NCBI GenBank assembly: GCA_051294905.1 | Contig: CM119371.1 | Location: 31,870,001 to 31,930,000, forward strand | Length of the DNA: 60,000 nucleotides | Reading direction: 5' to 3' | Source: Botryllus schlosseri | Lineage: Eukaryota | Part shown: positions 1-60,000 of the stretch, one piece after another | How positions within the stretch are numbered: position 1 is the first letter of the stretch | Layout: each line of letters starts with the position of its first letter | The notes under the pieces: model-generated | Told to the model about the DNA's origin: nothing | What the model saw: the letters and a program-made list of their open reading frames with translations, nothing else | Database searches by the model: none | Translations under genes and position numbers: made by a program

Positions 1-118
1 TGTATGTCTGCTCTATCTATTCGGCCTTGATATTTCAACCGAATGGTTCACAGCTGATAAATTGGAAATTGGATCCATCCAACTATTAATGTTGAGTTAT
101 AAAGTGATTCGTATTTAG

Positions 119-319
119 GCTGTGACCATCTTACGGAATTTGGATCTATTTCAACGAGCTCGGAAATTTCAAGATATTTAGACATGGGCCGTATATCCTG
201 TCGAGATAAGAATGCCGTGGGCGGTCGGGCGGTATTTAGCAATGGCAGTGAAGCAGTTCAAACGCAATGTCTTGCTGATGCTACGTGGAAAGATGTGAAT
301 AACATAACTTGCCTGTATC
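119..319 (+). CDS. Copy A exon 3: sushi/CCP (SCR) domain
   Basis: tttag|GC...TATC|gtgagt, 201 nt, phase 1-1. Encodes GCDHLTEFG...ISCRDKN...TQCLADATWKDVNNITCLY, with four Cys and a Trp before the last Cys. Confidence 0.85.
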
Positions 320-3300
320 GTGAGTAAATATGGACTCAAGTCTTCATTGAATTTAGGTTCTGGCCTTGTTTCTTGATCATCTTAGTTTGAAGTCACATGA
401 AGAGTTCCGAGCACCAGACCAGGCAGGGGTTCCTAACTTAAGGGTCACAACCCCAGTGGGATCGTTTGTCTTTGTCTAGTGGTCGCAAAGACCAAAAATA
501 ATAACAGTGATAATTACAAGAATGGTTGTTAACCGGATGCTATCAGTACCTCATTCTTGACAATTTTAGTTCGTTTTTTTTTATTAAAATGAAATAAAAA
601 TCGACCTGGATGCGATCCTGGCAAACTGTGCAGATCAATCTAAGTGTCATTTTAAATCGTCACCTATCATATCGTAACCCTGGCATCTGATATCACTATG
701 CAGAATAAAATGCCGGGTGAATAGAAATCAACAGGAGCAGAATATTCCCTTCCAGGAATACTACAAGTGACCGGTTGCGCTATGTTCAGAATGGACCTCG
801 GACATATGAGCATGAGCGTGCGACATTATAGCATGCGACACTACGTCATGGAACAATTGAGCATGCGGCGGATCAGCATGTGGATTATATTACTGGTTAA
901 GGGTGGGTTATGGATGGACTTATGGCTGGGTTAGGGTTATGCTTGGTGTTAGGATATATATAAAGGTTAATTTCAGGGCTATGTTTCGGGTTAGGGTAAG
1001 TTTTTAGGTTATAAAGTCACATGATGAAGTGACGCAAGCTCATGTGTCCCATGCGGAACTGTCGTTTTCCATTGTGTCGCATGCTTTATACGTTGCTATA
1101 TTCTTGAATCTTGATAGAGGTAAGTTGATCACTTCATAATTGCATAGACTTATTGCTGCTACTGCGCACAAACTCACCAGCTTTCAACATCGCTCTATAA
1201 AGTATAAGCGATAGTCAGTGATCTTCCTGCATCCTGTTTATAATTCTCCCATTGTAAAATGATTAGCTTTGTGCTTAATAGCAATCAATGCGGAGCTGCG
1301 CATCAATGGCAATCGGTACAGCGAAACTGTGAATTTGATTTACAACCAGTCGACTAATCACAATATTGCGATCTTGTTGAACTGCTCTATAAAGGATGAA
1401 GCAACGAGCGGAGTGGCAAAATTTATAATGAACAACAAACTGGTCAGTATCTTAATATCTTCTAAAAGCTAAAAATGTATATAAAAAATGACTTATCCCC
1501 TACAAGGTGATAAACCAAACTGATGGGGGGCATCATCTCCCAATTCTTTTTAACGCGACTTCTCAGCGAAGTTTTTTGTACTGTTTAGTGATTGAGCTTT
1601 CCTCACATAAACCACGCCAGGCGCGAAAAATATCAATCATTCATGGTTGAATCGGACTATATGATCGGGAATTGCATATATATTGTTGTTGATTTTCTTA
1701 GCCTCTCTCTGCTCATGTAATCAGATTTACCGCCAAAGTCGAGTGAGGTGTTCTGGAAAATGTCGGCCCCCTAAATAACAATCAGAGCAAGTTTTCAAAC
1801 TTTGGTGACTTTCTTTACAGCTTCCGACAGCTTCCTAAATACTCAGAAATAATGTAGTATGGTGTTTTAAGCTGTTTGTTAGAATCTTATATCCAGGGTT
1901 GCCATACCGTCCTTATTTCTAAGATTTGTCCTTATTTTGAAGGGCCACGTCTTAGAAAACTCAAATGTCCTTACTTCTAAGAAATGTCCTTATTTTCGAC
2001 TTGCGTCCTTATTTTGTCTTATTTTCAAACACTACAGAACTTCGATCGTTTTCCTCTTATATCTGTGTTGCATAATATTCTAAAATTATGTTTTTCGTCG
2101 AAATTTTCTGACATCAAAAATGAAAGGAACTCTCGTGACGTACATACCAAAAGATTTGACTTCTAAGTGGTGAGATAGCTAGGACAGTGAGTGGTGGTAG
2201 CCTATAGCATAGTTTCGTCTGTACCAAGCTACTGATTTTTTTAAATGAACAGGCGTAAAAACGTTTTTCATGGCGATTATGAGAGAGAATTAAAAGGTAT
2301 CTAACGAAGCTTGAAGGGCGAGTGTTTCGAGCATTGCAATATCTGCAATTGTGACATCAACCTGGAGGCCGTAGGAAATACTGCTATTCCAACTCACATC
2401 GATACCCAAAAATGCAAGAAGTGTGTCATGATGATTAATTTGAGCCAGTCGATGAATAATTTTTCCACAAGTCGATCAGCACCAACGACCACAGACTATA
2501 AGGCAGCTGCTGCAGAGGGTACCTGAGCATTCCATACTGTCAAACACCAACAATCATTCCTCAGCAACGATTGCACATCGCCATTGTTCAAAGCAATATT
2601 CTCTGATTCCGACATTGCAGATAAGTTGATCGAGACTACAAGCATTGTTGCTGGAGTTTTTGCTCCATACGCTCACAAATGATTTTGTCTAAACTTGGTG
2701 GACCAACGATTTTTTGGGGGGGAGGGGGGGCTGACGAGGTGCTGTTTCGGCTGGAGTAAAGGTAAACAACTTATTAGACCTGAGCTGTCATGATATCCAT
2801 GCAGCACTTTCCAAAATCGAGGAGCTGCTCGAGCAGATTGTTTTTGGTGAAAACTATGGAATGTGATATGCCACGGCTCGTATAAATACACAGTATGTAC
2901 AAAAACGCTTTTTCATGTTAATCTAATTTTTCGACTGTCCTTATTTTTGGGTCCATGCCGATGGCAACCCTGCTCATATCGCTACTTTTTGCAACTTTTT
3001 TCCATCTTTTTCCTGCAACTTATTGCAACGTTTTCGATTTTTCATGAAACATTTTGCAACTTTTTAGTCTTATTTTCGAAACTTTTTGCAATTTTTTCGA
3101 GTTTTCAGGTAACCAACCTTTTACTTTGAATATTTGGCAGTTTGGCACTATATATAAATGAATCGCTTGAATATTTCACTGTCGTTTAAGTTTGAGGTCC
3201 TTTCTGATTAGACGTAGCCTACATACATATTTGAAAAGTTGCAAAAATTTCCAAAAATATACTCTATAATTTACGGTAATTCACGAAATAATTTAGGGCC

Positions 3301-6300
3301 CTGTTCGAGTTCGGCAGTTACGGTCCTGGTTACGAAGCACCTAAGTAGGGAGTACCAGATTTTTGTTATGGTTTTGAGCGAACACAAAATCCAATCCTTG
3401 ACGATTGAAACGACGTTTACAAAAATATAATAAATAACCAAAAGACCTGAACCATTTATATGACGTTTTGATAGTATATCAACGATAATTATGACACAGA
3501 AGGCAATATTATCATTCCAATACCCTTACTACAGTTAAACAGCTCTTCCATTACGCCTCATCCCAACCTGAATCGGAAGAACATATCTTGCTATTTCGAT
3601 AATGATTTCGTGAAATACTTCCATCAATCTACCCATACCTACTCGTCTACATCTACCTTAAACATCCTATGTGAGTATGAACTAGTAGGGAATGCCGTGA
3701 TCAATACGTAAAACTGTGTATTTCTCTTCAGTTGGACCTCATCCACCAAATGGATCGGATTCGCTTTGCTCATTTCAGAACGGCTCGATTGCGTTTTACA
3801 CCAACCCACCAGAAATCGGAAGTTGGTTATCGCTCATAAAAGGTAGTGCTATAATTCTGTATTTTAATATAAGGTAATTCAAACATTTTTAATGTACTTC
3901 ACAGTCTGTTACACTGAGCCATATCTCCAGTGGGGTGTGTATAGAACATGCATCATAACAAGGGGTGGCCAGCCTGCGGCCGTAGAAGGAAATTTGTGCG
4001 GGAGAGGACACGTATTTCGATTAGTATGTGTTGCAAGCAGTCGACGTGCAATTTGAATTTATGAATTGACTCTCGAATTTTTGAGAGATTTTTATTATTC
4101 TTGAAATTTTATCCGCGCTGTGCGTGATTCTGCGCGTGATTCAACGCGACATCCTTTTCGATTTCAATGTGGTAACCCGTTGCGAACTTTGCAATCCAAC
4201 CCTAATAGTAAAGACGTGAACAGAACAGGAAAATGATGCAACATATACCAACTTGGAATCGTGTAATACTCACCAAAGAAATTTGTTTCTGGTACGTGTG
4301 GGCGATTCCAATATCTTTCCACTATAGTGATAATCTTGGTGGGAGGTCAAGAAATAATAGCATGCAACAAAGTGACTAACAACATTGGACCAGCAGAAAA
4401 TCCATCATCATTTATTACTTGCCCTAAATTTTCGAAAACACCTCTCCATCAACTCTACCGGTGAGCTGATTACATGGGCTGAGAACGAATAAATGCTCGA
4501 TAGGAATATGTTAAACTACTAATTTTACTGACGCAATTCATTCGTAAATCTAAAAAACTTTCGCGACCATAACGAATCCCAGAAACTATTCATGACATGT
4601 CCATGACCACTCGCGATTTCGATGCATATAGCCGATCACAATAAATAGATTAGTCCAGAGTTCACAGTAAATGGACATGAACTGGACAGTTTAGCATGGG
4701 TATTTGCCGTCCTGTTAGTTTAGTTAGCAGGACTATGCGCCTGAATAAGCATAAGTATTCGAAATGCGGCCGTGAATATCGAAAAGGTTGGCCACCCCTG
4801 ATCATATTCATTATTGAAAAAACGATCAATGTGACTCAATGAGCGGTGGCAGAAATTGAATCGCCCAGCAACCCACTCAGATGCAAGCAAACATCCCTTC
4901 AACGGCGTACAATCATAATGAAGACGGCAGTAATACCGACATATTTTCAAGGAGATGCAGAAGTACCAAGTATCATAACGGGGTGCTGTGGACAGATGTA
5001 TGGCGTTCACGGGAAAATGATCACACCGCGTTACACTGTAAAGAAAGATCTATATTATGATAATCCCAATATCATGGAAGACTGGAAATGTTATTCTATT
5101 CAGCTCAACGACGCGGTTAACCTGAGTCTGCGAGCAAATCTTTTGGGACACGAATATTACGCGGTGGTGCCCTGCGATAACATGACAACTGTTCCAGGTA
5201 TCTGTGTTTAGAAACCTGTAGACTATTTTGTTGGATTCAAATCAAGAATTAAAGGCTAATTTTACAAATCCAGATGACTTAGATGACTCTCTGATAATTC
5301 CCATTGTGTGTGTTGGAGCGGCTATGCTATTAACAACCATCGGGCTCGTCATAATATGTTGGAAGGAATGCGGTAAAGGTAAACATGTACATTGGACAAG
5401 CCTACCTAATTATCATTGGTGCAACTCAACTTCATTTCGGTGCGCCAAATTGCAGAAAACTCAAACAATGATGGCGGTAAAGTTGAAAATAGCAATCCAA
5501 TTCATGGAACATCAGATTACGATAATGTGAATCCAAAACCATACGAACAGGTTTTGAACCCACTTTCTGGAATTACATCCAGTGAGCAAAATGACACGGC
5601 AGTATATGAAGTATATTCAGTTGAACATAACAGGACTGAGGAAGGTTTGTTCCCAAATTATACTATGTAGACACGTTTCCATGGACCCAAAGTCAACTCT
5701 GCCCCCTCTGTTCATAACTTCGTCAATATTGCAGCGTCATCTGTTTTACTAAGTCACAGATGATAAGTAACATAAAGTAATTGATGAAATAAAATGAACC
5801 GTAAAAAATAATATCCCTACCAGACTGGTTCCCAGCCTGTGGTACGCGAAGGTCATCCAGGTGGTACGCGAGTAGAATCTGTTCGTTTTTTTTTCGACCG
5901 AAGTGAGTTATTAGCTCAGGTGGGGTTGACTTTATAAGTTTTTTGAAGCCATCGTCGTCGTGGGTAGGGACAATCCCACCAATGACGGCCTACGGCAGGG
6001 GTGACCATCTGACCAACCTGCAGCTGTAAAAGGACATTTGTGCGGTCGAGCGGACACGTACTTCAATAAGTATGTGTTGGTGACCGTCGACATGCAATTT
6101 CAATTTACGAATTGACTTAATTAATCTTGAACTTTCCTTCGCGCTGGGCGCGATTCAATGTGTCTTCATTTTTCGATTTTAGTATAGTAGGGCCCTTTAC
6201 AATTGGAGTCCCACATTTCAGATTCGAAGAACAGAGTAAAATAATGCTCCCCATATAGAAATACCAACTGGGAATCGTGTACACCTAACTATACCGACAA

Positions 6301-7170
6301 TCTTGATGGGAGATCAAGAAGTAACAGCATGCAGCAAAGTGAATAATAGCAATTGGCCCACCCGAAGATGCATTATCATATATAACTTTTCGAAAACACA
6401 CCCTCCATCAAGTCTACTGATGAATATGACCACATTCACGTGCTGAGAAAGGACAAATTTTTGATTGTAATATGTAAAACTACTATTATTAATCACGAAA
6501 TTCATAAGTAAATCTTGAAAAAAATTCGCGCTCGGCGCGGAAATGCTAGCAGTCCCATAATATCACCTGTGACCACTAGCCATTTCGGTGCGTATAGCCA
6601 TCCTATATGATTAAATATATTAGTCTCGACTTCACGAGAAATGGACATAGACACTATAATGTGTGCATTTGGCGTCCACCTATAGTTAATTACGACTATG
6701 CCCTGGAATGTGACCGTGGGCTACATGAGTAGTTGAAATGCGGCCATGCAGTGCAAAATGGTTGGCCACCCCTGGCCTAAGGGGAAGAGATCTAGTTGTA
6801 AAGCATTGGGATTCTTACCTAACCAAATTCCGTTTTAATATATTTGAACACAGGAATTCCAAATTGATCCACTTGCACCTTAAAATGGGCAGTTTATTTT
6901 CTGTTTCGCTGCCTTTGATACCTCAACGCGGGGGAAACATTTTTGACCGCCTTCGGCGCGCGTAACTTTTGTAGGTGGTACGCGAGCACTGCATAAAACG
7001 TCGAAATGGTACGCGGCTTGAAAAAGGTTGGGAACCACTGCCCCTACAATATATCCATCCTGGCTACCCCTATTCTATTAACTAATAAGTCTCTGTTAAC
7101 ACTTGTAGGTAAAAACAAGTCTCAAGAACCGACCGGGGACGCTAAGGCTATTTATTCCGTCGTATATTAA
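119..7170 (+). CDS. Receptor copy A (5'-truncated by window): sushi + Ig-like ectodomain, TM, Tyr-motif tail; exons 119-319, 1282-1442, 3535-3670, 3732-3842, 4952-5197, 5274-5378, 5456-5644, 7109-7170
   Basis: All eight exons have AG/GT boundaries and compatible phases, giving one open frame to TAA at 7168-7170. Each exon has a matching paralogous exon in copy B. Confidence 0.85.
771..1100. mobile_element. Unclassified MITE with inverted subterminal repeats and a GGTTAGGGTT-rich core
   Basis: catgcgacac/gagcatg units on the left are mirrored on the right; degenerate TTAGGG centre; ends imprecise. Confidence 0.4.
1282..1442 (+). CDS. Copy A exon 4: N-terminal half of an Ig-like domain
   Basis: aatag|CA...CTG|gtcagt. 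Encodes PINAELRING...LLNCSIKD...NNKL. Paralog at 22096-22256. Confidence 0.8.
1894..2972 (+). mobile_element. Non-autonomous hAT (Blackjack-like) element with decayed transposase 5' part
   Basis: TIR CAGGGTTGCCA / TGGCAACCCTG; TSD cttatatc/ctcatatc; subterminal GTCCTTATTTT repeats; fragments HCNICNCD and AAEGT*AFHTVKHQQSFLSNDCTS. Inserted in an older element (~1783-3130). Confidence 0.85.
3535..3670 (+). CDS. Copy A exon 5: C-terminal half of the Ig-like domain
   Basis: acag|TTA...CTAT|gtgagt. Encodes LNSSSITPHPNLNRKNISCYF...TLNIL. Confidence 0.85.
3732..3842 (+). CDS. Copy A exon 6
   Basis: Follows a 61-nt intron; ttcag|TT...AAAG|gtagt. Encodes FGPHPPNGSDSLCSFQNGSIAFYTNPPEIGSWLSLIK. Confidence 0.8.
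3960..4800 (+). mobile_element. hAT (Charlie-like) MITE in copy A intron 6
   Basis: TIR AGGGGTGGCCA / TGGCCACCCCTG; TSD atcataac/atcatatt; empty site in copy B near 23012. Confidence 0.8.
4952..5197 (+). CDS. Copy A exon 7: membrane-proximal Cys-containing domain
   Basis: tcaag|GA...CCAG|gtatct, inside ORF 4846-5211. Encodes GDAEVPSIITGCCGQMYG...VVPCDNMTTVP. Confidence 0.85.
5274..5378 (+). CDS. Copy A exon 8: transmembrane helix
   Basis: ccag|AT...AAAG|gtaaac. Encodes hydrophobic LIIPIVCVGAAMLLTTIGLVIICW followed by K. An alternative in-frame acceptor 9 nt downstream is possible. Confidence 0.8.
5456..5644 (+). CDS. Copy A exon 9: cytoplasmic tail with SDYDNV, PYEQV and VYEVYSV
   Basis: tgcag|AA...GAAG|gtttgt, inside ORF 5416-5670. 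Confidence 0.8.
5821..7040 (+). mobile_element. hAT MITE in copy A intron 9, hosting 5996-6774
   Basis: Ends CAGACTGGTTCCC / GGGAACCACTG; subterminal GGTACGCG repeats. Confidence 0.7.
5996..6774 (+). mobile_element. hAT MITE of the same family as 3960-4800
   Basis: TIR CAGGGGTG / CACCCCTG; TSD gcctacgg/gcctaagg; interior colinear with 3960-4800. Confidence 0.8.
7109..7170 (+). CDS. Copy A exon 10 (last): GKNKSQEPTGDAKAIYSVVY*
   Basis: ttgtag|GT acceptor; paralog at 25164-25237; AATAAA shortly downstream. Confidence 0.75.
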
Positions 7171-7774
7171 AGAAAATGAAAAACAAATAAAAGGTAACAT
7201 CACAATCCGTTGTAACCATAACGATCAATGGTTTATTGCGCCAAGTTAAAAAAAAAACTAATCGGTTTTATTCCTAATAACGCAATATGGGCTGGAAAGA
7301 TGGTAGCTAGAGTTATGTTTTTTTGATTCTCAAGCATATGCCATGCTGCAAACTAACCGGGGAAAGTGTTCGAAATTAAAAGGCTTGTAGTGCAGTGAGT
7401 TGTCTAACATTCGTGCCGAAGGAAAATTACCATCGTAAAATTCGAAATTGAACTCTATCAAAAATACACAGTTGCACCTCCATAACACAAAACTGCATAA
7501 GTATGCACCAAGCGACGGTGGCGGAACGATGTTTTGTTTTAAAGGATAGGCGTCTTGGGGCATCTCGTGCGAACAAGAAAGTGTGCAAATATATCGACTG
7601 TACCAGTGGCATTTGGACATATCATGAGAGAAGCCGGAACTAAAGTTAAATATCCAATTTCAGATTTTGTATGCACTTGCTTCAATTTCATTGACATACA
7701 TTGTGCGTACAATTATCTATATACGAGCTATTGAATACACATATTGTCCATTTTCCGTGTTTGGATGTATTACC

Positions 7775-8207
7775 TAGGGTTACCATACGTCCCCCTCTAG
7801 GATGATTTGTCGTCCTTCTTCCAGAAATTGAAAATGTCCGCCGAGGACGCGTAAATGTCTTTCTTTGTCAATTCGTCCTCATTTACAGATTTTGTAGATA
7901 TGGCTAATGGACAGTGTCAACTGAAAATCGGCCTAAATGAAGCGAGATATAGGTAATGCGGACGTTCGAGCGAGTCATTCGGCAGTCGAATCAGATTGAT
8001 GACTTTTTTGTAGTCAAAACCAAAGCAGTACCGTGAAAAGTGAGTAATTCGGGAGTGGAGTCGATATGGTGACCTTTTTGTCTTTAGTCAACACGCTACT
8101 ATTGATCGAAAAATTTTCTACATCACCAGTTTTCATTTTCGGTACTAGAGCTTACTGAATATTTGAAAAGAGTTCTGTTTTTCGGATCTCGAAATATGGT
8201 AACCCTA
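7775..8207 (+). mobile_element. hAT Blackjack-like MITE
   Basis: TIR TAGGGTTACCATA / TATGGTAACCCTA; TSD gtattacc/gtgttacc; empty site near 25983 in the copy B flank. Confidence 0.85.
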
Positions 8208-9485
8208 GTGTTACCAAGGTAAAGAATCACCCATAATATACATGCGCTGCTATTTGACATCAGACCCATAACCTTGTTTTGTGGTGCCTGGTCCGCACAG
8301 GCACAGCTCAAACGTTTTATCTAGTAATACGATTTCGAGGGTATCAGAAATCGGTATTTTCCGGTAAAGGCATGAAGTTCCGACTGATATGAGAATCCGT
8401 CAATGTCGCTTCCCGAAAGAGCGTCAGTGATGAAAATCAGCGGAGTTAGCCTTGTGATAACTAGCTAACTACGCAGGCTCCACGAGTTCAATTTTCACCA
8501 GAAGCCGAAGCGTGGACGATTTGTCTGGGCTCCTTATCCTTTATGTAGCTTGTTATTAGGGCGAAAACACAAAAAGTCCAGAAGTAGACCCGATGAAGAA
8601 GCTATTCAAAGAAGCAAATGTACAGAACAAGACTCTATATTATAATACTCTAAAGAGAACGACAGCAGAATAAAGATTAACATCGAATAATTGACATGGG
8701 GCACTAGGAAGAGGCGGGTGCCAGATTAAGGGCGGAGATAATAAAGTTAACTGATCCGGGAGAATGCTAATCATGTGATTAAATACTGCTAATCGTGACG
8801 AGTAAAGTTGGAAAAGGTAACGCACGATGGTTAGTCGAGGTGTCCCGAGTTTTCAATCAAGTGGCGTTATCTGGTGTACCATAACGTGAAAACGCGCTAT
8901 ATAGGCTGTCAAATGTCAATTTGTTGAATGAAACAGCAGCCTGATGAAAAAACGATACTGCCACTGTAATAGGTAGACTTATTCATCATCGTGAAATGAA
9001 AGTCGTGTCCAATTTGTACGGTACAGCTAGGATTATTGAATATTGATATCGCTCTGCAATGGTGGGTACATAATTCGTTGATTATTTAGTGAAGACATTA
9101 CCTAGGAGACAATCGGCACGGCCATTATCGGGAATAATTGTGAGTATGAATGGTACGCAGTGTACGCAGTTATTATAGTTAGTTATCTATAGTTTGTTCC
9201 GGCTTGTTAAATGGTTGGATTACCACTAACTTTATGCGCTGCGAGCAACCGGTTTCCTTAATCTTGGGTTGATCAATCCTGACGACCGCGATAATCGACT
9301 TCATTGCTAATCCAACTTTATTATCTCCGCCCTAAGAGACCGTATGGCCGTTTCAGCATCCAGCTCTCCTATCTGTTGATTGCATCGCATTGTGTCTTGT
9401 GTATCGTGTTGTAGGCTACATTGTAGGCTACACTTGTACCAATATATCAGGGGTCGGCAACCCCATTTTTCATGACACCCTATAT

Positions 9486-10198
9486 CAGGGCCGGCCAACC
9501 CGTGGCCCGCGAGAAGGTTTTGAGTGGTCCGCGAGGTAATTTCCGAGACTAGTAATATTATCAAAAATGGATTGCACAGATTGTGAACTAGAGAAAGGAC
9601 AAAGGAAATTTGATAAGTCTGGCCTCAACCCTTGAGATGTGATGACTAAAATATCAGTTCCGACGCATTGGCAGATCCATGAGCCAGGCACATTTTGGTA
9701 GATCTTCGTACACTACAATGAAGCAGAATAATTTGCGATAGATTTATCAAAAGTTAAAAATTTCTACACGCTTCGCGCAACATGTTGTTCCTCGATTTCT
9801 TGCGTTTAATATTGTTACCCCTTTGTGAAAATGAAAGAACGCCTAATGTATCAGATTGAATCTAACTATATTCGTATCGTTCAACATCTGCGACCTTGCT
9901 TTTGCGCTCGCAGAAAGACCGTCGACTATGAAACCTAGGCACAAAATGATTGACGCATGTTGGTCGAAGCTTTCGATATCGATATGTCCATTGTCCAGGC
10001 GCCGAATAGTCCATTCCTTGGAAACTGAACCCAGCGATATACAGTATGGCCGCAATATAGTGACAATAGTGACAAGTGACAATATTATAGACCCATATAT
10101 GTACTTCGAAAAGTTTTCGCGCTTCGCGTGGCTACTGGCCCGCGCAGTTGTTCGTCAATCGAATGTGGCCCTTTGGCTGAAAAGGTTGGTCAGCCCTG
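9486..10198 (+). mobile_element. hAT (Charlie-like) MITE
   Basis: TIR CAGGGCCGGCCAACC / GGTTGGTCAGCCCTG; TSD ccctatat/ctctatat. An inverted partial relative ends at 11739. Confidence 0.8.
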
Positions 10199-11764
10199 CT
10201 CTATATGATTGGACGCACACGACATATCAAAACCATGTTTGTTGCAAAAGCAGCCAAAGTGAAACAAAAGTTTCCAAAATAGAACAATCTCGAAGATAAC
10301 CAAAAATTATTTCATGAATCAATATGAAGTAGCCTTTTGCGGCAAATTTTATTTATACCGAAACATTTCACCGCGCTTCGCGCGATTTAGTGGAATTGGA
10401 TTTCTGGACTTTATTTTGGGTAACAAATGTATCCGGAGAAAAAAAAACTATAAAAATAACTAGCGCAATATACATAAATGAGTCCAACAGCATTAGCAAT
10501 TATGAGAAAACTTCTGCCTAATCTCTTATGATGCCGTTGAGATGTTTCAGCCTAATAAAAACCGGCATTTCGGTGCGGCGCATTTCCACGCCAGGAGGCA
10601 CAAAACATGTAACATTTCGGGCAACATGCGAATCCGTGAAGTGCGCAGCTAAACTGATTTGCAGCGATAAAACCGTGAAATAAGATAACCGCCTCATAAT
10701 GACCAAACCCGTCGATACTGTTATGTTCAGGCCCCGAAATGACCTGCACCGAATAATCCTGTGCTCGCAGCCTGAGCCGTACGGTGCAAATGAGACCCCA
10801 GAGGAATGTAATGTAGCCCGTGACAAAATGCGAGGCTTGAATCGGCTTGGTCTTGGCCTCGCGAAAGGAGATTTTCTTTTATTTTGTCTGGCACGAGTAA
10901 GCGATTCCAATAGATTTAGAGCAGCGATTATATTTGCCGCGATCTTTGGCGCTTTGTAGACAACCTAGTGCCAGATCAACTTTAAAGTGACATCAAACCG
11001 ACTTGTATGATACAGGGATTGGCACATTTTGCATGATCAAGCCACATGGTCGTAACGACCTTGCTGCGATTGTCACTTATTGGCTATGGTACCGAAAACA
11101 GTGGACTTGGAAACGACCAAAGCAACCACAGAAGATCGATCTTGGCGCGATCAAAGATTTTTTGCAATAAATTAGGCAACTTTTATGTATACAATAAACG
11201 AGAGCCGCATCAAAATTCATACCTTTCGCGACCAATACTTTGAAAACCGCTGGCGTGAACGATGCCTTTGCCGGCTTCAGATAAGCGGTTGTTGGGACTT
11301 TGGGAGGGATTCCTTGCCTAAAAAGATAATTATGACAGAATTATAAACGTCTAGCATGCTGGGTTAAGTTTGCAAGGACAGGACTAAATCAGGCGTTTTA
11401 TCGTTTTCAGGAGGGGGTAGGCTACAACAAAAGAAATCGTGTGACAATTAAACACGCGAAGCGTGAAGAAAATTTTTACTACTCTTTTAGTTTACTGTAA
11501 TGTACGACGATTTACTAAAAATGTGACTGGACCCTGGATCTGCCAATGAGTCGGAACTGATATTTTAGTCATCAACATCCCAAGTGTCGCGGCCAGACAA
11601 ATCATATTTTTGGTTGGCCTTGCAAGTTCACAATCTGAGCAATTCAATTTCGATAATATCATGGGAAATTAGCTCGCGGGTTGCTCAAAACTTTCTCGCG
11701 GGCCACATTGGACCGGAGGCCGCGGGTTGCCCACCCCTGATAGACAGACACATTCGATAGTTTC

Positions 11765-11904
11765 CAGAGCCGGAGCCGGAGCCAGAGCCGGAGCAGTGGT
11801 AATAATGCAGCTCCGGAGCTGGAGCCGGAGCTAATGTAAGATAGAATAAAGCTTTGGAGCCGGAGCCGGAGCAATGCATATTTACAGCTGCTCTAAAGCC
11901 CTGC
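11765..11904. repeat. GGAGCC hexamer array, probably one end of a hAT MITE
   Basis: (GGAGCC)n followed by AGCCCTG; explains the low-complexity ORFs at 11659-11879. Confidence 0.6.
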
Positions 11905-13054
11905 TGGGCTCCAGAACCGGTTTATATTGCCGCATTTCGCCTTCACCCACCCTTCGATTTTAATGAAATATATTGCATTATTTACTATTGCTATTATTAT
12001 CGAATGCACAGTTTGAGTTACGGTTCAACATGATATTCATTTTATGTTGCTGTCGTGAATGCGTAACAGGTAGAACACCATTTTAAATGCGTGGGTATAA
12101 GCTGTCATGGATGCCTCGCTTCGATATAACACCTGATCTACTGCGTGGATCCTCGTGTTTCCGCGATTGCAGGAAGACCATCGCATCGTAGTTTATTATT
12201 GCTTAGTGATCTCTAGTTTACTATAACAAGCTTATTATCAAGCGTTGTTTGGTATTGAATGACGATGCAGAACAGATTCAAGAGTTTTTGCGTATATTAT
12301 CGAGCTGGATGCTCGTTTTCTGAATTGTTCTAAGGTCACAGTGGCGGGTAAATCCTAGCGTGCGTTTCTAACTTTAAATTTCAAATGTCGACTAACTCAA
12401 GACAGGTATATACTTCTGCGCCATTCGCAACAAATTGTAGAGGCATTTTTCGGTCATTTTATTATACGCGGGACAAGTTTTTGAGTGAGTTTTTGAAGAG
12501 ATGGTTTTCATCCTAACAAACTGTTCGAGATACAAATTGCTGATCATGAAGGGGAGGTTGCCTGTAATGACATTTTCGGAATCGGAAAACATAAGAAGAG
12601 ACCTAACGGGCGATTTGATCCCCACATATGAATTAATTCATTCATCACAATTTTGCTTGACGGAAAGACGTAGCGAGGAAGAAAATTAGGAAATGAACTT
12701 TGAAAATACAAGAAGGCGAGAAGTAGTAAACTGATGACGCTAAAATATCCAACTGAGGTACTGTATGACCAAGGGCATTTTTCACTCGCCTGGCTACACG
12801 TTCGTCGCCCGTGCTAGTAGCAGTAGTGATATATGTATACGATGTTCCTTTTCATTCCCTGCTAGTTGCTGACGATTGTCCCTGACGAGTGTCACCCGAA
12901 AATATTCGGGTTTACTTAAATATGAATATATACAATTCAATTGTTTATTGAAGTTCTGTAACTCTAGGAAGCTCTTCGTATATATTTTAGCTTAGAACTT
13001 TATTCAAGTAATTAATGACTTTCCTCTTATCACTGACATATAAATGTATATATA

Positions 13055-13969
13055 CAGTCGATTCTGCTCAATTCAGACAGTTTTCTTACGCTCACTATTT
13101 GCCAAATTAAGCGGAGAAACAGTTTTGATATTTTAAATTTATGCAAATGTTCTAAAAATTTTCTCGCCCGTTGCGTGATTCAATGTTGCTAACTATCTTG
13201 TTTGTTGGTTACCCTTCCACCAAGGAAAAAATATGCATTATTTATAGAAATAGGCATTTCAGCGTCGGCCATTACCGCGCCACGACACGACACGTCAAGG
13301 CATATGAAGTTTAGGCCAACGTGGGACTCCGAGAAGTGTGCCTACCAGATCAACAGCAAGAAAACTTTGGAACAAAAGGACTGCCCTTATGCTGACCGAA
13401 AACTAATTGGGCGCATAAATGGCTGGCCATTAGCCAATCTTGGTTTCCTGACAATCTGAACACCACATAACAAAGTCTAGTACGTTTGAGCAATTTCAAT
13501 ATCTTTTGGCTATAGCAGACAGGACGAGGTCACGAAATAACAACATGTAAGAAAGTGATTATACCAACAGAACAGCCCACCGGGAAATATTTAATTAATT
13601 ATGTGACATACCTTTTTCAAGATAGCACCTCACTCAGCTCTACCGGTAAATTTGATTACGTGGACTGAGAGAGGCTAAAAAATTGAATCCCAATATATAT
13701 GCAATAAGAAATATTAATGACGTATTCAATCATGAATTATCAATCATGAATCATGAATTAGCGTGATTAGGCTAGAATAGGTAAAGTCGTTAACTAACGG
13801 AGTAAAATAAATGTCGCTCACAGGTAATGGTGAAAACAATCAATAAAATAGAGGGTCTGGGGGACGAAGTAACAGATGTTTTTAGGTGCAATTAATTATT
13901 TTGTTCCGTTCACGAGCATATTGGCCGGTGGCATGGATTATCCAGTGTCCAAATTAAGCGGATTCAACT
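13055..13969. mobile_element. Tc1/mariner pogo/Tigger-like non-autonomous element
   Basis: ta|CAGTCGATTCTGCTCAATT ... AATTAAGCGGATTCAACTG|ta; TA TSD. Confidence 0.65.
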
Positions 13970-14368
13970 GTATATAAAATGCTACACAAGCACGCTGCGA
14001 GTAACTCGTCGCTTTTACTGTGGTTCCACACGTCATATGCAAGGTTCTTCGTTTGGGGAAAGCATTCGAAACAGTAATTCTGCCAAAATTGCGGGTATAT
14101 TACCCTTTCGTAATCTAGGGGCCGGGAAACAGAACCTGAAATCTCACATCAGTACGCTCATAAAAGTTTTTGCTTGTCACGAAATCATTGAGACATTGAT
14201 TACGATTGAGAAATTGTCCTTCATCAGCTGTTACTCATAGAAACTACTTTTGATCGATTCGTTTATCATTAGAGACTATGATTCTACATCTACAGAATGA
14301 TTATAGTTTTTACTCATCTAGTTTAATAACAATCTACTTTTGTTGGTCGATTTACGATACTAGTTGAT

Positions 14369-14492
14369 ATGACCCGGCAGAATATCCAAACGATGTTCAG
14401 TCAGTGGACACTGATTATTATTTTTCTGATCTTGATGCAAGTCAAACGCCAGGAAGGACATTTCACGTACCGTCTGCAGTGTAAACCATTTG
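14369..14492 (+). CDS. Copy B exon 1: signal peptide
   Basis: MTRQNIQTMFSQWTLIIIFLILMQVKRQEG with a hydrophobic core; donor TTTG|gtaaga. Confidence 0.75.
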
Positions 14493-14770
14493 GTAAGATA
14501 TATGATATTACTTACACAATCAGCATACTGCAGTCTAGTAGAGGCGAAAGTTGAACACTAGTCTAATTTTAATATTTGATCGAAATAATAATTGTAATAA
14601 CTTTTATCCCGCATTCTGAAATCGAGTAACATTTAGATCGACTGACTGACAAACCTTGACCACTCATGGCGATGACTTGGATATTCAGAATTGGTCGCTT
14701 TCTAAGAGTTATCAGCCTAGCAGGATACCTGCATCTAACTCCGCATTGACTTCGTTACATAATTTTCCAG

Positions 14771-15118
14771 GACGCGTTACACAAGCTGTTCGCACAAATT
14801 TTTCTGTCACTCTTATTAGTGGTTGTAGGGAGGGAGACAACAACTATACTTGTGAGATTAAATACAGCATCCGTACGGGAGTAACAGCAGACGCATTGCA
14901 AATTATTACATCTCTTGACGGTCCGAGAGCTAATACTACAATGCATGAAGGACTGATAATCAGATATGAGTGGACGATTATCAAAGATGATGGTCGAAAA
15001 TCGGTTATGTTCAATCTAACTATATCTTCATCTGATGAACCTGTCACCGTTCATTTAACGAGTCAGTACCAACGAAGTTGTATGGAAATTCAAGACTTGG
15101 TAACAATATATTTTAAAG
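14771..15118 (+). CDS. Copy B exon 2: 116-aa N-terminal, probably beta-rich (Ig-like?) domain
   Basis: ttttccag|GA...AAAG|gtcaga, phase 1-1, inside ORF 14656-15186; several N-glycosylation sequons. Confidence 0.75.
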
Positions 15119-15528
15119 GTCAGAAAATTTCACTGTTTTCTAAGAAACTGATTTTTATTTGTCATAGATTAATCTTGCATTGGTGAGGTTGGGCAGACTT
15201 ACACATACCTTATGCTTGTTATGCGATGTATATTAATTTCCGCTTTGGACTCTTGTTTTGTTGCTGTCCCATATTCCAGATGTTTCGACACAAATGTTGA
15301 TTTTTGACGAGGCTGATATTCTACTTATGTTTCCCGAGCTGTAACACTAGACTAGAGTACGGCCCATTGTCGTTCTAGGCACGCGCTCAGGCGAATGCAC
15401 CGCATACCGTAGTCCGATACGTTTTTCCGTGAAATCTCATTAGGATTCAATTATTAACTGCGTCTGTATTGTAGTGGTGGATTGTTTTGCACATTGGGTT
15501 AGATTGTGCCTCCGACAGTGTAACAATT

Positions 15529-16050
15529 CACAGGTGGTCAAATACGGACTCGGCGGTGGTACTCAAGTAGAAGTATGTAGAAGCACCCCGTAAATTACTA
15601 CAAGTACTACCATTAAACAAGTAGAAAGTAGCGATTACAAAGGCATGTGAAAACTACTTCACGTGAAGCTACAAAACAAAGTCCTGAAAAGTACTGAAGA
15701 AAGTAGTTTCAAAAGTAAACTAGATCGAAGGGTCGCATACTTTTAGCAGTTAATTGAAGGCAACACTTTTGAAAATGCAGGATGCTTTTCCGAGACCGAC
15801 AGAAAATGACTAATGATACAGGGACTGTTTCGCCCATCAGTAGCCACCTCAATTTCATTCATAAAATTGATGCAAACATATCTCAACACTATACTCAATA
15901 CTTCACAAAATACAAAGTGTCAAAAGTAAGGGCTTGCGTAGAAACCTTTAATTAGAATTTGAAATAGTCACTCTAGTATGCAGTTCAAGTAGCCAAAACC
16001 TACTTGAGCACTCCAAAAAAGTACAAGCACTTCGTTACTGACCACTTCTG
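15529..16050 (+). mobile_element. hAT MITE with AAGTAG/CTACTT subterminal repeats
   Basis: Ends CACAGGTGGTCA / TGACCACTTCTG; same family as 17366-18625 and ~26278-29284. Confidence 0.7.
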
Positions 16051-16416
16051 TGTGATATTCGATTGATCAATCCGCGCCATATGCAAAGTTACTCTTGAAG
16101 ATATGGTATTTAATTAGCGTAGCCTGTGCTAATTGATGATAATTTCTAGCTATACCTACATCCATCTGTTTGGCGGGAACTATCCTATTGCTCTGCTTCA
16201 CCATCGCCAATCTATGCCCTTAGTGCAGTGTCTAAGCATAAACGTAATCCAAACTTTCCATCAACTTGGACTCCATGATATTGGCCATAGAATGATCGGC
16301 ATGTGTAGGCCTACTTCTAATGAATCGATTCGGCCTTGATATTTCAACCGTATGGATTACGCAGGTGATAAATTGGATCCATCTATTAATGTTGAGTTAA
16401 AGTGATTCGTATTTAG

Positions 16417-16617
16417 GTTGTGGCCATCTTACGGAATTTGGATCTATTTCAACAAGCTCGGAGATTGCTAGATATCTAGACACGGGCCATATATCCTGTC
16501 GCAATACGAATTCCGTGAGCGGTCGGGCGGTATTTAGAAATGGCAGTGAAGCAGTTCAAACGCAATGTCTAGCTGATGCTACATGGAAAGATGTCAATAA
16601 CATAACCTGCCTCTATC
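16417..16617 (+). CDS. Copy B exon 3: sushi/CCP domain
   Basis: 201 nt, paralog of 119-319. Encodes GCGHLTEFG...TQCLADATWKDVNNITCLY. Confidence 0.85.
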
Positions 16618-17365
16618 GTGAGTAAATATTTATTATATCCATGAAATATTTACGGTTCTGAGCATGATTATTGTAGTCACGTGAGAAACATCGAGTACTA
16701 GACAAACAGTCGGATGTATTACAATTACGATTGGGCACAATGATTTGAGTACTCTACTCTGAATGGAGCATTAATTCTAATGATTTGAGTTGATGAGCAG
16801 TGAGAGGCGAGTAATGAAATTATGCGCTCCTTTCCACGTAGTACTCAATTTATCTACGGAAATGACCGTTTCTATAGTATTTTACAGTGTTGGCATGACT
16901 CGAGTCACCTTTTACGTGTGAGTTGACTTGACTAGAGTCACTTTGCAAAAATGACTCGACTTGACTTGACTCGACGCTTCATAAATGCAAATTGATTCGT
17001 GAATCGAAGCAAACTTTACGAGTCAATTTCAAGTCATTAAGTAATCGATGTCGACTAAATCGCCGATTCTTGTATAAGTTAGGATTGCTTACCAATCACT
17101 GAATGATTGTTCGTTTTACCGAGCCTCCATTGTTACATCACAACGTATTTGGTCAGAGCATACAGCTTACAGCATACGTTGTCGTAAATTTGCTCACCCT
17201 ACCAACCCTCTTGTATGATTTAAATCAGAAGTCTCAAACACGCGGCCCGCGAGTGCATTTTATGCGGCCCGCGGCGTCATCTTGGAATTTCAAGTGTTCA
17301 ACGATATATTCGAGAGTCATATATCTTTTTTATATATAAGAGCTTAACGTTCACGCTAAAACTAC

Positions 17366-18625
17366 CAGAGGTGGTCAAAGTAGTCAAGAAAGCTACTCAA
17401 ATAGAAGTAGAAGTAGCGACGGAAAAATCTACTCAAGTACGAGTAGGAGTACTTCTTCCATGAGCAACCTAAAACTACTTAAAGTAGAAGTAGAAATTGC
17501 TGGCTTTAAATCTACTCAAGTAAGTAAGTAGTTTTCAAAACGGTCATAATACGTTCGCATGGACTTTCAAAAGCTGCAAATTGAGCTGCGTGCGGAAGGT
17601 GCAGAGAGCTTCATGTACAATGCATATTGATGCATCCCAGAATGTATATATTTCCGACAGCATTAGCAACAAATGATATTAGTGAAATAGAAATGAGATA
17701 CCAATCTTTTGTTTACTCGAACATCCCGTTTTAGAAAATGTCATGGCTTGTTCCCTCACCCATATTACGGCCTTTAGTTTAGTTGAAGAGCAATACGGAG
17801 AAGTTGTATGAATACGACGTTAACACTTTGTGCGATTCGTATACGATGATAAAAAAAATATGGCGTATCGTAAAAATGCCATATAGTGTAATTGTATTTT
17901 GGGAAAGTAGACGGCGATGCTACATTTGCTTTTAAACTTAAGCATGTATGTTCTCCAGACAAAAGAAATGAAACTAATTAGAACTCTTAGTAATGATACT
18001 TCGAATTGAACGAGAACTACCAATACTACATCAGAAAAGCGGAAAATGTATTCTATGTCTTTTGTCGAGACAGTTTTAACGGTGGTCTGCTAAAACAGAT
18101 CTAACGCTTATTAAGTCACAGCCCACTTTTCCAGATTAGGACACGCCATGGGCTGCTAGATTACGATATGATAGGTAAATGCTAGACTGCGAAACGGTTG
18201 TTTCAAACGTTATGATGGGCCATATTTACTGTGATGAAATACGTCATATGCGCGACAATGCGGTGCAATGCAACCTGCAACCTAAATAATATTCCCTTTC
18301 GCGAAAACATATTTGTAACTCTATATTTACTTGATGTGAAGCGCGACGGAAATTTTGGGTTTGACATAAATTTTCCTAAAATTGAAAGTTAAAACTCCGT
18401 GAAAACAGCCCGAGAATTCCCCAGTTTCTCTTTCTAGTTGGAGGGTTACACTACTTCTACTTGACAAACTGAAAATAGCGAGAAGTAAGTAAGTAGATCA
18501 CAAAATATTACGAAGTAGAAGTAGAAGTAGCGAATATTATATCTACTTGAGTAAGTACCAGAAGTAGAGGAAAACTACTTGAGTACTTCGAAAAAGTAGA
18601 AGTACTTCGTTACTGACCACCTCTG
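17366..18625 (+). mobile_element. hAT MITE (third layer)
   Basis: TIR CAGAGGTGGTCA / TGACCACCTCTG; perfect TSD aaaactac. Confidence 0.9.
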
Positions 18626-19177
18626 AAAACTACTATGAAAATCACTGAAATCTCAACAAACTTCACTATCATATCACTTTTAAAAGCTACCAAGCGGTAG
18701 AAGATCAGCTATTACGCTAGATTTCTAGTTCATGATGATGAAACATGACCCGTCGATGATTCGTGACTGAAAATTGTGATTTGGTTTGGTGCGACCGTTT
18801 CGTAAAGTTACACGATTTCGGATTGACTGTGTGATTAAATGAAAATGACTCCAGTTGAGTCAGGTCAAACCTTAAAATCAGAGGTAGACTTGCGTCTCGG
18901 AACGGTGACTTGGTAATCCTACGGACGCAACAATCTATGAAACTGTCATGGGGAATAGTAATATATCAAATGGTCGTAGCTTGCGTTGCGTAGGGTATAT
19001 AGCTATTTAATGAGGTCAGTATGGCAACCATTGGTATCCTGTGACCACACACTCGTGACGTATTGTGACTTGTTGTTGGTTATCTTTATCCCTGTTATTA
19101 TCGGTGGCCAGTACGGTAGTAGTACGCTCTACAGCTGTAACACCAATGAATTCTTCGACGGGTGAACATTTATATTC

Positions 19178-19462
19178 CAGGGGTTCTTTTCTTAACCAGG
19201 GTCCGTAGACCCCATCGGGATATGAAGCACCAGATCAGGGTGCGCGAGATGCATTGTGGTAGGCCTATATGCTGTTGAATATTTTCTTGGCCAGTTTCTG
19301 CAACTGGAAAATAGTCTACGTGCTACGCGCGATTTCATGTGAATGGGCTTTCTGATTTTAATATAGGTACTATTGGAAATTGTTTTGAACATGGACAGGG
19401 GCTACGAGAAATCTTATTGAAAGCACAAGAGGTACGATCGCTAAAAAGGTTAAGAAACAATG
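19178..19462 (+). mobile_element. Short Charlie-like MITE (third layer)
   Basis: Ends CAGGGGTTCTT / AAGAAACAATG; TSD not clear. Confidence 0.5.
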
Positions 19463-19769
19463 CTATAACTATGGTTCAATAATGATTATATTTCAGTTGT
19501 TATTGATATGTTCCAATAATAATCGAAGGCAAAATCTAAAGCTGATTTAATTTGACTTTGGCAATAACAGTCACAATAGCCTATAGCCTACTTATCACGA
19601 CTATATCAAAGCCAGGAATAGGCTACACCAAAGAATGTAGAACGACATCCTACATTCTTTGGGCTACGCCGCTCAAATGCTTTGATATCAGATCAATCTT
19701 CAGTATATTTCAAAATATTCTACATAAACTAGTGGCACGTCAAAGGTCCACTAGCTGCAATATTATAAG

Positions 19770-20757
19770 CCGGGTTGCCATCGACATGGACCAAAAAATA
19801 AGGACAGTCAAAAATTAGATTAGCATTAAAAAGCGTTTTGTACATAGCTTGTAATTATACGAGCCGTGACATAAGGCATTCCATACTTTTCGCCAGAAAC
19901 AATCTGCTCCAGCAACTCCTTGTTATTAGAAAGTGCTTCATGGATCTCACGACAGCTCAGGTCTAGATTTACCTTTACTCAGTGCCGAAACAGCACTTCG
20001 TCGTGATCGACTTGTGAAAAATTTATTCATCGACTGGCTCGAATTAATCGTTATGACACACTTCTGGTGTTTTAGGTATCAATATGAGTAGAAATAGTGG
20101 TCTTTCCTATGGCCTCCAGGTTAATGTCACAATTGCAGATATTGCAATGTGCGAAACACTCGCATTTGAATTATTCTCTCTCATAATCGTCACGAAAAAT
20201 GTTTTTTCGCCTGCTCATTTTGACTGATCAGATTTAGCCTTACTTGTAAATAAAACTATATGTGCAATATAATTTGAATAAATTTATCAATGATTTATGG
20301 CTTTACCACTTTTTAGCCCAAGTGTCGACTGCACTGCGCCTTTTTTCACTGCGCAATAAATGTGGCCTTCCCCACAGCTTATTCTGCTGTAGACTAAACA
20401 GCAGGAACCTGGTACTGCTGTTTACTGCTAAATGACGTCCGCTGCCGTAGCTTTTGGTACAGACGAAACTGCTATACCACCACTCCCTGCCCTAGCTTCG
20501 CCACTTGAAAGTCAAATCTTATGTTGTGTACGTCACGAGAGTTCCTTTCATTTATGATGTCATAAAATCTCGACGCAAAAGCATAATTTTAGAATATTAT
20601 GCAACACAGATACCAGAGGATAACGATCGAAGTTCTGTAGTGGTTGAAAATAAGACAAAATAAGGACGCAAGTCCAAAATAAGGACATTTCTTGGAAAAG
20701 ACGTGACCCTTCAAAATAAGGACAAATCTTAGAAATAAGGACGGTATGGCAACCCTG
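19770..20757 (-). mobile_element. Blackjack-like hAT element, inverted relative of 1894-2972 (third layer)
   Basis: TIR CCGGGTTGCCA / TGGCAACCCTG; perfect TSD attataag; reverse-complement similarity to 1894-2972. Confidence 0.9.
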
Positions 20758-22095
20758 ATTATAAGCCTACAGTTTTAGATGTCTATAACTCATTGATTAA
20801 AAAAATTATGCCGGCACAAAAACAATTCTATTCAAATATTTGAAAATGTAATTTTTATCTGTGTCAAGCGTGAATAGTACGATACTAAATTACATTTCCA
20901 CGATGTTTGTGGAATGCCTGTTTGCAAGGTCCCGTCAATTAACGCCTACATGGCCATTATACATTGAATATCGCTACTATTGATGCTGCGGCCCGCGGCG
21001 TCATCAAAATCTAGGAAATTGGCCCGCGAGCGCATTTTAGTTTGAGACCTCTGATTTAAATCGAACGAATATCGTTTATACGTTTATAGTTGTATATCAT
21101 GGATATGAAGGTGGCTACGGTATTGCACCATATCATATTTTGGACTTTCTGAGGTTTCGTATGTTATCCTCTATTTTGGCTGATAATTATAGACTGAGAC
21201 AATACCGCTATACTTCCGTAGTTTAGCAGTTCTACCTATGCGGGAGTGATACAGCGCCTTTTAGCGTGTACAATCAACTATTTATCCGTTCCTCAATTCA
21301 AAATAAATGGGGAATTCATCTGTATTTAAAACAGCTAGCAAAACGAAATCCCTCTAAATCATGTCTCGTACTTGGAAAATCTAACTTGTCTTGACTAGTG
21401 ACTTGACTCGTGACTTGACTTGACTTGACTTGACTCGAGTCACTATTGAAACATGGGTGACTTAACTTGATTCGAGTCAAAATGTGAAATGACTCGAAAT
21501 GACTCTTGACTCGAAGGTAGTGACTTGATCCCAGCACTGGTATTTTTTACTCTGGCAGCCTTGAAACCTCGATTGATCGTATTATACTGAACGGGTGATA
21601 AAAGTCTACGCACGATGGTGGAAATGACTTTTCTGTGCAGTGATTAATCCACAGCATTGCCACAGAGTGCAATGAAATAGCCATGGTCGATAAAATGCCA
21701 AATTATCTTTATGTGGAGTGGAACTTGCATGAGGTTATTTGTGGTAGTATAAAAGGTACACATTTGAACTTCCCACGCCTTTCATGATGTTATGACGTAA
21801 TAAGATTTGGGTCTATCTCTAATATTCGACTCGACTCGAACCCTAATACCCGATTAAAAGTCGCATCACTCAGGTGCTCGCTTTTACCCTGCCATTATTA
21901 TAAATATCAATATTTCGATGCTTTTGACCAGTTTTCCCATCCACGGATAATTTGGCCGTATTTTATGACGTCTGCAAGAATTCCATGGAAATTGAATTTG
22001 ACCGACACGGGCTACAATAGCTTGACTGACAATTCATATAGCTTCTTGAAATCTTCCTGCAGCCCGTTCATAATTTTCCCATTTTTAACCAATAG

Positions 22096-22256
22096 CAATC
22101 AATGCCGAGCTGAGCATTAATGGCAATCTCTACAACGAAACGGTGGATTTGACTTACAACCAATCGGCGTATGGTAATAATACGATCTCGTTGAACTGTT
22201 CTACAAAGTATGAACTAAGGAGAGCAATGGCAAAATTTGTACTGAACAACAAATTC
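22096..22256 (+). CDS. Copy B exon 4
   Basis: aatag|CA...TTC|gtgagt. Encodes PINAELSINGNLY...SLNCSTK...NNKF. Confidence 0.8.
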
Positions 22257-22612
22257 GTGAGTATCCTAATGTATTCTGAACGCTGAAAATGTTTCGAACA
22301 GATTCCCTATAGGCATTACGCTTTAACGCAGAAATAAGTTGCATCCTTAAATAGATTTTAGAATTTTGCGTTTGTCCATAATTCCACATGACTGAATCGA
22401 GTATTGCGCATGGTGTATTGCGTGAGTTGCCATTTTTGAGGGCTTTGAGTGAAAACAAAATCAATTCCTCGATACGCGAACCATTAAAATGCCGTTTCCA
22501 TAAATATCGTGACTAACCAATAGACCTGGACCATTGATACTGCATTTTGATAGTAAATTAACGATAATTGTGACACAAAAGTAATATTATCATTCTAATA
22601 CCCTTACTACAG

Positions 22613-22748
22613 TTGAACAGCCCTACTATTACTCTTCATCCTAACCTCAACCGGAAGAACATATCATGCTATTTCAAGAATGATTTCGTGAAATACTTCC
22701 CCCAATCTACCCATACCTACTCGTCTACATCCAAATTAAACATCCTAT
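22613..22748 (+). CDS. Copy B exon 5
   Basis: acag|TTG...CTAT|gtgagt. Encodes LNSPTITLHPNLNRKNISCYF. Confidence 0.85.
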
Positions 22749-22809
22749 GTGAGTATAAAGTCAAGGATATTGTCGTGATCAATTCGATAAACTGTGTCTT
22801 TCTCTTCAG

Positions 22810-22920
22810 TTGGACCTCATCCACCAAATGGTTTGGATTCGATCTGCTCATTTCCGGATGGCTCGATAGCGTTTTACTCCAACCCACCAGCAACGGGAAG
22901 TTGGTTATCACTCATAAAAG
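22810..22920 (+). CDS. Copy B exon 6
   Basis: ttcag|TT...AAAG|gtctcg. Encodes FGPHPPNGLDSICSFPDGSIAFYSNPPATGSWLSLIK. Confidence 0.8.
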
Positions 22921-23513
22921 GTCTCGATTTTATTCGAAGTTAATTCAAACATTTTGAATGTACTTCACATTCTGTTACGCTGAACTATATCTTCATATAG
23001 AACACGCGTGCATCATAACCGTTAATGAGATGACGATAAATGTAACTCAATGAGAGGAGCACAAAGTTGATTCATTCAGCAACCCACCCATTACTCATGC
23101 AAACATCCCTTCCACGGCGTATAAGCAAAACGAAAATGCCAGTACGGATTTAAATATTCGGTAATACGATAGATTATGAAGTGACACATATATAGTGAAT
23201 ATTTTCGGTACTGCTTCTCATGCGTAACAGTCATCAAAATCGTAATTCTCGATTGTAAGATTGTACTAAACAGCACGAATTTGAATTTCCCATCCCTATA
23301 ATAAATGAGAGGTATGGAGACTGGTGATTGAGGTCAATTCTTCGAAAGCTATAGTATAATTAAACGGGAAACGTGCCCTAAATATGATGTGGTCGCCAAT
23401 TAAAGATGAAGGTGTGAAAAGCATTTTAGCAGCAACAATTTTCCACGACTCCTTGAGAGGAGATTTTATTTAACTAACGCTCAGCGCCCCTTTAATAATA
23501 ACATCTTTTCAAG

Positions 23514-23765
23514 GAGATGCAGAAGTGCCAAGTACCATTACGCAGTGCTGTGGGCGGATGTACGGCGTTCACGGGCAAATGATCGCACCGCGTTACAATG
23601 TAATAACTATCTATATTCTATATTATAATAATCCCCAGATCATGTCAGACATGGAATGTTACTCTATTTAGCAAAAAGAGTTGGGTAACTGGAGTCTACG
23701 AGCAAACCTTTCCGGACACGAATATTACACGGTGGTGCCTTGCGAAAGCATGGCAACTGTTTCAG
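23514..23765 (+). CDS. Copy B exon 7 (contains the premature TAG at 23669-23671)
   Basis: Encodes GDAEVPSTITQCCGRMYG...ECYSI*QKELG...VVPCESMATVS; splice sites intact. Confidence 0.75.
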
Positions 23766-23993
23766 GTATCTTTATTTAGATACGTGTGTATTACCCATAC
23801 CAAACCACGAGTTTTTGTTTGTTTTGGGGTATTCATGGTGTTTGTCGACTACTATGGTCATTTACACCAGGCCGATATTCTTCTTATTTTTCCGTATCTG
23901 CCGACTTGTAGCACGGCCCACCTCTAGGCTTTTTGTAAGACACCGCTGACGCGGATGACCACCACGACTTAAAATCTACTACTACAAATACAG

Positions 23994-24089
23994 GTGACTC
24001 ATCTATGGTAATTGCCATTGCGTGTGTTGGAGCTGCTTTGCTATTAGCAACTGGTATCATCCTAATATGTTGGAAGCGATGGAGTAATG
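23994..24089 (+). CDS. Copy B exon 8: transmembrane helix
   Basis: acag|GT...AATG|gtaaac. Encodes MVIAIACVGAALLLATGIILICWKR. Confidence 0.75.
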
Positions 24090-24168
24090 GTAAACATGGA
24101 ATAGCCTATACCTACTTAGCATTAGTAGCCTACTACTCAATTTCCGTGCATCGAAATTCGAATCGCAG

Positions 24169-24348
24169 GAAACACAAAGATTGATGTCGATAAAGTTGAA
24201 AATAGCAATCCACTTTATGGAACATCAGATGACGCACATGTGGAGTCAAAATCAAACGAGCAGGTCATGAATCCACTTTATGGAACTGCATCCAGTGGGC
24301 AAAGTGACACGGAAGTATATTCTGTTGCTTATAACAAGGAGGAGAAAG
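24169..24348 (+). CDS. Copy B exon 9: cytoplasmic tail with two NPLY motifs
   Basis: cgcag|GA...AAAG|gtttgt. Encodes ...NSNPLYGT...VMNPLYGT...EVYSVAY. Confidence 0.75.
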
Positions 24349-24384
24349 GTTTGTTCCCAAATTACATTTTGTGGGGCAGTAGCC

Positions 24385-24991
24385 CTGAGTCGTATAACCA
24401 AGTCACAAGGTTCCAAGTCACAATTCAGTTCAACTTTTTGCAGTTTTACCTCGAGTCAAGTTGAGTCATTTTCAATTCACCACCGAGTCAAGTCCGAGTC
24501 CAAGTTAACTAGTAAATGGTAGAGTCCGAGTAATGGTGTTTTGACTCTCGAGTCCTAATCCAAGTCTTTATGTTCACTGTTTAATTTTCAGTTCAATTCG
24601 GTTCAACCCACTTTTTTCAACTCTGCTTGAGTGATAGAATGGCCCACATTCATAATATAGTAATTTTCCTTCAATCCTAACAGCTACTGGCCCTATTGTC
24701 CGGGTATCAGGACAGATAGACGAAATACAAGTAATGTGGTAACTTTACTATTCTTCGAAGTTACAACGAAATGTATGTCTTGGCCGTCTTCGTCGCGAGT
24801 CATATGACTTGGTTCGAGTCATGTTCAATGACTCGAGTAGGCTACAAGTCGGGTCAATACGAAAATTAACTGGAGTCGAGTCTAGTCATTTTAGATATTT
24901 GAAAATATGACTCGAGTCACGTCGAGTCACCAAAAAATCGCGACTCGAGTCGGACTTGAGTCGAGTCATGATTCGAGTCAGTACAACCCTG
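24385..24991. mobile_element. hAT MITE with GACTCGAGTC repeats in copy B intron 9
   Basis: Perfect TSD cagtagcc; right end TACAACCCTG; absent from copy A. Confidence 0.8.
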
Positions 24992-25163
24992 CAGTAGCCC
25001 GTGACCCATAGGCCAGGCGCCTATGTTTCCGCTGTTCTCGATTTTTTCGATATTGTGACATCATCTGTCTTACCAAGTCACAGACTTCAGGCTTTTGATG
25101 AAAATAGCAAAATTATCATCCTGGCTAATGCCTATGTTAATAGGTCTTTATCAATGCGTCTAG

Positions 25164-25237
25164 GTGTAAACAAGTTACAGGAGCCGACTGGGGATACGGG
25201 TGACCTATACTCTGTCGTAGACAAAAGAAAAACTTAA
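25164..25237 (+). CDS. Copy B exon 10: GVNKLQEPTGDTGDLYSVVDKRKT*
   Basis: ctag|GT acceptor; end of ORF 25001-25237. Confidence 0.75.
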
Positions 25238-26477
25238 GGTAACATCACACTGCATTGTAATCAAAATTATGGTTTCATGCGCTGAGGTAATATATTCTAT
25301 TCTATTTTAATCATAATAAGGCAATATTGTATGGAACTACTTTTATTGGGCAGAAAGTAGCTTTAATCATTGACATCGTTAATAGTCAATATTTCGCAAT
25401 GTGAATTAGTACTCAATTACAAGCAGAAGTAGCGACTGTCAGGACATTGAAATTAACCTACTTCAAATAGACGTATAAAACTAAAGGTCTGAAATATGTT
25501 TGAGTCAATTGTTGAAAGAAATTGGTTAGGACATGGTGTCGCCGGTGCAGCGCAGTCAGTTGTCTTCGACTTGTGCAGTGGGAAAAATTGCCATCGTAAA
25601 ATTCGAAAATGATCTCCATCAATACACAGTTCCTCCTTCATAACACAAGACTACAAAACCGAATACGAATATATTAGATATGCGCAGAGCGACAGTGGCG
25701 GACCGATATTTTTTCTTGAAGGTTAGACAACGACGATGCGAGGAGTGGAGTGTTTTGGCATCTCATGCGAACAAGAGAATAGCGGCTACCTTGTGCGTAC
25801 GCAATGGGGAGTAAATATATCGGTTGGAGCAGTGGACATATGGACACATAACGAGACCAACCGGAACTTAAGTTTAATATCATTTTGTATTCACCTACGC
25901 CTCAATAAGAATGAAATATATTGTAAAATCTACTCCGTGTTATTTAATACAGATATACTGTGACCTCCAAGCGTGTCTGGGTGTGTTACCAAGCTAATCA
26001 ACCCCTGCGCTGTCATAATTCACATCAGACCTATAGCCGATTGTTTAATGGTACCTGGCCCGCACAGGCACAGCTTAAAATATTTTGTAGGACATTGTTG
26101 TACGCATACCTGTAGGTATGGTTGCAATGAGCAAAGCTACCTTCAACTTTTGGTATCATTGGTAGTCATTTAACCTATAGTTGTCCCTCAAGAAGACGGG
26201 AACGTGTTGGATGATTATATCACCCATTACAATTGCAGGGTTGCGTTCATATATGTAGCCATAGTAGTCACCATAGTCAGTGCTGATACTCAAGTAGAAG
26301 TAGAAGTTGCGAGTTTAAGTAAAAGTAGAAAATCAAAGGACTGAAAAGTACCCAGTAAGTATAGTTTCCAAATTTAGATGTGGTCGCGCGTACGCATGCT
26401 TTTGGCAGTTAATCGGTGATCGCTGCTTTCGAACAAGCGAGATACATCTTCGCGACGAACGCAAAATGACTGATTAC

Positions 26478-27345
26478 TAGGGCAAGCTTTTGCAGCAATA
26501 AAACCGCAAGAAAGTTGCACTTAATGTTTACAAAAGTTGCAGTAAAAACTTGCATTTATAATTTTTGTTCAATTAATAGTGTATGAGATACTGGAAAGGT
26601 TCCGTCGTATACCCAAGTTCAGGCAGAGCTTTTAAATTTATTTATTTGCGTTTTCACGAACATTCTGGCAAGACCGTCAAACTTCTGGCGGGACACAGCA
26701 TGAAAAATAAGCAATGCGGGAATAATTTTTCCCTAAAAAGCCAAACAGCACAGAATAAAACAAGTCAGATAACACAGCAAAACCGCCTTGGTCTGCAAAC
26801 TGGACCCAGGGTGTTTCAGAAACACTCACTCTTGGCGACTTTAACAAAATAAATAGCCTGAATGAGGAGACCAAGTGAAAATGCAATTTTCGGTGGTCTC
26901 GCCTGGGTGTTCGTGAAATGGGAAACTATCTCAAATTTAAACGACAGAATTGATAAAGCGATCTATTTTCATAGTGTTAGGACACCGTCGTGCTTGGCAA
27001 GGGTAGTTGAACTTCTTGCTTGCTAGCCATTGGGTCATAGAAAACAGTGAGATGCAGCTAACCCATCATATGCTGTATATTTTTATTATGCAAATAAATG
27101 TGAATACAACCATACTAGGAATAGTTTATAGCATGGCTATAAATCACTCCTTTACATTTTAACGCAATATTTGATCAAAGTTGAAGTAAAAATTGGTATG
27201 AAAAATATAAGAATATAGTTGCAAAAAGTTGCACTATAAAATCCCTCCAAACAGATTAAAACATAATATTACATAGATTTTGATTATCTAGGAAGCTGTC
27301 GGAAGCTGTAAAAAAAAGTTGCAAAAGTTGCAAAAACTCGCCCTT
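26478..27345 (+). mobile_element. hAT-type element with AAAAGTTGC subterminal repeats
   Basis: Ends TAGGGCAAG / CTCGCCCTT; perfect TSD ctgattac. Inverted relatives end near 29040 and lie at ~1783-3130. Confidence 0.8.
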
Positions 27346-27780
27346 CTGATTACGCTACAAGTAGGTAACATCTTCGAAAATATATTTATGAGGTAATGTG
27401 ATGGCTATGGCAAGTTTTTTTTTCAATTTTACGTACAGCTACTGGTAGCTCCCTAAACACTCAAAATTGATGTAGCATGATATTGGAAGCTATATATTGT
27501 AATTTATTTCTGTTTTTCGTGCAGATTTTTTACTGCAATTTATATAAAATATTGTCCAACAACCCTAGCGGAGCACGACAGTGCCTGAACTAGATGTATA
27601 TAGAGCGCTTGATTAATTCTTTGCCGTTTAAACATGAGACAGCTAGTCTTAGTTTCCCATTTCAAGTAGGCTACACTCGGATAAGACCACTGAAAGTTAT
27701 ATTTGACTTGGTCACCTTTTCAGGCTATTGAGCTTGGCTACAATGTTTTGGGTCAAGTTTGCAGGATTAGGGATTTGTGG

Positions 27781-28612
27781 TAGGGTTTCCATACGTTCGT
27801 AATTTCCCAGACATGTCCAGAATTTCACTGCTTAAAATGCGTCCGGAAGGAAATTCTAAAACACGCGCAAATATCCGGAATTTCGAAGGTATGAATATTA
27901 CTCAGAGTTTTGTCGTAAATCAACATAAAAATATTTTTGGATGCAGATTTATGCTAATTGATATTTTTCTTCGCGCGATTTAGTGTCACATATATTTACG
28001 TTAATATAGGGACCACCACCCTCGCAGAAATGCAATCAAAAATATATAAAACTACCCATCATTTACTGAACGGTATATCCCTGGAGTCGATTAAGGCCGT
28101 CTGGATGCTTGAGGCAATACAGTAGTTCTCAACCTGGGTCGATTTGGGATCGCAAAGATGTTGAATAATCAGCTTCCAAAATCGGCCGTGTGTAAGTCTG
28201 GGGAGCAAAGGTGATGATGACCTATTTTTAGTAATCAGCTTATCGAATTTTGCGGTGGGCCAAGGAAGATTTTCGAATTGGAAATGGAGTCGCGACCTAA
28301 AAAGGCTGGAAACCAGCGGATGTGCAACCTGCTGGTGCGGGCCGGCATTTTGGCACATAAATAGTCTCATCTGATACGGCCCGATACATGATTTCACCCG
28401 GCCCGTGAAAAAATTTGTTGTAGGTTCTAGCAATCACGAGACCTCACATTACACATGGCCCAATTCCGTTACGCTCCTGTATACAGTCGATAGGCAGATC
28501 TTTGATAATGTGACATCATTTTGACATACAATGTGTTAATACGTCATTTTAAATCTGCTAGTAGGCGCTCAAGAGTGTCCAGAATTTGAGCCGCTAAAAT
28601 ACGGTAACCCTG
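27781..28612 (+). mobile_element. Blackjack-like MITE containing smaller MITE pieces
   Basis: TIR TAGGGTTTCCATA / TACGGTAACCCTG; TSD atttgtgg/gtttgggg (6/8). Confidence 0.65.
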
Positions 28613-29883
28613 GTTTGGGGTGTGCTATTTGACTTGTTTTGGGGAGACGGAAGGGTCATTATAACTTCACTGTTTGGCTTTTTGCTGACGATTATTTCCA
28701 CATTGAGTTAGTATCTTTCTGCGTACCGACAAAATATATAATCCATGAAATGGGAAAGTATCACATCTGACAGCTCTGCAGGTGCTGCCATCGAAATGCT
28801 GCCATGTTGGTTTCAAACCCAAAAAGTGTGTGCAACTGTGCATGATCGGTTGAATAGCTAAGAAAGAAACGGCGCACGCAGACACCCTGCAAATCTTAAA
28901 AACTCTAGGTTTATACAACGGAACCTTTTGATTATCTCATACTCTACTCTAAAAAAATATAGCAGCAACATTTTACTGCAACTTTTGTTAAAATTCAGTG
29001 CCACTATATCACGATTTTAGTGCAGCAAAAACTTACTCTAGTGATGGCTATTTCACGCGGTTATCATGATGATTTCACACATATAAATGATGCAAACTTA
29101 TTTCAATCCTATATCTGCCATTGTACAAAGTGCAAATTGTAAGAATTAAGTATAGTTTTGCATAAAAACTTTTCAAAAAGTAGTCTAATATCAGAACCGC
29201 TTGAGTAAGTGTTGCAAGTAGGCAAAAATACTCGGGTACTTGGATAAAGCGTAAGCTAAGTACTTCGTTACTGACCACATCCGCTTGTATTTGCAACCGC
29301 TTTCCGCACCGGCGTATAAGTAATAAGATATACCTTGTAGCAGTAGTTCTCAATCTTTTTGACCTCGTGGAACTGTAAAACTTCAACGGATATGTTGCAG
29401 ACCGGTGAACCTTGAAAAACCAAATCCACAAATTCAATTGGGCAAATGCATTCATCATAGATGGAATATCGGAAACCTCACTTAATGATGACTTTTTATG
29501 CGATATATTGATACCTGGGTGTATTAAAGTTTCTCCAAGGCAGTGGTTCTCAACCTTTTTCACCTCGCGGACCCGTACAATTTCAAAAAATATTTGACGG
29601 ACCGGTGGACTTTCAAAAATTGAAATTAACCAAATATGCAAAGTATGCCACCATTACTTGCAACTTGCAAGTATATGGTGCTAGAGAGTGACATTTGAGA
29701 GTTTTGACCGTACTTAATGATGTCCAAGATAGCATCCATGTGATTTTAGCAACGTGCTACCGCGGAGAGTCGTTTAAAGTCTTTCGTGCCGAAAGCCGCG
29801 GATTTGACCGACCATGCCAACTCGAGTAATATTCTTCTCTCCTACAATATCGAGAGAAAAAGCGTTTTAAGGCTGTATCAGAC

Positions 29884-30481
29884 TATAGATAACTAACCTA
29901 CGGATAGATGGGCAAGACGAGAGTCACGGTCGAGTGATGCGACAACGGCAGATTTGTTGTCGCTTAATAGCATGAAACGGGAGCGTAATTGCTAAGCCCA
30001 TAGATGACGACCCGAGCGCTCAAATCAAATAAAGTTGATCTTATTTGAAAGCTACAATCGCGCTGATTCTGATAATATACATTAAATTTTCATCAAGGCA
30101 ATGGAACCACCCCGAAATAGCTTTCAAAATATGAAAATCGGCATTGTTCTAAACAATCGCAACCACGCACAGACCGTTGTTATGGTCATTGTGCTGCGCC
30201 GTTGCAATTGTTTTAGAACAATGCCGATTTTCATATTTTGAAGGCTATTTCGGGGTGGTTCCATTGCCTTGATGAAAATTTAATGTATATTATCAGAATC
30301 AGCGCGATTGTAGATTTCAAATAAGATCAACTTTATTCAATTTGAGCGCTCGGGTCGTCATCTATGGGCTTAGCAATTACGCTCCCGTTTCATGCTATTA
30401 AGCGACAACAAATCTGCCGTTGTCGCATCACTCGACCGTGACTCTCGTCTTGCCCATCTATCCGTAGGTTAGTTATCTATA
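29884..30481. mobile_element. 598-bp foldback MITE, P-element-like
   Basis: Near-perfect ~270-bp inverted arms starting TATAGATAACTAACC; 7-bp TSD atcagac. Confidence 0.85.
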
Positions 30482-30540
30482 ATCAGACGAGGCGATGCCG
30501 GCGATGCCGGCCGATAATTTCTCTACCATCATGTGTTTAT

Positions 30541-32847
30541 CAGTGATGAGCACCGGAGCGGAGTCGGAGTGGATTCGGAGCGGAGTTTTGCCAATTTTGT
30601 GATACCCGGAGTGGAGTCGGAGTTTACAACAGATATTTTTCCGGAGTTTTACGGAGTATTGTGAGTTTGGCCCCCGATATCTTTCGATAGCTTTGACCAG
30701 AAGACACTATTGATTACAAACCAAAACACAGACAGTTGACACCTTGTAAAGTTGTAATATGACCGGTAACATGCAAAAATGATTGACAAGTGCATAAAAA
30801 TCAGCCATCTGCACTGCAATTGGGGACTGGAGAGTAACCTAGTGATCTAGCAAGGCATTTCCGCTGAGCAGTGTCTGTAGTTCACAAACTTGAAGACACC
30901 CAATATCGTTCGCAGCGCATCATTTTCTACCTGCAATGAGATGCAGTCTTTGAATCCACTGCTGAATGTCACCATATTATGAGATAAGATCTCCAGAATC
31001 TTCCACGTTGCTGTCATTGCAGTCTTCTATAGTCACATCATATTCCTCCTTGCGTATTTGTTTCGTGACTAATTTTCATGCTACCCCAGTAATTGTGCGA
31101 AACATTTACAATCAGCAACATACAGCGGGGCTTCCCTATGGTACAGCCTTTGGCTACCCTGATTCTTCCAGCAAGTTGATGATCATAACGGAATATATCA
31201 CATTATCCTGATGACATTCAATATAGTAATAGGTCCATTTTGTGAAAATGTATTCCCAACGTTGGTATCAGTTGAAACAAGATAATATCCGATACCACTT
31301 TTGTGATAACTTTTCGCAACTTTCATCGTACTTGCAATTTGCAGTGAGAGATATCGATAATAAGTGTTACATCAATATTACCTTTATATCTGTGAGAAAT
31401 ATACATACAACAAGCAAGTATCTGGATGGAAACAATAATAACTTATGCAATGTGTTACATGATTTAATGACATTGCGACGAATTTTCGCTAGTAAGATCC
31501 GCTCACAGAGGCATACCAGCATCTAAGCCCGCTTTAAATATTTCAACAATACATAAATCACTAAGGTAAGCTGATCTTACCCTGTAAAAACAGAATATTC
31601 CGAATTTCCGAACAGTCACACTAAATAACTACAACCGTCTGCTTTGCTCTGCTCGCATCAACTCAACTACGCTTCCTTCAATATTGATTGACGTAGTCAG
31701 TCATCCAGAACTCTTCTGAATTTTCGTCATGTAATGTTTGGTTTGATTGAGAAATGACCTTGATGTGATGTGAAAAATCAGCACCGCAATCAAGTTTCTG
31801 CTGCTGGTCTGTCTCAGACTCCAAATTCCAGATATCATGTATCAGCTTCAAAATTGGAAGTCACAAGTCATTTAGTCGACTTCAAGGAGCGTCGATCGGT
31901 GCGTCAGTGATGCATCATGTATGTTTAGTGCAGTGCAGTTCTATCAACTGTTTCATGGCGATGCGGAACTTAATTTACTGAAACCTGTGATGTGATCGTC
32001 GATTTCAGTGGTGTTAGTGGTAGTTAGTTCGAACTGACTGGTCTTCCTTCGTCATTTTAATATAATGACTGAAGCACCGTCGACGTCAAGTGGGTTACTC
32101 ACTAAGACGCAGAAAAAGAGTGACGTGTGGAAGGATTTCACTCTGATGCTGCATGATAATAACGGCCAGTATACTGGGTTTGCGAGATGTCAAAATTGCA
32201 ATGTTCAGCTAAAGCATCACAAGTTGACAAGTGGTACGTCGCATCTTCGAAGACATATCGAAGCTTGTAAGAAGAATTGATCGCAGTTGAAATGCAAGTA
32301 AGCGAGTAATCAAAGGAGAAGGTGAGCATGGGGAACACTGATCGCCGGGTGGAGAATACCGAAGAAGTGCCGGTTTGCCGTGGTGTTGTGCAGAAGACGT
32401 TTTGCCATCCAGATTTACGGTGAAACGTAAGTTCGATGAGGAGGCTTCATCTTTGAAGCAGAAGCTGTCAGAGGAACTAAGAGTTGCTATCAAGTGTTAT
32501 GGGCTGGCTGGCATCACCACAGATATGTGGACCGATCTAAAGGGTCGCAGTTCTATTAGCTTGACTGTCCATTTTGTTGGAGAGAACTTGACTCTCAGAA
32601 GTAATGTTGCGACTGTTCGGCAATTCACGGATACTAAAAAAACTGGTATGAATATCAGACAGGCTATCGAAAACATCGATTGGGATTCTTCGACAATGGT
32701 CTGAATATATTTCGGGGACTGGACAAGATTCTTCGGGTTATCTCGGAGTCTGGGATTGAGATCCCCGGAGTCGGAGGGACTTTGCCTCAGAGACCAAAGT
32801 TGTCGGAGGGACTCGGAGTCTCGAAAAGCAGACTCCGCTCATCACTG
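30541..32847 (+). mobile_element. Internally deleted hAT (Ac/hobo/Hermes-like) transposon
   Basis: TIR CAGTGATGAGC / GCTCATCACTG; perfect TSD gtgtttat; CGGAGT subterminal repeats; transposase remnant inside. Confidence 0.9.
32065..32704 (+). pseudogene. hAT transposase N-terminal remnant (BED finger plus start of the DDE domain)
   Basis: SDVWKDF...CQNC...GTSHLRRH (BED), then LPSRFTV...ITTDMWTD...SLTVHF...KTGMNI; stops and frame change between them, 3' part missing. Confidence 0.85.
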
Positions 32848-33947
32848 GTGTTTATATAGCTCAGTGGTGAGAGATCGTTGCACTTGATTAGTTTCAGAAG
32901 GCGTTGACCCGTTGCATTTAAACCTGCTCGGGGATGATTGACATCTGCGAATCGGTTTTTTGTTGTTGTACACATGTACAGGTCAGGTACACTGTACGTA
33001 CAACGTACATACTACCGTATTATGATCAGTGATGGGCGGATAGTGATTTCTGAGAATCCGAATCCATCCGACAGCTCAAAGCTCTGATGAGCAATCCTTC
33101 CGAATACGAACTATCTCATCCAAATACCCATGCAAATCCGAAAAATCTTGTCCATAATCCAGAAAATCCAAACAGAATAAATATTCCGAAGAATCCCAAT
33201 TGTGCAGCGGAGCTAGATACATTTACGGCCTAGAGTTGGCTGGTTTATATTTGCTTGGACCTTTGACAAAACAACTTTAGAGTGCTACCAGTCCTATAAC
33301 AAGGGGTACACTGTCCGTTTTGGTTGTCGAGCTGACGATTCTTTTCTTTCGACTTGAAGTCAAAAGTCACGTCTGGTCAAAATTATCCGGAAACAAAGTT
33401 ATAACTAGCCGAAAATATTCGAAACTAATTCTGCAATATGGTCATGATGTCTGTCCAATGTGTTCATGCTGCAATGTCTTGTCGAATGCTGGAACCTTCT
33501 CTGAACCATGGTAGTTTGGTATTTGCAAGGGTAGGTCAAAAAAGTTGAAGGTAGCACGAGTTTTGACTGCCATGATAGCTGTGGAAGAATATGCGCGTGC
33601 TGATGCTACTCGAAGGTGGTGGGTGCATCCGATTTTGCAATGCCGGCTTATACTGGATAAGTGGAGCGGCTCAATAATTTAGTACTACATCGCAGTAATT
33701 CGTTTCGCAATGCCTCGCCAGAAGGTCCGTCCGCCAAACGGCTTGAGCAAAAGTGACGCTATTCAAGTCTCGACACTGGTTTATATATGGATACGCATGA
33801 GCGCATCTCCCACTTCTCTCATCGCCGGCGATGTCACCGAGTTAATTGACACTGTCAATTAAAATCGGCGGCGATTCGGCCGATGGCAGCGATGATAAAA
33901 CGAACACTAACGCTCCGCCGGCATCGCCTCGTCTGATACAGCCTTTA

Positions 33948-34979
33948 TGGCTGTATCAGACGAGGCGATGTCGGCCGATAATTTCTCTACCATCATGTGA
34001 GAGATCGTTGCACTTGATTAGTTTCAGAAGGCGTTGACCCGTTGCATTTAAACCTGGTCGGGGATGATTGACATCTGCGAATCGGTTTTTTGTTGTTGTA
34101 CAGGTCAGGTACACTGTACTTGTACATGTGTACAACGTACATACTACCGTATTATGATCAGTGATGGGCGGATAGTGATTTCTGAGAATCCGAATCCATC
34201 CGACAGCTCAAAGCTCTAATGAGCAATCCTTCCGAATACGAACAATCTCATCCAAATACCCATGCAAATCCGAAAAATCTTGTCCATAATCCAGAAAATC
34301 CGAACAGAATAAATATTCCGAAGAATCCCAATTGTGCAACGGAGTTAGATACATTTAGGGCCTAGAGTTGGCTGGTTTATATTTGCTTGGACCTTTGACA
34401 AAACAACTCTAGAGTGCTACCAGTCCAGAAACAAAGTTACAACTAGCCGAAAATATTCGAAACTAATTCTGCAATATGGTTATGATGTCTGTCCAATGTG
34501 TTCATGCTGCAATGTCTTGTCGAATGAAACCTTCTCCGAACCATGGTAGTATGGTATTTGTAAGGGTAGGTCAAAAAAGTTGAAGGTAGCACGAGTTTTG
34601 ACTGCCATGATAGCTGTAGAAGAATATGCGCGTGCTGATACTACTCGAAGGTGGTGGGCGCATCCGATTTTGCAACGCCGGCTTATACTGGATAAGTGGA
34701 GCGGCTCAATAATTTAATAGTACATCGCAGTAATTCGTTTCGCAATGCCTCGCCAGAAGGTCCGTCCGCCAAACGGCTTGAGCAAAAGTGACGCTATTCA
34801 AGTCTCGACACTGGTTTATATATGGATACGCATGAGCGCATCTCTCACTTCTCTCATCGCCGGCGATGTCGCCGAGTTAATTGACACTGTCAATTAAAAT
34901 CGGCGGCGATTCGGCCGATGGCAGCGATGATAAAACAAACACTAACGCTCCGCCGACATCGCCTCGTCTGATACAGCCT
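33948..34979. mobile_element. PIF/Harbinger non-autonomous element, copy 2 (tandem)
   Basis: Near-identical to copy 1 minus its insertions; TTA on both sides; same TIR. Confidence 0.85.
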
Positions 34980-37900
34980 TTAGAGTCTAACCAAGCACCT
35001 TGCCGTGCTATCCTGCTGATTGCCCCCTACCATCAGTGCGCCGCACGAAAACACCTTACAACAGCTATACCTGGCCATCCGCAATATCATGGTCGAAAAA
35101 GCACTTCGTCAGCCCACTCCCCAACACAGGTTGATCTTGACCCCCCTCCCATAGGGTGATAACCAAAACTTCAGAGGGGCTTCTCCCCTCAGAACCCACC
35201 GTGTGATGGATGTTTTCAACAGTACTTGTGAGCGCATTCATTCTACTCTGTGTATGTAAAGAGGTGATGCGACCTAATTGCGCGAAGCGCGAAAATATTC
35301 AATAATTCATGACTGATTCGGTCAATAATATTAATAATTGCATATATATTATATTGCTACAAATTTTCTATCCTTTCACGATTCCAAATTGAAATTTCTT
35401 CACTGGCAAATCATTTTTCTCTGTGGTATGGCATTTGTCCTGTGGGGTACAGATTGTCAGGACAGCTAGGTGCCTATGGACAATTCGACATATACATTGA
35501 AGTTTTCGGTCAATAAAGGGCAATTCTTTTCGGTGAAGATTTTCTCTCGGTCGAATTTTGGGCACACTTTTCGGAGTCCCATGTCAGCCTAAACTCCATT
35601 ATGTGTCGGTGCGTCGTGACGCGGTAATGGCTGACGCTGAAATGCCTATTTCTTTAAATCATGCGTATTTCTTGGGGGAAGGCGGTAAATAATTGAGACA
35701 ATTAGTGACACTAAATCGCGCACATCCCGAAAAAAAGTTGACAAAAGGCATTTAAAGTTTCACAAAATAGTCTATAATTTATTTTCATTCACTAAATAAA
35801 TTTAGTTTCCTTCAAGCTCGGCCCCAATCCTGTTAGGGGTGTGGCAGTTTCGGTCGCACAAAATGAATGAATCGAAAACGAATGATCGTGCAAACTGCGC
35901 GGTTTAGCGAGTCAGATTTTTCTTGTCGCTCTCATGTCGTCAAATGACACGGCTTGTACTAATTCAAGTCAAATCGAATATGTTACCTCACGAAGTTCTG
36001 AATCAGTTTAAAATTTGATATTTATTTAATTTATCAATGGACAAGCCTTCAAAATATTTCATCTGGAAAGTAAAGTATAAAATTGTAATATGCCTGGCGG
36101 ACCGGCAGGAAAGTCTTCGCGGACCGGCGGTTGAGAAACACTGCTCCAAAGCACGGCTGTTAAAGATCACTAAGACTAACCTGATTGTTTGGTTTCCGTC
36201 AAAAGAAATGTGACTTTGCCCGTTGCTATAGCCTCAATTATGCTGCTAAGTATCGCTTAATTGCACCGTCGTAATCAACTTAAGTTTGTCAAAAGTATCG
36301 GTATCCTCCACGTATGACTTCTCCGAAACAAGTTGTACGCTACTTTTAAACAGTTTATTGAACAGTGGGTTTAAAATATGACATTGAAAAATGTGTTTTT
36401 TCTAAGTTGTTTACATATGCCATAATTGTTTAACTATTTCGAAAAACATGTACTATGACTCTACAGGCGATTTGCACCCGATATAAGCGTTCCACATTTC
36501 TAAATAAATTTAAAATATTATGTTTTATTTCTCTTTTCTGGATGGGGGATGAACTTCTTGCATTTGGAAATTGAAATATACAATTTGAATAAATCTGGCG
36601 GACCGGCAGGAAACGTTCCATGGACCGGCGGTTGGGAACCACTGCCTTATAGTGTAACAACCCCTTCCTTTCGGTACGGCGAACTGCCACACTTGATTAT
36701 GATTCATTGTAGAACACAATCGTCAGGTATCGAGATGGAAAAGGTGGGATAGCACAAGCAAGTCAGATGCGGTTTAGGTGTGCTGAACAGCCCTGGCATG
36801 ATTATATGCCGATTTTTCACTGCATCCAGGCTTTTCATGTTTAGAAACGCTTTTCCGCACAGCTCCGCCAATCTAGAATCCTGTTTTGGCATATCATGAC
36901 GGTTGTTGTTGCTTTATTGAATTATGGTGTTCGACAGCATAAATTTTCAAAAAATACTCTATAATATATGCTAATTCACGATATATTTTTGGGCCCCCTT
37001 GAGCTCGCCCCTCCCCCCCCCAATTGGGGGTTTGGGGTGCGGCAGTTACGGCTCTGTGTCTATCAGATGCCCAAGTCTGAAGGCAACCGAGATGTGGCAC
37101 GACGAATGGCACTGTGGGTCGTACAATGCTGGTTTCGTACGTCACGCGCCTCTTTTATATCGTTGTAATGCCTCGAGTCCCGATTTTTTGCTAATAAAAG
37201 CACGAGATCTGCAGCCACGGTGGCCACCGATTTCTAAGCTGATTAAGAATTGGTATTGAAGGGGCCGCTAGCTATTACGCGGTTGATGACTGGCGATTGA
37301 ACACCATGCAGACACGACAACCGACAACTAATTTTAGAGGATATACGGGACAGATCGGTAACCAGACCTGTGTAGCAAATAAATGACAGACAACCGAGGT
37401 CTCTAAAAAGCTTCACATTGCCCCAACGGTTCCTGGTCACATGAACATGTCAGCATGTAGCACTTCAGCATAGACAATTGATGCAACACTTCAGAATGTG
37501 GGTAAAATTTGGGTTTAGGACCGGGTAATGATATATATCATTGGGCCCGGGTAAGGTTCCGAATGAGGATTGTGTTAGGCTTGAAGTTGATACATATATA
37601 TATATATATATATCAATATAGCAACGGGTCCGCCCGATGATGTTTAGTTATTATTTACGGGTCCTACCTTTTCCAACACACCACACTCAGCTTTGGCGGT
37701 AAATCTGATTACGTGAGCTGAAAAAGGATAAAAATTGATAGCAATATATATGCAATTCCCGACCATATTGACCGATTCAAACATGAACCATAGAAATTTG
37801 TCGCGCTTCGCGCGTTTAGGCCGTGACTCACCAAACAGTAGGCCTACATGAAATAGGGTATAGCTGATATGTAGCGACGTAAAGCCCACTGGCTGAGGGG

Positions 37901-38442
37901 GTCCTGGGTTTGTTTTATCACCCCATGGAGGCCCAAGACCAACGTTTTTTTTTGGGGGGGGGGGGCTAACGAAGTGCTGTTACGGTCCTGATGGAAGTCA
38001 AGTCGGAGAAATTACCCTTTTTTAGTCAACTCACGAAAATTTAGCTGTAAAAGTGTATAATTTCGAGGTCGAGCCGAAAAGTTGAAGTTTTTTTGATTAG
38101 TCAACTCGCTGGTGATCCCAGTTAGTATGACCATTTTTCGGTTCCCAATATTTGGGGGGCGATGATCGGAGTGGAGCTTCAAAAGGGGGCGATGAGTCGA
38201 AAAAGGTTGGGAACCACTGATCTAGTCTATACAGCGAAAATATGTGATTTTAGTCCAAATTGCACCATGGATTATCTCCAAAAATAGAGCCAATTCCAAA
38301 AAAATAAGGTCATATTCGGAATCAGTGCCTTTCAGAACCCCCAAAACCACTCTTACTTTATCTGCCTAAAAATATGTGTTGACCAGTGTAGTTATTGCTC
38401 TGTGTATATTCCGAATCTCATTTTTCAAAGTTCTCTCAACAG

Positions 38443-39042
38443 TAGGGTTACCACATCTTGAAATCGTGAATGGCGTCCGGAAGACATTTTACCAAATCAG
38501 AAAAGTTAGTTGATCAAAACTGAAATCAGCCGATTTCGCTATTTTTGCTGGAAAATTTGGTGGGTTGACGAGAAAAAGGTCATCACTTTCGTTCGAATCC
38601 CGATTTACACACTTTAGTGGTGTTGATAACAAGAAATAAAAAGAAAAAAACGGTCGTCGCTTCCGATCGAACCACCGAATTTCCCATTAAGCGTCATTTC
38701 TGTCCATTTCACTGAAACCTATCACTTCTCAAAGCTATAAAAGCTGCGTGAAGGAAGACGAGGGAGGAGGACATTTGGGCGTCGGGAGGACATTTTCAAG
38801 AACCCGAAAAAGGAGGACAAATCCTCCTAGAGGAGGACGTATGGTAACCAATGTTACCTTTAATATTTGGCGAGTCTGCGCACACTCACTGCGTAGACTC
38901 TTGGACAACAGTGCGTAACGACGAAAGAAATAGGTCATCACTTCGGATTTTTGCAACTTAGATTTTCCGTTCACAGAGACCGTTTCAGCACCGCGCATTT
39001 GCGCACGTGCGCAGTTTAGAGGGAACATTGATGGTAACCTTA
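38443..39042 (-). mobile_element. Blackjack-like MITE with a small MITE inserted in its TIR
   Basis: TAGGGTTACCA ... ATGGTAAC[insert]ATGGTAACCTTA; inverted relative of 40780-41181. Confidence 0.65.
38849..39030 (+). mobile_element. Small hAT MITE
   Basis: TIR CAATGTTACC / GGGAACATTG; perfect TSD atggtaac; a relative starts near 50286. Confidence 0.8.
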
Positions 39043-40169
39043 TATTTAATGTGTTCACTTTCTGTTCGAGTCGGCACCAGAGCAATAGCGAATTTATAGG
39101 AACCGCAATTGAATGGCTAACGATGACGTGTGATGAGGTTCATCGTTTATGAGGCACTGAACTCTCTATAGAGCCGGATGGAACAGCTACAGCACCCAAC
39201 CTCCCCCTTTAGGAGATTCTGTATCCTCCTTTTGAAGAAAGAGAGAGACAGTTTTATTGAGCAAAAATTACATTCAAAAATAAAATACAGGTTGCAGCGA
39301 TACGATCCTTAGGGTCCATCGAGTCAGCTGCATCGATGGAGTACAAAATCGTCTTTTAATAGAGTCTCGCGTCAAGAATAAATTAAAAACAGGTAGAACA
39401 TTGGTAAGTTTGAACAACATCAGAGTAACAGGCAACGGAGGTTTATCTGGGCTCCTCTTCCCCTGCCGTTGCCGTTCTTACGGCGACAAAAAAGCCCAGA
39501 AAAAGACCCGACGAAAGAAAGCACTCACAATGAATGGAAAAGAACTAGTAGAAAGGGCCGCGGCTTCAAAGAGATCAACATCGAAAAAGAACTGTGACAT
39601 CGGGCACTCTAGGCCGAGGTGGATGTTAGAGTAAAGGATCGCTACTGATGCGTGTCGTTCTACATCCTCCTATCTGTTCATGACATCGCATTGTGTCTTA
39701 TCGCATTGTACATTGTGTGTGACTTGTTCAGATAAAAATATAACCCAACCATGTTATGTTATGTTATGTTAGAATAAGATAAATAGAAGATGAATAAATG
39801 GAAGCTAGCGAGTTATTGTCAGTTCAAATTCTAGGAAAAAAAAAACAATTTGGCAACGTAAGATTATCAAATCCTATAAACGGCAATTACAATGCAAATC
39901 TAACTAACTTCAATATGACAAGACAATATGACAAGAGTAAATGAGTAATCGAGATTGTCCTTCGAGGACGCGCAAATGTTCTCCTCTTTGACAAACCAAC
40001 CCCCTTTACAGCTTTGCGAGTCAGGCTACAATGAACGAAGACAACTGAAAATGTTATAAATGACGCGAGACCCAGAGTTCAACGCCATAGTAACTAATAA
40101 AAGGAAACAAATAGTTCAACTCCAACCGATTTCTCATGTGAACGGGTCCATCGAGAGTAGAGTTGGAAG

Positions 40170-40422
40170 CAGTGGCGTAGCTGTCACCTGGCGCTTATGG
40201 CTCCGCGCCATGGGCGGCAGGCTGCTAGGGGGTGGTATAATGTTAGGTAATGACTTTCCTTTTAGTCAACACTACAGAAATACTGAAAAGGGTGGGTAAG
40301 GCGGGAGTCGAGGCGAAGTGATGAACTTTTTTCAGTCAGAAAAGATGATTGAAACTATTTCAAAATTTGGGCTGCATTTTCAACGAAAGCCATGGGTGGC
40401 AGCATATGCTCCTACACCATTG
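40170..40422 (+). mobile_element. hAT (Tip100-like) MITE
   Basis: TIR CAGTGGCGTAG / CTACACCATTG; perfect TSD gttggaag. Confidence 0.85.
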
Positions 40423-40779
40423 GTTGGAAGAATGTATTTTTTCGTTTTCAGTCAATCGCAAATTTTCAGTCGATAGCGCGTTGTTTCACTGCGCTGTTTC
40501 ACCAATAACAATCAGTGAGGCAGAGCTGTCATTGCACGTAAAAAAGCAGAATTTCACATTCCTTGTCGAGTTTGAAGTATTTCAGGGGCCCTGACAAAAT
40601 TATTACTTGGATTTTCGAAATCAATGCGACAATAGCATTGGTTCTCAATAATATTGGACACTCCCCCTTGATGGTAGTGTAAAATTTCGCGCTCTCCTTA
40701 TCGCCCCTTCAAAAACTATTAAAAAGAGCAACAAGATTGTTTGCAATCCCAACGAATAGTCTCATGTATGACTGTTGAG

Positions 40780-41181
40780 TAGGGTTACCATACGTCCTCC
40801 TTTAGGAGGATTTGGGCTCCTTTTTCAAGTTTTTGAAAATGTCCTCCGAAGACGCCTAAATGTCCTCCTTTTTGGCAACTCGTCCTCCTTTACAGCTTTT
40901 AGAGCTAAGATGATGTATTGATTCCAGTGAAAAGGGGCATAAATGACGCTAAAGAGGAAATTCGCGGTCCGAATATGTAAGTGACAATATTTTTTTTAGT
41001 CAACCAACGGTAAGAAAAAATGCATTTCAGGAGACGAACCGGAAAGTTGACCTTTTTTTTAGTCAACCAACCACAATTTCGTGGTAAATTTACCATTTTT
41101 CCGGATTTTACTCCAGTATTGTAAGTCTGAAAATTTTGAAAAAGTGTCCTCTTTCCAGATTCTTAAAATATGGTAACCCTA
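40780..41181 (+). mobile_element. Blackjack-like MITE
   Basis: TIR TAGGGTTACCATA / TATGGTAACCCTA; GTCCTCC subterminal repeats; TSD not evident. Confidence 0.75.
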
Positions 41182-41956
41182 GGTGTAATAGCTTGCTAAC
41201 ATCTCATTTCAGCAACACATCGGCATAAATCAATCCATCAATCCGGTTTATTAATATTTTCATCGTTTCAAAACATCACAAGACTGCGATACAATGACAA
41301 GATAGGAAGATGTCGAAACAACTTGGAGTAGCCTTTAATATCAGACACCCACCTTAGCCTATGCGAAGTAAAGAAGATGCATGCACACTGAATGAAAAGT
41401 AATACAGAAAATATAAAAGGCAAGCGACAACATGAGGTCTGAGGTGGCATATGGCCGAGGACGAGGTCGATGTTAGGTCGTGGTCCGGTAATCCTGAAGA
41501 CTGGCTGGCTAGTATTCAGGCATGTCGATAGTACTGCACAATACGCAATATATAAAACAAAACAGTTTATACTCAATTGCCGCTTGAATCACAATAATTT
41601 TTTATTGTCGCAGACGTCTGCTCGGCGTCAGCATGGCTTTTTAACTATAATTGCTAAGTGACTCTCAATGGTGCGGGTATTATGTTGAAAAGCAGTCAGG
41701 CAGAAATTTCAAAGGATGTGCGGGAACTGGGAATGAAACTCGATGTCGTCGTTGAAACGACCGGCTTGATTCCTCTCAACCTTCAGGATGTTGTAGATGC
41801 GTTAGTGTCGTCGTCGACTTGATCTCATATGATAGGTGGCAATCAAGGAATATATAACATGTGGTAGGAATGAGTGAGGTATTCGAATTACGAAGTTTTT
41901 GACAGATTCAAGTCAGAGTAATCCCCCGCTCTGTTCAACAGCATTTATACTTACAT

Positions 41957-43040
41957 GGATTACCAGTGAACTCGGCACTTGGTGAATTCGACCCCGCGAA
42001 CTCGGCACTTGGTGAATTCGGCCCTCGGTGATTCGGCCCTCGGGAAATTTTGTATTAAACTGTATTAATTAACAACTATACGTTGATATGAATTGATAAA
42101 CTTATAGTAGCCTGATATTACTATGGAGTGATTTGTCAATGTTGTACGGAGGTCAGGGCATGCGTAGATCACGCAGTCACGGCGTGATTAGATCACAGAT
42201 TGCGTAACCACGGGAAATAACGCTACGCTCATCACTTGGTGAACTCGGCCCTTGGACGAATTGGCACTTGAACATTTTCGTATTAGAAATGCATTTAATA
42301 TGAATGAACATTCTCAATAAGGAAATTTAAACGTGTCATGGTAGATCTCGTAATCTTGGGATCCTTCAACCCAATTATCGGTATACCCTCACCCACCCCC
42401 AAACCTAATATCCCCCATATCGAACCATGATATCCTCCTCCCTCAACCCTTATACCTCCTCCCCTCTTAAGACACCCTAACTTTACCCCAACCCATCTCC
42501 ATCCCTAATACCCCCTCTCCAACCCTAATACCCCCTCCCTCAATCCTAATATGCCCCTTCCAGAACCTTGATATTCGTCTCTCCAAAGGCAAAAAATAAT
42601 TTATTTTGAAGTGATCATGCAAATCATTTGTTGATAAGGAACACTGGCTTGTCATGATCGTAAAACGAAGAAGCGCCGCTTCATCTCCCAAAGCTCCGAT
42701 CTCACATGCAACGCCAAGATCCATCTACTCAAAACTCACCCGCCCGTCACTCAAGCCATGAAATGACCAATACCAAGCAGACCGCACGTGGTCGGTATAT
42801 GAGCGCTTCGGTATTTTCAGCGGCTACGCAATCCCTGATCTAATCACGCCGTTACTGCTTAATTCACGCATGCCTTGACCTCCTTACAAGATTGACGAAT
42901 CACTTGATAATACTATTATTAGTTTAATAATTCATATTAATAGCTCTGTTAACACACTTTATTACAAAATTTCCTGAGGGCCGAATTCACCTAGGGCCGA
43001 GTTCACCAAGTGCCGAGTTTGTGCGGCTGAATTCACCAAG
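41957..43040. mobile_element. Unclassified DNA element with ~270-bp imperfect TIRs and a C-rich CCCTAA core
   Basis: 41957-42230 is the reverse complement of ~42800-43040; GTGAA(C/T)TCGGC subterminal repeats. Confidence 0.7.
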
Positions 43041-43852
43041 TGCCATATTTACCGGCAACCTGTGGAGCGATGGTGCCTTGTGATTTTCCTAATTTAGAAA
43101 ATTACCGATTAGTTACTGTGCCTTTCATTTCATTTGGGTGAAGTTTAGAATTACAGGTTTGATTAGGATTATGGTAATGTAGAATTTGGATTCTGGGTAG
43201 GGTATCGTTAAATTCCACTAGGGGATTGATGTCTCATGCGCACCAAAGATCCTACTCACTGCAAAGTCCATGCTCAGTGTGACACTGGAGTTAGTGTTAT
43301 ATAAGTTATTAAGATTTGGATTGGGTTCACTACAATTTGTTTTAGGGTTGAGGCCAGTCTGGAAACAGTGGTTGCTTTTGGCACTAAATTGCGCACGACC
43401 GAAGTGTTTCTGGCATATAATGATCATGTCATCAAACGTAAAATTGTGCGTGACATTGCCATGAATTCAACTCGGGGGTTGAGGTATCGAAAGATATGAG
43501 GGTTGGGATTTATGGGGAAACGAGAATCAAAAGTTGGGGTTAGATGGGGGTATTATAGAGTTTGGGTACAGTTAATGGAGGATCCTATCATACCCTAACC
43601 CTAAACTATTTATCAACGCCATAATTTGGCACACATGTTCGTTGGGGACACTAATTGGTGATTGACATGATGCTGTAGATCGGAAAGTATTCTAGACCCA
43701 ATGCACCGTATAGGTGGATTGAATCTAATGGTGACTGATAATAATGAGGATAGCTTGACCGACAGATGGGTGATGACATAGACCAGTTGTTCTTAACCTT
43801 GGCACCGGCCAGCGACCCCAGGGGCGATTTGGATTTTGAAGTAGGAGGAAAC

Positions 43853-45060
43853 GGCACTTCTTCGATGGCAGTCAGAGATCGAAAAGTGTTCACCATGATC
43901 ACCAATGAATGTTTTCCATGAACACGAACAAAAATTTATAAACGTCAAAATAAACTGTTTTTTGTGCCTTTGGAGTGACGGATATTAGGGTTGGGGTGGG
44001 GGTATTAGGGTGGGGGAAAAGGGAGATTGAAAGAGGGTTGGGGTTAGGTATTTCAAGGTTAGGGAAGGGGGATATTAGGGTTGCGGGAGGGGATATTAGG
44101 GTTGTGGGAGGGGGATATTAGGGTTGCTGGAGGGGGGATATTAGGGTTGCGGGAGGGGGATATTAGGGTTATGGGAGGGGGATATTGGGGTTGTGGGAGA
44201 GGGGATATTAGGGTTGCTGGAGGGGGGGTATTAGGGTTGCGGGAGGGGGATATTAGGGTTATGGGAGGGGGATATTGGGGTTGTGGGAGAGGGGATATTA
44301 GGGTTGTGGGAGGGGATATTAGGGTTGTGGAAGGGGGATATTAGGGTTGCTGGAGGGAGGATATTAGGGTTGCGGGAGGGGGATATTAGGGTTATGGGAG
44401 GGGGATATTAGGGTAGCGGGAGGGGGATATTAGAGTTGTGGGAGGGGGGATATTAGGGTTGTGGGAGGGGGGATACTAGGGTTGCGGGAGAGGGATATTA
44501 GGGTTGTGAGAGGGGGGATATTGGGGGAAAGGAGATTGGAGGTGGGTTAAACACCAGTTAGAGGTAATCTAACCCCAACTTTGAACCTAAGCCACTTCCA
44601 ACCCCCCAACTGTAATATCCCCCCTTCCCCAACCCTAATCTTGGGATACCCTACCCACCTCCACTCTGCCCGAATCCTAATATCCCCTACCCTAAACCTA
44701 ATATCCTCCCTCCTGCAACCCTAATATCCCCCTCCCACAACCCTAATATCCCCCTCCCGCAACCCTAATATCCCCCTAACCCCAACCCTAATATCCCCTC
44801 CCACAACCCTAATATCCCCCCTCCCGCAACCCTAATACCCCCCTCCCGCAACCCTAATATCCCCCCTCCAACAACCCTACTATCCCCCCATCCCTAATCT
44901 TGGGATACCCTAAACCCAACTTTGACCATAACCCTCTCCAAACGCAAAAACAAAACAATATATTTTGACGTTTATAAATTTTTGTTCGTGTTCATAAGAA
45001 ACATTGATTGGTGATCATGGTGAACACTTTTCGATCTCTGACTGCCATCGAAGAAGTGCT
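43853..45060. mobile_element. Palindromic DNA element with ~120-bp TIRs and mirrored G-rich/C-rich minisatellite arms
   Basis: TIR GGCACTTCTTCGATGGCAGTCAGAGATCG...; perfect 8-bp TSD gaggaaac; superfamily uncertain. Confidence 0.85.
43981..44530 (+). repeat. ~21-22-bp G-rich minisatellite GGGGGATATTAGGGTTG(C/T)GGGA
   Basis: More than 20 tandem degenerate units, each containing TTAGGG; complementary array at ~44600-44930. Confidence 0.9.
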
Positions 45061-47293
45061 GAGGAAACATTCAGAGGGCATTAGGACGCTATGGGAGCGC
45101 TGTAGAAAAATGGTGAGCAGTACAGAGTAGCCTATGCCGTATATTTCTTAGCGATATATAGTCCTGTAGCAGAATTATAGCTCTATAATCCCTGAATTCT
45201 TCTTGCAAATCGTTATTTTATAAATATTTCCAAATCTTCAATTGATTCGTCGTGCCTTGTACGAAATATACCGACGATGTATTCAATATGTTTCCACAAA
45301 CGCAGTGATGTTATAGAAAATGTGGTTACCCGAGTTTTTCGCGTATTTTTAGATCGCGAAGTGTTCCTTGCGACGGATCCATCTCACTAGATAGGGGTTT
45401 CTCGACTAAATGTTTTGAACAAGGAGGTTAGGACATTTTGTATTGTAGGTATTGTTGCAGCACACGGCGTGCTGAAATCAGCGAAAGTGGCCCTCTACCA
45501 CTTGTGATAGTAAAATCAAGATCTTGGCTCAGTCGTACTATAAAGTTCAGAAATTCGATCTACTTGTTATTTTTATAAGCTGAAGACTGTTTTAAATCAA
45601 AATACATCAACTGAATCATATTTCGGATATACTATTAGATTTATCATAGTTGGAGACTTTCACAGATCTCATGTACATGAATGAACTCCAATCATGTGTA
45701 TAAGTATTTAGCTAGTTCCTAGATACTCAAATGACGTTGCATTAATTGAATCAGTTTTATGTCAACCACCTATTTTAAATTCAAAATAATCAGCTTGAAT
45801 ATATTATAGTAATAACTTATCTTGAAGCAAAATTGTTTCTTGAGATTGTTTCTTGTAGCTATTTTCGCTTGTGAGTAATTTACTGCAGTTTCTCGAAAGA
45901 TTCCAGAAATAGTCTGCCATAATATGTTCGTCGCATCTGCACTGCTATCTTTCTTTTGTTGTTTTGATGTCTTGATGGAACCTTTCCCATTTCTCCTCCC
46001 CCTAATCAATAATATATCAGAAAATATGTCAGGATGACTGAACAAGGAAGTTGGATTTAATGCTCATGTTTGCTCCAAAGTTACCATAAATACAGATTCT
46101 AATTATCGGACCAACTGTATGTAGTTGGGTGCTTTGTGATCTTCCAAAAAGAGTTATTTATTACACCCTAGAAGAAATTCCATGCAGTGAGCTCCTTTTT
46201 TAATCTAAAATTGGAATCCTTCATCCGTATTCGAATCTTGGGTCCATCGTTCAGAGACACCAGATTTAAGTTATTCATTTGATATGGATAATAGGTATAC
46301 CCACTTTGTTGGCTCAGCGATAAATTATCCATTTGCAAGTCAAAAGAGATGAGACGGATAGGAGTATATATTTGTTAAGCTTTCCAGGGACAAATTTGAT
46401 AGCTTTATACTCCTCTTTCATCTTGGTAGAATGAACAATTGGTACGGTACAGGAAAAAATATATTTCCGTTGTGCAAAAGTGCATTTTTTTAGGCTTGAC
46501 AAACTGCTTTTTTACCAAACAAAGATCTGGCATCAGGTCATGTTAATATTGGTGGAATAGCCTAACTGAGCACGACGTGAGGATTCTTCAAAGTCAATTA
46601 TCTATTTATTTGCAGTATAAAAGTAGTAAAATTTCAGATTTACTTCCTACCGAGTGAAATATTCAAGGGTAAATACAGTGATTTTGGGCTTTTAGGGGTA
46701 TAAGTGTCTTCTTTTCTAGAGCCAATCCGGCAAAACTGATGTGATATTCGTAATCAGCAACTTTGAACACCCCGAAAATGACTCCTAGATGTTCCGCCAA
46801 ATTTTTGTATTCATTTTCCTGACCAGTGTTATTCCTCAGGGCAATGTATGAATTCTCGTAATAGGGACATCAGAATTCAATTCACTGCACTCGGTTGCGC
46901 CCATATGTATTGTGAAAGTGGCCTAATATTGTATAGCCCCTTTCAAGAATGTCTCTCTAGTCTCTGAGAGTAACATTAAACTTCTTTTTGCATCTCGATC
47001 TAGGTCTTGATAATTGCAAACCAGGGCAGAAGAGTTTTTTTCAAATAGGTCATACACTGACCATCAGAAAATACTGTAATCTAAATTTCTTCAAAACTTT
47101 AAAAATATCGTACTTCGTTCCTTTTACTGCTGATAAATCTTGGCCATTAAGTTAGTATGGGTACATGGTAAGCATGTCGACTCGGCTAGGGCATAATTCT
47201 GTTTCGCCATGTTCAGACGCGGTCAGTACAGAAGTAATTCTGTAGGCCTTACTTGCTTTTTTCGTAAAGTTTGTCAAGCTAAAAGTGACTTCT

Positions 47294-48795
47294 AAAGGGG
47301 CACTGCACTTTGAAAACGATTGGGTCTCAAATTGAAGGGAAAAACAAACAAACAAACAATTTTGGCCGAAGCCATTTTCTTGACAACGGCACCGTAATTG
47401 AGCGGTGATTTATTGAAATTTCCGCAGGACATTCAAGCTCCAGCGGCCGCGGCTGCGCTTCATCGTTTCTTAACCCGTTGACAAAATTTGTGGCGCGATG
47501 TCTTCACCGTCGCGCTTGCTCGACTCGATTAGGCAATCACTTAGAGAACGAACTTCAGATAGTTGTCAGCCGATGCTATGAAGGAATTATCTCTTGCATG
47601 CCAGAGCGGTTTAGTTACGTCAAGTATAGCCATAAGGTACCGTACCGGCGCTAAACGTTCGATGTTAAGTCGGGAGGATTTGTGTCTGAAGCTTGGTCAC
47701 TAGGGTTGTCCAAAATTTGGAAAATCTTAAAAATACCCCGTGATTGTGTCTCATTCCATAGATTATTGATAAAAAATAACAATGAGCCCAAAAGAAGCTC
47801 ACGGGAAAGCCGTTAAGATTTCGGCCAAAGCGTTTTAAAGTAGCTGCCCAAGAATGGGCGTGCCACCGACCATAGAACGGCGAGAAGACTAGTAATCAAA
47901 TAACCACGGCTCCTGATTGGCTAATTGGCTATGCTTCAATGATCAACACAGCAACAACTTGCTGATTATGTGCTCAAGGAGTCTGCTGCCGGTGGGGATT
48001 CTGAAATCGCGTTGTTGGTAGGTTGGCAGATGATGATTTAGGATTAATTCAGGACATGTTAAGGTACGAAATACATGATGAACAATCAACAGCTGCTTCA
48101 CATAAACTTCTACAGCATGACTGCTTTGCTGTGAAGGAAACGGCTGTAGCCTACATGCCGTGTTTTCATCGAGGGAAAGCAAAGACGCCTATGCAAGTAG
48201 TGAACGAATTCCCCGTTTCAGAAGGGATCCATCATCAGTGAATACAAATATAAAGCTTGACCATGACACTATAACATTTGCCAGTTGACTGATATTGAGA
48301 TGCTATAACAGTATATTGATGCAAAGCTATTCATACAGCTGACATTTTGCAGCGTATTACTGACTGCACGCTGCACAGTGCACAACCTTTAGAGTAGGAC
48401 ATGATCTATTTCTGTCATAAATAAATAGAAGACACTAGGCCCGATTTAGACATAAATCTCCTGACTGAACATCGTCCGTTGAATGCCGTATCTAAACCAC
48501 CTTTGCATGTAAGACATATTTCCTTCATAACATCGGCTGACAACCACCTAAAGTTCGTTCTCTGCCTGACTGCCTAATCGCACCAAGCAAGTGCGGCGGT
48601 GAAGACAGCGTGTCATGTAGCGGATTAAGAAATGACGTGCAGCCACAATAGCTGAAGCGTGAAGGTCCTGTATAAATTTTAATAAATTGCAGCTCCATTA
48701 CGGTGGCGTTCTGAAGAAAATGACTGCGGCCAAAAGCCTTTTTTCGTTTCGCCCGTCAATTTGAGGCCACATCGTTTTTAGAGTGCAGTGCAGTA
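47294..48795. mobile_element. Old element with ~290-bp imperfect TIRs, Kolobok-like
   Basis: 47300-47590 is the inverted counterpart of 48520-48792; left end ctaaAGGGGCACTGCAC resembles TTAA-AGG termini. Confidence 0.55.
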
Positions 48796-51700
48796 TCTGT
48801 AGATATTCAGGTTGTCATCGCTATACAACAATGAATATTCCAACCAGACATGGGGTAATCGTGATTATTAATCGTAATCGATTACGACGATTACAGCGTT
48901 TTCAAGTAATCGCAATCGATTACATTCGAAAAAAATCCGAAGTAATCGTTATCGATTATTTCACATATCTATTCGATTTCTTTGTGAAAGAACGATTACT
49001 TTTCACTTGTACAAGGACTTTGACAACTGAACATTCGTAAACAAGGAAGGGTGCGTTATCACGTTATTGATCGCAGAAACGTAGGATATTCAAACGCTAC
49101 TGCTCATTATCACGTTACTAGTATTACATTCGCTCGTCATTGCGTAACGAATTATCCACAAGCCGTAAATTCGATGTGTAATGTAGTAGTGTGATGTAAG
49201 AATGACCGTCATGTCGTATATCAGGTTATCAATACACTCCTAACGCAATTACCTCGCATCAGGATAATAATAACCACTCTGCCTAGTTTCAAATACTAAC
49301 ATATGTATTGATGTTTGGTTAGGCTTAGTTAAAGGCTTATGGAGATTGAACTTGAACACTGAACAGCGAGGAGTAGGCCCATGTACGTAGTACACCGGAA
49401 AAGATTTGAAATTTTGTATTACGATTTCCTCATCGAAGCATTACCAATCAACGGTGCCGATATGTATCATAACAGACTTCTTCTTTGCAGTTACTTGTAA
49501 CGGCAGACCGCAATATCCGTATTAAGTGGATTGCCGGCATGCGTGGCGATGTTCTTTCTTCAACTGAGACCAACGCCTTACTTGAAACGAGCACCATGGC
49601 TATTTCGTAATTCTTTACTCAATATTTAGATATGCCAATACAGCCATCTACACCAGATTAGCGTGGGTGTAGCCAGAATCAGGACTGAAACAGCACTTCG
49701 TCTGCCCTTCCCTCCAAATGTTGGTATTGTACCCACTCCCATACCGTGGTCAATTGGTCATTCAAGCTTCTATGACTGAATTTTGTTAATAACATTGGTT
49801 ATTGAATAAATACTATCCATTTTTGATTATCTCTCAGCCCACTTGGTCAAATTTATCGGTTGAGCTGATGGAGGAGATGCCTACGAAAATTTAGGTGACC
49901 AAATTATTAATTACCATCTTCGGGCGGGCCCGTTGCTATTTTTTTCTTTGCTCTATGTTATTAATTCGGGACAAGTCTCTGCAGCTTTATAGTCAAAGGT
50001 ATTGGAGTCGGCCAAACGTGTAGCAGACTAAACTAAAGAAAAAATTCTTTCATGAGACGCACGCATGAGTTGTCATCTCGTCATGGGCGCATCATTTTTC
50101 TCTATGGGTGCTTCGGGTGGCATTTGTACTGCGGGGCTAAGATTGGGAAGACAGGACTATTCATCGCGCCCATTCAATGCAGTTATGAACAATGAAAAAC
50201 CGATATAGAAAGTTTCGGCAAAAATCTTTCTGTGGCAGCACACTTCGTGGAGTATCATGTTGGCCGAAAGTGCATATGTCGTGATCAATGTTCCCTCTCA
50301 TTTTTGACGAGTCTGCGCGCACTCACCGACTCACTACCCTGACTCAATCTGACTCAATTCCAACTAGTAGAAGTGGAGTTATTTGAATTTTTCAATAATT
50401 CTCGGATTATCCTTTATTGGTGGATAATCCAAGGATTATCAACGAAAAACTCCAATAATCCCGCTTCTACTGGTTGGAATTGAGTCAAATTTGTTTTGCA
50501 TCGTCTCTGAAGACAGCTCAACAATTCATAGGGTTGACAGAAAAATTGAAAAAAAAAATTCAATTTTTTCGTATGAAATAAAAATTATAATTGGATCTGT
50601 GGAGCCTTGTACTTGTTTGAATTTAACCAAATTTGGTGTGCAGTGTTTTTTAGGGTAGCCTGACAATTTTAGGACTGAAAGGCTGGAATCCAGGAAAATA
50701 TTTATTTTTGAACAGTCCTAGTGTACACTCAACTCGGCTGGATAGGCACCTGCGATCAGGGACGAATCCAGCCAAAAAAATGGGGGATATTTTTAGAAAA
50801 GGGGGATGTTTTCAAAAGGAGAGGATGTTCCTACTTTCAAATGATTGATCAGGTTAAATGTATGCACAAATGCAGATTTTACAATAGTCAGATAATCTTG
50901 CTCGTGTTTGTGACTTCTTCATTCGCATATACAAAACTAAGTACAACTATATACAACACCAAAACCAGTAAGCTAAGATAACAGCAGAAAGAGAGACAGC
51001 TAGGTATCTTGACCTTAATTACCTAAGCGAGGATGTTATCACGAAATTGCGCTCAGATCATATTACAGCACGGCGGGAGATCTATCCATTTTGAGCTCGA
51101 ATACGAACACTCGAACAGTGAAAATAAGCAAATGGGTTATAGTCAGTTGCCGCTTGTATCAATTGTTCAGCCTGATTTTGCTCTTGATCTGGATTAATTT
51201 TGTTTTAAATCAATATGATATCTACTGTCCGCCATTCCGCCAAGATGGTGTAGTATTTTTGGTGTGTGGAGATGGTAAAGAATAATTAACGCTTGAGCTT
51301 GTGCGATTGCATCACATGAATAACATTGGCCCGGCGCAGGCTTAGGCTTGCAATTGGCTGCTATCTACTATCGTTTAGAGACAATACCGTTAATTGTATA
51401 ATGATTAGCAATCACATCTGTAAAAGGTCTCCTCGTGCTCAAGATGTCGTGTCGCTAGCCTGAACTATCGCGCCGCCCGGCTCACAGGCTTTGGCTGCTA
51501 TCTACTATCGTTTAAAGACAATCCCGCTAATTGTATAATTATTAGCGATCGCTGCGTAATGATTGTTCAAGAGTGACATTGCAAAACAGAATGACATCGT
51601 ACACGAAATCGGAACTATTCATGTACTGAAATGCAGGGTGTGTACTATACATGGGTACAGGCTTTTTCCCGGAACATGCTATTTTAGGGGTGCGCTCGTG

Positions 51701-54061
51701 CGTATTATACACGGGGGCGTACTATACTTGGAAAATTACGGCATTTGTCCTGTGGGGGGCAGATTGCGACGACATGATAATTCGGCACGAGCGATTTAAG
51801 TACCTATGGACGATTATACTTATATACATCAAAGTTTACGGTCAACATAAGGACAATCCTCTTCGGCTGAGGTTTTCTCGCTGACAATTTTTTTTGATAC
51901 ACTTCTCGGAGTCCCATATTCACCGGAGCTTCGTGTGTCTTCGTGCATCGTGGCGTGGTGATGGCCGACGCCGAAATGCCTATTTTTATTTTCTATGATT
52001 ATGCGTATTCTTCCTTGGGGGAGTCGTCAAGACATCATGTGTAATTTATAGCCATTCACCGAAATAATTTAGGGCACCCTTCGAGCTCACCGGTTGGGGG
52101 TTTGGGTTGCAGCAGTTTCGGTCCTGGTAGGAGGTCAAATTCCAGTCGGTCTTTTCGGGACTGTGGTATTGGAAATATTTCCCACTTTATTTACGGTCGA
52201 GGACCATTCGACTATAATAAACCATAGAACAGGGGCGGGCAACATACGACCCGCGGGCTGGATCCGGCCCGTGACGGGATTTTGTCCGGCTCGCGGACAG
52301 TGTCCTGTCTTACATGATAATGTGGCCATAGCGGCCCCAGTCTGCCGAGATCCCCAACTACTTGCTAACTACGTCAAATTTTAGTGACTCTATGTTATGA
52401 TATACGTATGCGCGCATCGTACGAGAGTGGAGATTACCCGTAAGCTCGTCGAAGCGAGAAGACTTGCATCATAAGCATTTACGATGTAGGCTACTCAATC
52501 CTAATGTTGCTTGACGACTACAATGGTCATTTACACGAGGCCGATATTTCTTATTTTTGATTCGGTAACCGCCGACTTGAACCACTTGTACCGACTTGTA
52601 TCAATCGAAAGCTACCGTGATGCTGATTTCTAAGATATCAATTTTAATATGCTCGTGATCCCGGATGGCCGGACGCCTCAAAATCAGCCATGCATGTGTC
52701 ATTGTAACGGAGTTTGGTATTGTGACGCAACCATATGCCGTCTGAGAAGCTCAGGATCAAGTGCGCACGAGAGTGAGAGTGTGAATGCTCACTCGGCTGC
52801 GCAACAATGGTTAATACGCTTGCGGTTTACGCTGCTTCTCACCTTCTCCAAAAACGCATGATTGCGTCACAATCCCAAACTCCGTTACAATGCAACTTTC
52901 GAGGCTGATTTTAGGGGGATCCAGGACCACGCGCAGAATAAAATTTACATTTTTGGAATCAGTACCACGGTATAGCTTTCGATGGATACCAATTTTGTCA
53001 AATTCAATGCTCGGCAAGCCGGTCAAAAATTACTGTCAAATTGCTTTTGACCAAATGGAAAGAGTGACGTAGACCAATTTCACAGAGCCGTGGATTTGCT
53101 TGTGTCCACTCCATATAGGACACTTTGATCGAACCGTGTGTTGATTGATCATAGATAAGCAGACATGGTAGCGCCTATATACAACAATGCTGTTATCAAA
53201 TCCACATTGGCGAGAAATGGATTTGAAGTGACATGGCTGTCGTTGAAATACATTTATTAAATACGATATTCTCATGGTACATGTGGATAAATTTGCGAAT
53301 AATGTATCAATTCAGCAATCAGGGTCCAATCAAGGTTGGTATAACAACAATCGGGCACAGTCTCGTATCCTGTGGGTCGAACCATCGCGAATTCACATCT
53401 GCGATTGGCAATACGGGGAAAATAATGGTATAGGATTTTGTCTTGGAGTGCGTTGTGTAACTACAAGTAAGTCAACTGAGAATGGGATGCAAATATCTGC
53501 TCACATTGAATTTAGTGCTGTACCCAGTTATTAATTTTAACATGAATGTATTCCAAACAAAGCAACTCATTATATATTAAAACGTTCAGGCCCTGATGTT
53601 ATGAACCACAACACTATATAGTATCATTCTTTATGATACGATAAATAAATATTCTGACGATTTAATTTTTTAGCTCTCAAATACAAGAATACTTAGTTAT
53701 TCATTTCGTGTACTAAGCTGCAAAACTTTTCTTATGTACAAGGGGGCTCTATAAGTGCGCGCAATGCGTTTTGCATGAATTATAATAACCCACTACATTT
53801 ATGAAAACATGTAGCAAACATCGTTGCGCAGCGCGACCAACAATTTCGGGATTTGACATGTTCTGTGGAATGTTAATTTGCTCTAAATACTCATCAAGGA
53901 TATGTCTTACTACCACATCATCTACTACGAAGCCATTTTTCTTCAGCGCGCCCTTGAGCCCAGCGCCCGCCATATCGCCCCCTGAGCGTTACCGCCCCCT
54001 TCAAAATCGATAGCGCCCCTTGGGGGGCGCTGGAGGCAAGGTCAAGAAACACTGGTGTATA

Positions 54062-54866
54062 CTGTAATTTTCCATGTATAATGCGCAAAATTTTACCGAT
54101 TTTTTGCCCTAAAATAGGGGGTGCGTATTATACATGGGTACAGCAAGCCTTGAAAAAATCTCCCTCGATCGAAAACTTGAAATCACACCTTTGTTCATGT
54201 TTGTTTAAATCCCGCATCACCTCTAGCCATTGGGCCCGGTAATTCGTATTATAGATTATAACGAGCTGCCAAATAGAGAAGCGTGTTGCCAATTAACGAA
54301 AAGCGTGTTTCCAATTAACGAGAGTGGTCTGCACAGCACGCGATCTCTTGCTGAGTTGGTTTGCCGAGCGAAATTAGGTCGCTGATTGCTACAAGCGTGC
54401 GCGGCAATCCTTGCTGATTCATTGCCTTAACAATCGCATACACAAGAGGCCATGTGCGTAAGATGTAATCGCTTGCGTAATCAGTCGCATCTCCAACAGC
54501 GCTGCTGCGCCCGACATAATCGTTGGTCTGAGCAATCGCATCTGTAATTGTAATAAACCTCGTGCGCAAGATGTCGTGTGCCGCTAGCCTAAACTATCGC
54601 GTCGCCGACCTCACAGGCTTTGGCTACTATCTACTCTCGTTTAGAGACAATGTTGTTAATTGTATTATGATTAGCGATCATTATGTCCTGATTGTGCGAC
54701 GGTGGCATCGCAAAACGGAACAATTTCGAATATTAAACCGCAACTATTCATGTGCTGCGAATGCCGGGTGCGTACTATACATGGGTACAGGTTTTTCCCA
54801 GAATTTACACGCCATTTAAAGGGTGCATATTATACATGGGGGCGCACTATATTCGGAAAATTACGG
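54062..54866 (+). mobile_element. Tc1/mariner pogo-like MITE (partial relative at ~51335-51741)
   Basis: ta|CTGTAATTTTCC ... GGAAAATTACGG; GGTGCGTATTATAC subterminal repeats. Confidence 0.7.
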
Positions 54867-56115
54867 CAAGTTAATAATTGCACTGTCAAAATGTATGAAA
54901 GATAAGCAGAAACGATAAACCCCTTCCATCACCACGTGCCAGCGGATCTTGTTATGTTTCTGTATGAGGTAAATGAAAATTACGGCGGGGCAGAACGGCT
55001 CGACGTATCGCCGTGGACAATATGTATGAACTCTGTATTCAGCCACTAAAATGGCATGTTTCAGCAAGATATCAGTCCAAACTATCGTGGAATATTTTTT
55101 GTAGTGCTAAAACATGTTACTCGTAGCTTATCTATATTCAGACCTTTGTTTTCGTGACTGTGTTATACTTACAGGCACTGTCAGTACTATGCACTTCATC
55201 GAAGCCGTTGATATATCACAAACATGACCCGGTGATCATATATTTCTATCATTTCCGGAAATATTGAATTTTCAATTCAAGATTGCACGGCCTTTACTGG
55301 TTGGAATTGAGTCAAATTTGGTGTGCAGCGTTTTTTTAGACAACCTGACGATTTTATCATTAAGCAAAGTGAGATTTGGAAAAAAAAGTTTTTTTGAACA
55401 ATCCTAAATTGCACAGGTTCTATATTTGCTGTCTCTAATTCTTACAAAAAACTCAATGTTTGTTAGAAATATGCGTGATAATACAAGCATTTGTCAATTT
55501 AATAAGAATTGCTTTGCGGGCCGGATCAAATCGTCACCCAAGCCGGAAACGGCCCAGGTGCCGTGTTTGACACCCCTGATGTAGAAGAAAAAAATATTTG
55601 TTTATCCGTTTTTAACCGAATGGCAACGGCTGCAATTTTCGAAAAATTTTACTTCAATTTTCAAAATCGAAAAACTGTGCCTTAATGGGATTGAAGCACG
55701 GTGAACAAGGTAGCGTTCGATTCAGAATTTCAACGCGGATCCGATTGCGCCACTCAAATCATTTCGAGCTCTGTGTCTGGCCACTTATATCGAGAGCAAG
55801 CCGAGAAAACGTTGCTTTGAAGCAGAAATGCTAAATTGCGGACCTTATGAACCTTGGTATAGGTATTCGACGACCATACAGTCTGGTGTATTGTATAGGC
55901 TCAGAATTCATCGTTCTAGAGAGCCCTGAGTCGACGGTCTACGTCTAGCAGGCGCTAATTTCTAATCAAAACAATACCAACCGTTTTAGTCAGCTCGCGG
56001 CAGGCCTCCGAGAGAGTGAGTCATAGCGAATGATTCGCGCGCGTATGGTAACTTGTAAGGCTTATAACTCAAACTGTTGTGACCCTATATTAGTTATTTT
56101 AGTATTGGTAGACGG

Positions 56116-57452
56116 TAGGGATGGTGTGAACGTGAGGTTCACGTTCGCGTTCTGTGTGTGAACCTCAAAAATTTAGAGGTTCGCGTTCACAACAGAACCT
56201 TGGTAGGTTCTGCACTGTGAACCTTTTTCATATATTACAATTTTCACTTCATTGTAACATCGTTGGCTTAAATTTATTGCATTTCAACTGCAGGCCACTC
56301 TATGCGTGGCGCTGGCATCATCAAAAAGAAATCGACACTAAACGAGCATGCACCTTGACAATCTCAAAAGTTTTACTTGCTTTGTTGCAAAAGTTTGCTC
56401 GAAAGATCCAGCTTTCCGTTTGTAAATATTTAGTGACTCTCTGCTGCGAGCTTGGCCCGCAATCGCAAAACATCACGAGCGAAATAAGCTATGTAGTCAG
56501 CAAATGATGCTTATTTAACCAATCAATGGTAAGCCTATGTCCCAGAGCACTAAAACTCGATCCTTGATAACATATTTTGTCCGTGGTGCACAAGGCCGGA
56601 AACGGCGACACGCGCCACTTAAAACTCATCATTAATAATAATAATAATAACCAATCAATGAGATTGATATCGGTTTCTGATGCGAAAAATCTAGCAGGCG
56701 TACGGGGTCAATCTTGACTTCATGTTTACTGTATCATTAAAACCAAATCGGTGCGATTGAGGTATTGGCTACTGCTGTATAACTTGTTAATGGGGTAATA
56801 TCAGTAGCAAGCATTGATAGACGTTTCACACTCCGCTCAATATCAATGTAGCAATACTCGAATGCCGAATACATTTTCCGGTCTGTCATACGAAAAAGGT
56901 GATTCGAGTCTAACTTGAGCCAAGTCATGACTCGAGTCATCCCGATATTGCTACAAGGCCATATCTGCATCTTCTTTGCCCGGCGGCATATGCATATCAT
57001 GTAGGCCTACTTATGGTATGCATATGCGCAGATCGTGTGCGGTATGTAAGCTATATCATGATTAGGTGTATATGCCGTGCCGAAGGACAAAAATAAACTA
57101 TGTCCTTTCCTTTCCTTATATTCCCTGGTAAGTCCTCGTCGAAATTGCAGGCAAAGCTGCGGAAGATATTGGTTTTATGGGATTATTATATCATTTGATC
57201 ACCCCAGTCGATACATTTGGCGACGTTTAAAACGTCAATATATACTTCAGCATTGTGACATTATGTTGCCCGAGTCGTCGCTAGGTATCGTGTACATTAA
57301 TATGGGCTATCATTTCATTGAAAGATATGGTTGGAATTAGCAATATGACGTCACATGACGTCATGAGGTTCACGTTCGTGTTCACACAGAACCTTTCAAA
57401 AAGGTTCGCGTTCACACGAACCTGAACCTTTCATAGGTTCACACCATCCCTA
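56116..57452. mobile_element. hAT MITE with GTGAAC/GTTCAC subterminal repeats
   Basis: TIR TAGGGATGGTGTGAAC / GTTCACACCATCCCTA; perfect TSD gtagacgg. Confidence 0.9.
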
Positions 57453-59193
57453 GTAGACGGATATTTACAGTCCTTACCATAATGATTTACTGCAAATGCT
57501 TATCATTACTACAACGTAAGATGTATATCGATGTACGACAGCTCTTTGTATACCCAGACGCACGCTTTTGTGTAGGTATAATCCCCGAGTAAAATTGTAT
57601 GTATTCCGAATTATACTCTACCATTAGCCGTTATTTCGAATCATATGTGCAACAACAATTCACAGACACAATCTATGAAGGTTTATGGCTATTAGAACAC
57701 GATATATTTCACGTTATGTGACGGGTATTCAGCCATGTGCTTGAAGCTGGTACGGTAGTCTGACTGAATTCGCTTCCCGGTTTTCAAATGAAACCTTGAG
57801 CGGTATAGAGCTAACTAGTATAGTTGATTTAGCAAAATATAAACAGAAACTGACAATCGCTATTCATAGCAACAAACTACAGCTGGTTATGACGAATAAA
57901 ACCAACTAAACGACAGTGTATATGGCGCGTATGAGGAACGCGCGTGTCTGCGAAATGATGCTTCGGCGGATATTTTTGTCACGCGGCCTATCACATGCTT
58001 CTGATCAGCTTAGATGTAACTAATATCAGATATGAAGATACGTGTGGACTTGTATGGACACTAGCTATTCACATAATGAAACAACTATGCGCAAAGACGG
58101 CTAGAACGAAACATACAGAACGTTATCTGAGAGTGGTCAATGATGCGCGAATTGCCGACACAGTGTATTTTGCAACATATTTATCTACGGTGTTTGATAT
58201 ACGATTTTGACGGCTTCGATATAATAAATATCATATAACAAGGTATCAATGAACTTGTACGAACAATATCTATTCACAGAAATGAAAAACAACGACCTAG
58301 CACGATTAATGTGTAATATATCGTGGTTTCAATTACGGTACTCTTCTCTCGTACCGGCATGTCGAAAAATATACACGCCGGTGCCAAACGGTTAAGCAAT
58401 AAATCGTTTTGTGTTCACAATAGAGAAAACTTTCTTCTTAGGACAAATAGAATCATGATGTTTTGGCAGCTTTTGAGCTATATTTCCTGGCTTAACGACC
58501 GGTGGTTTCCGAGATGGACTATTGTACCCCCTTGCTCGCAGAAATTTGGGATTACCGGCAGGAAAATGAGGGATTAACCCCCTATAGTGAATTTATATTT
58601 AGGTCATTTGTCAGGATTTAAGAACCCCCTTCATTTCGATTTCAACAAAAAAAATTTGCTGCAGCACAGCGGGGTAAGAATCGGTCTAGTGATAGGCAAA
58701 CAGCGGAGTCGAGTCGATATAAGCGTAAGCAATATTTGTGCACCCATTCAAAGCTAACCTAAGTTAACTGGATAATTGGACCTGATCCATTAGGATTATA
58801 TAAGTTTATATCTCGGAATGCGAAATCTGTGTTTCTGAAAATTACTACTTCCACTTGTAATAGAGTAGAAACTCACAAAATTGGGTTAACTCCTACTCGT
58901 GTACCAGGCTACCAGCAATGACTACTTCCTCGTTGATCTAAGACCATTATTCTGTTTGAAACAGTTTTGGCATGCTTTGAAAATCACTACTTTTACTTAG
59001 TTGAGTAGAAATTCAAAATATTAGTTTTACTTCTACTTGAAGACCTGTTTCGAGCACATTCGCCCATGCTGTGTATCGAATAGTGCACTTCCGTGATTTG
59101 AAAAAAGTACTTTTCACCCTGTTAACTTTCAGAAATCTAGCACTCCGTATTATACATATTCTCCTTCATCCTAATTACCGCGACGTTTAGGAA

Positions 59194-60000
59194 ATGGCTG
59201 ATGTATTGAATCGTATCGATGTGACAGACACAAATCCTTCATGTCGAGTAAGGAATTGCGGATCCAATTCACAATGTGATGAACGCGCCATTGAAAATAT
59301 TTGTGAGATCTGCGGCAAAGGCTTCACCACGAAGTCCGGTATGAGGGTTCATATGAGAATTCATACAGGAGACAAGCAATTCGAGTGTGACATATGCGGG
59401 AAAAGATTTCTCCGGAGGTCTGCCCTACTTGTTCATTCTTCAGTCCACACGGGAAAGAAAGACCACAAGTGCGATTTATGCGGGAAGGCATTCAGCAACA
59501 GATCCAGTCTGAGACTACACGGGAAACTTCATATCGGATTTATGGAGTTCAAATGCGACATATGTGCGAAACCTTTCTTTGACAATTCCAGCATGACAAA
59601 ACACATGGAAAGTCATGCCGGATTCAAAGAGTCTGTGATCAACATTTGCGGGAAAAGTTCTGTTAAACGGTCTCAACTAAAGTGCTATGTTTGCGAGAAG
59701 ACGTTCAGCTACAAATGCAACATGCAAAGACACATGAAAATTCATATCGGAATAAAAGAGTTCAAATGTGATATATGTGCGAGACCATTCATGCAGAAAA
59801 ATGACATGATTAAGCACAAAAAAATTCACGCTAAATTGAAAGAGTTCGAATGCGAGATATGCGGCAAAAGATTTGTGGAAGGGTCTGGGCTAAGATATCA
59901 TTTTTCCGCCCATATGGGAATAAAAAATTATGAATGTGATATATGCGGGAAAGCATTCATCACCAAATATCAGCTTAGTTATCACTTGAAATTTCATGAC
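59194..60000 (+). CDS. C2H2 (Kruppel-type) zinc-finger protein, at least 8 fingers, 3' end outside the window
   Basis: Open 269-codon frame MADVLNRID...CEICGKGFTTKSGMRVHMRIHTGDKQFECDICGKRF... with eight CxxC-x12-HxxxH units. An acceptor gtttag| at 59190 means upstream exons may exist. Missing from the ORF track because it has no stop in the window. Confidence 0.95.
   Translation, partial: MADVLNRIDVTDTNPSCRVRNCGSNSQCDERAIENICEICGKGFTTKSGMRVHMRIHTGDKQFECDICGKRFLRRSALLVHSSVHTGKKDHKCDLCGKAFSNRSSLRLHGKLHIGFMEFKCDICAKPFFDNSSMTKHMESHAGFKESVINICGKSSVKRSQLKCYVCEKTFSYKCNMQRHMKIHIGIKEFKCDICARPFMQKNDMIKHKKIHAKLKEFECEICGKRFVEGSGLRYHFSAHMGIKNYECDICGKAFITKYQLSYHLKFHD

Follow-up and report, generated by a model that had tools for sequence, protein, structure and literature searches.

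Results

Two adjacent receptor genes and their exon structure

The 60,000-nucleotide window of Botryllus schlosseri DNA analyzed here contains two adjacent genes, copy A and copy B, whose exons are listed in Table 1. Judging by their exon models, these are tandem paralogs predicted to encode type I receptors, with 76% amino-acid identity between the ectodomains over 283 codons. The B model comprises 552 codons (an internal stop counted) and 9 introns, all of them GT-AG and phase-compatible, as are the 7 introns of A, which has no internal stop in the exons inside the window. The signal-peptide and first-domain exons of A are expected upstream of the window, and this copy is incomplete within it. 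One donor of B, GTCTCG at 22921, fits the consensus poorly and coincides with a 12-nt gap in the comparison with A. A tblastn search with the genes' own exons and a hydrophobicity scan revealed neither a third paralog nor a plausible additional transmembrane exon in the window.

Both tails likely splice on to a further exon with a common YSVV motif. Reading on past the 5645 donor in A leads to a stop at 5668-5670; such read-through tails (ends 5670 and 24464) were rejected as the main form because the donor is conserved and the last exon has a coding signature. Three RNA runs, of which 6-13% was read against positions 5260-25259, gave no splice joint for A or B among those listed, and intronic repeats dominated the output.

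Table 1. Exons of the two receptor copies in the window
Copy	Exon	Position	Strand	Features
A	Sushi-like	119..319	+	86% amino-acid identity to B
A	Second Ig-like domain, first half	1282..1442	+	phase 1 to 0
A	Second Ig-like domain, second half	3535..3670	+	KNISC
A	Third Ig-like domain, first part	3732..3842	+	FYTNP
A	Third Ig-like domain, second part	4952..5197	+	open; CAG at 5101-5103 vs TAG in B
A	Transmembrane	5274..5378	+	helix without charged residue
A	Tail exon 1	5456..5644	+	NPIH, SDYDNV, PYEQV, NPLS, AVYEVYSV; likely donor 5645
A	Likely last coding exon	7109..7193	+	ends AIYSVVY-stop; YSVV Tyr at 7153
B	Signal peptide	14393..14492	+	
B	N-terminal all-beta (likely Ig-like) domain	14771..15118	+	one exon
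B	Sushi-like	16417..16617	+	four Cys and a Trp, FcoR-like spacing
B	Second Ig-like domain, first half	22096..22256	+	
B	Second Ig-like domain, second half	22613..22748	+	
B	Third Ig-like domain, first part	22810..22920	+	donor GTCTCG
B	Third Ig-like domain, second part	23514..23765	+	holds premature stop
B	Transmembrane	23994..24089	+	helix without charged residue
B	Tail exon 1	24169..24348	+	NPLY 24207, SDDAHV, SNEQV, NPLY 24270, EVYSVAY; likely donor 24349
B	Likely last coding exon	25164..25238	+	ends DLYSVVDKRKT-stop; YSVV Tyr at 25208

Tyrosine motifs of the two tails

A preliminary description of this locus had proposed that the paralogs reciprocally swapped cytoplasmic tyrosine motifs through four single-base changes. 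All four are real: CAT at 5503 in A faces TAT at 24216 in B, TAC at 5518 faces GAC at 24231, TAC at 5542 faces AAC at 24255, and TCT at 5566 faces TAT at 24279. The count was incomplete, however, since the same exon has a fifth single-base switch (CAT at 5626 in A, TAT at 24330 in B); a sixth switch, at the C-terminus, sets Tyr in A against Asp in B. The two NPLY motifs of B do lie on an identical 17-mer, and the 9-nt duplication described for A is present as an insertion at 5599-5607, but as an imperfect copy with 8 of 9 letters alike. In all, the A tail carries three core-1 motifs and the B tail one core-1 motif and two NPxY. The N-P-x-Y consensus is met twice in B, downstream of its premature stop, and nowhere in A; two matches in the B tail occurred in 3 of 50,000 shuffles, though one internal repeat accounts for both.

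The assignment of SDYDNV in A as an ITIM held in part. The sequence fits the broad consensus [SIVL]-x-Y-x-x-[ILV], in A only, but fails the definition used in the FcoR study, [ILV]-x-Y-x-x-[ILV], which neither tail matches, whichever splice model is used. At least one match to the broad form arises in 21.6% of 50,000 shuffles of the A tail, and SDYDNV fits the Grb2 pYxN consensus equally well (YxN in 59% of A-tail shuffles). We rejected it as a meaningful ITIM. The strict core-2 motif ([AD]VYxxV) is absent from both tails, by one conservative residue.

The tail is built of two 63-nt repeats, each with an NPxY and a Tyr 13 residues on, and this internal repeat polarizes eight changes: seven fall on the A branch, both NPLY tyrosines included, and one, a +13 Tyr, on the B branch (p=0.07). 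With both NPxY tyrosines gone from A and a +13 Tyr gone from B, the supposed swap is mostly reciprocal loss from a multi-tyrosine ancestor. The ancestral tail may have held two NPLY motifs, each with a Tyr at +13, plus a terminal YxxV; A would then have lost the two NPxY tyrosines and B the first +13 Tyr, and SDYDNV could be either a gain in A or a loss in B.

A premature stop upstream of the membrane anchor of copy B

On this sequence the two genes do not both encode intact membrane proteins. An in-frame TAG at 23669-23671 (+), where A has CAG, stops B at codon 405 of 552, within an exon of the ectodomain and ahead of the transmembrane segment. Another 94 nt of exon and three junctions follow it, and the model has no other internal stop, the reading frame being intact up to this point. 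Because the TAG precedes the transmembrane exon, the NPLY tail of B would go untranslated in the simplest model. A second contig version of the B tail (23931-24423, best DNA run) differs at 5 letters, none of them in the motifs, and keeps the NPLY; it ends short of the TAG, so the stop may be restricted to one haplotype. No CAG allele at 23669 was seen among the contigs and reads listed, but none of those listed covers this position and repeats swamped the read mapping.

Relationship to the Fester co-receptors

FcoR, the Fester co-receptors of B. schlosseri, act in self/non-self recognition (PMC12582321; reviewed in PMC12065747). They are 520-610 residues long, are expressed in ampullae or vasculature, share 20-98% sequence similarity across the family and have tails with at least two tyrosine motifs, core-1 (YxxI/L/V) or core-2 included, which vary between paralogs and alleles; alleles of FcoR3 and FcoR4 exchange ITIM and hemITAM motifs (PMC12582321). 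Their clusters, for which birth-and-death evolution is reported, lie on chromosomes 5, 9 and 11 with a head-to-head fester-family partner, the chromosome 9 FcoRs being unpaired (PMC12582321).

A and B are likely divergent relatives of FcoR, on a branch missing from the published set, as their architecture and motifs indicate. Shared features include the predicted order of signal peptide, Ig-like, sushi-like, two Ig-like domains, single transmembrane segment and tyrosine tail (in A from the sushi-like domain on only), a B model whose length falls inside the FcoR range, a first domain in a single exon, and tandem paralogs with differing tyrosine motifs. Comparison with the published dataset was by eye, from motifs and Cys/Trp spacings. 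It revealed D-x-G-x3-C and C-x3-A-x-W-x7-C in the sushi-like domain; 38 residues between the two cysteines of the second Ig domain, ending in K-N-[ILV]-S-C; F-[FY]-x-N-P and then G-N-D-V in the third (G-D-A-E-V in A and B); N-x-x-Y with a Tyr 13 residues later in the tail; and a terminal D-V-Y-A-[VMI]-V in FcoR, to which [DA]-x-Y-x-x-V corresponds here. A contains six of these motifs in order, an arrangement that none of 100,000 shuffles reproduced, but the motifs had been picked after both sequence sets had been viewed; one of the six (FYSNP) is missing from B, which leaves A alone with the full ordered pattern.

In contrast, none of 12 diagnostic short motifs of A and B occurs in the published dataset (a positive control was run), and identity with any published FcoR was rejected on these grounds. 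Reading of parts 2-5 of the eight-part dataset yielded no close match to A or B; part 1 holds FF sequences, and parts 6-8 were motif-searched. The sushi-like domain of A and B lacks the extra Cys pair of FcoR, their third Ig domain diverges strongly in its second part, the tail has true NPxY where FcoR has NVAY, NVIY or NEIY, and the last two VY-type tyrosines are 25 residues apart rather than 29-33. B further differs in its premature stop, since the main text of PMC12582321 gives such stops only for intron-retaining splice forms. A fester partner within the window was rejected, as none was found there, the 5' side of A lying outside it.

Database searches gave little further resolution. Pfam returned no family above cut-off for 11 exon peptides, and fold models were of low confidence (pLDDT 57.6 and 44.8), the first-domain model being all-beta with a best Z of 8.0 to unrelated sandwiches. 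Homolog searches with the A counterpart of the stop exon, a tail alignment and a sushi alignment gave no scoring match. Of five matches from an exhaustive HMMER search, four were rejected as repeat-inflated and short; the remaining one, P0001, is a credible relative that consists of a single sushi-like exon and shows 58% identity across 66 residues. None of these searches returned an FcoR protein. The ESM Atlas gave no usable match for either of two queries, and a PDB sequence search two weak ones (E 0.4 and 0.7).

Tyrosine turnover and selective constraint

Tyrosine gain and loss no faster than neutral had been named beforehand as evidence against the signaling interpretation, and we found a slight excess at most, with P from 0.03 to 0.21 by ancestor and span. 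In 20,000 simulations for each of three assumed ancestors, the probability of at least the observed number of switches was 0.031, 0.036 and 0.104 in tail exon 1 and 0.077, 0.059 and 0.206 over the whole tail; the exon-1 values of about 0.03 came from ancestors given only A's or only B's tyrosines. Tail tyrosines (2 shared, 6 private) were no more labile than other tail residues (45 and 60; p=0.47). Against simple turnover, tyrosine conservation was far stronger in the ectodomain, with 15 shared and 2 private residues (p=0.004 for the contrast with the tail).

Pairwise dN/dS between A and B was 0.38 (95% bootstrap 0.24-0.59) in the 202 codons that precede the stop exon and 1.22 (0.77-2.12) in the 173 codons of the stop exon, transmembrane exon and tail exon 1 (Fisher p=0.002 for the contrast), with 1.59 (0.68-5.25) for the tail. 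The stop exon (15/15/16) and tail exon 1 (14/12/9) showed a flat distribution of differences over the codon positions, and the sushi-like exon (5/4/10) and last exon (6/4/12) a bias to third positions. If only B were unconstrained, dN/dS should be roughly 0.65; the observed values near or above 1 thus leave room for positive selection on A or for relaxation in both copies.

Discussion

The similar ectodomains and differing motif sets agree with the suggestion that A and B are paired receptors, but a working pair with different signaling is not supported, because B stops before its transmembrane segment, the switches are not clearly above neutral and mostly reflect loss, YSVV is probably common to both tails, and SDYDNV is ambiguous. 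Tyrosine motifs by themselves do not tell whether a receptor activates or inhibits. We consider ordinary turnover the probable explanation: A and B would be FcoR-like tandem duplicates of which B is dying or null, as its stop before the membrane anchor makes likely, and the tyrosine differences would reflect unconstrained loss after duplication instead of a selected swap. A could signal via its YxxV-type sites, YDNV, YEQV and YSVV, where phosphorylation by Src-family kinases is predicted to create docking sites for SH2 proteins. With an equal fit to both, YDNV might serve as a Grb2-type pYxN or as an inhibitory phosphatase site. The B message may be degraded by nonsense-mediated decay or yield a secreted 404-residue fragment.

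A less probable alternative is a subfunctionalized pair that divided the sites after duplication, SH2-type YxxV remaining in A and PTB-type NPxY in B; the TAG would be a recent segregating null, with intact B on other haplotypes. The reciprocal motif sets would fit, as would the excess of polarized changes on A together with the high tail dN/dS, which are consistent with accelerated change in A, and the single clear lesion in B. The NPLY 17-mers of B, unchanged over 17 nt and kept in the second contig version, suggest that its tail was constrained until recently, and the motif exchange of FcoR3 and FcoR4 alleles offers a precedent (PMC12582321). Against this stand the near-neutral switch count, the shared terminal YSVV, the failure of the repeat-swamped read mapping to reveal a CAG allele, and the donor at 22921, which also looks weakened. 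Since switching of tyrosine motifs in FcoR is already published, such a pair, even if real, would be a further example and not a new principle. More speculatively, and with low probability, the two genes may represent a fester-less, uncatalogued FcoR branch whose NPxY-x12-Y modules were split between an SH2-type A and a PTB-type B, the latter with working and null alleles. If true, the whole family would share the NxxY + 13 Tyr module, a feature so far overlooked, which would connect the allorecognition receptors of tunicates with PTB adaptors or with endocytosis. NPxY, NxxY and PTB are absent from the main text of PMC12582321, though its SI appendix figures may show the module, and a literature search for Botryllus with NPxY found nothing related.

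It is improbable that B is a secreted decoy of N-terminal domains that competes for A's ligand while its transmembrane and tail exons drift. Translation would then terminate at codon 405; retention of the intron that follows the weak 22921 donor would move the end to codon 360. Constraint limited to the exons upstream of the lesion and a frame intact up to it are what a decoy predicts. A stop placed 94 nt ahead of one junction and followed by others is, however, a usual trigger of decay, and most polarized tail changes are on A, not B; the words 'secreted' and 'decoy' are absent for FcoR from the main text of PMC12582321. More doubtful still is skipping of the stop exon, possibly via a cryptic stalk exon (about 23055/23067-23141), to yield a shorter membrane receptor with the NPLY tail. 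The exon is of phase 1-1, so that skipping preserves the frame and leaves 468 codons, and the candidate stalk exon has usable splice sites in B, with third positions accounting for 6 of its 8 differences (p about 0.06, post hoc); yet the junction into the skipped exon falls, by eye, midway through the third Ig domain of FcoR (G-N-D-V-[SP]-S; GNDV has 20 matches in the dataset), so half a domain would be left, and the read mapping listed no such joint. An assembly error in an intact B is very improbable, since, although 23669 is uncovered by the contigs and reads listed, neighboring stretches matched with no other letters and 0-1 gaps in 7 of the 8 records listed for contigs of the best DNA run, and CAG to TAG is an ordinary transition.

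If ordinary turnover is correct, this locus extends the FcoR family to a divergent, uncatalogued branch, and the premature stop in one duplicate is what would be expected under birth-and-death evolution. The locus also suggests the NxxY + 13 Tyr module as a testable feature of FcoR tails.

In vertebrate paired immunoreceptors (KIR, LILR, Siglec, SIRP), a charged transmembrane residue couples activating members to DAP12 or FcR-gamma. A and B resemble these in being adjacent paralogs with similar ectodomains, different tails and gene birth and death, but neither has a charged transmembrane segment or a strict ITIM, both have long tyrosine tails, and B is interrupted. Integrin beta subunit tails carry tandem NPxY/NxxY motifs, and NPxY is also a sorting signal. 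The two NPxY of B are likewise candidate PTB-domain sites, but there is no homology to integrins, and the pair arose from the 63-nt internal repeat and lies behind the premature stop. By consensus match only, the YDNV of A fits the ITT-like pYxNx of DNAM-1, which is reported to bind Grb2 and activate (PMC4647266).

Gene structure of the two copies

Self-comparison of the window identified A and B as tandem paralogs on the same strand. The B model has 10 exons and 9 introns, all GT-AG and phase-compatible, and 552 codons; the final 8 exons of A fall in the window, its 5' end lying beyond the window start. Neither a third paralog nor a fester-like partner was found within the window. Whereas the preliminary description had followed each tail up to the first stop codon of its exon, a donor is conserved in both copies at the end of that exon, and a further conserved exon follows in phase. 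In this last exon, A/B differences fall mostly at third codon positions (6/4/12 by codon position), and the peptides end in AIYSVVY (A) and DLYSVVDKRKT (B). Given the conserved donor and the conserved in-phase exon, both tails likely share a terminal YxxV, with the splice predicted from sequence.

Coordinates of the features discussed (window positions, forward strand)
Feature	Copy A	Copy B	Elsewhere
Paralog	119-7193	14393-25238	
Decayed DNA-transposon-like element, intronic	1886-2978	19764-20765	
Candidate cryptic or former stalk exon	4887-4929	23099-23141	
Stretch of B missing from A		23145-23492	
Internal TAG		23669-23671	
Tail exon 1	5456-5644	24169-24348	
Identical 17-mer		24207, 24270	
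Fifth tyrosine switch	5626 (His)	24330 (Tyr)	
Conserved donor	5645	24349	
Last exon	7109-7193	25164-25238	
Near-perfect palindrome			29878-30487
Tandem duplication			32867-34824
Inverted minisatellite arrays			43854-45059
84-nt repeat array			59290-60000

A candidate cryptic or former stalk exon was also observed; in one of its frames, third positions hold 6 of the 8 A/B differences (p about 0.06). About 348 nt of B have no counterpart in A, leaving this candidate just 22 nt from the next acceptor.

Relationship to the fester co-receptors

Database searches returned one credible relative only, a lone sushi-like exon. This more distant exon (P0001; 58% identity, on a 1,079-nt contig) shows that there is at least one other member or ortholog of the subfamily. 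Pfam, Atlas and predicted folds gave nothing informative on the domains of A and B. Fester co-receptors (FcoR) are described as signal peptide-Ig-sushi-Ig-Ig-transmembrane proteins of 520-610 residues (PMC12065747). By hand count, FcoR8 and A/B have equal sushi-like spacings (Asp-Cys 6, Cys-Trp 6, Trp-Cys 8) and an equal Cys-Cys distance of 38 in the second Ig domain, ending K-N-[LI]-S-C. They differ in the sushi-like middle Cys to Cys distance (21 in FcoR8, 23 in A/B) and in the start of the third domain, F-x-x-N-P, which lies 52 residues after the final Cys of the second Ig domain in A/B and 55 in FcoR8. In A, six FcoR-type motifs follow one another in order, an arrangement met with in 0 of 100,000 shuffles; B misses one of the six. 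This test overstates the likeness since the motifs were chosen after both sequence sets had been seen. The whole published FcoR dataset contains control motifs but none of 12 short motifs that are specific to A/B (PMC12582321). We read A and B as putative divergent, uncatalogued FcoR relatives in a Botryllus-type ascidian.

A premature stop in B

The B model contains a single internal stop, at codon 405, where A has CAG. It sits in the last ectodomain exon, upstream of the transmembrane segment, and is present on all splice paths that include this exon. Early stop codons trigger message decay. The donor preceding the stop exon is altered in B by a 12-nt gap, and skipping of the stop exon would preserve the frame; judged by the FcoR likeness, it would also cut an Ig domain in half. 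In the best DNA run there is a second contig version of the B tail, with 5 other letters and NPLY intact, which does not extend to the stop.

Tyrosine motifs: swap or loss

A reciprocal swap of tyrosine motifs between the tails had been proposed earlier, and the observations behind it were borne out: the identical 17-mer occurs twice in B, all four single-base tyrosine switches are present with every listed codon difference, and the 9-nt insertion in A is a duplication (8 of 9 letters alike). A fifth switch was found in the same exon. Tail exon 1 consists of two units of 63 nt each, which in B agree at 30 of 63 letters; each begins N-P-x-[Y/H/S], and three of the four unit copies carry a tyrosine 13 residues on. 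PTB domains bind NPxY. When the four units are compared, 8 changes can be polarised: 7 fall on the A branch, including both NPLY tyrosines, and one on the B branch, the +13 tyrosine (p=0.07). This polarisation suggests that the ancestral tail likely carried both motif kinds and that three of the four original switches are losses, the SDYDNV tyrosine being unpolarised.

The same 13-residue spacing separates NVIY from EVY in FcoR4 and NVAY from DVY in FcoR11 (hand counts). N-x-x-Y followed by a tyrosine 13 residues on was observed in many published FcoR tails (NVAY 21 and NVIY 12 matches in the PMC12582321 dataset); the main text of that paper mentions neither NxxY, NPxY nor PTB, and its SI appendix may bear on motifs and exon maps.

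SDYDNV, previously described as fitting the ITIM consensus, satisfies the broad form of it, as do 22% of shuffled tails, but falls outside the definition applied to FcoR. It also matches pYxNx, the Grb2 site that gives DNAM-1 its activating function (PMC4647266); homologs of both Grb2 and GADS have been reported from the vasculature of Botryllus (PMC12582321). Since SDYDNV fits both motif types, the sign of A's signal is unreadable from its sequence.

Chance, constraint and the overall reading

Under simulated neutral divergence, the observed number of tyrosine switches had P values of 0.031-0.104 in tail exon 1 and 0.059-0.206 over the tail as a whole; they were highest with an all-tyrosine ancestor, which the internal repeat favours. 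Within the tail, tyrosine was no more labile than the remaining residues (p=0.47), and it was more labile there than in the ectodomain (p=0.004). A/B dN/dS was 0.38 upstream of the stop exon versus 1.22 from the stop exon through the tail, where the 0.19-0.23 differences per site are close to those of alignable intron blocks (0.17, a value biased low by local alignment). This divergence fits loss of constraint, with selection on A as a possible alternative.

We favour, with moderate confidence, the reading that A and B are FcoR-like duplicates in which B would be disabled and both tails would be drifting. The main rival, a subfunctionalised pair in which the B null allele is polymorphic, appears unlikely to us. 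The paired-receptor interpretation of the preliminary description gains partial support from the differing motif sets of the tails, but in this sequence B has a stop before its transmembrane segment. FcoR alleles and paralogs were already described as exchanging motifs in PMC12582321, and the A/B tyrosine differences would be a further example.

Other elements in the window

The transposon-like copies occupy different introns in the two paralogs and are oppositely oriented, which makes independent insertion likely. The palindrome has 276-nt arms, 98% complementary, around a 58-nt spacer, and the tandem duplication is one of about 1.1 kb, with 97-99% identity. A 22-23-nt G-rich/C-rich minisatellite forms two inverted arrays inside inverted repeats of 108 nt, an arrangement like that of a foldback element. 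The 84-nt array (family D8) looks like a C2H2 zinc-finger gene that would extend past the window end.
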